A DNA stretch of 64,000 bases from positions 1-64,000 of the forward strand of contig NW_021831752.1 in the NCBI RefSeq assembly GCF_006345805.1. Direction: 5' to 3'. The stretch is from Octopus sinensis (Eukaryota). The notes beneath the pieces are model-generated. The model did no database searches and was not told the DNA's origin. It saw only the letters and a list, made by a program, of their open reading frames with translations. Of the stretch, positions 1 to 64,000 are shown one piece after another; the stretch's first letter is position 1; every line of letters begins with the position of its first letter. Both the position numbers and the translations under genes were made by a program.

Positions 1-1710
1 TTGCATACACAGACTGTTGACTATCTGGCCACGCAGTGTGGTATGATTCTAAACAGTGACTATTTCTGAAGTTCTGCTTAATCAGGTCCTCCAGATGTGC
101 CAGCCTGGGGCGTTTTTTACCGTGCAATCAACTTTCGGTTAATCTGTGAGCCTTTTTGTGTCTCCTTGATTCGCCTCCTGTTGGACCAGGCGTAGGAAAT
201 GGACGGTTCAAAGTATTGACGATAAATATTTGCCAATTCCGGGTGGGATTCGTTTTCCTATAAACCTGATAGGCTTCTGAGCACGTTCGTTTTTTTCTCA
301 CATTTACAAAGTAGGTTGTCTGTGTGAGGAGAGAAGCAGGGGTGAGAGTTGTGTTGAAGGGTATGGACACATTTTTGACTTCAAATCGACCGTCTCCCTT
401 GGCAGACTTGGCAACGTTTACACGAGTCGGTTGTCAGTTAGCCATACGTTGAGTCGAACCAAGTTAGCTTGGAGCCTTTCAGACAATGTCATTCGCACAT
501 GAAAAGAATAGCATCATTATAGAGGGCGGAAGATTTTCCAGGAAAAAGTTGAAAAGGGCCGGGGATAATGGAGATCCCTTGGGTACTCTGTTGGGCAGGA
601 GTCGAAAAGTGGACTTCCTCTTCGTCCACTTAGGAGGTTAATGATCCATAGTTTGAGTTTCGCCGGAAATTCAGTTTGGCATATCTTCCTTGATAAGAGC
701 TTTCTCGAGACAGAATCGAGAGCTTTGTGGATGTCTATGGAGCAAAACACGGTCTTTTGGTGCCTCAGTTTGCTTGCAAAACTAGTACGAACGAATTTTG
801 TCTAAAACTCTTTTATTCTTTCAAGAACCATTTTTTTAGGATTTTTGACATGACGCAGAACAGGAAAACCAGCCTAAAAGAAGCCGGGTCGTTTCTTGGT
901 CTTCCAGTATCGACCTTATTAGTGCTTGCTTCTATAATGACGGAATCAGATTATGCTCGATCGACTAGTTGAATATAGCCGTTAGAAACTAATTCGACAC
1001 AAAGATTTCTTAATAGAATGACCGGGATTCTATCTGATACGGATCATTAAGTCATTCGGTTGGTTTTCTTGAGGCTATTTCTTTCCTTCTTTGGCTAGTA
1101 GCAGCGTGAGGTTGTCGTTTGGGTATAGCCATTGCTCTTGCTTCCAGAATAATCGTCATGAAGAAGCCGATTGCATTGTCGAGAGAACTAAATTGCAATT
1201 CTTTAATTTTAAATTCAAGATCTCCTGGCCAGTTTGCCGCATTATAATTGTATGAAACAAAGACCTTGCTGGTGATAACTTCCCTTCACCGTGATCGGGT
1301 TGTGGTCGCTTCTCGCTTCATAGAAGACTGACCAGACCGTAGTCGATACGAAAGATGAAGAGTATATCGGGTGATGTAGGTCTATCAGTCACTTTGAGCG
1401 GAGTCCTTGTGTTCCTCGGTGGATCGTTCAGAATTGTTAGGGAGTAGATTGGGAAAGTAAAAGTTTCCCTTTCGTATCCGCGACTGAATTGACCCTCAAA
1501 AAGGAGTGTTTCAGGTGGGCGCATAAGATGACCCCATCGATGCGTGCCAGTTTAGAGAGAGCTCAGGAAGAAATCGGTCTTAGGTAGAGTGCGTCGTCCT
1601 GAATGAGAATGCCGCCAGGGGGACGAGTTTTAATGATTCTTTTCCGGTGGACATTGAGTGCCCCCTCAGCGTTTCCAAGTCCGTTTGAGTTGCGAGAATC
1701 AATCGAATTG
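1..1710 (-). mobile_element. Decayed APE-endonuclease/RT non-LTR retrotransposon (LINE), copy 1
   Basis: Minus strand shows APE C-terminal motifs (LTILNDPPRNTR...TSPDILF...SDHNPITV) and RT motifs (NDPASFRLVFLFCVMSKILKKMVLERI; SIDIHKALDSVSR; VPKGSPLSPALFNFFL), with stops and frameshifts. Confidence 0.85.
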
Positions 1711-1860
1711 GTGAACCACATAACGAATAAGTTATCCATCAAAAAACAAGTTTGGATTCTGGAAAATTACCAGTAAAGTCGAGCGTCTTATTTTATTATA
1801 ATATTTCATAATTTAAGAAGAGATTTATATTTAAATATTTTTGTTGTGAATTTGCTTTTC

Positions 1861-2183
1861 ATGGACGCATTTCTTGAATTAGACCCTTCCAAGATTCAAA
1901 TTTCTGACACTCTTCAAAACCTTCTCCTCAAGTAATATAATAATAAACAATTAGCAGTCCGGAAGGATCCTGTGCACATAAGATTGTGGAAGAGTTGAAG
2001 GCTAAAATAACGTCACTACGTTCCCAAATAGACTCGTTAGGAGAACTGAAGGAAACAGCGAGCCAATTGGCTGACATTGAGAAGCACTGTAAAGAAATTC
2101 TTGCAGTTAAAACGAGTTCGTTGGAGTATATTCGTCAACAAGTTAACCAACATTTACAAACTAATCACCTTAAAAATGATTAA
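1861..2183 (+). CDS. Small ~100-aa coiled-coil protein, 2 exons, copy 1
   Basis: ATG 1861 (MDAFLELDPSK...LLL); 23-nt intron GTAATATAATAATAAACAATTAG; exon 2 continues in frame into ORF 1986-2183 (EELKAKITSLRSQIDSL...). Confidence 0.7.
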
Positions 2184-2979
2184 TTTTATATTCGTATTGT
2201 TCTATTAATACAGAGAACACTGCAATACTCCATTTGACTTGCCAAGGTCTGTCCCGTCCACTGCATGTCTTTAGGCATTTCGCACTTGCCTAAGTACGAG
2301 TAGGCAATTCCTAATTATTTGCTGATTTTCAATTTAAATAAGCATAAATAGGGAGCCCTACAACGATGTTTTAATAATTCCTGGAAGCACGTTCTTGATC
2401 GATCTTTCATTTGGAAAGGAATCGAATCACTTTCAGTTCAGTCAAAGTAAAAAAGTCGGGAACTAAATTTTTATTGGTGCCCTTTATTTATCATATCAGA
2501 CTTTTCTCATTTGCCGTGATGATCAGGAAATTAGCACTGCAAGATAAAATGGTAGAAGGTGGCCATTGAGAATTTGTGTTATATGTTTGCCGTTGTTCTG
2601 CAACCTGCGTGGTTTGCGAAGGAAGGGAGATTTGTTCTGTGGTATTTTAATGTACTTATTTCTCCCAAAATATCGACGTGATTTTAAAAGTTAGATATTG
2701 TCATTTATAGAAGTTTGTACGACCTCATAGTGGATATCCTGATAGTGAGTAAATATTCACCAAATTTTCTTTTTCTGTCACAGGTGTTGAGTTTTGAAGT
2801 TGGTGAGTGGATTTGTGTTCGTTTAATGTATGATACTGCAATTGTTAATTATGAAAGTCTCCTATACACATCCACCCTACTTGAGAAAAATTTTCTAAAA
2901 TATTAAAAGACTAAAATTGAGTTCAAAACAAATTTAACTTGAAAATTATTAATTTATTTTTTTTAATGTTAAATAATTA

Positions 2980-3734
2980 ATGAGGTCTCCTGTTGTCGTC
3001 CGTTCTTTTCGAAAAAGACAGCAACAGTAATTGAGACTATAAAAATATCAATTTCAGTTAATATTTCTTCACGGCTTGGGAGATTGGGGTTCTGTCTTTG
3101 GTGTAGCCTGATGTAGAGATTCTTGGGCTTCACAGTTTGCAGAGACAGGTTTTAGTCAAATCGAAAGTAATTTGGCCACACGGTATTCGTTAATTTGTAT
3201 ATTCTAGACCATCGAGGCAACTCTCGGTTGCTTTGGATTGCCCGTCCCTGCTTGGTTTGACATCCTCGGAGTCTCCATGGACAGTGCCGAGGACGCCGAT
3301 GGAATAAAACGAGGCCTCGCTGATCGGTCTCCCTGTATAAGCAATTTCAGTCCAGTCGCTAATAGATGAGGAGATTAGGAAAGGAATCGATCTCGGAGAA
3401 TTATTGTGGGCGGTTTCAGTCAGGGTGGGGCCGTGGCACTCCACTTGCTCTCAGTGTGGGGTTGCACTGGGCGGGGTGATTGGGATCAGCACGTGGTTGC
3501 CACTTCACAAAACATTCGAAAATGTTGGCAGTTTTGTCCCAATATTGCTTTTGCCATGGGGAAGATGATTCGATTGTTCCCTATGAGTATGCACGGACGA
3601 CACTGTCAGTGTTGACTGACCGGGCTGGCTGTGCCAATGTCACATTCAAAGCATACTCCAGTATGGGACACAATACATCGAGGATGAGATTGGGATGTTA
3701 TTCATTTTATCACAAAATGTCTCCCGGACATTAG
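2980..3734 (+). pseudogene. LYPLA1: Frameshifted copy of acyl-protein thioesterase (pseudogene or unpolished assembly copy)
   Basis: GFSQGG and CHGEDD...MGH motifs are split across frames by small deletions relative to 15448-16205. Confidence 0.6.
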
Positions 3735-3987
3735 TTTATTATCATACTTTAAATTACGTTGGTGCTTTATGAGTGAGGAAACCATTACTCAGTCGATTCT
3801 TAATCCACATTTTGCAAAACTGTCGCCTCCCGTGTTAATGCAATGTTTGTCCAAAACTTATCCCCATATTGGGAAATTTAGACAACAGAATATTGGTTTA
3901 AAAGTCAATAGAGGTATACTGCAAGGAGATTTTAATTTCGGTATAGGAAATAATTTAAGTTAATTGAATAAGTGATATCTCTAATAC

Positions 3988-6900
3988 GTTAGGGTTTGGG
4001 TCAAAGTTAGGATTCAGATTTTGAATATTTATGTTGTCATTTGCCAACGTTAGGGTTTGGGTTAAGTTAGGATTCAGATTTGAATATATTTATGTTGTCA
4101 TTGCCAACGTTAGGGTTTGGTTAAGTTAGGATTCAGATTTTGAATATATTTATGTTGTCATTTGCCAACGTTAGGGTTTGGGTTAAAGTTGGATTCAGAT
4201 TTTGAATATTTTTATGTTGTCACTTGCCAACGTAGTGTTTGGGTTAATGTTAGGATTCAGATTTTGAATATATTTATGTTGTCACTTGCCAACGTTAGGG
4301 TTTAGGTTAAGGTTAGGATTCAGATTTTGAATATATTTATGTTGTCATTTGCCAACGTTAGGGTTTGGGTTAAGGTTAGGATTCAGATTTTGAATATATT
4401 TATGTTGTCATTTGCCAACGTTAGGGTTTAGGTTCAGGTTAGGGTTCAGATTTTGAATATATTTATGTTGTCATTTGCCAACGTTAGGGTTTGGGTTAAG
4501 GTTAGGATTCAGATTTTGAATATATTTATGTTGTCATTTGCCAACGTTAGGGTTTGGGTTAAGGTTAGGATTCAGATTTTGAATATATTTATGTTGTCAT
4601 TTGCCAACGTTAGGGTTTGGGTTAAAGTTAGGATTCAGATTTTGAATATATTTATGTTGTCATTTGCCAACGTTAGGGTTTGGGTTAAAGTTAGGATTCA
4701 GATTTTGAATATATTTATGTTGTCACTTGCCAACGTTAGGGTTTAGGTTAAGGTTAGGATTCAGATTTTGAATATATTTATGTTGTCATTTGCCAACGTT
4801 AGGGTTTGGGTTAAAGTTAGGATTCAGATTTTGAATATATTTATGTTGTCACTTGCCAACGTTAGGGTTTGGATTAAAGTTAGGATTCAGATTTTGAATA
4901 TATTTATGTTGTCATTTGCCAACGTTAGGGTTTGGGTTAAGGTTAGGATTCAGATTTTGAATATATTTATGTTGTCATTTGCCAACGTTAGGGTTTAGGT
5001 TAAGGTTAGGGTTCAGATTTTGAATATATTTATGTTGTCATTTGCCAACGTTAGGGTTTGGGTTAAGGTTAGGATTCAGATTTTGAATATATTTATGTTG
5101 TCACTTGCCAACGTTAGGGTTTGGGTTAAGGTTAGGATTCAGATTTTGAATATATTTATGTTGTCACTTGCCAACGTTAGGGTTTGGGTTAAGGTTAGGA
5201 TTCAGATTTTGAATATATTTATGTTGTCATTTGCCAACGTTAGGGTTTAGGTTAAGGTTAGGATTCAGATTTTGAATATATTTATGTTGTCACTTGCCAA
5301 CGTTAGGGTTTAGGTTAAGGTTAGGATTCAGATTTTGAATATATTTATGTTGTCATTTGCCAACGTTAGGGTTTGGGTTAAGGTTAGGATTCAGATTTTG
5401 AATATATTTATGTTGTCACTTGCCAACGTTAGGGTTTAGGTTAAGGTTAGGATTCAGATTTTGAATATATTTATGTTGTCATTTGCCAACGTTAGGGTTT
5501 GGGTTAAGGTTAGGATTCAGATTTTGAATATATTTATGTTGTCATTTGCCAACGTTAGGGTTGGGTTAAAGTAGGATTCAGATTTTGAATATATTTTGTT
5601 GTCACTTGCAACGTTAGGGTTTAGGTTAAGGTTAGGATTCAGATTTTGAATAATTTATGTTTCATTTGCCAACGTTAGGGTTTGGGTTAAAGTTAGGATT
5701 CAGATTTTGAATATATTATGTTGTCACTTGCCAACGTAGGGTTGGATTAAAGTTAGGATTCAGATTTTGAATATATTTATGTTGTCATTTGCCAACGTTA
5801 GGGTTTGGGTTAAGTTAGGATTCAGATTTTGAATATATTTATGTTGTCATTTGCAACGTTAGGGTTTGGGTTAAAGTTAGGATTCAGATTTTGAATATAT
5901 TTGTGTCACTTGCCAACGTTAGGGTTTAGGGTAAGGTTAGGATTCAGATTTGAATATATTATGTGTCATTTGCCAACGTTAGGGTTTGGGTTGAGGTAGA
6001 TTCAGATTTTGAATATATTTATGTTGTCACTTGCCAACGTTAGGGTTTAGGTTCAGGTTAGGGTTCAGATTTTGAATATATTTATGTTGTCATTTGCCAA
6101 CGTTAGGGTTTGGGTTAAAGTTTGGATTCAGATTTTGAATATTTTTATGTTGTCACTTTGCCAACGTTAGTGTTTGGGTTAATGTTAGGATTCAGATTTT
6201 GAATATATTTATGTTGTCACTTGCCAACGTTAGGGTTTGGGTTATAGTTAGGATTCAGATTTTGAATATATTTATGTTGTCACTTGCCAACGTTAGGGTT
6301 TAGGTTAAGGTTAGGATTCAGATTTTGAATATATTTATGTTGTCATTTGCCAACGTTAGTGTTTGGGTTAAAGTTAGGATTCAGATTTTGAATATATTTT
6401 GTTGTCACTTGCCAACGTTAGGGTTTAGGTTAGGTTAGGATTCAGATTTTGAATATTTATGTTGTCATTTGCCAACGTTAGGGTTGGGTTGAGGTTAGGA
6501 TCAGATTTTGAATATATTTATGTTGGCACTTGCCAACGTTAGGGTTAGGTTAAGGTTAGGATTCAGATTTTGAATATATTTATGTTGTCATTGCCAACGT
6601 TAGGGTTTGGGTTGAGGTTAGGATTCAGATTTTGAATATATTTATGTTGTCACTTGCCACGTTAGTGTTTGGGTTAATGTTAGGATTCAGATTTTGAATA
6701 TATTTATGTTGTCACTGCCAACGTTAGGGTTTGGGTTATAGTTAGGATTCAGATGATATATATTTATGTTGTCACTTGCCAACGTTAGGGTTTGGGGTAA
6801 GGTTAGGATTCAGATTTTGAATATATTTTGTGTCATTTGCCAACGTTAGGGTTGGGTTGAGGTAGGATTCAGATTTTGAATATATTTATGTTGTCACTTT

Positions 6901-8062
6901 GCCAACGTTAGTGTTTGGGTTAATGTTAGGATTCAGATTTTGATATATTTATGTTGTCACTTGCCAACGTTGGGTTTAGGTTAAGGTAGGATTCAGATTT
7001 TGAATATATTTATGTTGTCATTTGCCAACGTTAGGGTTTGGGTTGAGGTTAGGATTCAGATTTGAATATATTTATGTGTCACTTGCCAACGTTAGGGTTT
7101 AGGTTAAGGTTAGGATTCAGATTTGAATATTTATGTTGTCATTTGCCAACGTTAGGGTTTGGGTTGAGGTTAGGATTCAGATTTTAATAATTATGTTGTC
7201 ACTTTGCCAACGTTAGTGTTGGGGTTAATGTTAGGATTCAGATTTTGAATATATTTATGTTGTCACTTGCCAACGTTAGGGTTTAGGTTAAGGTTAGGAT
7301 TCAGATTTTGAATATTTATGTTGTCATTTGCCAACGTTAGGGTTGGTTGAGGTTAGGATTCAGATTTTGAATATATTTATGTTGTCACTTGCAACGTTAG
7401 GGTTTGGTTCAGTTAGGGTTCAGATTTTGAATATATTATGTTGTCATTGCCAACGTTAGGGTTTGGGTTGTTAAAGTTTGGATTCAGATTTTGAATATTT
7501 TTATGTTGTCACTTTGCCAACGTTAGTGTTTGGGTAATGTTAGGATTCAGATTTTGAATATATTTATGTTGTCATTTGCCAACGTTAGGGTTTGGGTTAA
7601 AGTTTGGATTCAGATTTTGAATATTTTTATGTTGTCACTTTGCCAACGTTAGTGTTTGGGTTAATGTTAGGATTCAGATTTTGAATATATTTATGTTGTC
7701 ATTTGCCAACGTTAGGGTTTGGGTTAAAGTTTGGATTCAGATTTTGAATATTTTTATGTTGTCACTTTGCCAACGTTAGTGTTTGGGTTAATGTTAGGAT
7801 TCAGATTTTGAATATATTTATGTTGTCACTTGCCAACGTTAGGGTTTGGGTTATAGTTAGGATTCAGATTTTGAATATATTTATGTTGTCACTTGCCAAC
7901 GTTAGGGTTTAGGTTAAGGTTAGGATTCAGATTTTGAATATATTTATGTTGTCACTTGCCAACGTTAGGGTTTGGGTTAAAGTTAGGATTCATATTTTGA
8001 ATATATTTATGTTGTCATTTGCCAACGTTAGGGTTTGGGGAAGGTTAGGATTCAGATTTTGA
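3988..8062 (+). repeat. Tandem array of ~65 copies of a 63-bp telomere-like satellite
   Basis: Unit (e.g. 4483-4545) GTTAGG GTTTGG GTTAAG GTTAGG ATTCAG ATTTTG AATATATTTATGTTGTCATTTGCCAAC. The 21-aa periodic ORFs confirm the 63-bp period. Confidence 0.98.
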
Positions 8063-9795
8063 GCATCCCTTTGAGGTTTGTAAAGACAGAATTCCTTCAT
8101 TGCTGTTATTTGTTTTTCTTTCATATGGATACCCGAGCCTTTTGGTTGCTGGTTATTCCTTTATTTCCTCTTCTTGTGGTGTACAGCAAGGCGATCCTTT
8201 GGGCCCATTATTATTTGCCCTTTCCGTGGATTTTATTGCCCGTAAGAATTTGTCGCCTCTGAATATTTGGTATTTGGATGATTGTACTATTGGTGGTCCG
8301 CCCGATATTTTGATAAAGGACTTGGAATCTCTAATCCCAGCTTTGTCATCCATTGGTCTCGAAATTAATTCTCTCAAATCTGAAATCGTAAATGTTAACA
8401 TCGATCGTGTTAGTTTTCAAAACATTTTTTCTCAGTTTCGAGGCCTTTTGCCCAATCTGAGACATACTTCCACTGCTGATCTCGAAATCTTGGGTGCTCC
8501 GATCTACGACCAATCCGCCATTCGTATTCTTAATTCCAAGAGGAATGCCCTTTCTTCCCTTTGTGATAAACTTGCAGATATTGATCCCCACCCTGCTTAT
8601 TTCATTCTCAAAAATTATCTTCTGATCCCGAAAATCAATTATGTCCTAAGGAGTTCCCGCTGCTTTTCTATTCCTATTGCCGTGGATTCTTTCGACGCTC
8701 TGGTGCGTTCTTCCGCTGAGAAGATTTTTAATGTCAAGTTTGATGACGTTGGTTGGTGTCAGGCCAAACTTCCTGTATCTTTTGGCGGTCTGGGGCTTCG
8801 CTCCGCGCTCGACCTTTCTCTTCCCGCTTTCCTTTCATCTTCTTCAGGATTGTATCTTCTTGTCCATAAGATTCTTGAAAAATCACCCGAATCAACTTTG
8901 GACTCTGATATCAATTCTGCACTCTTCTTTGCTTTGGAAGGAAAAGCATTTCGTCTTACCGTCAGAACGATCTCTCCAACGTGTATGGGACAAAATTATT
9001 TGTGAATATTACGTTGACTCGTTGGAGCGTCTCTTGGACCAGCACAGACTAGCTTGCTTCCGTGCCAGTCGCCAACCGTATTCTGGCTCCTGGCTTAACT
9101 GCCTTCCCACGACCCATTTGGATACCTGCCTCGACTCTGATGCCCTCCGTTTTGGAATATGCCTTCGTCTGGGCCTACCGATTTGTAATCCCCACCCCTG
9201 CCGGTGTGGATCAACGATGGACACATACGGGCTCCATGCCCTTTCCTGCAAGAAAAGCGCAGGTCGCATACCTCGTCATTCGGCTCTTAACAAGATCATT
9301 CTCCATGCCCTCGAAAAGGCAGGGTATCCTTCTGTCCTTGAGCCAATTGGTCTTGACCGTGGTGATGGAAAAAGGCCTGATGGCTCGACGTTGTTCGCTT
9401 TCGACGCTGGTAAACCACTAGTTTGGGATGCCACGTGTGTTGATTCCTTCTCTAAGTCGGCCATCAACGAATCCGCCTCTCTGCCGGGTCCCATGCTAAT
9501 AGGGCTGAACATACAAAATCCGAAAAATACCAGGGCTTGTTAAACGGCTTTTGGTTTTGGCCAATTGTTGTTGAGACTTAGTGCGTCTTTGGCACAAAGA
9601 CAGTTGATCATCTAAAGAAACTTGGCCACCTCTGTTCTTTACGCTTCAAGGATCCTAGGGAATTTACATTCCTAATCCAAAGGATCCTGTTGGCCGTTGT
9701 GCGTGGGAACAGCTGTTCCATCCGGCTTGCTGGCCGATTAATTTATGATTAATTTAGCTTTCCATATTTTTAATAAATATAACTTCAAGAATTGT
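8063..9795 (+). mobile_element. 5'-truncated CRE-clade non-LTR retrotransposon (RT, CCHC knuckle, restriction-like endonuclease), frameshifted
   Basis: GVQQGDPLGPLLF, IWYLDD, AKLPVSFGGLGLRS (8100-9005); CRCG...HALSC and KRPDG...LVWDATCVDS (8677-9543); C-terminal FLIQRILLAVVRGN. Starts mid-RT directly after the last satellite base. Confidence 0.9.
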
Positions 9796-10434
9796 TATTT
9801 AATCTACTTTAAATACTGTTATATATTTGTATCTAGACCAATGCTGCTTTTGTTACAACATTCACGTTAAAGTTATAATTTGAGAAATTCTGATTACGTA
9901 ATCTCACGATATCACTCAATTTGATAAAACTGCGTGTCACATTCCTATTGCTGCAGCACAATTTGTGATGTTAAAATGATTTCTAAGGAATAATATCCAA
10001 ATTATGTATTCATTGAAATAATCAACGTTAAATTCCGATATCTGTGTTTGTAGATATTAGTAAATTTCATTCTCAGCTATCAACTCGTGATTACCCCGCC
10101 CACAAATCTCGACTTATTTAAATAAAACTCAATTCATTTATGTATGAAAACAAAACCAGTAAATTCATTACTTCGGTGGAAACCCTATACACCTTCGAGA
10201 AAATTCGTCTGAGTCATCATTTTAGATAAATTGCACATGTAAAAAGGTATTAAGAGGCAAATATAATAATTCTAATTACACGATATTTCCAAATCTGGAT
10301 TGCAGTTTGAAGACCGAAGACAATTATGCTTTTGGCTTCTTTTGATCTCTTTCGCAGTTACTACTTCAATTAAATAGATAAAAGTTTTTGAATATTTTTT
10401 TCTTAATAATTTATAAATTTTTATTTCATTACAA

Positions 10435-11950
10435 ATGAGTTTAGGTAGCTTATGGCGTTATTTTTTTAAGTTTTTCAAGAAATTGGTTCGATTGAATTTG
10501 ATTCTCGGCTAAAGAAATCATGCATGACTGTTCTTCCCCCAAACTTTACCGAATCCTTTCTTTTAATTTCCCACGACAGTTCTGTCTTTGCACTAACAAT
10601 TTCCGAAACGAATGAAAAAGTGATCTTGAGGAAATCCCATGTCTTTCTTTTACTTCCCGGTAAACTACATTCATTTCCAAATTTAGAAAATTTCACATAT
10701 TATTATCTTCACGTTTTCACACATTCTTATCTTAGTTTCCTGGCTTTCGCGGGAATTCCCACAGTATAAGAATGTTAAACCAGCTAGGAAAATGTTGACA
10801 AGTCGGCGATTTTATTCATCCAACAAATTTCTGGTGCCAAGTCTGTGAATGATTTTTGTGGGGGTAGTAATGAGTGATCGATGAGTAGGCAACCGAGTTC
10901 AGCTGGCGTTAAAAAAATGTCCAACTGCTATCCTGAGTTGCGGGTTCAATTAATCGAGCCATAACCTGCAGTATTGGGGAATGCGAAACCCCATACATGA
11001 TTATATTCGAGGATGTCACTCGAGTCATCAAATCCGAGGGAAATCAAGTTCACCAATTCAACTTGCCTGAAATATTTCCAGAGTTCAGTCTTGTTTCAGA
11101 AAAGTTGGGTTTATCTAATATTTTTCAAGAATTGTATTTTGTGAAATAATTGTGTGTGGGGGAAACTCGAGAATTACGGCCGTTTCGACTTTTTCTTTCA
11201 ACATCCACGTGTTCTCTGTTTTCAATGGTTAGGATAATTCACGTTTACTGACCAGGAAGAGCCACCGAAACTTATAAATGCTGTTTTAATTCAGAAATTA
11301 CTCATATTTCTCTATTCAAAAAAGGACCAACTTGGAGCGATTTCAGTTAGTTTTGTTGTATTGTTTAGATTTGGACAATTTTTATTGCATCGCCGTGGCA
11401 TTCGCGAACCATCCAGTTTTCGTATTCAGGTTGATTCCCTTTGAAGTACTTTCAAGCAATGTGGCCGGGGAGGGCGCCATAACAAAGGATGTAATGCCTT
11501 TTGTTGCGGGAGATTTGACGACTGGTCTGTGTATAGCTGACGTTGATTTCGATGGACTCCCTGAGATATTAGTCACCACATTTTCGAATGTACTGTGCCT
11601 AATTACATTCCAGAATCTCTTCGTCTTCAAATTGGTGGACAGTCCTACTTTGGTTCCTAAAGAGGTTGCTTCGCCTCCAACAGCCATCGATGCAGCTGAG
11701 ATGACACAAGTGATAAGTTCAACTAATGATGTGTTGTATACACCACAAAGAGCTCAAAAAATATATCAATGCAGATTCTCGTCCCCACTGTTGAACGTAT
11801 TTCGAATTGATGTAGAATTTGACGTTGTATCCTATTACCTGGTTGTGTCTTTGAGAGGAGTGCACCTTCTACAAGTATTATATATTTAAATGTTAGCATA
11901 ACTCTGCCATTATCGAACAAGTCGTGCTTGAGAAAATTGCACTGCTATAA
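10435..11950 (+). CDS. KPTN: Kaptin (KICSTOR subunit), multi-exon
   Basis: IADVDFDGLPEILVTT and RFSSPLL...VVSLRGVHLLQ match the kaptin C-terminal motifs. ATG 10435 is followed by a 26-nt intron; a 22-nt last intron precedes HNSAIIEQVVLEKIALL*. Confidence 0.8.
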
Positions 11951-12199
11951 AATCGCGATTGTTAACTATTATTACATGTTTATTAATTCTCATCAACTTG
12001 AAAGATATTTAGAACAGTTAAGGATATTGTTTTAATTATAAAACGCAGTTGGTTCCTATAATCATTAACTCTCTCTTGATCCTAAAAATTGTGTGGCTGG
12101 CACGAGTTTTGTTATGATTCATGGCATCTCCAAAGTGCTATGTTGTTGTTGTTTCTATAATAGCGAGATGGATCCTGGATTGGCTGTTTGTGAAGCTCG

Positions 12200-14163
12200 G
12201 GTATTCTGCAAGTAATATAAACCCTACAAGCGCAGGATTGCTTACTTTCAAATATGCAATTGTCGATTCTTGAATATTAAGTCACTTAAGGTCACCCAGA
12301 GGAAACATTTCGTAGCCGAATCAATGGTAAATTACTAAATTCGATTGTGTTTAAGAAACCAAATATCTGCATGCCCCCAATCGTTTTCCAAATAGAATAA
12401 TTCCCCACTAACCGAAGAATTGTACTGTCTTTTTTAGGATAAGAATTTGTTTTTTGCATACACAGACTGTTGACTATCTGGCCACGCAGTGTGGTATGAT
12501 TCTAAACAGTGACTATTTCTGAAGTTCTGCTTAATCAGGTCCTCCAGATGTGCCAGCCTGGGGCGTTTTTTACCGTGCAATCAACTTTCGGTTAATCTGT
12601 GAGCCTTTTTGTGTCTCCTTGATTCGCCTCCTGTTGGACCAGGCGTAGGAAATGGACGGTTCAAAGTATTGACGATAAATATTTGCCAATTCCGGGTGGG
12701 ATTCGTTTTCCTATAAACCTGATAGGCTTCTGAGCACGTTCGTTTTTTTCTCACATTTACAAAGTAGGTTGTCTGTGTGAGGAGAGAAGCAGGGGTGAGA
12801 GTTGTGTTGAAGGGTATGGACACATTTTTGACTTCAAATCGACCGTCTCCCTTGGCAGACTTGGCAACGTTTACACGAGTCGGTTGTCAGTTAGCCATAC
12901 GTTGAGTCGAACCAAGTTAGCTTGGAGCCTTTCAGACAATGTCATTCGCACATGAAAAGAATAGCATCATTATAGAGGGCGGAAGATTTTCCAGGAAAAA
13001 GTTGAAAAGGGCCGGGGATAATGGAGATCCCTTGGGTACTCTGTTGGGCAGGAGTCGAAAAGTGGACTTCCTCTTCGTCCACTTAGGAGGTTAATGATCC
13101 ATAGTTTGAGTTTCGCCGGAAATTCAGTTTGGCATATCTTCCTTGATAAGAGCTTTCTCGAGACAGAATCGAGAGCTTTGTGGATGTCTATGGAGCAAAA
13201 CACGGTCTTTTGGTGCCTCAGTTTGCTTGCAAAACTAGTACGAACGAATTTTGTCTAAAACTCTTTTATTCTTTCAAGAACCATTTTTTTAGGATTTTTG
13301 ACATGACGCAGAACAGGAAAACCAGCCTAAAAGAAGCCGGGTCGTTTCTTGGTCTTCCAGTATCGACCTTATTAGTGCTTGCTTCTATAATGACGGAATC
13401 AGATTATGCTCGATCGACTAGTTGAATATAGCCGTTAGAAACTAATTCGACACAAAGATTTCTTAATAGAATGACCGGGATTCTATCTGATACGGATCAT
13501 TAAGTCATTCGGTTGGTTTTCTTGAGGCTATTTCTTTCCTTCTTTGGCTAGTAGCAGCGTGAGGTTGTCGTTTGGGTATAGCCATTGCTCTTGCTTCCAG
13601 AATAATCGTCATGAAGAAGCCGATTGCATTGTCGAGAGAACTAAATTGCAATTCTTTAATTTTAAATTCAAGATCTCCTGGCCAGTTTGCCGCATTATAA
13701 TTGTATGAAACAAAGACCTTGCTGGTGATAACTTCCCTTCACCGTGATCGGGTTGTGGTCGCTTCTCGCTTCATAGAAGACTGACCAGACCGTAGTCGAT
13801 ACGAAAGATGAAGAGTATATCGGGTGATGTAGGTCTATCAGTCACTTTGAGCGGAGTCCTTGTGTTCCTCGGTGGATCGTTCAGAATTGTTAGGGAGTAG
13901 ATTGGGAAAGTAAAAGTTTCCCTTTCGTATCCGCGACTGAATTGACCCTCAAAAAGGAGTGTTTCAGGTGGGCGCATAAGATGACCCCATCGATGCGTGC
14001 CAGTTTAGAGAGAGCTCAGGAAGAAATCGGTCTTAGGTAGAGTGCGTCGTCCTGAATGAGAATGCCGCCAGGGGGACGAGTTTTAATGATTCTTTTCCGG
14101 TGGACATTGAGTGCCCCCTCAGCGTTTCCAAGTCCGTTTGAGTTGCGAGAATCAATCGAATTG
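12200..14163 (-). mobile_element. Decayed APE/RT LINE, copy 2 (left boundary approximate)
   Basis: Matches 1-1710 over 12454-14163. Confidence 0.8.
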
Positions 14164-14313
14164 GTGAACCACATAACGAATAAGTTATCCATCAAAAAAC
14201 AAGTTTGGATTCTGGAAAATTACCAGTAAAGTCGAGCGTCTTATTTTATTATAATATTTCATAATTTAAGAAGAGATTTATATTTAAATATTTTTGTTGT
14301 GAATTTGCTTTTC

Positions 14314-14636
14314 ATGGACGCATTTCTTGAATTAGACCCTTCCAAGATTCAAATTTCTGACACTCTTCAAAACCTTCTCCTCAAGTAATATAATAATAAA
14401 CAATTAGCAGTCCGGAAGGATCCTGTGCACATAAGATTGTGGAAGAGTTGAAGGCTAAAATAACGTCACTACGTTCCCAAATAGACTCGTTAGGAGAACT
14501 GAAGGAAACAGCGAGCCAATTGGCTGACATTGAGAAGCACTGTAAAGAAATTCTTGCAGTTAAAACGAGTTCGTTGGAGTATATTCGTCAACAAGTTAAC
14601 CAACATTTACAAACTAATCACCTTAAAAATGATTAA
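14314..14636 (+). CDS. Small ~100-aa coiled-coil protein, 2 exons, copy 2
   Basis: Same sequence as 1861-2183. Confidence 0.7.
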
Positions 14637-15447
14637 TTTTATATTCGTATTGTTCTATTAATACAGAGAACACTGCAATACTCCATTTGACTTGCCAAGG
14701 TCTGTCCCGTCCACTGCATGTCTTTAGGCATTTCGCACTTGCCTAAGTACGAGTAGGCAATTCCTAATTATTTGCTGATTTTCAATTTAAATAAGCATAA
14801 ATAGGGAGCCCTACAACGATGTTTTAATAATTCCTGGAAGCACGTTCTTGATCGATCTTTCATTTGGAAAGGAATCGAATCACTTTCAGTTCAGTCAAAG
14901 TAAAAAAGTCGGGAACTAAATTTTTATTGGTGCCCTTTATTTATCATATCAGACTTTTCTCATTTGCCGTGATGATCAGGAAATTAGCACTGCAAGATAA
15001 ATGGTGAGAAGGTGTGGCCATTGAGAATTTGTGTTATATGTTTGCCGTTGTTCTGCAACCTGCGTGGTTTGCGAAGGAAGGGAGATTTGTTCTGTGGTAT
15101 TTTAATTGTACTTATTTCTCCCAAAATATCGACGTGATTTTAAAAGTATTAGATATTGTCATTTTATAGAAGTTTGTACGACCTCATAGTGGATATCCTG
15201 ATAGTGAGTAAATATTCACCAAATTTTCTTTTTCTGTCACAGGTGTTGAGTTTTGAAGTTTGGTGAGTGGACTTGTGTTCGTTTTAATGTAATGATAATA
15301 CTGCAATTGTTAATTATGAAAGTCTCCTATACACATCCACCCTACTTGAGAAAAATTTTCTAAAAAATTATTAAAGACTAAAATTGAGTTCAAAACAAAT
15401 TTAACTTGAAAATTATTAATTTATTTTTTTTAATGTTAAATTAATTA

Positions 15448-16205
15448 ATGAGGTCTCCTGTTGTCGTCCGTTCTTTTTCGAAAAAGACAGCAACAGTAAT
15501 TGAGACTATAAAATATCAATTTCAGTTAATATTTCTTCACGGCTTGGGAGATTGTGGGTTCTGTCTTTGGTGTAGCCTGATGTAGAGATTCTTGGGCTTC
15601 ACAGTTTGCAGAGACAGGTTTTAGTCAAATCGAAGTAATTTGCCCACACGCGTATTCGTTAATTTGTATATTCTAGACCATCGAGGCAACTCTCGGTTGC
15701 TTTTGGATTGCCCGTCCCTGCTTGGTTTGACATCCTCGGAGTCTCCATGGACAGTGCCGAGGACGCCGATGGAATAAACGAGGCCTCGCTGATCGGTCTC
15801 CCTGTATAAGCAATTTCAGTCCAGTCGCTAATAGATGAGGAGATTAGGAAAGGAATCGATCCTCGGAGAATTATTGTGGGCGGTTTCAGTCAGGGTGGGG
15901 CCGTGGCACTCCACTGTGCTCTCAAGTGTGGGGTTGCACTGGGCGGGGTGATTGGGATCAGCACGTGGTTGCCACTTCACAAAACATTCGAAAATGTTGG
16001 CAGTGTCCCAATATTGCTTTGCCATGGGGAAGATGATTCGATTGTTCCCTATGAGTATGCACGGACGACACTGTCAGTGTTGACTGACCGGGCTGGCTGT
16101 GCCAATGTCACATTCAAAGCATACTCCAGTATGGGACACAATACATCCGAGGATGAGATGTGGGATGTTATTCATTTTATCACAAAATGTCTCCCGGACA
16201 TTTAG
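15448..16205 (+). CDS. LYPLA1: Acyl-protein thioesterase / lysophospholipase (LYPLA1/2 family), 4 exons
   Basis: Removing introns of 30, 28 and 25 nt gives IFLHGLGDCGDSW...ICPHAP...PAWFDI...GGFSQGG...HGEDD..VP...MGH, with the Ser-Asp-His triad. Confidence 0.92.
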
Positions 16206-16244
16206 TTTTATTATCATACTTTAAATTACGCTTTGTCTGGCTTT

Positions 16245-16430
16245 ATTGAGTGAGGAAACCATTTTACTCAGTCGATTCTTAATCCACATTTTGCAAAACT
16301 GTCGCCTCCCGTGTTTAATGCTAATGTTTGTCCAAAACTTATCCCCATATTGGGAAATTTAGACAACAGAATATTGGTTAAAGTCAATAGAGGTGTACTG
16401 CAAGGAGATTTTTAATTTCGGCTATAGGAA
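16245..16430 (+). mobile_element. Short R4/Dong-like RT remnant between the thioesterase and PKG 3' ends (also at ~3770-3950)
   Basis: LIHILQNCRLPCLMLMFVQNLSPYWEI...KVNRGVLQGD resembles the RT at 61461-61910 (EILENSELPNW...IPNWKV...ERGILKGD). Confidence 0.5.
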
Positions 16431-16489
16431 ATAATTTAAGTTAATTGAATAAGTGATATCTCTAATACCATAATCCAGTTAATATCAAT

Positions 16490-16495
16490 TTTATT
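16490..16495 (-). promoter_or_regulatory. Candidate AATAAA polyadenylation signal of PKG, overlapping the stop codon
   Basis: The minus strand reads TTT TAA ATAAA at the end of the PKG CDS. Confidence 0.4.
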
Positions 16496-18927
16496 TAAAA
16501 GTCATCATCCCATCCGGAAAATTCATCCTCTGGTTTAGTCGTTGCCGGTGGAAATTTGTCAAAATTTCTTGTATCAGTGACCGATTTTATCTACAACTGT
16601 TTCCGAGTAAGAAAACCGTAGGGACCAACGTGCTTTTAAGTTTGAGTGATGCTAATTTAGGCCAGTCAAACCCTTGAAATAAACTAGAATATCAGATAAG
16701 CTAGAATACGGGTGCATTTTGATGTCGTCGATGCCGTTTTTGCCGTATCCCAGTCGTTCCAAAGGAAAAGGTTTACAGGAGGAAAGCATAAAATTACGAG
16801 CACGTTTTCCGACGTGTTTGGGGAACTCAATGGCGGCCACACCTTTAAAGATTTGCTTGTAAATCACTAATGGCTCTCGTCCGACAAATGGAGGACTAAA
16901 ATAGATCGAATAAGTACCTCCCGGTCAAAAGCTCGTACATTAAAATTCCAATGGCCCAATAATCCACGGCAAGGTCGTGCCCTTTGTTGAGTATAATCTC
17001 CGGTGCTACATATTCCGGAGTGCCGCAAAAAGTCCATGTTTTGTTGCCTTTCCCCAACTTTTTAGCAAATCCAAAATCAACCTAAAACGTCTTTCTCATA
17101 GGCAACCAATTTGATGTACCCCTTTTCGTCAATCATGAGGTTTTCAGGCTTCAGGTCTCTGTAAACTATCCCCTGTCCATGCAAGTATTCAAAGGCCCCT
17201 ATTACACACCCCAGACAAAAACGAGTCGTGTCTTCAGAGAAACGTTTTCTTAACTAAATCAGAAAAATAACTTGTTTCGTAGAATTGTCCATAATTCTCC
17301 CCCCAAGGCTGCTTCCATAAGGAAGTACACGGAATGAGAGTCTTTGAACGTAAGAAATAATCTTGGAATAAAGGAAGAAAGCATTACTGAATAATGTAAG
17401 GACTGTCACACGAGAAAAGAATCTCCTTCTCTTGCAAAATGTGCTGTTCTTGGCGGGAATTGACAATGTGGACTTTAGAAAGTGCTTTGAGAGCGTACGA
17501 CTTGCTCGAGTCGGACTTGACTTGCACCTAAGTGAAATCAATTTGAAGACAACTACCAAATCGACCCGACCAAAGCCGCCGATGCCGAGGGTTCTTATGA
17601 CTTTCAAATCTTTAATTTCCACACCGACCAACTGAGGAATGGGCCGTCTCTTTGCTTTTATTGGAGTAGCCTCATCATATGTTTTAGTTTTGAGCATTTC
17701 CAGCTCACCAATGTAGAGAATCAAACTCCTAATACGTAAACAACTCCAAATTAACTCTCTGTCGAGAACTAGGCATTCCACATCACTCAACGCGACCACC
17801 GTGGCAGTTCTCGTTTCAGTGCTTCCATTAAATATTCCAATACCTGAGGAGAGCCTGTTCACCAAAAAAGTCTCCTGTTGACAATTTCCTTATCGAATTT
17901 ACGGTGTGGTCGACTTCCTGGAGCACTTGAACCTTATAATGTTGTTTTGATTGCAAAAACCTTTCCGGAAACTACAATGAAGAAATGAGTTCCGATTTCC
18001 CCTTGTCTGACAATGTTATCGCCCTCCTTGTACGATTCCTAAGAGTGAAGACATTGCCAGACCATCTCGAGAGCGTCGGAGATCATTGAAAGTTTTTCTG
18101 GGTTCACGTCTTTGAACAGGGGGACGCTTTAGACTGGAGATAATGCACAAGTACCTTGAGAGAAACTTTATTCTAGCGCACGTGATGGTTTTTTGACCAC
18201 GAATCATTACATTTTTGTAAACTTGCTGGTTGAGGACAAAAACAGTAGAATTCTCCACGCCTAGAAACCTTCTGAAACAAAAGACTACATCTCACTGTGG
18301 CTGTACGAGCACAGTTATAAAGAATAGCTAATTCTCCGAAAACACTCCCCGTGGTTAGAAAAACGATATGTTTTCTCTCCAGACTTGAAACTTCAAGACG
18401 TCCGGCTATAAAGAATTAAAAAATGAGGGGAGAACATTTTAGAATGAAAAATTCTTCCCCAGAATCTCCTTCCTGGATTATTGTAGAATTTTTAGAGAAA
18501 TTTCGAGGAACCATATATTGGACAAGTTGTTCGAGGGACGCATAATCAACATTTTTGAAAAAGTCGTTTTCAGACAGAGCGTTAAGTATGAGAGACGTTT
18601 CCCTAAAATAATGTCCCATTAAATTATTCGAATATGCAAATTTATTTTCGGAAATTCATACTCTTTAGATTTTGGAATTATTTCTTCTCTCAGTTCAGTC
18701 TCCTCCGCAGTTTTGGCAGAAATTCCTTCTTTTTTGTTACGGCCAACGTAAGAATCATTCGATTTATTGATCTCTGTCACATTTGCTGATGAATTCACAG
18801 AGGAAAGGACGGACTGCAGTTTGTGGAGCTGGGTTCGGAGAGCTTCAAGCTCCTCGTCTTTTTCCTTTATTGTTTTTTTCGCAATTTTAAGTTCTTCTGC
18901 TACGCTGAGACTTTTCCTCAACGACAT
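16495..18927 (-). CDS. PRKG1: cGMP-dependent protein kinase (PKG), multi-exon
   Basis: N-terminal zipper [31 protein letters not shown], pseudosubstrate KKEGISA, two cNMP domains ([11 protein letters not shown]; RTATVVA), kinase motifs [10 protein letters not shown] and FCGTPEY, C-terminus [12 protein letters not shown]. Confidence 0.93.
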
Positions 18928-19974
18928 GGACTACAATCATTTTAATTACGACAAAACTTAAAACAATAATTGCGGATAAATCACGGCGCTTCGTTTATAA
19001 AGTGCAATCGTGACGCATTTCAGAATAACTATTTGAATATTTGAATTAATCAAGCGAAGATGAACTTATTCTTCCAAATGGAGGTATCCTGATTGAAATT
19101 ATATTGAGGTTTTTATCAAAAAATAAATTGATTAATCTTTGTGTAATTTTGCCCACGTCAAAAAATGGCTGATTTATCACATAATTATACACATGTGCTA
19201 CAAACCAATTAGATTATAATAAATATTTTCCATTTAAAGCAATTGACCCTGCTTAGAATGATCATTGTCCTATTTCGCTAATATTACTCATCCTCTTTTC
19301 TGTCTCGTTATCATTGATTGGGATTATTATTTTATTAAAAATGTATTCTACGCCTGAATCATAAAAATTGAGAATTTGAGTTTTTATTGATTATACTTTT
19401 CGTTCGAAACCTCTGGAGTCGCAGGAAATCTCACCGCGGTCTTCATATAAGACATCGGAAAAAGGATTGACTCCTGGAGAAATGAGCCTCTGACAAAGAA
19501 TTTTGATAGCCATTCGTCGCGAAACAGCCAAGCAATCTTTTCCGCACACAAATGACACAATTTTTAAATAAGTAATCAATAATTTAAAAAACTTTTTAAG
19601 AGTGCGTGGTAATCTCAGTCAAGATATTTCTCTCATTTAAATCACTGCGCTGCGAATGAATTAATGGAATGTTTTTATATTTGAAATTTCTGTTTTATTT
19701 GTTATCTCGTACAAAAAAATTTTTAATGATAAAAGATATCATTTGTTTCTTGACGTAGTGGAATTCAAGCTTTTTAATTAATTTTTTATTAATTTGAGGT
19801 TATGTTCACCACAAAATCTATTCAACCTAACTATATTTATAATAAAGGTCCTAGAAAAAATCAAATAAATATCAATTGGTTTTCAACAATTTTCTGGAGA
19901 ATTGGTGGTGCCGCGGATAGTTATACAGTTCTCAAATCGCCATTGAGATTCGCTAGAACAGCCTTAGTGTTTCT

Positions 19975-20345
19975 TGTCCTTGAAGATGCAAAACGTCAAG
20001 ACGGCTGTACACTTTCGCTTTTGAATCCCGGAAGCAGCTCGTTTGGGACGTCACCTGTGCCGACTCTTTCGCCAAGGGAGCTTTGAATTCCACGGCTTGT
20101 CGTCCCGGTTCGTCGGCCGAGAAGCCCGAATTCGCGAAACTAACGAAATACGAGGATTTGCGCGATCGATTTTGCTTTTGGGCAATTGCCATCGATAATT
20201 CCTCTGTTTTTGGGGTCAAGACGCTTGCTCATCTTAAGAAACTTTGCCGTCTGTGCACCTATCGCTCAAGAGATCCCAGGGAATTTATATTCCTTATTCA
20301 GAGGATCTCGCTGGCTGTTTTACGCGGGAATTGTCTTTACTAATT
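19975..20345 (+). mobile_element. CRE-clade 3' fragment (endonuclease domain)
   Basis: DAKRQDGCTL...LVWDVTCADS and REFIFLIQRISLAVLRGN, homologous to 9350-9720. Confidence 0.8.
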
Positions 20346-20379
20346 TACAGTAAAATACTAATTTATTATGGAAACTTAT

Positions 20380-20620
20380 TGTGGGGATTTATTCTTTTTG
20401 AATCTCCTGGAATTCAAATTCTTATGAGTTCAACGTCTGGTACCTCGACGACGCCATCATTGGCGGCCCCGTGGTAAATGACCTGAATAAAGTGGGTCCG
20501 ATTCTGGCCTCTATAGGTTAACCCACACAAATCAGAGATTTGCAACATTGGCTACAAACCAGCAAACTTTACTTTGGAAATCCGTGCCTTATTTGATCAA
20601 CTCTTCGTTTCCACACTGAG
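20380..20620 (+). mobile_element. CRE-clade RT fragment
   Basis: FNVWYLDDAIIGGP...GPILASIG...HKSEICN, homologous to 8260-8400. Confidence 0.7.
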
Positions 20621-20989
20621 AGAGGCTGCCATCTCAGAAGAATCAGAAACGACCTACCATTCTAATACAAAAATCTATTATATCAAAGTGCTTGAAGGAC
20701 TTGGTAGCTTTGCGAAGCTCCTGGGTTCGAATCTCACTGTTATCATTTCGGCCGAAGGTTCCATGCATATTACATGCACCCCGGATTGACGAGTGACGCC
20801 GTCATTAGTAATACCATTGCGGAACCGGATGTCTACTTCAGCCACACTCGAAAAGAAAAATAGATGGAGCAGAGACACATGTCTTCGTTTGGATTAGTTA
20901 GTTTCCTAATAACATGTTCTCTCTGTTTTGATTTTATGTGGATGGCCCAAGCGAGATGTTAACATTTCGTTCTCATCTTGCGGCAGGGC

Positions 20990-21650
20990 TTGTTGTTAAA
21001 TGAACATTCTTAATAGAGCCAGCACTATCTTCAACTTTTACAAAATTGTTAAACAAATTCTTGACAATAGCTACAGGATCCCTATACAGATGTTCAAATT
21101 TTTTTAAATCGAAGAGAAAGATTCGTCCCATAATCTTTTTGTATACGAAGCTTCAAGTAGTTAAAAATATAATAAAATATCTCCAACATCGAACTCATAT
21201 TTTGATCCATGAACTCGTAAATTCCTATTCATTCTTCTATAATATGAAGACATCAGATTCACCCTCTCAAAATTAAACAAGGTACTCGTCATGTTTACTA
21301 ATAAATAAGAATAACAGTAAAATGATAAATCTGAAGATTTTTAAATTCTGTTCAATTATCAGACTGTAAATATCTGCAAAGGCCATGATCCATTAAAATG
21401 TCGTGTGATTTTTCAGCCTTTCTTCTGCAATTGTCCGCATTTCCTGTGTGTTATTTGAGGCAATAACAAGCATGTAATTAGATAAAAAAATCTAGAAGAT
21501 AGAGCTTTCCGTCTATTAAAACGAATTTTTTTGTTTTCTTTTTTAGTTTATACTTCCGAGAAGGTGATATATTCGGTTCTTCTTCGGGGATGGATTTAAT
21601 AATGTTGTACTCTTCAATATTTTTTATGATAACTTTATTAGGCATCAGAA
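20990..21650 (-). mobile_element. Decayed, internally deleted Ginger-type integrase
   Basis: KYKLKKKTKKFVLIDGKLY...MLVIASN, YLQSDN*TEF and IVKNLFNNFVKVEDSAG align with the element at 50308-51798 (LVIASN, LQSDNGTEF, DLISNNRVKIKDQDG). Confidence 0.7.
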
Positions 21651-21819
21651 CAATGTGATTATTGGACGGTTTAATGATTTTATTGTCAAAAAATATGGTA
21701 TGTCAGCAAAAATTAGTGTAAATCCTTTATAAAATACTTTTACCAATAATTATTACCTAAGATTAAAATTTACAAATCATTCCAAAACTTAAGTATTAAA
21801 ACAATTTACAATTTACCAC

Positions 21820-22047
21820 GGGCTTTTGGGCAATTGCCGTTGAGACTACCTGTGAGACGCTTGCTCATCTAAAGAAACTTGGCCGTCTGTGCACCCATCG
21901 CTCCAGAGACCCCAGGGAATTTATATTCCTTATTCAAAAAATCTCGCTGGCTGTTTTACGCGGGAATTGTCTCTTAATCCTGCGACCCGGTACTTAATAA
22001 CTAGCTTATTCCGTTTTCCATTTAAATATTAGAACTTGAATAAAAAA
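21820..22047 (+). mobile_element. CRE-clade 3' end with A-rich tail
   Basis: Nucleotide match to 20175-20340 and 9550-9790; ends GAATAAAAAAA. Confidence 0.8.
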
Positions 22048-22091
22048 ATTATCATGACGGATGTTGGAATTGGTCAAATTACTTGTCATCA

Positions 22092-22117
22092 CTCTCAGCG
22101 CTCGATCGCTCGCGACA
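22092..22117. repeat. Orphan right TIR of the Ginger/MITE family
   Basis: CTCTCAGCGCTCGATCGCTCGCGACA is the reverse complement (with a 9-nt gap) of the TIR at 22418. Confidence 0.75.
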
Positions 22118-22417
22118 TTCAAGTAGTTGAAAAAAAATTGATGAAAGTGGACCTGTGGTTTCTAAGAGGATGACTCGAAAGATTCTTTGATGACTCGAAA
22201 TAAATTATCCTTATCCAGTCGTTAAATTTACTAATTAATAGTCATTACCTCAGACTATTGCGTTTGAGAGTTTCAATGAGATGGGGATTTTCCAGGGGTC
22301 TCTAGTGACATCCATAATCGGCCTCCAATTTTAGTAGTTCGGTGCTTGAGGGAGTTATTAATATCAACTGTGACCTGAACAGTGAACGTGGTCGGTGCAT
22401 ACTTCCTTAATGTATTA

Positions 22418-23022
22418 TGTCGCGAGCGCTGCGAGCGATCGAGCGCTGAGAGCGATTCTGACGCCTAACAGCCTGTCATCAACAAATATTTTATTAAATT
22501 ATTTAAAATTTTAAACATGATTAAAATTAAAGATTGAAATAACTTAAGTTTTCCATTGAATCCCATAAAATAATATATAAGTAGACCTTAATATAAAAAG
22601 TAAAATCAATGAATACTGACGCTAATTTGGTTTAGGTTGTGAGGGGGGTCATATTTGACAGATCTCATTGTATTTCTCGTTCAATCTCTAAAATTAGGTC
22701 TTCTAATCACAAATTAACTTGTGGCAGATCAGGCTTGCTCCTTCAGAAAATTCTTGTTTTGGACATTTTAATCAATTTGAGCATTTAATTTTTTCTCATT
22801 ATTCTAAAATATCAATTATAAATCTTAAATATTATTTTTATTTATGAAATCGGTTTTTTTAAAAGCACATTACCTGCTTTGGCATCGATTTTAATTTTGT
22901 AATCGAATATATTGAAAACCCAAATCCAGCACGGGTATTTGTCCATTTTATGAATTGTTGATTGATCGCATCTAGAATTGAGTGATCGCTCGCTGCGCTC
23001 GGTCGCTGCAGCGCTCGCGACA
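22418..23022. mobile_element. 605-bp MITE with ~40-bp TGT...ACA TIRs and perfect 5-bp TSD (TATTA)
   Basis: Left end TGTCGCGAGCGCTGCGAGCGATCGAGCGC; right end ...GCGCTCGGTCGCTGCAGCGCTCGCGACA; TATTA at 22413-22417 and 23023-23027. Confidence 0.88.
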
Positions 23023-23101
23023 TATTAATTCTGATTAGATATAATTTATATTAAATCATTTGATTCTAACAAAAATACACAATTCAAATTAGACGGGGTT
23101 A

Positions 23102-23275
23102 TCATTCATTAGAAAAGTCATTTTTAACACAAGACTTATTTGATTGATTTTGATGGAGAGAAATGGCAAATTGGATTTTGTCGATTTTACTTTTCAAACA
23201 TGTAATTTCGTCGTTCTTCTCTTTGATAATTTTGCGAGCACGTTTGAGTTCCTCCATTTGAATATTCTTATACAT
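23102..23275 (-). CDS. 57-aa ORF resembling the PKG N-terminal leucine zipper (orphan exon, microprotein or truncated paralog)
   Basis: MYKNIQMEELKRARKIIKEKNDEITCLKSKIDKIQFAISL... aligns with [34 protein letters not shown]. Confidence 0.55.
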   Translation of the reverse strand: MYKNIQMEELKRARKIIKEKNDEITCLKSKIDKIQFAISLHQNQSNKSCVKNDFSNE

Positions 23276-23849
23276 CTATATAACAATATGAATCGATACT
23301 TTTGAATTTATATAAACTTTTTTATGAATTAATGGAATTTTGGAATTCCAAAATCAAGTCGGTGTCTTGTGATATTATATCAAGTCTTGACGCTACTTTA
23401 ATTTCATAATTGATTTTTATATTCATTTGAGGTTAAGTTCACCACAAAATCGGTCAATTTAAGTTATCCTCATCGGTTAGAAAATGTCATTACCAATAAG
23501 AATAACATAGCAATTACTGAGGTACAAATTGAGGCCAGAACTCGAAGACTAAGGAGGAGTTTACTACACCAGTGAAAAGGAAGAAGAGACAGGTATATTT
23601 CAGAGGCGTATATTTTGTTTAGTCGCCAATGGATTTTTTAATCAAAACAATTTTTGTAATATTTCTATTAAGACTAACCCTGGTCCTTTGGTCAATAAAG
23701 TTTTTCTATTAAGAATGAAATTTGTTTAAAATATAAAATTTTAAGGTGATTTAAAATAGTTTGTGAATAAATTGAGAATGGTGTGCATTAGCTGTATTTT
23801 ATACCCAATGATTTTGTGGATATTTTCCCTCATTGTTAAACAGATTTAT

Positions 23850-25793
23850 CAATTGCTCCATTGGCCAAAGTCGTGTTCGTCCCCCTCCAAGGTTTGCCAC
23901 ATTTAGTGATTATACTTTTAGTTGTCAAATGTCCCACTGTCGGGCAATGATCCTGAAAAGGACAAAACTTGATTGTTCATTCTCTTATTATTAAATTTGA
24001 CATTTGGTTGGAATAGTTTTATTAATAAACAATCACCTGACCTCCTTATGTTTGTTAAAAGGAACATAGTGCGACACGAATAGAGATATAACTGTGCTAG
24101 TTGGTTGACTACTCCTGTAATCCCTGTAGACACAACCAATGCTTATTTTTTAAAGGTGGAACACGGCTTTCAAAATCAGACACTTTTAGGAATTTAAGTC
24201 CAAGAGACGTCGATGCCTGGAATCCTCCATTTGGACAGCCCTCGCCCACACTTGCTCAGTCAACTCGGTCTGTCCCTCCCAAATCGTAAGCAGTCTGCAA
24301 TTGTGGTCAGCAGAAACCTGCACAATGTCAACAGAGAGTGCAAGTCGTCAGCCGAGTAAGCAGACGTCCTTCTTCGTTGGAGGAAGTGATTCTCCATAAC
24401 CTACCATAAGATGACCCCCCACCTTCTGCATGCAGTCGGGGATTTGATAAGTGGAGTGCTGCACACTCGACAAATACTGTCGGGTGTCCTCACACACCTC
24501 CCTGAGGACACTCTCCACACATGCATCCGGCAGAGTGAAGACGAAAGGGATGGAGTAACGGCACTGAATACATCATTGGGGATACCTTCAGGATGGATGG
24601 GCCGTGGGATAACACAACTACCCGAATGTTGGTGGAGAACTCACATTTGTAGAACTTGTAGTCGTAGGAGATTGTTTGAGTGAGGCATACTTCATTGAGA
24701 GCAGCCAAATTGGATAGTCCTGGAGTGTTTGCATACTCCAACCTTGTTGTAGTAACTGCCCAGAGGAGAGGGCACACTCGTCGAGGAGAAGGACAGTCCC
24801 GGGAGCCATTTGGAGTAGTCCAGTGGAGAGACACTCAGCCTCATAGTCCATGCGAGGCACCATTTGAGTATTATTCATATTGTCGATGGTCATTCTAAAC
24901 TGACACGCCTGCCATGTTAATTGTCCCTACCAGTGGGGTTAGAGAATGCACAATCTCGGCCAGACGGGGGCAATAATCCCTGTCTACGGGCATTATAAAG
25001 TTAAGAGAAAAGTTGGATTGAAGGACTCCGTGGTCACTGCCAATGAGGAGGGGACACCAACCAATTGGCCACGAGAGCACACAGCAAGTATTGGGCACTG
25101 AGGCCGTCTCCATTAAGGAGTGTGGTGAGGCGGTGGAGGAGTCCAGTAGGCATGTCCATGGGAGTGTAGTGTCCCCATATTGTGTCGTAGTGGATGACAT
25201 GCAAAGATGTCTCACTCACAATTCCATAAAAGTCGTAGCAATGGTTCATCATGAGAGAGGACTCGTATAATTTGATGACCATCGAGTGGACACCACTCTT
25301 CTGTCCCCCATACTGCCTTACCACATCCCCAATCATGTCAACCAACCTCACTGCCCATTCTGTCTGGTTAGGAATTAGGACGACGTGGTAACAACTCCTC
25401 TCCGATATGCTCTCCCCATAAAACTGGTCTTGTTCAGACTATGGTTAATATGGCGAATACGGCCATGTCCATTGAGTCCCGGAAATGCCCGCAGTGCACG
25501 GATGGGGAATTTGATCTGCGGAATGTCGAGAAAAAGTATTCGGGGTCGAGGATATTCTGAACCATCCCTCGAAAGTGCACAAAAGAACCGTCCAACCCTG
25601 CCTCATTGTTCAGAGATTTTATTTTGGGAAAGTTGTGTTTTAATTTCAGATCATTTAAAACGTAATCTTTTACTTCCTCGAATAATGTCTCCGAGTGTGT
25701 ACCTACAATATCAATTAATAATATTACACCGAAAAGGTCTAGAATATGAGATCGGAAATTTCCTTCGAATAAATTGTACACGGGGAACACCAT
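23850..25793 (-). CDS. MCMBP: MCM complex-binding protein, multi-exon (3' end approximate)
   Basis: FVHFRGMVQNILDPEYF; PRMDYEAECLSTGLLQMAPGTVLLLDECALSSGQL; QTISYDYKFYKCEFSTNIRVVVLSHGPSIL. Confidence 0.85.
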
Positions 25794-26076
25794 ACAAGTT
25801 AATTTATTTCGAATTCATTTTATTACAAATATATATTAACAAATCGAATTAAAGTTTTACAAAATTGAATGAAAATGATACAAATTAAATTTGGTAACAT
25901 ACAGTATTAGACGACGTAAATATTATGAGTTGAGGATGAGCCAACTTTCTTACTGCAAAACAAATAGAGCTGTCGGGGCATGAATGGCCAAGTTACTTAA
26001 ATGGTAGAATAATTTGATTTGTAACTAAATAATATTATTAAATTGAACATTCCTAAGGCAACCATTATCATTTCCA

Positions 26077-28214
26077 ATGACTGAACGTGTAAAAGTAATT
26101 GTTAGATCCCGTCCTTTAAACGAACGTGAATTAAAACTTCAATCAACGCCAGTTGTTTCTGTGAATAGTGAGAATAGCGAAATCGAACTAAAAGACCCGA
26201 CGTCCAACGACCCTCGCAATTTTACATTCGATGCAACATTTGGGCCGGACGCCCCGACAAGTCTAATCTATGACAGTGCAGTATGTCCCCTCGTCGAAGT
26301 TGTTGTTCGATTAACACTGACAGGAAGTACTCAGCGGATTCAATGCCACAATATTCGCATATGGACAAACTGGTTGCGGCAAGTCATTCACGATGGAAGG
26401 GCCAGACGACCCCCCCGACCAGCGTGGCATTATTCCCCGGTTGTGGTCGGTTGAATATCACCCAGAGCATTCGAGCAACTGTTTGAGAGCATGTCCGTGT
26501 CGAAGGACACCAAGTTTTTAGTACAGGGCTCATATTTGGAAATATACAACGAAACACTCCAGGATCTATTGGACCCGAGCTGCAAAAAAATGGAAATAGC
26601 AGAACACCCACAGAAGGGGGTGTACGTCGCAAGTGCACTTTTTAATTTATGCTGAGACATTTCGCGGCACAGTATCAACTCTGTCGAAAAATGCAGGAAT
26701 CTACTGGCTCATGGACGACACAACAGACAAATGGGGGAAACACAAATGAACAGAGATTCCTCAAGAAGTCACGCAATTTTTATCGTCGAAGTTGAAGCTT
26801 TTACTAAGGAAACTGACGGGAACGAGCGAATTACGGCGGGAAGACTCAACCTCGTCGACCTGGCCGGGAGTGAAAGGCAATCAAAGACAGGTCTGTTCTC
26901 TCACTGAAACTCACTAGAAAGTGTTGGAACCCGCTTCAAAGAGGCGGTGAAAATAAACCTCTCCCTGTCCGCCCTTGGGAATGTGATTTCATCCCTCGTT
27001 GAAGGCAAACGGACTCACATTCCTTACAGGGATTCGAAATTAACGCGACTCCTGCAAAACTCGCTTGGTGGGAACTCAAAGACGATGATGATCGCTTGCA
27101 TATCCCCTTCGAGCGACAGCTTCCACGAGACACTAAGCACTCTGAGATATGCCAACAGAGCCAAAAACATTAAAAACGCGCCTAAAATTAACGAAGACAC
27201 ACGTGATGCTTTACTTCGTCAATACCGCGCTGAGATCGCCTATCTACGAGAAAGTCTGTCAGAATGCTGTGGTATGACGCCATTTGTATATTTAAGATAA
27301 TGTTATGGCCGAACACAACAAGAAACTCATTGATGTTTGTTTTTGATGACATGATCTTTCAGGACCACAAGCAAGAGATTGAGAGAATGCGTCAAGAGTT
27401 TGACCGGGAGAAAAGATTATGGACGGAAAGACAGCTAAATGCATCAGACGACCTCGTAAATAACGAACGAATGAAGGATATGTTGGATCAGTTGGAGGAT
27501 TACCTTGTTGGGGGGGAAGAGGCTGATAACGCAGAACTGAGAGCCGTAAATCTGAGGAGAATGAAAATTTCAAATCAAGTCAACCAAGTAGCGACATCTA
27601 CAACAAATGAATCCGATGACGACCCCATGATGAGTCTCTACCAGAACGTACACAACGAAATGGTCACAACGTCTGCCATGCACGAAAAAGAACGTAAAAG
27701 AGTAAAAAATGGGTTTAAACGTTAGGTTAGAAGCCTTAAAAGAGAATTACGTGATACAAAAGATGAATTAGCTTCTGATAGAGATAATTATTTGGAATGC
27801 ATTCGTGAACAAGCAAGACAAATCGAATATTTGAATTTGCTGATTGAGACTATTCATGTCTTCGTCCCTAAAGAATCAAATTATTCCAATCTCAGCAAAA
27901 TAAAAACTCTGACTATTTGGAATGAAAATGAAAATCGTTGGATATTGCCATCGTTATCAGTCCAAGTTTTGTCTCTTCCAAGTAATATCACATTATTATA
28001 AATCAAATTTAGAAGTGAGTACAACGAGTACACCAGAATGTAGTAAAGTAAGTTATTTTGGCATTAAATGCAGGGATTTGATACTCAAAGTTCTAATTCC
28101 TCAAATCTCAACGTTAAAAAAAGTTTGGATAAATTTAAACGTTCTTTAAAAGTTTTAAAATCTAAATCCGAGGGTGAGCCGCAAAGAAAGCCTTCTCGTC
28201 TCCAGCCCCTTTAA
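26077..28214 (+). CDS. KIF17: Kinesin-2 family motor KIF17/OSM-3, multi-exon
   Basis: [51 protein letters not shown]; tail [11 protein letters not shown]...WILP and RKPSRLQPL*. Confidence 0.88.
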
Positions 28215-28667
28215 AATATTGTACTAACCTTTTATACCGCATTACATGTAATCGAAATTTTATTTTCTCAAATCAAACATTTAAAGATTATTGAAAATTT
28301 TAAGATCAAAATATGATGAAGCGACTTCCAGAGCTGAGTTGTGACTGGTAACTTTGACAAAATTTTATTCATTAAAAAAATTAATTAACAGCTTAGTTCT
28401 AACAAAGGTCACCATAAAATAAGCAAGTTAGCTAAACACTGGCAACCTAATTTTTCATTCAGATGCGTATCGTTTTATATTGAATGAAGAATATTTTTAA
28501 TAGAATTAGTAAATCTCTTATTTGTATGCTCTGCTAGTGATAAATGATTGACTCCATATTTTTATTATTATCAAATTAATACTGGGAATTATGCTAATTA
28601 GAACATGTGGGTTTAACGGATCATGTTATAAAAAATTAGTAATTTTTTAGAAATTCACAAGCAATGT

Positions 28668-29872
28668 TTAAATTTCTATATTCTTGTTGAATTTTATTTT
28701 TCTCACTTATCAATATTTTCTTTTTTTCAAAATACGAAAATAAATCATTTTTTGCCTAGAAATAAACGGAAAATAAATACTTGATCCAATTTCTCATTTT
28801 TAACTGTAGTTGGATAATTTAATTTTAAATTCCTGTCAACGTTGCTGAGTTGTAGACAATACGGATAAATCTCCGAAATAGTAAAATGACGCTGCTTTAG
28901 TTTTACATTGATTTCTGACGATTTTCGGTCTTTGGAGACTGCCAATGCTTGACTGTGGCGAAAAATTGAATCTTTTGCAAAAAAGAGAACTTTCTCATGA
29001 GACCAGAGATCAACACGTGATTTGAATATCATTTTAGCACTACTTCCTCTTTCGAGCCTAGAATTCATCTCAGAAATTCTTGGTAGGTTATTCGTCCTGT
29101 CCCTTTCAATGTAATTTTTTATAAAATTAGTCAGATGAATTGTTTGTCTTGTCAAAGCAATGGCTTTTCGTGAAAATCTGTCTATTTTTGAAATGTGAGT
29201 GATTATTTCGTTGAAGTTGGCAATTAAGGAGTCCATTAATTTACTACACTGTTCAATTGAGAGTACCAATGCGTCCATTTTTACGGCAATGATTCGAAAT
29301 AAAATTGATTTCTTTCTTAATTCATATTGTATTTTTGAAAACATTGGTTGTTCGTAATATGCCATTAGCGAAGAAATTATCTCGTTTATAAATTCAAACA
29401 AACTCAAGTAAATGTCGAAAGTTGTAGTCTTAAAGATAGTAACAATTCTCGTAGCTGCATCCACTTGTTTGATTTCACCCTCCAACGAACATTTGGACAA
29501 AAAATCAAGAAACTTGTCGACGCTTGTTTCCCTCCATGAAGTCTTATCTGTCTTAATTGTCATATCATACAAACAAGTTACCGATTTCTTTTCCATAAAC
29601 GAGTCAATTATCACTGAAAAATCCTTTCGAGAATGACAGGCCGAATATATATGATGCCATTTTTTGATTGAAAGACTTAAAGAGTTTAGAAGACTCAGGT
29701 TCTTTCTTTTATATGAATCCATATTTTTGATTTTCGTCACTTTTGATTGAAGAAATATTTTTTCTAATGTTTTTGTAACTGGGACATCCACTGGCACTTT
29801 GTTTACACCACTGTTGGATATTTGAGGCACGATTTGGTGTTTTTTATCAGCATGTTTGTTTTTACCAATCAT
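28668..29872 (-). CDS. Hypothetical protein with one >1.1-kb exon; no family recognised
   Basis: 427-codon open frame 28745-30028 in AT-rich DNA. A 25-nt GT-AG intron near 28745-28770 leads to a short final exon. The start codon is uncertain. Confidence 0.6.
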
Positions 29873-30962
29873 TCCCGAATTATAAAGTTGATGAGAAAAT
29901 ATAATTATAATAGAACCGCTGTTAATTAATGGTAAGCGGTACGAATTGCTTGGTAACTTAACACAATGAATTTTATCAAATGTCACTATTAGACAAAATT
30001 TTATAAAAGCGTGCTTTAAAGGTTTCAAATCGATTAAAAAACACTTTAAAATACTAAAAAGAATTGTTTTATGTGTCCCAAAAATCGAATTTTTCTATTT
30101 TAATACTTTTTTACTTTACACTATAAATGTTGACGCCAATAGTGACAATATTATTTTTTGAGTTACCTAAAGGTTTCTTTAGAAAATTACTAAATCTCAC
30201 TCCTTCTTAGTTTTCGGATGAGTTACTTTGTGACGAATTTCATGAAAAATTTATTTTGTATGCGAATTTTTCTTGTCGAGTACCAATTCCTTCCATTCGC
30301 AGTTGAGACGTCTAGTTTCTTGGGCGGAAATGCAATCAGCTTCGTTCAGGAGATCGGATCTCGGATGTCGACACTCACAGGCGACGCCCGCGAATCGAGA
30401 TGGTTTTTTTGAGTGGATATCCCTCTGATAGTACACTCGAACTCTTTATCGATCGCGTCAGCCTCTCGCCCTGTGAAGAATCAGCCTTTTTAATTCATTA
30501 ATATAATTAACAGTTACACAATTTTTCTTGTAGTTAAATAAAAAATGCTTTCATATCCATAAATATAATTTAAGGTTCCTTTTGTCCTATTATTTTCTGA
30601 TTTTTTCCTTTATTTGTCGTTTTTGTTCTTTGTATCCTGATTTCTGTTCTTAATAGCTGGAAAAACGATTTTATTTGCAATGATTGGGTCGAATATTTGA
30701 TGCCAGTTATATTTAGTTACACATTGTGTAAACAATTTTATTCCAAAAATAATGTAGATTCATAACTGGATATGTTCAAAGGAATTCATGATTATAATTA
30801 GGGTTTGTATCAATATTCTATCTACTTTCATTACTCTACCCATTTTAGTGTCAAAATTTAATTAATCCAAAAAATCCTTTTTTTGTTTTAACTTTATTTT
30901 ATCTGAACTTAACGCATATGGATTAATTGATTTTTACTAGTTATTACCAGGGAAACAGAATC

Positions 30963-33900
30963 ATGTTGTCTTTGCCCCCACATGTCAATGGACAAACCAA
31001 AGGACACATTTACTTGAAAATAAAACTTTTGTCTCTCCCTACGAGATTACCACGTCTCCGTCTCAGATGGTGGGGTGATTCAGGAAGCGGACTTGTCATT
31101 AGGTGATTTGATAACTTAAATTGGAAATTAGGCCCGGCAAAGGAAAAGTCTACTCCGCACGAATAGATATAAATTGTTCGATGGTACAGTTCTCTCGTTA
31201 TCTGTGTGACATGTCCCCCTTGAAAATAGAACTCATTGACGAGAATATGCAGCCACAGGGGTCTGTCCAATTGGCCGACCTTAACCAATTGTCGAGAGCA
31301 AGTCCGATAAACAAGTTTGGTACCTATTTTAAATATTTTCAGTGAGTATCCAATTGATTCCGTAGCTGAACATAGTCTTGGTAAATTAAAGGCCAGCATA
31401 TGGCTTGAAGATGCAGTAGAGCGACAAAAATCAATTTCTTCTCTCTCAACTACTGATCTGCCAAAGAACCTCCCGCCGACTGCTTGCGTGATGGGAAGTA
31501 CTGTACATCAAGAGGACTCATCATTTCGATCTCTTGCCACGGTAAGTATTCAATGCATACTTTTGTGTTTAGCAAAATTGTTCAGATGTCGATTCTAATG
31601 TCATTAACCGTTCAAATGTCATTAAAAATCGACCAAAAAAGAATAATCCAAATATGAAACAAAAATCGACCAAAACAGCAATAAAAAATAAAAATCCAGA
31701 CAGTGATAGAAATTTAATAAAAAACCTGATGAAAAAAACTCAGGATCTTCTCTTGGATGACGAGATTGCTTATAAAGAAGGCATTTCTACTTTACCAACA
31801 ATTAGGCCAGAACCTGTTCCAAAGTTGTTTAATATACTTATATTAAAACAGAAATGACACAATTACTTCAAAAATTTATAACTTGTTACTGGATCAAGTG
31901 GTGAACGACTTGACAGACGATGAGGCAAGTTTTGTACAGTTTGAATGTTAGATTTCAATTGTGGACGACTTATTTACTACAACACACAAAAACTATTCCT
32001 CCTCATCCGACGATACTCCACTCCCTGTTCAATTACCACAGACAAACCCAAAAGATTTTGTTGTTGAAATTAAAAAACTTGTTTTTAAATTCAACAATTC
32101 ATTTGGTAATTAATATGTCATTATAAGTCAGTTCCTTTTGAAAAATCAGGGACACCCCCATTGCAGGAACCACAATTATCGATGGTGGCTCGTTTTTTCA
32201 ACAGCGGAGATTGGCCACCTTTCGAAATAAATATTGATTCGGGGACACACAATGGGCATAGCAGTGATTTCGGAAGCTACAAACCATTTTCACTTAGAAT
32301 TGAAAGGTCAACAATGAATATCGTATTCCTTTTATATTACAAACAATACAATGCTAAAACAGTATAATTGCGTAATATTGTCAGAGAAAATGCGCGGGAA
32401 CAGCCTCGATGTGTCTTCCCTGCGATTCAGAACGATGCATCAAAACGAAGGTGGATGTTTACAAATCCGGCGGAAATGCTCGGATAATAGGACATCTTCA
32501 AGTGATGAACGAATCTCATTTTTATAGTTGGTGTTGAGAATTTTCGAAACTATTAAAGAAGAGAAAAATGTCTCATATTTTCCCATAAAAAAAGAAATAA
32601 TCCCAATCACTCCCACGATAACAATTCCAAATGATTTGCCATTCCTCAGCACCATTTTAATTATTGAAGAAGGACAACAAATTGGTTTTTCTCGAAGTAA
32701 GACTGGTTGATAATTTCGAAATAAATAAATAGAAGACCAGCCCAAACGGTGCAAAAACCCTTATTTGATTTCCAAAATGTTTTGGATCAGCGATGCGTTG
32801 AAATCAGAAGTGTTTTTTAACACTGAAAACCCTAAATTTTCATTTCGCCAAGTGCCAATATTTATTTCACAACGTGAAGGTATGTAAATTCACGCCTACA
32901 ACAAAATCATTGGACAAAATGCAAAACAACCACGTTATTATAGAAGTATGGGATCGGAAAACGTTTGAAGATAATGACCAAGTGAGGCATAACTAATTTT
33001 TACAGGCGTAGTTAATCGGCATTGTGAAAATTCCATTACATCGTATTGCTGCCGTATTCCTTAATAATGAGACCGAATGTTTTTTGAAAGTATGACCAAA
33101 TTTACTTGAGAATAGAACGACCCCCTAACCGTGTTTAATGGCTGGCTTCCTGTTCGCAATCCTTGCCGGGCTTCTCAACTTGGCTCACTCTCCGTTTTCT
33201 TCGCACTGGCAACTGAAAGTCAACTTGATAAAATCATGAATAATGAGTCTGTTGCTCTTTCTGAGAAATATTCGAAAATAGCTCCAATTAAAAATCTTGC
33301 ACCTGTTCAAATTGCCCCTAAAGCTCTAAAATGTATCTAAATGTTTCTTTTCACGATTGTTAGATCCAGCAATAAAGCATGTAGTGCACTTAACTGTTCA
33401 CAGCTTTGAAAATGTGAACTTTTTATCGGAAAATTCTGATTTATATGTTCAGTACTACTTTCCTAGGCAGAATGATAAACAAAGCACTCCCTTTGGTTTA
33501 ATAATTTTAGTTGAGTTGGCTTCGTTCAGAACTGGATTCCGTAAAATTGGAACCATCGACGACTTCAATGATTCACTTTGCCATTCCATATCCTTAGACT
33601 CTTCTATTTCATTTACAAGAGAACTTTTAAGGGGTTTTTCTTAGTCGGATTAACTATTATAGCCTTTGAAGGAAATGACTTACGATTCCAAGTCTGGCTG
33701 CGCTGTTATGTGCCGGCAATCCGTGATAGATTATTAGCTAATGTTAAAATTAATTTTGACCTGTTTCAGGCAACGCTCGATCTATGCAAACTGGTTGCGA
33801 TTCCCTCGATTTTTGATGAAACTGGAATGGCAAGTGTAGCGAAACATCACTTCAAACTTGATTTAGAAATGACAAATCTTTCAACAATTCCCCAAAGTCA

Positions 33901-36780
33901 ATCTGTAATGATCTCAATCCCTATATTAGGAGTGTTATATGAATTTGATTGTATTTTATGAGAGACTTATGGACAATGAAGAGCACACCAATTTGGAAAG
34001 AAACCTTTTAATAGATGTCAAAATCAACAATATGGTTATTAATTCCAAAAATGAGTCATTTTTTCGTCTCACATCTGCCCAAAATGTACACCTTTATGTT
34101 CATTGTTAAAGACAATGCACTGTGGCAGAGTATTGACAAATGGGAAATGCGTTCCCAGTCATGTCACAGCTTTGGTTATCCAGGATGAATCTACTAGTTT
34201 ACAACTAGAAGTATGGGAGGCGCCTTCGACTTGCCTTCCCACTTCTCTTAGCAAATTCGAATTGGCAATGGAGCAACAATCTTCGAAAAATGGATTTAAA
34301 CTAGTTTCCACTTCCGAGATTTCCTTGACTAAACTGCTTCTCAAAGAAACTGGTTATTTATTCTAAAAAATTCCACAGGGATAAATGGATGGATAGGACT
34401 GCTGGAAGCGGAAAGTGGCTTGATGAATGGAGCTTTTAATATTTCAATTCGTTACTGCAAAGAAGGAGAAAGGCAGAAAAGTCTTGGAAAATCCCCTCAT
34501 ATTGCATTGCCTAATTTCTGGCCAATTGGTAAAAAAGCATATTTTGAACGACTAGACGCTAAAAAGCATCAAATCAAGTTTAATCTGACTAGTTGTCAAA
34601 TTGAGTTTTTCCCAGATCTTCGAAGCAACTTCACGATGGGACACTACTGCGTATACGCCCGTATGAAATATTATCATCACGGTTATTTCACTAAATATAT
34701 ACTATCAGATACTGAGTGCACTAAACCCGTTCCACTTCAGTACAACAGCGGCCGTTTTAGTGCAAACCTTGACCAATCAATGACATATATAACACAGCTA
34801 TCCCCCAACTATTGCTGGTTTTAAGTTTTTGGTATTTCATTTCAAGGTTTACTAGAGAAGAAGCAGTAGAGATAGAAATCTGGTTAACCTCAGACAAGCA
34901 CACCGGAGCTTTACCATCAAAAAACGACTTTTTTGTCGGTTCTTCGTTTATTGACTTACTCGATTTGTTCATTGACGAACAGTTGACTATAGTAATATTA
35001 ATTATGACAGAAACAACATTACAAACGAGGATACTTATTTTGCAATATTCAAAGCATCCAGCATGTCAGATTGCGTAGTCCCACACACGTCATATCTCAA
35101 ATGCTCAATCAAGTCTGAATTCAGAACAAAGGTGACCGAGCTTCTTGCGGAGAAGACAGAAATGTCCGCCGATTCATTATTATTCCATATTGTAATTGAA
35201 CGAGGCTCGCGACTCGATTTGTACATTCTGGTTGTTTAATTTGAAGAGGCGGAAGCAAATTGACTTCAAATATATTTGTTTTATTGTCTTCACCTTTTGT
35301 TGGCAAGACATGTGCCGTCGAGTCCATTAATCCAGTTTGGAACTATCAAGTCGACGTTCGGGTCAACAAATCTGCTTTGAAACGAGAAGATTACGTTAGC
35401 AAAGCTAGGCTTATTTTAGGTTTTAAAACTCGATGTACTTAACCTTGGAGACGAAACACACACTGTGACAATAGGAAATATTCACGTGGACTTGAAGCCT
35501 CTCCTTGTTGGAATGCCCGAGTTATATGGATGGTACAACGTAATAGATTCCCTTAGACAATGTCGTGGGCAAATTAAGGTCACGTAACTCTAATTAATAA
35601 TCATAATTTAGTTGGCGGTCGTTCCACTCTATTTTCCGGTTAGTGAAAAAACTCGTCCTGTTGATTTATCGATGGAAAAATCTTCCGATTGCCACGAAAC
35701 CGTTACATCTGAACCAATATGTGTCCCTGAATACCACAGTGTCTGTTTATCGGACTCGCAAAACGACAATATGTGTTTAGACGAAAGTAATGAGATGAAT
35801 TGTGACCTAATTACCCAATCGGAACTTTCCACCACATCTTATTCAAATATACAAGAACAAACAAAATCACTTTGTAGTGAGGAAATAATATTTTCTGATC
35901 AACTGAGCCTAAACGAAGAATCTTTAAAGCCAGTTGAAAATCTGCAAAATGAGGAAACCGATAATTTCACTCTTAATAAAGAAAACGAGCAGGAAATAGA
36001 AATTATTCAAATAAATGAGGCTAGGGAAAGAGCTGAAATTGTTTTGTCAGGACCTCAGAGTGAGGAACCAAGCTTGCCTATAAGCGATGCCTCAGTTTCA
36101 GATGGAATTTCTGAATTTGATCATGAAGAACCAATTGAAAATAGCTATGATGTCGATGCTAAATTGGAGAGTAAAAATGAAAATAAAAATGCAGAAGATG
36201 ATTTCAGCATAGAAATAAATATAGATGAAAATATTAATTTGTTTGACACCAAGAAACGATACGGAGAAGTTCAGAATTTACCTGAAACAAATGTTCTCAC
36301 AGTTTTTCAAGAGAGTCCTCAAATCGAGGAATGTTCAGAATCAGATGAAAAAGTGGTAAATGCCAATAAACGCGATGAAATTATTTCCGAATGTTCTACT
36401 ATTGTTGAAAATAACGATTGTCAAGATACTTTGACTTTTACAAGTGATGAAGACGTTTCATCGGTCAAATCTCTTTTTGTAAAAGAAGAAATGTATAAAA
36501 AAGACTCTGAAGACATGTCAAAAACCTTGATTGACTCTCAATCATTGTCCGAATCGGAGCCAGATTTCAGCGATTCTGAAGATAAAGAAATCCGTTTTTT
36601 CATGCCTACCTCAGAAATGGTTAAATCAATGCGCAAACTTATCAACCGTTACGGAAATTCAGAATTAAATGTATTATGATGAATTATTTCTAGACTGCTG
36701 AACTGAACAAAAATGGTGTTAATTTGGATAAACATCGTGAAATATATAGAATTAAAAAAATTTTTCATTCTAATAAATAG
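30963..36780 (+). CDS. C2CD3: C2 domain-containing protein 3 (distal centriole/ciliogenesis), multi-exon
   Basis: LPPHVNGQTKGHIYLKI...RLRWWGD...VQFSRYLCDM; SINPVWNYQ; VDLKPLLVGMPELYGWYNVIDSLRQCRGQIK; long acidic exon 35612-36679; final exon REIYRIKKIFHSNK*. Confidence 0.85.
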
Positions 36781-37199
36781 TCTTTGTCAAATTCAAAATA
36801 ATATGCCATTTACTATAAAATTTTTAATAATGCTGACATTATATGTTCTGTCGAGTTTAAAGTAACTTTCAAGTATTGCAAAATACCGTATAAACAGAGG
36901 AATCTTATAGTTTTGAAGGCGTATCACGTCCAGTGATTTAAAAAGAGATCAATTAATGATTTGTCATCTGGAATCAATTTGGGTGTTGCCCCTGATCGCC
37001 TTCTTTCTGGGTTTAGTTTTCCCCCGCTAATTGTGGAGAGAAATCTCAGATATCTCTCGTCCGGTGGATTTTTAAACCGGTTTACGTGTCAGACTTATTT
37101 TTTAAAAAGAACGGAATATAAAAACTAACAACACGTTTTCCTCTATAAATAAAAAAAATTTTATAACAAAAAAGTATATTTTTAGGTTTTGTGTAGCCT

Positions 37200-38823
37200 T
37201 GATTCTATCTTCTACGAATAAGCAGACTAAATATACAGTCGTCAGTCGGAGAATTTCTCCCCTTATTACATCCAGATATTCGACACTATTTCCTAACTCA
37301 GTCTTAATAGATTAATTTGGTGTTACATCAAAGTCGAATTGAGGATGTTCGTACACTGTCCTTGACTGATTTTCACATCGCTTGCTCGACAACTAAAAAT
37401 AGTCCTAAATTAAAAATATTGCCGAATAGAGCTCGTCTTCGCACTCGATCACCGATTTTTCCATTTCTATAACCTCATCCAGAAGTTTGCAGCATGACTA
37501 AGATTGATACGAAATATCAACATGCTTGCACTCCTCGAAAGTTTCTAATAGTTCATTTTCTGTGGAAATTAATTCTGAATTCTCTGGCGTATGGTGAATG
37601 TTTCCCGGAACAAACATCCAGGGTGAACTTCTTTCCAAATAATTTGTTTTATGAAAGGGATCATCTTTCAAATTTCGTCAAATAACAAACCAATGTGACA
37701 CAAGCTCGAAAAAGGAAATGACTTGGCAGTTCGAGGTTGTTTGGGAAAATAGCTGCGAGTGACTTGGTAAGAATACAACTCCGGGACGGGACTACTGCTT
37801 CAACAATTAATCAAAACTCTTTAAAAGATGTACAAACTTGCTCAGGTAGAGGACAATTGAGAAGCAAAGCAGAATAATCGGTCTCCAACTGTTCTACACG
37901 TTAGAGAGTTGGAGGAGACACCTTGGCTGTGGGCAAATGAGCAAAAAGGTCCACGAGGACAATATCTGTTGATGACCACATCAGAACACTTGGAGGATTT
38001 ATAGATCTAAAAAATAGAATAAAATAGACTTTAGGATGGAACTGTTGTTCAGTAGTAGACATGGACATATTTTCAGATATAACACCTTCTATCAGCGATG
38101 GAGACAACGTGGACCTGAAGTGTAGAACAGAATGAACTGAACAAATAGCGGTGAGTGAGCCAGGAACGACGGAAATCCCGTTTTCCGTGAAAGTAGGGAC
38201 ACAACGGCAAATTTTTACAATTCCAAACATTTCTGCATTTTTCAGATTTATAATCGAGAAGAACATTGAGAGGGTCTCCAATAAGTAAAATTATCCTAAC
38301 TTGACCAAAGGGATAAATCCACCCGATTGGTTCGCTGGAATGCAATAGTGAGAATGTCTGATCTGAAGTGGCTGGAATCATATACTGGAAGTCTCAATTC
38401 TTTAAAAGAGTGAGCGTAGGGACACCACTCCCCTCCTCTACAATGTCCGCGGTCAGTGGTCAAGTTAGGACATATCACTGTGCGGAGATATCGTGGGTGG
38501 TGAGTACGTTCTGTATCCCCATAATTGTGATGGAGAAAGCGACATCTACCTAATTAAAACGCGATAAACTTGTCTCCATATGGGCAATGCCCCGTGTTTC
38601 CGTCATACGAAGTGCAATAAATGTCAGAACTGTAATTAAAAAATCGACCATCCCAGTCTTCCCTTGTGTTTACAGTCCGTCGTCTCTGATTTTCAAAATG
38701 CCAATAAAAGCATGTCGTCGGCCTGTGGAAATTGCATTTTCTATTTTCAAAATTTTGACATTTTTGTGTTCTGAACGTTTCTAAACATGGTTGATAAAAC
38801 ATACCAATTGACCTATTATCCAT
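37200..38823 (-). CDS. UNK: Unkempt-like tandem CCCH zinc-finger RNA-binding protein (3' end approximate)
   Basis: LETFRTQKC...HRPTTCFYWHFENQRRR; TEQQFHP-IYKSSKC...CPRGPFCSFAH. Confidence 0.85.
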
Positions 38824-38899
38824 CTTTATTAATTTAAACAATTCTAATACAGCAATGTTTATAAACACTAATTATAAAAATATTTTAAAACTATTCAAC

Positions 38900-40030
38900 G
38901 ACTTACTCTCGCTTTGCTCGGGGAACCTAATTCCTATTCAAAAGTCGAACAAGCCCAGTAGAAAACATCCGCCCAGTCATTCTGCTGAACTCCCTGAGGA
39001 AGATTCTTTCATTGATTGTGCTGGATCGAATCAAGGACAGAGTCAACGATTTTCTGTCTTCAAATCACAGTGGTTTCAGAAAAGTACGTTTAACCGCAGA
39101 CGTCCTGTGGAGCCACCGATGGAGGTGCGCAACCCACCAAAGATATCCAAGCGCCATAACAATCCTGATATGCCAAGAGCGTTGGACTCCACTCAGAAAA
39201 GTTTCTTAAACGAAGATGACATCAGAATGATTAAAGTGTTACTGAAAAAAACGGAACTCACTGTATGCCTTGGAACAACATGATTTTTCCTGACAAATGT
39301 AGGAACCCCTCTTGTCTCTGCTATTTATGATCTACTTCAAGGCTGCCTTGCGAGGGTTGAGAAGGCTAGGGGCCAATCACCAAGGTAGTCTACGCTGATG
39401 ACGTCGACTTTGTGTCGACCGACAAATCCGTGTTCCTCAGACTATTAAGGATTGCATCGAGAAAACTCGGAGAATTGTTCCTAATTATTAACACGGACAA
39501 GACCGACATTGTCGATGTATCACGTTCTGATACTCAGCTTATGGAAATATAGACTGTCAAAAGCTTTGCTCACTGCTTAAAGACCGAGAGGGCATAGTGC
39601 GCAGAAAACTCTGGCATCTGCTGCTCTAAAAACCGTCATGAAGAAATGGCTACGACATTGTCCTGTGCACCCCTCACTAATGTATAATTCATCTACATGG
39701 GGCATTTCCGATATCGAACTAAGGAATCTTGGCTCCTTTCACAGAAAACAACTTCGTGTCCTAAATGGCGTACACTGGCCTCAGAAAATCAACAACTCAT
39801 CCTTCTACAGGCTCACCAACTCGGTGCCGTGACATCATAACCAGCCGCTGGAGACTATTCGGGCACATCCTAAGAATGGACCCAACTGCCTACCAGGAAT
39901 ACTTTCTGTCAGATAGACCAAAATTTCGTGGACGACCCAACATTGCCGCCTGTTCTGCAACAGATCTAATTTGCGCGAAGAAAACTCTAAAAACTACGAT
40001 GACCTGAACGAACTCTGCAGGCAGGTCCAA
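38900..40030 (+). mobile_element. Decayed RTE-like non-LTR retrotransposon
   Basis: IRPVILLNSLRKILSLIVLDRIK...HSGFRK; YADDVDFVST; RWRLFGHILRM...FRGRP, with many frameshifts. Confidence 0.82.
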
Positions 40031-40335
40031 ACCCGCGGATAAGAAGTGTGTAGGAATATGACTTATTCTGTTCATTTTTTCTACGGAAAGTGCTGTAATA
40101 ATAAATTTATGACTTGACGGACAACCCAAATGATTAATTTAACTTATTTGATGCACTGCTTAGTGTCCTTTCATTCACCTGCCGTGTCCTTTTTAAATGG
40201 AGATTATTTGTAAACATTTTGTATTTCTGCCCGAGTCTCGAAATTTGTTCTCGATAGAAAGTATCGTTTGTTTAATTAAACAAATTAACATTTTAATCTA
40301 AAATTTTAAATTAAATAATTGTTAATTCACGTGAT

Positions 40336-41910
40336 ATGGCCAAATTTACATTCAATTACAAGTTATTGTCTCCAACTGTCAATTTATCACGCTTTAAGTC
40401 GAAAATTGACATTTTCCCAGATTTTTCTAAAGAAAGTGCAAATAAATTGTCGAAACAAAACCCCAGAAGCACTAATTCGGAGGGCAAGCGCAAATTAGCC
40501 GGCGAAATTCGTTTCGAGGACAACTTTCGCCTACAAAATTTTAGTGAAACGAACTCAAATTTATTTATAAATATTATTCAAAATGTGGAAGAGGCAGCTG
40601 TGAAGGCTCATCGGGATCTGTCCTTCACTTCTCTCGACAAGTATTTTCAACAAATAGACATGGAAAGTACAGTCCTCCCCACAACCCGACAGAGCAAGCA
40701 ATCGAGAGATATTCAGTCGAGTACGAGCAAAGTAAACACAATCTGGCCAAAATGATGGATCGGGACCCTGCGGATTTCACAAACCAAGAAATCGAGGTTT
40801 CATACTTTCAGTAGCGAAGGAATCGATTGAATATTTGATGCCTTCCAGTCTGCATGCTCGAGAATTCCGCCCGCAGCTCAAGGCACACCTTCTATTATTA
40901 GTATTTAGCCCGCAGAGGAAGTTTACACGCGAAAAAATGGTGGTTGAGCCACGTTTATTCTAGCTCCCAGATTCGATTCGACTGGACGTCCTTTGAGTTT
41001 TCTTTTTTATACGGGACACGAGAGCTTCTATTCCACTTTACATGTACTGACCCACTCATTTCCAGGACGTGTCCGTATATACGAGGAAACTACACGAGTT
41101 GTCTGATTCCAATTCTCCCAATCCTGACAAATTGTATTCTTTGTGGTGAGTCGGTAGTGATCGGACGGATTTCCGCTTTCTCACTCCTGAAGAACTCAGA
41201 AAAAGGTTTGCGGACAAAAAACTAACTGATGAAATGGCAGGAATTGAGTTGTTGATTGATTAGTGCACAAATTTTAACAATTCGATCAAAATCCTTTCAG
41301 AAACGGACTATTCCGCACATTTTTCAGAATTCTTAGAATCCTATTTGGGCAAACTGGTCTCATTCTCCCACGAAAATGCAAACACCTGTGTATTTGGCTG
41401 TCTGGACTTGAGGATTAGACCCCCGTTATTAAAAACGGAGTCAAGCACATGGAGGCTCGAGGGGCCAGGAAGACGGCGAGTGCGAAAGTATTGTTAAAAG
41501 TTCCGGGGACTGGTCTATTGACCGTGAATGGGCGAAGCATTCTGTACTTTGAGTCCATTCTCGACAGGTCAGCTGATTCGATGTGATGTTTGCAGATATC
41601 AGCTTCTCGGTCCTCTGTCTCTTAGCAAAATGTTGAGTAAAGTCGACATTTCGAGTTCTGTTTCTGGCGGGGGACACTCATCTCAGGCTGGAGCTCTCCG
41701 TTTGGCCATCTCCAAAGCCTTATTACCGTTTTTAAGCTCAGACATGGTTGAGGTGATGCGGCAGGGTAGATAAAATGAATTAATTTGCAAAGCGGGATAT
41801 TTGACCCGTGATCCCCGTGTCAAGGAGAGAAAGAAGCCTGGGAAGGAGGGGGCTCGTCGTGGTTTCACATGGTTAACTATATGCCAACCATTTGTAGGCT
41901 CAAGCGGTAG
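40336..41910 (+). CDS. MRPS9: Mitochondrial ribosomal protein S9, multi-exon
   Basis: [10 protein letters not shown]; [21 protein letters not shown]; [27 protein letters not shown]. Confidence 0.9.
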
Positions 41911-42489
41911 TCCTGGTTTAATATGAATTTTATTTATTCGTTTTGAAAATAAAAAAATTTGCTATTTAAATCTATATAACCGAACCAAATGTGTCTTGTT
42001 TGTTTTAGCGGCAATTCTTTCCCCTGAGACGTTGAATGGCTTTTACTCTCCTCTGGTCCCAATTTGATATTTGGATGTCAGCATTAAGAGATTTTTCTAA
42101 ACGAGAGTAAACGATCGGATAATTACCTAAAAGTATCAAATGGTTCGTAATTTAGTCAATGTTGAGCATGAATGTATATTCAGATTTGTTCTCCCTATAA
42201 AGAAATAACCAATGAAGTAACGACCTTTCACAATCAGCAGGAAAAGATGTCAGGAAAAGCCACGAATGATTTGTATCCCGTCTGACCACTTTCCATCACA
42301 ACTGTAAAAACAAATGGTTGAGTGCGAAAACATGTCAACGCAGAGTGCGTACGACGTCATTGAGGTCATCAATTACAGAACAAACAATTAAAAATATTTC
42401 AACGACCAATTCTAAAATAAGGAATTCGATGGTCATTTTCCTTCCTTCCTTAAAAAAAATATATAATTCCCATTACGTCTGTTTGTTAA

Positions 42490-43566
42490 ATGCTTGTCAA
42501 ATGTAATCCCCGTGTTTCTTTAAAAGAATATTTGGAATATCGCAATTATACCAAAAATAGTGAGAAAGTACTATTTGTGATATATACGTTAAGGCGGTTT
42601 CCTTGAATATACATAATATTAAATTCGATATTACAGAGCTTCAAAAATACCAATTCCCCGAACTCTCTTCACTTTTCCTCATTTCTTGTGATTTGACCAC
42701 TTTGAAGGGGCTTCCGTATTATCCCAAACTTGATTTGGTATTGCACCAAACATGATAGGGTAGATGTTGATTTTCTGCGACGGTCTCGAGAGCGGGATCG
42801 ATGAATTACCAGTCAAATGTCCAAACCTCATGCGACTTGCCCTCAATGTCCCCAAATTGGACTTTGAACACATATTTATTCTTGTATTGACATATTCGCT
42901 ATTCGACAGTCTAAAATCCCTTCCCTTCGAGTGCTAACACTATCTTGCAAAAACCAACCAAATCGTCAAAAGCTTTCAGAAACGTTATTCAAAGCCATCC
43001 CTCAGCTAATCGTTGTTAACCAACACGATGTCCACGGAAATTATACCAAACCCGGTTATTTGTTATGATTATTCTTTCAGGTGAATTACTCACCAAATAT
43101 TTTTTGGACAACAAAAAACTTTTTTCATAACATTTATTTACATTTTTTTCTTGCTGAGTTTAATGCTCGTTTGGTGGAAAAAGAGAGTCAAACCAAAAAG
43201 AGTCTTTTATAACGTATAAGGGCTTTTTCCAACACTTTTTTGGGTTTGTCGACAAATGTTTTGTCTGGCAGTGCGTATACTCTGCGATCACTTTATAAGA
43301 GCTCAGTGGACTGTCAAGGATACTGTGGACGATCGTTGGATCAAAAACTAGGAATTCGTGTTGACAAGTTCAAGGGTTATCACGTTTAGCTTTGACGGAG
43401 TGTATTTCTGTTAAAAAAAGTCAGGTGAGTAAATGCACAAAACAAGTCCGACCGAGCATTCGGACAGTCATTGTATAAAAAGATATCGCTTTTAGACGTG
43501 CCGAAATCACTGCTTGGATTTGGAAGCAAAGACAAGTTAGTAATGACCAGAATAGACAGTCCCTAA
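42490..43566 (+). CDS. ANP32-like leucine-rich repeat protein (structure after ~43060 uncertain)
   Basis: Introns of 26 nt give FPELSSLFLISCDLTTLKGLPYYPKL...SGIDELPVKCPNLMRLAL...LFKAIPQLIVVNQHD, paralleling ANP32 LRR and LRR-cap motifs. Confidence 0.55.
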
Positions 43567-43612
43567 TTGTGTGGATATGAGTTGTTACTACAAATATGAT
43601 CAAAATAAATTA

Positions 43613-44408
43613 TCATCTTCCGGGGGACTTGGAACTAAGCTTAATATGAAGGTCGTCCTTGAACATGAAGGCAACAACCAAACCACGTCTTTCTGGAGTT
43701 TATCGACAATTGTCTGGGCTTCTTCCATATCCTCGAAAGTACCCCAACTCACAGTACCGGAGGGAGTTGAGACAACAACTTGAAACGTCTCCGACACTTG
43801 TTGAGAGTAGCATCCACCTGCTCCAGTCTTTCCCCCAATCCCTTCAAGGACGACGAGCTCACATCCTCCAGGCTGATTCCACCCAATCGGTCTTCCAGTG
43901 CAATCTGGCTGGTCACAGAAATATACTTCTGACAGAATTGCCCTCGAAATATACTCAGAGGGACACTCCAAGTCGTCCTCAACTATCCCCGGGGTCATTT
44001 CACGGAAACTGCCACCTCTGTGTGAAATATGCACCTTTCTAAGGAATTGAGGAGACTGAGGGATGTTCGATGATCTCGGCGGAGTCTTAAATATTCCAAT
44101 TTGTTATTCGAAATTTCTATTTTTCGCTTAATAGTGTCACTCCGGTCGTCCAGGACTGCCCAACAGATTCTGCATTTATTGAAATAATTAGACTGGGAAA
44201 GGAAAGGGGGTTTCTCCACTTTGAAATGCACTGCCAACCTGACGAGGGCGTCGATATATAAACGTGTGTCCTGATCTATGTCCGAATACGAACAGTTTAT
44301 GAGTTTTAGTGATCGAGACATTTTTTCTAAACTATTAAATCCATTTTCATTATTTATTTTCTCAGAATCCTGATTAAGCACTGTGGAGTGGACATTGGAA
44401 GGGTCCAT
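43613..44408 (-). CDS. HAUS1: HAUS augmin-like complex subunit 1-like, multi-exon
   Basis: YIDALVRLAVHFKVEK and spliced LSQLPP|DMEEAQTIVDKLQKDV resemble HAUS1 motifs. Confidence 0.5.
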
Positions 44409-44485
44409 CAACAAGAAAAATAAAAGAGCGCCTAATAAATAAAAACAAATATAAAAATTGTTAAAATATATTTATTATAATAAAT

Positions 44486-44950
44486 CAGCGTTTTCTAACT
44501 TTTTTATGAACACAGTACCAAAAACCAGGTTTGTTCTCGCGGCACATATTAATTAGAAATGTTTTTTAATTAATATATTTAAGAAACTTAACAAAAAATG
44601 TGACTATGATAACTAATGAGACACTTGTTTATGTATACATAAAATTTCCAGACAACCTGTTTCTGTTTTTTTGATTTAATGTCGACGAGACAGGAGAAAG
44701 TTTGTTCACACTTATGATGCTGCAAACTGAAGCTATATTTGTATTGCTCTTTTAAAAATAGAAGGATAAGAATCTTTTATGGAAATCCAGCAATTTTATT
44801 TTTAATGTGCGATCACATCGAAGTTGGTAAAGCTCCTTTTCTTCTAAGTTGATAGTCATATGATTCTGAGAATGGGTTTCTTATCTAATCGTATATTTCA
44901 ATATCAAGAGAAGGAAATAATGATTAATGATCTCTACCAATTGTTTTTGA
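44486..44950 (-). mobile_element. hAT (Buster/Charlie-like) transposase 3' remnant with a probable terminal repeat
   Basis: Minus strand YPSIFKRAIQI*LQFAAS...CEQTFSCLVDIKSKNRNRL is the hAT dimerisation motif; CAGCGTTTTCTAACTTTTT at 44486 resembles a Buster-type TIR. Confidence 0.55.
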
Positions 44951-45422
44951 TGAGATATAATACACCCACTAATCGCATTATTAACTAAAATATTCTTATC
45001 TTTGTATATCTTGTATGCTTTCCCACGATTGAAACATTTCTTTAACATGATTCTTCCAAGAATTTTGTTATTCTTTGAATGATTTTATCAGCAGAGGTTG
45101 ACACTCTCGAAATGATAAGATCACTTTCTGTTCGATGACCGAGATTTAAAACACAGCGACGAACATCCCAATCCGGCACTTAAATTGGTTTCCCAGTTGT
45201 GTTGACCTTGCCCAGCCTTGTTATCCACGACTGCTTACCTTCAATTCTGTTCCCTTTCCTTGAAGTCTGAATTTTCGATTGTTGGCAATATCTGGTCCTT
45301 TTGTGCCCTCGTGTATCCGCTAGAGTTCGAAAGACGGAATAAATGAACCTAAAAGATGGGAATGTCTCTTAGTAACAGCACTTAATAGAATGACGTATTA
45401 GTGAGAACAATGAGGTTAATTG

Positions 45423-46362
45423 TTAAGCGGAATATGACATCCTCGTTTGAATATACAACTCCTTCAGTTTGTCGAACCCGGAAAGCACCCCCGCCCCGGC
45501 AATCCCTCTCAGAATATTAGCCCCGGCGCCCTTCATGAGTGACTGATATCCATCGGAAATGACGATCTGTCGGAAGCAGTCCCACGATCCCTTATATTTA
45601 ACGGCCTCCCCGGACGTCATCATCATTCGTCGACGAATCGTGTCCACCGGATATGACAGCAGACCAGAAACGACCGTCACGTTGTAGCCCAAAATGAAAT
45701 TCATCATGAGGGAGTTCTCGTTGGGCAACAGTGGCTTGAGTGTGTCGTACAACCCAAAGTAGAATCCTCGATAAATGAATATTCCAGCACAAGAAATGTT
45801 GAATCCCCGGTAAAGGCCAACAAAGCCGTCTGATTTGATAGTCTTGGCGTAGACATCAATCAGTCCGTTGAACTGTCGTTCGGACATTCCCTTCGAGGTG
45901 GCCTTGGCGTCGTTGGCCAGTCGAGTCCGGGCATAGTCCAGGGAATAAACGAAGGCCAGAGACATACTCCCGGCCACTCCCCCAGAACATATATTCTTGG
46001 TCATTTTGTTGGCATAACTGTCCGTTTTATTCACTTTGAAGACGGCCTTGATTTGGTCCCGGAAGGCGAAATTGAGTGCCTGTGTGGGGAAGTAACGGAG
46101 GCAGTTGGCCAGATTCCCTCTCCAGAAGGAAAAGAGTCCTGAATGTAGAGAAGAGTATACCCTCAGCGTGATATGTTCTGGTGGTGCAGTCGATAATCCC
46201 ATTGTATGGATGAGAGAGACGGCCAGCCTTTATCATTTCGCTCTGATTCTGCACCAACAGTTTGATTCGCTCGATGGGAGCTGCCCCAGTCTTGGAAACC
46301 ACGGCTGCCAATCCGCTGAGAGCAAAACTCTCGAGAAACGACAACTCACTATCTTGACCCAT
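45423..46362 (-). CDS. Mitochondrial ADP/ATP carrier (SLC25 AAC), 2 exons
   Basis: [24 protein letters not shown] and the RRRMMM signature; a single 22-nt intron at 46139-46160 joins the two ORFs in frame. Confidence 0.96.
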
Positions 46363-46461
46363 TCTATGACGTAGTGTGCTGTGCAATTACATTACTTTAG
46401 GTTAGCCACTAATTTAATAAATTAGATTTATTAACAAAACACGATTTATCTCCAATAATTA

Positions 46462-47285
46462 TTATTGAATGCACTAATAACATCCCTAATATATATACTC
46501 TGACTGTCGATCGGATGGCCGCCAATGTCTGGAGGACTGCAAACATAGTCTGCCCGACCCAATGGAAGAAGGCTTGTAGTTCTTGTCGAAGCAACATAAC
46601 TATCACCGTCAGCAGGAAGTACCAGTGTCCTTCCAATTACGTCGAGGGGAGTTGATGGGAGGACTTGTTCTGTCTAAAACTCACAACCAGTGGTTCACCC
46701 TTCCAGATCATCATGGACGGAGTTCTCCCCACTGACCGTCCTTCGTGTTGCTGGAATACAAAACACGCCTGACTTGTTCGGCCAGTCGCTTTTTCAGAAA
46801 GGTGACTTGTTGGGTCAATTCGGTTATTTTGCTGGAATAAAATGGACACTCACTTCTCGTACAGACACAGCTTGTCCGCAGTGGCTCGCGAGTCGGCCGC
46901 CTGCTTGTTCATTTTGGACATTTTGTATGTGAGGTAGGAGTGCAGGTGGGATCGGTGATTCTGCTGAAAGTCCACCACTTTCCGCAGTTGGTCGCAGTAG
47001 GAGTTTATTTTGTCGAGGATAATTGCTGGGTTTTGGAAGAGGGCATAAATGTTGGGATTTGTCTATTTTATTCTACTTATTTTTGTTACATTTCTCGAAA
47101 ACTCCACGTACTGACACGCTTTTTTGCATAGGCTACAAACGGGAGTTGTGCCTAATGCTTGGTGAGAGAGAATGACCTGGTTTTAGGCAACATTGGCAGT
47201 ATATATGTCCACAGTTCGTCACGTAGAACTTGACACTGTTTGTGCCCAGTCGGTAGCATAAATTGCAATGAAACCACTCACGCAT
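46462..47285 (-). CDS. RNF212: RNF212/Zip3-family meiotic RING E3 ligase, multi-exon
   Basis: MREWFHCNLC...FYVTNCGHIYCQCC...CSLCKKAC followed by the coiled coil KVVDFQQNHRSHL. The 3' exons are less certain. Confidence 0.82.
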
Positions 47286-47443
47286 AACCAACACCACTAA
47301 ACGGCAACAACTGATAAAAGTTGTTTTCCCTCTCTCTATAAATCAAGTTAGCCGCGATAAAGTTTAAAAATAATAATTTAAATAAATAAATAATATATAT
47401 TAAAACAATATAATATAAATTCAACGATTGTTATTAGTTGTGA

Positions 47444-49643
<2,200 letters not shown>

Positions 49644-50307
49644 TATTTGTGTTTATATTTTGTGGCTTGTTAAGAGCATTGTTCTTTACTCTTTTATGTA
49701 CAACGGGCGGACTAGCCAATGAACCTAACTAACTAATCTTGTGAGATTTGCAAGTGTGCATTTTACTTTGAGAGGCATTAATTGGCTATACTCTCGGGCA
49801 ATTGTAAGACAAAACAAATTTTATAAAAAAACTGCATAAAATTGATGTTAATTATGGAAAAAGTGGACTATGACTGAAACCTGCTTGTTGTGCGGTTGAA
49901 TTGGTTACTAGTGGCAGTCATTCTAGTCTAGTTATTTAATGTAATATATAAAATTAAAAAAACTCATTTTTCTAAAAATGCACTAATGAGGGCGCCAAGA
50001 CTGCATCTTGTTCTGGCATATTCGATTCCCACCGTATGAAAATGAGTTCTTGAAGATTAATTATGCTTAAAATTTGGCTCTGATGTGATCATCAGTTTGC
50101 GCAGTACTAATAAAAAGCATCGAAAGACCAGGATTAAAGAGGCTTAAGGCACATTATATAACAAAATAATAGTAAAAGAACTTGTCTGAAACTGTTGGAA
50201 ATCAATTATATTGTTAAGGAAGAAATTTATCAAATGATTATTTCTTTAAACAAACCTCATAAAAATAGGCAGTTTTTACCAAAGCACATCCTTTTGATAC
50301 TAATTAG

Positions 50308-51798
50308 TGTCGCGCGCAATGGATGAAACGCGTGCCTAAAGTGAAACGCTGTGAACCTTGAGAAAACCACAAAAAACCTCGAAAATAAAATTAACAATCC
50401 TTTGATGAAAACAGGAATAAAACCGAGAAATCAATTTTTTATTATTATCGTTTGAAAGATTAACAATTTATTTAAATAATGGTTAGCCATTTTAAAATTA
50501 CCAAAAAATTAAAAATATTTTAACCTGAAAATTTACCTGTCTAAATTTTTTAACTTGTGATTTAAATACTATTTGTTCATTTCCATCTTGATCTTTTATT
50601 TTAACTCTATTATTTGAAATTAAATCTTCAACAGTAAAGATTTGTTGATGATAAAAAGATTCTAATTTTCGCTTCTTCGTCCTTTGATTTGTATCAAAAT
50701 CTTTTTTCAGCAAAACATTATTTCCAATTGCAATTTCTATATCCTCTTGTTCGGAAAAAAGCCATAAATGGTGACATATTTATAGAAGAATGAATTGAAA
50801 TATTGTACTGATATACAATTTTTTCTAACACATCCACCCATTTTTTCTGTTTGTCTGTGAGTTCTTTTTGAATCCATCTGCAAATGGTTTGATTGCAACG
50901 CTCCACTTGTCCCTGTGATTCTGGATGTCTTGGACGTCCCCTTTTATGAATTATTTTAAATTCTTCACATAATGACGTTATTTCTGAATTAACAAATTCT
51001 GTTCCGTTGTCAGACTGCAGAATTTTTGGTGGACCATAGGAAAGAAATATAGTTTTCAATGATTCCGAAACTGTAACTGCTTCTTTATTTTCTATTTTTT
51101 TAGCAAAGCAAAATTTTGAATAAATATCTATGACATTCATAAGATATTTATAGGAATCATTTATATCTGCATAAAACGAAAGATCGACTAAATCAACTTG
51201 ATAGCTAAAAATAAGCTATTGAATGAACCGTTCTCGAGGTTCTTTGGCTACTATGTTGACTAGTGGATATTTTGTCTTTAAGGGCTGACTTCGCTGACAT
51301 TTGTGGCATGATGATATTACATCCCTAATTATGTTTCGATTGATTATGCAAAAATTATTTTTGCAATACTCTTCCATTTTATTAATCCATAGTGATAAAT
51401 TGAATGAATCCTTTCACAATGCAGTTTCATGGATTCGAAATCATTTGAGGCAATTACCAATATTTTGTTTCCATCAGATTGTTTATAATATAGCACACCT
51501 ATCATTAGATTTAATAGTACCTCCAGAATTTACGAAATTTCTACATTTTTTGAGAAAACGAAATCTTTTTAGTCTTGAAAAATCTTCTGGTATTGTATTA
51601 TTTATTAAAAAATCAAGAATATTCTTATACTCCTGATCATCCTTTACAATGTTGGCAAATCTCATTTCGATAATATTATCTCAAAGTGCGCAATCATCTT
51701 TAATATTGACTTGATAATTGTCAAGAGCTTAATTGAAGGTTAAATTCAAGGTCACGGCGTTTCACTTTAGGCACGCGTTTCATTTATGGCGCGTGACA
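50308..51798 (-). mobile_element. 1.49-kb Ginger-type DNA transposon: HHCC + DDE integrase, ~53-bp TGT...ACA TIRs, two micro-introns; defective copy
   Basis: TIRs TGTCGCGCGCAATGGATGAAACGCGTGCCTAAAGTGAAACGC... (50308) and its reverse complement ending at 51798. Motifs H..YHYG...CHKC, YQVDLVD, LQSDNGTEF, QGQVER. Introns at 51499-51520 and 51205-51228. No RT or gag. Flanks TTAG/ATAG are an imperfect TSD. Confidence 0.88.
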
Positions 51799-52759
51799 AT
51801 AGTCTCCGAAAAGCATTTTTTACTCAATGAAAATAAAACATGACAGAATAATGACACGTGGCATAATACGGATATTATTGGACATAAAAGAAACGCAATC
51901 CTAGCGTGCTATAATTTTATTGCCGCATTCCTCTCAATTTCAAGGGTTAATGGGGTTGAATAAATAAATAAAACGGAACTTATTTTATCAAACAACGTCA
52001 GAGAATGAATTTCGTACTAAATAGCATAGAAAGCTGTATTAGCAATTATTGAACCTAAATTGTACAATTTATCAAAATTGATTTTTTGTTAAAAGATATC
52101 AGAAACTGATTGTTTGTATAAAAAAAAGTTGATTCAGTCTAACATTAATTGATAAATCCTATAACAGACAATGGAATTCAAAAAATTCGGAAAATGTGAT
52201 CTCACTTGCTGTCCGCGCGTTTGACTTGATTTTTTGATCGCGGGACTGCTGCTGAATGAACATATTAATGGTAGATATATTAATTATGAACTCAAGTCTT
52301 TAAACAAAAAGATAGCCATTAGACATTCCCTTTAGACTATAAATTTATAGTTAATAATTCTTGTGGTAATCAGAAATATAACAATAAGTGTAATCAATTT
52401 TATTTCGGTTTTTCAAAAGGATGTTTTTTTGCAGTTTTTTCAAAATTTCCATTTTTATGTTTCAAGAAAGATTTAGATAATAACTGCAAAACTCCAAACT
52501 TTTTACATTTTGGAATAGTTTCGGCTGAAACCAGACATTTGGTATGGAATTCCCGTAGAAATAAAATTTATGTCTTTGTGAATATGTCTGTTTGGAATTA
52601 AATTCTAAAACTAAAGTAAAATAACTGGAAAATTAGTCCATATTGTTTAATTAAATTTAAAAATATGACTGAAACTTTAATTTTGTTGTACTAAAAAAAC
52701 TGTAAATAAATAATTAAAGATTAAAAGAAAGGCCCATTTTGCTGTGGTTTATTTACTAA

Positions 52760-55700
52760 ATGAATAAAGCAAATGTACAACATTCGGCAGCAAAAGAAGA
52801 CTCCTCCGAATCCGTAATAAGCTCAAATAATGTGTCAGGTGAACAATTGGCGAATATACTTTTAGAAGAACCGTCATTGACTTCTTTCCACTCATCACAT
52901 TCCTCAAACGTGGATGGTTAGTGTCAGGACATATTGGCAGGGAACTTGGGAGAACTGGTGTACTACGGTTGCCTGGAAGTGGCTCGGAATGTGGGAATCG
53001 GGAAATTATGCGACATTTTATTCGAAAATGGACTGAACAACCAGCCAATTAATATATCGAACATTCTATTCGACCTGTCCAGTGGGGAAACACATCATTC
53101 CAAAGATTGCTTAAAGTTGTGAATCCCGGATAATCGAAGGATAATCCACGGCGACGTGTATTCGTGTGTGATCGGGACTGCCAATGTGGACATGATCATC
53201 AACAAGGACGACTCCTTCCTCTGCTTGGTGTGTACCAACCCCAATTCCGCGGACGACGACACACAGGAGTGTCATTTGTTCATGACTCAGACATTCGACC
53301 AGGTTTGTCCAATCATGACCCAACAGATGAGGCGGCTCGTCGATAACATTTTCAAATTCAACAATAAGAACTGTGGACTGGCAGGCAATGTCGAGTTGGA
53401 TGTCGAGTCAGACGTGGAAATAAAGGAGCGTGACGAAGGAATCATCAGTTCGCACTCCTGGAAGGCCTGTCCTCTCAGCCCTGCCACCAAATTATTCAAA
53501 GTCCGCAGAAATCGTGTTAAACGGTTTTTAATCGCCTTGTGGTCGCCCTCCGAGGCAGGCAAACACTTCCGGATTACGAGGTTGGCAGAGAATGAGTACT
53601 CTCAGATGTGTCGGAGTGGTGTTGGCGGTGGGGACCACGTTTTCTCACGGACAGAGCGAGAAGATGGATTTGGTAGAGTGATATGTTCATTCCGTCAGAA
53701 ATATACAATATATGACAGAAATGGGGGGATCAGGCTCCTCGTGGAGACCAATGTGGGGAGGCTGGGATTCATTTTCGGGTCACCCACCAAGAAAGGAACG
53801 AATTGCCCGGAAATTCAAATCCCGGTGGTGATGATGAGCGAGTTGGTGATGAACTGTTTGAACGAGCCCTTCTATTTGTCGTCCGAGTTCAATATTCGTC
53901 TTGTTCCACAAAACGACAAGTTCATGTTTGTCCGCCACAAGTCGATGAGGGAGAAGTACATAGTGAACCTTTTGCGGGTTGGAGTGGAGTGTGAGGCATT
54001 AGGACTACCGGAGTAGTGGGGGATACACGATGGGGGACATGATGTACCATTCATCCACGGAGGCCATACCATTGATGGGACTCTACCGGACTGAGGAGGG
54101 GGAAGACGAATTGGAGGGGAGTGGGTCGGGCAGAGTTGTGCGGGGCATCACGAATGAGGGACTCTTCTCCGATTGGTCGAAGCTGTTGAGGGAATGGGTT
54201 GACTCGACCTGGCCAATTGCGGGGAATATTCACCGGCAATTGAAGCAGTTGTGTTGGAGGGGAATTCCCGACACCATGAGATGTGTGGTGTGGCAGAAAC
54301 TGGTGGGGTCACAGGACGTGTTGTACGAGGCATATCGACATCTCATTTCCAAAGTAAGGGGAGGAGGGTAAGAATAGACGTCTCCCTACGAGTCGGTGAT
54401 ATTGAGGGACATTGGGAGGACATACCCCGGACATCGACTGTTTGCGGAGGCGAGTGGAGGACAGACATCCCTGATGAACATAGCGAAGGCATATTCAATC
54501 TACGACGAGCAGGTGGGGTATTGCCAGGGCACGTCCTTCCTGATTGCCGCACTGCTTCTGCACGTATTCCACATTCCATGTCGGTAGATGCCCGAGGAAC
54601 AGGCATTCGTGGTGTTTGTCAATATAATGAGGAGACTTGGATTTTCCCAGATTATAATCAACGATTTCCACGGACTCAATCTCCTCCAATGGCAATTCTC
54701 GAGGTTATTGCAGACGACAATCCCCACCCTCCACTCTCACTTCACGGGGATTGGTCTCCACGCACACATGTACACTTCCCAGTGGTTCCTTACTCTTTTC
54801 ACGGCCAAATTCCCCCTGAATATGGTATTCCGTATTCTCGACGTCATTCTCTGCAATGTCAGTTGTGTTGATTGAGTGTAGGGAATTGACTTCCTCCTCA
54901 ACATTGCCCTCGCTATACTTCTGGTCATCCCTTTCTCACATTCCTAGCACTCGAGGGACCGTCTTCTCCAATTGGACTTTGAGGGAATTTTCAGTTTCTT
55001 CAGAATGGACTTGCCCAGACAGTTCTCCACGGATTCCTCCTGCACTGTTCTCCTCGGAATTGCCCAGGACTTGAAAATTACAGCCAAGACACTCAACCGA
55101 CTCAAATTGGAATACGACACCATCCAAACAGCCGAGTCGGTGGATCCACACTCGTGTTACAAGGTGGGCACTGGAAATGTCACCCTCAGAACGAAATAGC
55201 CAATCTTCGGAGAGAAAATATGCGTTTGGAGTGCGAGAGTGAAATATTGACACAGGAACTCATCAGTTGCCAGTTCAAGTACAGGTCGGAAGTGGACGAG
55301 GTAGTCGAGAATAGTCATGTTCAGTTGGAGGCCCGAATCCACCAAATGAGTCTCACGGCCACTTTAATGAAGGATTCGGCGACGAAGAGTCAGGTCGACC
55401 AGACATTGGTCAACGAAGAATTGGCTGATCTCCGGATCGAATACCGTACTCAGTTGGATAAATATGCACAACAAGAACGGAATTTGCAGTCCATCATTGA
55501 CAACTGTCGACACGTTGTAAATATAAGCAATTGATAGGAGTTGGTCAATCAGTGCTCTATTGGTGAACAGCAGAGGCTGGCGAGAGATAATTTAGTCCAA
55601 TTTGTTGAGGTGGTATTGTCCTGGTATATTTAAAGGGGGTTGTCAAATCCTGTGAACAGTGCAGTGCAAAGTTCGAGGAAAATAAGACTCGCAGTGCATT

Positions 55701-55893
55701 TGTGGAGGTCGACAAGGGGAATATTGACTCGATGTGTGGTAGAATACGCGATCTCGAAACGAGCCTGATTGATGCGAAGCTTTCTTTGGTTGAATCTCAG
55801 TGCTTGGTGTATATAACCTCGACATTTCTCTAGAATGAAGATTTGAAACATCAGCTCCAAACGTTAACTAAACATGGACATAAAAAACTATAA
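52760..55893 (+). CDS. RABGAP1: Rab GTPase-activating protein 1 family (PTB-like + TBC + coiled coil), multi-exon
   Basis: GIPDTMRCVVWQKL; ILRDIGRTYP; YDEQVGYCQG; SQWFLTLFTAKFPL; final exons AKLSLVESQC-NEDLKHQL. Confidence 0.88.
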
Positions 55894-57040
55894 ACGCCTA
55901 GAAAATTAATTTTTACGTATTTTTTCATTCCTGCAATATTTGAATTGCTCAGTATTTAAAACTATTGTTGTCGAAATTATCTTTTGACTCCCGTGAACCT
56001 GTGATAGAGTGTCAAACATTCGGGTGGAAAACCAAGTAAGTGCTGTATTGATGCAACTCCACACTGTAAAGAGTACAATTCGACATCTCAGGATACTCTC
56101 TAGCATGTACTGGAAAGAAATGTCAATTGACGTTATTATGATTAACAGGTGTGTGTTTTTAATTACCAAAAATGGCATAAAGACTAAGAGTATTAACTCA
56201 AATAAGCTAGATTGCTGTTTCCCAAATAAATAGCTCGAGTAATGATGTTCATTCATATTTATCGAAGTGATCGGGTGTCATGTCCATGCGTTCTTGGTTG
56301 TTGTAAATGGTTCTTCCAAGTTCATGAACTGTCAAATATTCGGAATTTTTCTTTTGCGCTAGCATCTTTACAGCTGCATACATTTGTGTTTCGTGCTCGT
56401 ACTTTTCTACTTTGTGCCCGTTAGTGCAAATACGAGTCAGTCCTTAATGGCCGAGTTTATCCATGCATGAAGCTATTACCATGTTCTGTCTTAAAGGACT
56501 AATTAGGTTACCATTCCCTTTCTGGTTGATCTAAAACTGGGCGTCGTGACTCATCCTCAGGTCTCTGCCGTCTACCGCCAGCTAATGTATGTAGCCGTTC
56601 TTACTGATGAAAAAGGAGACCAAATGGGATAATGCCTTTCCGTTGGGGGAAAAAAAATGTCCAATCTGCATAAACTCTTATTGAAGGCGTACTCTTTTTA
56701 ACCCGACTTCCCTAAAAGTACGCTAGAGTAGGCAAAAATAAATAATCTGCTCGTATGAGATCCGTAGGGCTTCTAATTGAGAGAATTTCATTATCTAGAT
56801 TTATTTAATTTGGTTAATGTATTAAGTTAAATATTTAAAATAATTAAAGATAAAGTTCATTGTGTACACTTGGATTTATGGGTTGCAAGCGTTAGCCAAA
56901 TTAAAAACATTATTTATCATATTATTTAAAATATAGTTAAACAAAATATTGTCATTAAATTATTTGTATGATAAAATGCAATAATTAAATGGATTATTGA
57001 CTAATTATCCCACATAGCCGAATGTGCAGATAAAACGGAA

Positions 57041-58356
57041 ATGGAGCAACAAGAAATAGTGTTTTTAAATCCAAGTGACATCAAAGACGGAGGAGTAACC
57101 TTCGAGACGAATCTAGAGGACGGGACAGCACAACAACTGTTCATGACCATAGAAGACCTTCTGGGCTTCCGAACGGACGATCCCGAGTTGTATGAGTGAC
57201 TAACCAGCAGTATTGTGGCCATTCAATTCGAGGATGAGAGTCGCTCTCCGTCCGAGCCAATGATAATCTCCATTGCCAACATCCGCCACCTGATTGAGAA
57301 TCAGCCACCCTCCCCCCAGGCACCCCCCCGTCCGGAGGCCTTTTCCGAAGTGGCTGTGCGAGAGGCGGTTTGTGAGTGAATATTGGAATCCTCAGTTTAT
57401 GTCCATGCCTCTTCCGGGGTCACGGAGGCGTCCCATGCTCAACAATTCACTCGTCAAGAGTCTTCCCCCCAAAAGACCGGCCAACGCGTAGTGCCTGTAC
57501 TCACTCTCCCAGATATACCATGTTCTATCGCAAACACCGAAAGGAACTGAAAACGTCGTACCCTCACCTCAACAAGAGGGATGTGTCTGTCCGCTGTGGA
57601 AAGGAATGGAATAAGTTGGACGAGGATTCCCGCTCGGTTTGTCGAATACGGGCTACTTTCTAAGGAGTTCTACCGACTAGCCGACAAAGACCGTTATCGA
57701 TATGCGAAGGAGATGACCGAATATAAAAGTTCTGATTCCTACAAGGAAATAATGAAACTGAACTCTCAGAACATATCCACTGTGCCCAAAGGAGAGGATG
57801 GACAAGTAATGACCCCTCATTACCTGCAGGGGGAGACTTATATGTGCGATATTTGTTCGGAGACGTTCTCGACCTCCCACAACCTGCACGAGCATTTGAT
57901 CGGACAATATCATATCCGAAATCTATCGAGTTACCTCACCATTCAGAAGGCGAAGGACACTGTCAACAGCCTCTGTGACTCAGTGGATCCAGAAAACCTG
58001 GCCCAGGCGCTTGTTAACATGTGTCCCGAGTGCAACGGGCCAGTCGACGTTTCTTCGTTCATCGACCGTTTTTACTGCAAGTTTTATGGTTTCCCACTTC
58101 TTCTCACTGCCTGCAGAACAACAGAACGAATTGAAGGAACTTCGACAAAGAGTGGTCGATATTAAAAATAAGAGACGCAGTCTAAAAAAGCAAGTCGACG
58201 AGTTGAAGGTTGGAAGGTTATTTTTACTCCGAGTAGAAGAACAAGTCGGCATTCGAGGCCAATATGACTGCTATTTTCAGCTCCAACATGGCTCTTGTGG
58301 AGAAAATCGATGTACTCAAATTATCTAAAACTCATCTTGACAAAACGCGACAGTGA
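57041..58356 (+). CDS. HMG-box (HMG20-like) protein with C2H2 zinc finger and C-terminal coiled coil, multi-exon
   Basis: Spliced PKRPANAYTMFYRKHR...GKEWNKL...DKDRYRYAKEMTEY; CDICSETFSTSHNLHEHLIGQYH. Confidence 0.8.
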
Positions 58357-58677
58357 ATAGCATTTCTTAATTTTGCTTTGCATTTTGCTATTTTCGCTAT
58401 TTAAAACTCATTTTATCATTCTCTAGTTTATTATTTTATACACAAGTATTTTAGAAACAGTCCCACATTTTTCTTTCTATGATATAGTCGACTTCAATTT
58501 TAATTGTTAAATTTTTAATCACCCAAAAGGCTAAGTAATATACATTTTTCCTTAAATTTTGTAAAAATATTTATTCTAATCGGAAAATTAAAAAACAATC
58601 ATTGATCCTAAACTTTATAAGCATATTGATGCACGACGAGGTTAATTATGTTTAATTTTGTCCAAACGAGGTCCACT

Positions 58678-58970
58678 TGTGTCAAATTTTTCGCATTTTT
58701 CAACCGTTGAACTTCGAACAAATGTATTTGTTTGAAATTGAAGCATTTAATAACATAAATACTATAAGACTTCGATTTAAAAGCATCTAAAGAAACATCT
58801 TTATTTGCAATAAACCTCAGAAAGAAGATTTTAGATAAATTTCTGTGTCAAATTTTTTGCATTTGCTAAATTGTAGGACTTTGAAAACATGTATTTATTG
58901 GAAATTGAAGCATTTGATAATATAAACAGTATATGAATTCAATTTGAAAGCATCTAAAGAAAGACTGTTT
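58678..58970 (+). repeat. Diverged direct duplication, period ~167 bp
   Basis: ATGTATTT..TGAAATTGAAGCATTT...AAAGCATCTAAAGAAA at 58722 and 58889. Confidence 0.7.
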
Positions 58971-59685
58971 GAAATTGGTTTGTCTCATAAGAATAGTCTC
59001 AATAAGAAATGAACTATTGTTAATATCGGTATTATTTGATTCAGCTCTATCTGAAACTAAGTAAGAATGATAAACTAAAATTATCAAAAAGATCTTTAGT
59101 CGAATTTCAATACAGTCGGCCCTCACATTTTGTGTTGTTTCAATTCAAAAACTAGTGTCTCGCCATAAAATTAACCGGAATATATTATAATTAATGCAAA
59201 AAGTCATAAAAATCATTAATTATTCAAAAATGGGTCACAAAGGTTTTATAAAAAGACAAGTTTCATCAAAGATTTTTCATATTCATCAATTTTTGCTTAA
59301 AAAAACTTTTAAATCAAAAACATTATTTCGTCATGAGTGCATGTGTTTTTTACCTATAAGAATTTTAAGTTTGAGTTAGTTCCTTTTTTAAACACATTTG
59401 TCACTCATTCGATATCTGAAATTTTCATATTTTAAGACTATGTAAAAAAATTAACAATTTTTGTAAACAAGAAAACTACAGATTTGTTTCAGAAATTCTG
59501 CAAAATGTTCAAAACCCCGAGATATTTTTAAATCGAGTCCTACTGTATAAATAAACAAAACTTTTTGATATGGATACGTCAAACATTTTCTAGCAATTGT
59601 TTAATAAAATTTGTTTAATTTAATAACCAATATTTTAAATATATTTTCATAATTTTATAATTATGCCGGAACGAAACATATATTA

Positions 59686-61096
59686 ATGGCGAGGTGGTTT
59701 TACTCCGAATTCATTATGATGATGACCACCCTGTCAGCGTCCTTGCTTCTTCTTGTAGTTCAATCCCTGATCTATGAGAAAAAATGTACTCAACTATATA
59801 ATAATTGTTCATTCCTCCGTTCCAAATTAAACAGCAGCGATCACGATATTCAAAGACTAACAGTTCAAAAAAACTCTGACACCATTCTCACCTACAACGT
59901 TCTCATTTCATTTTTTACTCCAATTATCAGCACATTTATATTTGGGCTGCAGATCGACAATGGTCGATACAAAATTTGTTTTATCTTTTCGATTCTCGGC
60001 TGCCTTTTTGGAACTTTGTGGCTAATCGCAGTGAATACTTTTCATTTGAATTTAGAATTCGTTTATTTGTCTTCATTTTTAATGTTTTTATTTGGTGGCC
60101 AGATTGTGATCATTTTGGCCTGTTTTTCTTATATTTCTGTGACATCCAAAACTGAACGTTTTACGTGGCGAATAATAATTGGAGAAATGACGATTATCAC
60201 CGGCACTTTTGTCGGAAATGCTATTGGAGGATACATGGCTGACACTAACATGCTCACCCAGTCGTTTTTGGTGTCACTGTTCTTCTATAGCGCTTCACTC
60301 CTCTATGCTCTCTTCTGTGCCCCGGATTCGGAAAATCCCTATATTCTGTTAAACGAACAATTTTCTCTTTGGTTGGAAATTAGGTAAATGAACAAATACT
60401 TATTTTAGACGACTGTTTATTTTTGTGCAGGAAACACATTTACATCAAAAGTCAATCGTAGCATATTTATTCGTTTACTCTCTCGTCATTTTTATTACAA
60501 ACGGTGACTCGTTTGAGTTATTTTTAAAGGTTTTTTAGCAATCTCGTACCTTTATTTTGTCAATGTTCCTTTTTTGATGAACAACCAACTCTACGGAGTC
60601 GTAGCCTCAATCACTGCCTTCAGCGGAGTTGTTTATGGCATTCTTGGCGTTCATATTTTTATTGGTCGATACAAAATGTTGGAGAGCACATTCTGCCTTC
60701 TCTCATGTTTCCCAATTCTTGGAGGCTTTCTTTTATTGGGATTAGGTCGGCGGCATTCTATGGTCTATATTGGTGCTTCTCTGATATCCTGTCTTCGCAC
60801 CATCACTGGAATTCTTAAATCTATGTTAGCAAAAACCGTGGAATCTGAGAAAAGAGGTTGATTTGAATGCCTTTTAAAATTTAGGGCGCTTGTTCTCACT
60901 CGTTTTGCAATGCCAGAATATTGTTACAGTCATTAGTGGGACTTTGTCGTTTGCTATTTACAATGCGCTGTTGACAGTCCATTCGACAAAAATATGTTTC
61001 GTGTATTTTGCACTTGGTTGCTTTGTCCTCGCTTTTTTTATGTATGCAAATTTTCATTTATCTGATTTAGAGGACATCGGATATGGGAGTATTTAA
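59686..61096 (+). CDS. MFS transporter, SLC46 (PCFT)-like, multi-exon
   Basis: Multiple hydrophobic segments; FSYISVTSKTERFTWRIIIGE...GNAIGGY pattern. Confidence 0.65.
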
Positions 61097-61379
61097 ATCC
61101 AATCGAATTCGAAGTGGAAAAATAAACTATTTTATATTAATTATTTCATACTAAAAATTTGCATTTTTAATGAATGAAATTTCATTTGACCTCGTTTATA
61201 GAAAAAATATTAGCCACTTGCTCGTCATTAGAAGTGGCAGAAATGAGTGATTTTGTGTTATTTCGATTAATGATGCTTATCCGAGACTTCTATTTTGATA
61301 GAAATCAATTTTGCAATTTGTTGTTAAAATGAGTTAACGAATATTAATGATCCTTTTTCAATAGGTAATTATTTGTTGC

Positions 61380-62220
61380 TGATTTATCGAAATTCTTCTC
61401 CAGTCCAGATGATTCAAAGTAATAGTTCACATCTTCCATCATCCACGCCAATGTCTCCTCTTATTTGGACAATAGCTTCAAGTCGTCAATGAATAGGAAG
61501 TGATTTGTAGAAAAGGCTAAGGAATTAATGCCACCAGAATTTATTGATATATTTGGATATTTTGAAGATAAAAGTCTACTTAACGGATCCAAAACAAGTA
61601 CAAATAATTGGGGCGACCGAGAGTCGCCTTTGAGTATACCACGTTCTATATTAACAGTTCTCAGCTGTTTTTTTCCCAATCTCAAAGAGACTTTCCAGTT
61701 TGGAATAATTGACATAATAAAACTAGCTATCCAATTAGGCAGCTCAGAGTTTTCGAGGATTTCAACAAGAAAGTCAAATGCTTTCTTGACGTCGATCCAT
61801 GCACAAAATAATTTATTATCGTGCGCTCTGTTGACGCATCTGTTTAAAAGTGCAAGTTCTTTTGCTCCTTGACAATGTCGTTTAGTTCCAAGCTGGTACT
61901 CAGTTATCAAGTTGTAAGTGTCTTGTATAACAAAGCATCAAATTTCTCTGATAAAGCAATAAAAGATTTTTCTAAATTAGTAAGAATTGGATTGGTCATT
62001 TAGCTTTATTTGGGTATTTATTAGAAAAGAAAACTACAATACATTTTTAAACTTGTAAGCCAACTATTATCAAGAATTGTAAGTCATATATTGCAATTTT
62101 TTCATTCACACACTTTGTAACCAGTTTGTACAAACATGGCATACATGTGATCGGTCTGAGGTCCTTGGGGTCAATAGAGGTTGCTTTCTTTGGGATCAGG
62201 TATGTGATTCCAAAATGAAA
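61380..62220 (-). mobile_element. Decayed R4/Dong-like non-LTR RT with a 147-bp insertion
   Basis: GITYLIPK...DLRPITCMPCLYKLVTK; WIDVKKAFD; GILKGDSRSPQLF; FIDDLKL; SGLEKNFDKSA. Confidence 0.8.
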
Positions 62221-62360
62221 ACATTATATTGCCTAAATTAAAATAATTTTTTTAATGAACACTTACAGCATGGATTGATCAGGCTATTTGATATATTTAT
62301 AGCACGGAAATTTATTGCGAGATGAAAATATAATTTAGTACGACGTGTTCTTATAATATA

Positions 62361-63300
62361 CTAGCTCAGCAGTTCGCTTCGCTCACTGCGAGCTAGCTCC
62401 TGCGGAGGCCCTGCTCGCTACGCTCGCAGTTTCCTTAAATAACTAAATTTATGTAGATATATAAATGCGACCTGCTTTGATATAACCTTATTCTAAGGCC
62501 TGTGGATAAACGATGTTTGCAGTCCGTCCATCCTTGGCAAATATAAATAAATTTCTCTTCTACCTACCCTTGAGCACCCCACATACAGCTGGCCATGTGA
62601 AAAGCACTCGTTCTCTAAAAATAAGCCTACTACCTTAAAGACTGTCCCTGGGCCTTGTTTATTGTCATAGCAAAACTTATTCAGCGGAAATTGTAGTCTC
62701 TTAAATCTATCGCAGGCCCTTTCATGGTCCATAATAACGTCGACCGATTATATATTCTTTCTCTGCCAGGGATTTTCATTAATAAATCTAAATTTATATT
62801 AAGTACCTCATCATTAAGTGGAGCTAATATAGCTCGTTCACGCAGCCAGTCGAAATTCACGTAGTGTTCAGATAGTTCGGAATAGACGGCATTCAATAAT
62901 TCTTCTGCTGTTTCTACGAAAATACATAATTCTTCCGGTAGCCTAATTTTCTGGTCGTGCATTTCTGAAGTGATTGCCCCATTTCCAATATCTAGAAGGA
63001 TTTGTGGGAATATGCTATTAACGCCTTGTAAATGTGCATGTACATTTACATCTAAGCTTACCTTTTTCACGTGTGTCCACAAATATGACGATTTGAGGCA
63101 GGCATTCAATTCATCCGCAGGCGTCCCTCTTTGAATATTTGGCAGCGTCTGTCTAAAATCACCTGCCAATACAACTAATGCTCCCCCAAACAAATGGTCG
63201 CTACAATTCTTGATATCTATATGTTCGGTCAACTGCTTGAATGCGCCTTTATGAGCCATCGTACATTCATCCCAAACAATTAACCTAGAATGCATAATTC
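62361..63300 (-). mobile_element. 5'-truncated Helitron (PIF1-like helicase C-terminus and 3' terminus)
   Basis: IVWDECTM, LAGDFRQTLP, CFSHGQLYVGCSRV, NIVYPQALE*. The minus strand ends CTAG followed by T at 62361, with a GC-rich hairpin at 62361-62396. Confidence 0.88.
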
Positions 63301-63567
63301 TATTACCCGTAGTTGAGTCTAACAGCAGTCCTGACCTTGTTCAGCTGTTGTCTAAGTTCCCTCACCATTTAAGCACATCTTCCCTCGTTTCTCTTTTTTT
63401 GTTATATGGTTCATATTCTCTTGTTTGTTAACATTCTCAGATCTCTCTTTATAGGACATGCTTATGATTTTGTAAACGCGAATCAGTAATTTATATTAAA
63501 TTTTCTACGTAAATTTATTTAGTGAAATTTATGTAAAGTGTATTATCCAATCAAAGCCATTATACTT

Positions 63568-63830
63568 AATTGCCTCTATGTTTAAAGGAATTGAAACTTT
63601 AGCATAATCGAACTTGTCTGTTTCGGTAAAGAAAATGATAATCAGCTTCATCTTTGTAGTATTATAAGGAAAAAAATTAAAGCCTGTTAAATCAAGGAGA
63701 TTTAAATATAGGCAAATTGAAATTTACATGACTAATTTAAATTTTATTTGCCTCTATCTTTTAAGAAATCTAAACAGTAGCATAATCGAATTTGTCAGTT
63801 TCGGCAATTAAAAAGAATCAATTATGTAAA
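63568..63830 (+). repeat. Diverged direct duplication, period ~178 bp
   Basis: TTGCCTCTAT...TAGCATAATCGAA.TTGTC.GTTTCGG starting near 63568 and 63746. Confidence 0.65.
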
Positions 63831-64000
63831 TCTCTAATAATTTTTGCTTTTTTCCTTTTTAGTGGTTTTCAAAAAATCTGATAATTGCACAGTCTATTCA
63901 TGGTCGATAACAATTAGAGCTTTTATTTTATTTTTTTTAACGAAAATTTAACAAAAAAGAATTATGTCATCGAAAAAGATAGCTAAGCTAATTAATGGCC

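What the first reader, a model, noticed from the sequence alone, without database searches (positions are those of the whole stretch)
3988..8062. 63-bp TTAGGG-derived satellite: candidate non-canonical telomere repeat
Seen: each unit is six progressively degenerate GTTAGG hexamers (GTTAGG GTTTGG GTTAAG GTTAGG ATTCAG ATTTTG) plus a 27-nt tail. It has two small inverted repeats: ATTCA-gattt-TGAAT and GTTGTCA-yt-TGCCAAC (one mismatch). The array is strictly head-to-tail with the G-rich strand running 5'->3' away from the preceding unique DNA, which is the polarity of a chromosome end. No pure (TTAGGG)n tract is present. Known: most animals use short telomerase repeats, while some dipterans use long complex repeats kept by recombination. 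Inference: this may be the organism's actual telomere, or a telomere-derived subterminal satellite.
Basis: partly seen in the sequence, partly recalled or inferred. Interest (0 to 1): 0.85.

Follow-up and report, generated by a model that had tools for sequence, protein, structure and literature searches.

The report
Interstitial telomere-derived 63-bp satellite array
The 63-bp repeat is real and half of it clearly descends from TTAGGG telomere repeats, but here it lies inside gene-rich DNA of what looks like a dicyemid parasite genome, at the seam of a duplicated segment, so it is an internal telomere-like satellite and not a chromosome end.

Summary
Window 3986-8062 carries about 65 head-to-tail copies of a 63-bp unit made of 36 nt of decaying TTAGGG hexamers plus a 27-nt AT-rich tail, with the G-rich strand on +.

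The telomere reading does not hold for this locus.
- The array is followed, without any gap, by 56 kb of gene-bearing DNA.
- Its left flank (1-3985) occurs again at 12454-16468. There it runs straight into other sequence with no array, which gives an "empty site".
- Its right edge abuts a 5'-truncated R2-like retroelement.
- Its units carry ordered substitution variants and multi-unit blocks. That is the mark of unequal exchange, not of templated synthesis.

Introns of 24-28 nt, and transposon copies 99.8% identical to small "Octopus sinensis" scaffolds, point to a dicyemid parasite genome. One of those scaffolds holds a second, 2.4-unit copy of the same satellite, also internal. Another holds an internal (TTAGGG TCAGGG)n tract followed by one degenerate unit and the same 250-bp element.

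Best reading: a dispersed satellite derived from an interstitial telomeric tract.

Parts of the array and its left flank are low-quality assembly, so the duplication may be an artefact. Whether this repeat also caps chromosomes cannot be tested here.

The parts
3986..8062 (+). 63-bp satellite array of about 65 units, G-rich strand on +. It begins and ends inside the telomere-like half of the unit.
   Evidence: Clean blocks with no indels lie at 4292-5551, 6037-6352 and 7582-8062. Deletion-rich (noisy) blocks lie between them. Multi-unit variant blocks recur at 6037-6352 and 7394-7961.
1..3985 (+). Left flank, copy 1 of a direct duplication of at least 4 kb. It holds a frameshifted copy of an Abhydrolase_2 gene (last exon about 3404-3734). 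Positions 2549-3985 are low-quality sequence.
   Evidence: Self-BLAST matches 1-3987 to 12454-16468 at 98.7%. Positions 1-2548 are 100% identical. All 26 substitutions and 29 indel events lie in 2549-3987, and most are bases missing from copy 1. The exon is frameshifted here and intact in copy 2.
12454..16468 (+). Copy 2 of the same flank, which serves as the 'empty site'. After ...TCTCTAATAC it continues CATAATCCAG... with no array.
   Evidence: Alignment. Copy 1 continues ...TCTCTAATAC|GTTAGGGTTTGGG. The last 'AC' is shared with the end of the monomer (..CCAAC|GTTAGGG), giving a 2-nt microhomology at the junction.
15448..16205 (+). Intact phospholipase/carboxylesterase (Abhydrolase_2) gene with three GT..AG introns of 28, 25 and 24 nt (15558-15585, 15652-15676, 15796-15819). 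Its stop codon lies 263 nt before the duplication breakpoint.
   Evidence: PF02230, E 2e-33. Introns were read directly from the sequence.
8055..9731 (+). 5'-truncated remnant of an R2-like non-LTR retrotransposon: the reverse-transcriptase palm and thumb region plus a C-terminal CCHC / restriction-enzyme-like endonuclease region. It has two frameshifts (about 8910 and 9488) and abuts the array in sense orientation.
   Evidence: RVT_1. 66-69% identity to P0121, with homology starting within 8 nt of the array end. The best solved-structure matches are R2 proteins.
9732..12453 (+). Retroelement 3' tail plus unique DNA, lying between the retroelement remnant and copy 2 of the flank. It includes an ORF at 11290-11886 with an FG-GAP-like motif.
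   Evidence: No Pfam hit. No copy of the monomer.

Best explanation
This is an interstitial array of a dispersed satellite that arose from a decayed internal TTAGGG tract. It is not a chromosome end.

Proposed origin (inferred). The unit is one 27-nt AT-rich spacer plus one 36-nt degenerate telomere-like tract. Arrays have the form T-(spacer-T)n. This suggests that two telomere-like tracts flanking a spacer misaligned and generated the tandem array. Unequal exchange then expanded it and homogenised it in multi-unit blocks.

This copy (inferred). It sits as the junction piece of a direct duplication of at least 4 kb, possibly up to about 8.4 kb. It joins the 3' end of an Abhydrolase_2 gene copy to a point inside an R2-like retroelement, with 2 nt of microhomology on the left. 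That is what end-joining or template-switch repair leaves when it copies filler from a repeat elsewhere in the genome.

No cellular function is implied.

Shown: the repeat, its telomere-like half, its internal position, the empty site, the variant blocks, and a second internal locus. Inferred: the order of events, the repair mechanism and the dicyemid origin of the DNA.
For: - Internal position. Genes lie on both sides and there is no N: Abhydrolase_2, a cNMP-binding/PKG-like gene, kinesin, ADP/ATP carrier and RabGAP-TBC.
- Empty site. The left flank recurs at 12454-16468 and diverges exactly where the array starts.
- The array did not arise in place. The 27-nt tail has no similarity to either flank, and no solo monomers occur in the window.
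- Unequal exchange. Real substitution variants form repeated multi-unit blocks: g-e-d-f-b at 6037-6352, g-e-d-e-d-e-d-f-b at 7394-7961, and alternating two-unit patterns at 6415-7334.
- Second locus in the same or a very close genome. L005:3632-3783 holds 2.4 units at 96.6% identity and is internal on a 107.8-kb scaffold. Transposon copies shared with the window are 99.7-99.8% identical.
- Origin model. On the G strand, L003 reads (TTAGGG TCAGGG)n, then one degenerate unit, then a 250-bp element. L005 reads 2.4 units and then the same element. The window and L005 arrays both start and end in the telomere-like half.
- Known precedent: satellites with embedded TTAGGG motifs and interstitial telomeric blocks flanked by mobile elements (PMC4273535; PMC6410037; PMC5615363).
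Against: - Only 64 kb is visible, so the window could still lie near a chromosome end.
- The left junction and parts of the array are low-quality sequence. The duplication could be an assembly artefact, in which case the 'junction filler' story fails, though the internal right junction in clean sequence remains.
- Only two loci of the satellite were found, and about 180 kb of related scaffolds is a small, retroelement-biased sample.
- The telomere of dicyemids is not described in the genome papers read. So canonical TTAGGG ends are assumed from relatives, not shown.
- The origin model rests on three loci.
Confidence: 0.7

Rival explanations
1. Assembly artefact in the context. The satellite is real, but the layout flank-array-retroelement-flank was created when one locus was laid down twice, for example through an unmerged overlap, a haplotype or somatic variant, a circular molecule walked around, or a chimeric long read.
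For: Copy 1 of the flank is 100% identical to copy 2 for 2548 nt. It then abruptly carries about 2% errors biased towards missing bases, which break an exon that is intact in copy 2. The same error type fills patches of the array. The published Dicyema japonicum assembly merged Illumina and PacBio assemblies, scaffolded with long reads, closed gaps and removed haplotypes (PMC6736024). Dicyemids are reported to form extrachromosomal circles (PMC6543705).
Against: Both junctions are precise. The right one (8062/8063) lies in clean sequence. The left one shows a 2-nt microhomology typical of real repair events. The window holds no N.
Confidence: 0.3
2. Tandem repeat carried by a mobile element. 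The 63-mer would be the amplifiable end of a non-autonomous element (the 250-bp element 'E'), or of a telomere-attaching retroelement, and would spread with it.
For: In L005 and L003 the unit or units are followed on the G strand by the same 250-bp element at 92.6% identity. The order 'G-rich telomere-like repeats, then element' is the order left by retroelements primed from telomeric overhangs (own knowledge of endonuclease-deficient Penelope-like elements). Helitron and R2-like fragments lie nearby in both L005 and the window.
Against: The window array is not followed by element E. Only two copies of E were seen, and E has no defined ends or coding capacity. R2-like fragments are so dense, at 3-8 per 22 kb, that their adjacency means little.
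Confidence: 0.2
3. Subtelomeric satellite. The window would lie close to a chromosome end, and the array would be one of the degenerate telomere-like blocks that separate subtelomeric duplicated segments.
For: The array marks the boundary of a duplicated segment, as degenerate TTAGGG blocks do in human and yeast subtelomeres (PMC6410037; PMC5615363). The G strand points away from the left flank.
Against: The 56 kb beyond the array holds ordinary housekeeping genes (kinesin, ADP/ATP carrier, RabGAP) at high density, and no further telomere-like tract. The second locus sits about 77 kb into a 108-kb scaffold.
Confidence: 0.12
4. True chromosome end. The 63-mer, kept by telomerase with a long template or by recombination, would cap chromosomes, and the join to the retroelement would be a mis-join or a healed somatic break.
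For: The polarity is correct relative to the left flank. Half of the unit is telomere-like. No canonical tract lies in the window. The dicyemid telomere is not described in the papers read, and chromatin elimination is reported in the group.
Against: The array is internal in the assembly, with a clean right junction. Units are heterogeneous with block structure. The second copy has 2.4 units and is internal. TTAGGG-type tracts exist in the same genome. A 63-nt telomerase template would be far beyond any known one (own knowledge).
Confidence: 0.04

Closest known systems
PaB6 satellite of Prospero autumnale (PMC4273535)
   Same: A satellite whose monomer holds intact and degenerate TTAGGG motifs mixed with other sequence. 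It is amplified at non-terminal sites while chromosome ends keep TTAGGG.
   Different: PaB6 is a plant satellite with a 249-bp monomer, pericentromeric, in arrays large enough to see by FISH. Here the unit is 63 bp, the array is about 4 kb in gene-rich DNA, and its chromosomal position is unknown.
Interstitial telomeric sequences: short, heterochromatic and subtelomeric classes (PMC6410037)
   Same: Telomere-like repeats inside chromosomes. They are often degenerate, often flanked by mobile elements, are thought to be inserted at double-strand breaks, and are amplified by unequal crossing-over or slippage. The L003 (TTAGGG TCAGGG)n tract is a plain example.
   Different: The window array is not a run of hexamers. 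It is a compound 63-bp unit with a non-telomeric 27-nt part.
Degenerate TTAGGG blocks at the borders of subtelomeric duplicated segments in human and yeast
   Same: A telomere-like block sits exactly at the edge of a duplicated segment.
   Different: A subtelomeric location is not shown here. The two copies are only 12.4 kb apart and in direct orientation.
Complex terminal satellites of Chironomus (about 340-350-bp units kept by recombination)
   Same: Long tandem units that could, in principle, replace short telomerase repeats.
   Different: Those are terminal on all chromosomes and lack telomere-motif ancestry. This array is internal in the assembly, and TTAGGG-type tracts exist in the same genome.
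R2 / restriction-enzyme-like-endonuclease clade of non-LTR retrotransposons (for the flanking element)
   Same: A reverse transcriptase followed by a CCHC motif and a PD-(D/E)XK-like endonuclease region. The best solved-structure matches are R2 proteins. Copies are typically 5'-truncated.
   Different: No site specificity is evident. Copies lie in many different contexts, and homologous loci lack telomere-like targets.

Membership tests
Telomerase-made telomere repeat | Lies at the physical end of the chromosome | tested here: not met
   56 kb of gene-bearing DNA follows without any N. The second locus is internal on a 108-kb scaffold. True ends cannot be seen in a window.
Telomerase-made telomere repeat | Units copied from one RNA template, so near-uniform with no higher-order block structure | tested here: not met
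   About 10 polymorphic positions are arranged in recurring multi-unit blocks.
Telomerase-made telomere repeat | G-rich strand runs 5'->3' towards the end | tested here: met
   This holds relative to the left flank only (GC skew +0.47).
Telomerase-made telomere repeat | A telomerase RNA with a complementary template, plus TERT | not testable with these tools
   No Rfam family was hit in the window. The rest of the genome is not searchable here.
Recombination-maintained terminal satellite (Chironomus type) | Present at all or most chromosome ends, with canonical short repeats absent from the genome | tested here: inconclusive
   TTAGGG-type tracts do exist in the same genome (L003; L001). Chromosome ends could not be examined.
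Telomere-motif-containing satellite / amplified interstitial telomeric sequence | The monomer contains telomere-motif-derived sequence beyond chance | tested here: met
   22 of 24 matches, with 0 of 20,000 shuffles reaching that. The L005 variant is closer still to TTAGGG.
Telomere-motif-containing satellite / amplified interstitial telomeric sequence | Tandem array at a non-terminal site | tested here: met
Telomere-motif-containing satellite / amplified interstitial telomeric sequence | Occurs at more than one genomic locus | tested here: met
   The window, plus L005:3632-3783. A degenerate single unit lies in L003.
Subtelomeric satellite | Directly proximal to the terminal repeat tract | not testable with these tools
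   No chromosome-scale coordinates are available, and no terminal tract lies in the window.
R2-superclade non-LTR retrotransposon (flanking element) | Reverse-transcriptase domain followed by a C-terminal CCHC plus restriction-enzyme-like endonuclease motifs | tested here: met
   RVT_1. C..C..H..C, RH..N, E, RPDG and D.T motifs were read. R2 proteins are the best solved-structure matches. The endonuclease fold itself was not modelled.
R2-superclade non-LTR retrotransposon (flanking element) | Insertion into one specific target sequence | tested here: not met
   Copies lie in many unrelated contexts.
Dicyemid genome (source organism) | Spliceosomal introns mostly shorter than 30 nt, with high gene density | tested here: met
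   Introns of 28, 25 and 24 nt in the Abhydrolase_2 gene, and an inferred short intron of about 25 nt in the ADP/ATP carrier gene, estimated from tblastn segment ends. Among animals this is known only from Dicyema and myxobolid myxozoans (PMC13644364). The link to scaffolds of the host octopus assembly favours a dicyemid.

The most novel reading that the evidence does not exclude
The two versions of the flank, one running into normal sequence and one capped by a G-strand-outward telomere-like array, could be the intact and the broken-and-healed forms of one locus. Dicyemids are reported to eliminate chromatin and make DNA circles in somatic cells. On this reading the 63-mer, or the (TTAGGG TCAGGG)n family it derives from, would be what is added or recombined onto new ends, and the assembler strung the two forms together.
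Probability: 0.04. Interest if true: 0.85.

Novelty: new member of a known kind. Interest (0 to 1): 0.3.

Why it matters
As a telomere candidate it does not hold up, so the main value is to close that lead. What remains useful:
1. It gives a clear, small example of how a compound satellite unit can be born from a decayed internal telomere tract plus a spacer. Three loci appear to catch different stages.
2. It shows a satellite sitting exactly at a duplication breakpoint, with an 'empty' sister copy for comparison.
3. It gives sequence markers (the 63-mer, the (TTAGGG TCAGGG)n tract and element E) for asking what the still undescribed chromosome ends of dicyemids look like.
4. It carries a practical warning. 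Small scaffolds of a public octopus assembly, and the 'octopus' proteins predicted from them, look like parasite DNA.

Tried and rejected
- The exact monomor core was searched twice in metagenome contigs and once in viral contigs. No hits.
- A full-text paper search for the monomer string found nothing.
- Rfam on the whole window found nothing.
- The hairpin idea was rejected as no better than chance.
- A retroelement that targets telomere-like repeats was considered because the element is R2-like and abuts the array. It was rejected because no array lies on its 3' side, homologous loci lack such repeats, and the family is simply very dense.
- A second array at the window's far end was suspected from a 46-bp match to L005. 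It was rejected, because the similarity stops.
- The cephalopod origin suggested by the 'Octopus sinensis' names was rejected. Introns of 23-28 nt and the gene density do not fit a cephalopod.
- The array's open reading frame was searched against 1.8 billion proteins. The best hit, P0242 (E 1e-12), has a tandem 'FMLSSANVRVWES' motif that would back-translate to the monomer core. Its DNA could not be retrieved, so this was left as a lead.
- Protein searches with the ADP/ATP carrier and the hydrolase exon did not identify the species.
- RNA-mediated duplication by read-through from the retroelement to the hydrolase gene's 3' end was considered. It is unlikely because both copies keep the mini-introns.
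Full report
OBSERVATION. The array is real. Tandem Repeats Finder reports one array at 3986-8062 with period 63, 65.6 copies and 92% matches. Splitting it into units gives the consensus AAC-GTTAGG-GTTTGG-GTTAAG-GTTAGG-ATTCAG-ATTTTG-AATATATTTATGTTGTCAYTTGCC. All copies are head to tail on the + strand, and GC skew is about +0.47. The likeness to telomere repeats is not chance. The best 24-nt stretch matches (TTAGGG)n at 22 of 24 positions, and none of 20,000 shuffles of the monomer reaches that. No pure (TTAGGG)n tract occurs anywhere in the window. The two short inverted repeats exist but fold weakly, at -2.4 to -3.7 kcal/mol with z of -1.3 to -1.5, and about one shuffle in ten folds as well. 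They carry no weight.

ANATOMY OF THE ARRAY. Aligning every unit to the consensus shows two kinds of variation.
- Substitutions occur at about ten positions. Most lie in the telomere-like half, and the tail varies at only two. They are arranged in recurring multi-unit blocks. The series g-e-d-f-b at 6037-6352 returns as g-e-d-e-d-e-d-f-b at 7394-7961, a shorter e-d-b lies at the start, and two-unit alternations fill 6415-7334. This is the pattern left by unequal exchange within a satellite, not by copying from one RNA template.
- Patches at 3986-4291, 5552-6036 and 6353-7581 have 1-4 missing bases per unit and almost no extra bases. The blocks at 4292-5551, 6037-6352 and 7582-8062 have none. 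This is technical noise, explained in the next section.

SURROUNDINGS. The array is internal.
- Upstream lies the last exon of a phospholipase/carboxylesterase (Abhydrolase_2) gene.
- Downstream lie 56 kb without a single N. They carry a cNMP-binding/PKG-like gene, a kinesin motor, an ADP/ATP carrier and a RabGAP-TBC gene, together with transposon debris.
- Directly at the right edge (8055-9731, + strand) lies a 5'-truncated remnant of a non-LTR retrotransposon. It keeps the reverse-transcriptase palm (QQGDPLGPLLF, YLDD), the thumb, and a C-terminal CCHC plus restriction-enzyme-like endonuclease region, with two frameshifts. Protein homology begins within 8 nt of the last repeat unit. Its best solved-structure relatives are R2 proteins.

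THE DUPLICATION. A self-comparison gave the key result. Window 1-3987 is present again at 12454-16468 in the same orientation. Homology starts at window base 1, so the duplicated segment probably extends further upstream. The two copies are identical up to ...TCTCTAATAC. Then copy 1 continues GTTAGGGTTTGGG (the array), while copy 2 continues CATAATCCAG... into unrelated unique DNA. Copy 2 is therefore an empty site. The shared final 'AC' also matches the end of the monomer, which gives a 2-nt microhomology. Neither flank resembles the 27-nt tail, and no solo monomers occur in the window. So the unit was not born at this spot.

The copies are 100% identical for 2548 nt. From 2549 to the array, copy 1 carries 29 indel events (23 are missing bases) and clustered mismatches. 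These break the hydrolase exon, which is intact in copy 2. The same deletion-biased errors continue into the array patches. So the left flank and parts of the array are poorly polished consensus, and the duplication may be either real and recent or an assembly product.

SOURCE ORGANISM. The retroelement's best relatives are named 'Octopus sinensis' (66% identity, and 82% for a second fragment at 19984-20340). But the window is not cephalopod-like.
- The hydrolase gene (15448-16205) has three GT..AG introns of 28, 25 and 24 nt.
- The ADP/ATP carrier gene appears to have one of about 25 nt, inferred from the ends of its two tblastn segments.
- Genes lie every few kb.

Among 51 animal genomes, introns under 30 nt were found only in myxobolid myxozoans and in Dicyema japonicum (PMC13644364). 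D. japonicum lives in the kidney of O. sinensis. Its genome is 67.5 Mb with 36.7% GC, 49% repeats and many LINE copies. It was built by merging Illumina and PacBio assemblies, followed by long-read scaffolding, gap closing and haplotype removal (PMC6736024). That would explain a mosaic of clean and noisy stretches and possible false duplications.

The 'octopus' hits all lie on small unplaced scaffolds. One of them (L001) has a gene with 23-24-nt introns. Two others carry copies of a window transposon (50301-51801) at 99.7-99.8% identity. I conclude that the window and these scaffolds come from the same or a very close dicyemid. This is an inference. The species was not identified directly.

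RELATED LOCI. Those scaffolds served as about 180 kb of comparison sequence.
- L005:3632-3783 holds 2.4 units of the same satellite at 96.6% identity to the consensus. It is internal on a 107.8-kb scaffold. Its hexamer part is closer to the telomere motif: TTAGGG TTTGGG TTAAGG TTAGGG TTAGAT.
- L003:3120-3354 holds an internal (CCCTAA CCCTGA)n tract of 20 copies. Read on the G strand, it is followed by one degenerate 63-mer-like unit and then by a 250-bp element. The same element, at 92.6% identity, follows the L005 mini-array.
- L001:2786-3000 holds another degenerate TTAGGG-like repeat with a 46-51-bp period.
- Five further loci have none.

Both the window array and the L005 array begin and end inside the telomere-like half, so their form is T-(tail-T)n.

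WHAT IT IS AND HOW IT AROSE. The best-supported reading is a dispersed, telomere-derived satellite seen here as an internal 4-kb array. The likely history, which is inferred, runs as follows.
1. An internal telomere-like tract decayed and came to be split by a 27-nt AT-rich spacer.
2. Misalignment between the two telomere-like halves produced a tandem unit of spacer plus tract.
3. Unequal exchange expanded it and created the block structure.

At this locus the array is the seam between the end of one copy of a duplicated segment and a point inside a retroelement, joined with microhomology. End-joining or template-switching repair produces such seams when it copies filler from a repeat elsewhere. 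The adjacency to an R2-like fragment is probably incidental, because this family occurs 3-8 times per 22 kb.

THE TELOMERE HYPOTHESIS. It fails at this locus on four counts: position, the empty site, unit heterogeneity, and the short internal sister copy. It also sits poorly with the presence of hexamer-type TTAGGG tracts in the same genome. It cannot be excluded genome-wide. Chromosome ends are not visible here, and the two dicyemid genome papers read do not mention telomeres. The only experimentally determined telomere motif in the host group, the cephalopods, is TTAGGG (PMC13218726), which is the common marine-invertebrate motif (PMC5615363).

COMPARISON WITH KNOWN THINGS. Satellites built around telomere motifs are known. 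One example is PaB6, which has seven intact and five imperfect TTAGGG motifs in a 249-bp unit and is pericentromeric, while the true ends keep TTAGGG (PMC4273535). Also known are interstitial telomeric sequences flanked by mobile elements and amplified by unequal crossing-over, and degenerate telomere-like blocks at the borders of subtelomeric segments (PMC6410037; PMC5615363). This array is a new sequence member of that kind. No match was found in any searchable collection or paper.

VERDICT. Novelty: a new member of a known kind. Interest is modest. What lifts it slightly is the three-stage view of how the unit formed, the clean empty-site comparison, and the open question of dicyemid chromosome ends. 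The main uncertainty is assembly quality around the left junction.

Noticed in passing
L001, L003, L005-L010 (small scaffolds of GCA_006345805.1, labelled Octopus sinensis): These scaffolds look like dicyemid parasite DNA, not octopus. The evidence is 23-24-nt introns, 36-41% GC, and transposon copies 99.7-99.8% identical to window 50301-51801. The 'LOC1152xxxxx' reverse-transcriptase proteins predicted from them are then probably mislabelled.
   Followed up: partly
L003:3120-3354: An internal tract of 20 copies of a 12-bp unit CCCTAACCCTGA, which is (TTAGGG TCAGGG)n, with CGCTAA variants. It is flanked on one side by a 12/23-bp TTTAACGGCTCG repeat. It could hint at the lineage's real telomere variant.
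   Followed up: partly
L005:3784-4010 and L003:3015-2829: A conserved element of about 250 bp (92.6% identity) that follows telomere-like repeats on the G strand at both loci. It is absent from the window, and its nature is unknown.
   Followed up: partly
window 15448-16205 and 45441-46347: Ultra-short GT..AG introns: 28, 25 and 24 nt in the hydrolase gene, and an inferred one of about 25 nt in the ADP/ATP carrier gene. Gene spacing is very tight across the window.
   Followed up: yes
window 8055-9731, 19984-20340, 21791-21979; many sites in L001-L010: A very abundant R2-like LINE family with a restriction-enzyme-like endonuclease. It is mostly 5'-truncated and shows no evident target specificity. 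Window 20219-20339 and 21855-21976 share a 3' tail at 92.6% identity.
   Followed up: partly
window 22409-22456 and 22985-23030: Inverted termini made of 16-17-bp sub-repeats (CGAGCGCTGAGAGCGAT), about 620 bp apart. This looks like a small non-autonomous DNA transposon.
   Followed up: no
window 4432-4746 (array, frame +1): Because 63 is divisible by 3, one frame stays open across clean units, (NVRVWVKVRIQILNIFMLSFA)n, until a TAG in one variant. A predicted ENA protein (P0242) has a tandem 'FMLSSANVRVWES' motif that would back-translate to the monomer core. This suggests a related repeat with a 114-bp period in another sample, but its DNA could not be retrieved.
   Followed up: partly
window 50301-51801 and 62360-63340: A nearly intact integrase-bearing transposon fragment (rve) and a Helitron-type PIF1 helicase fragment. 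Both have close copies on L005 and L007.
   Followed up: no
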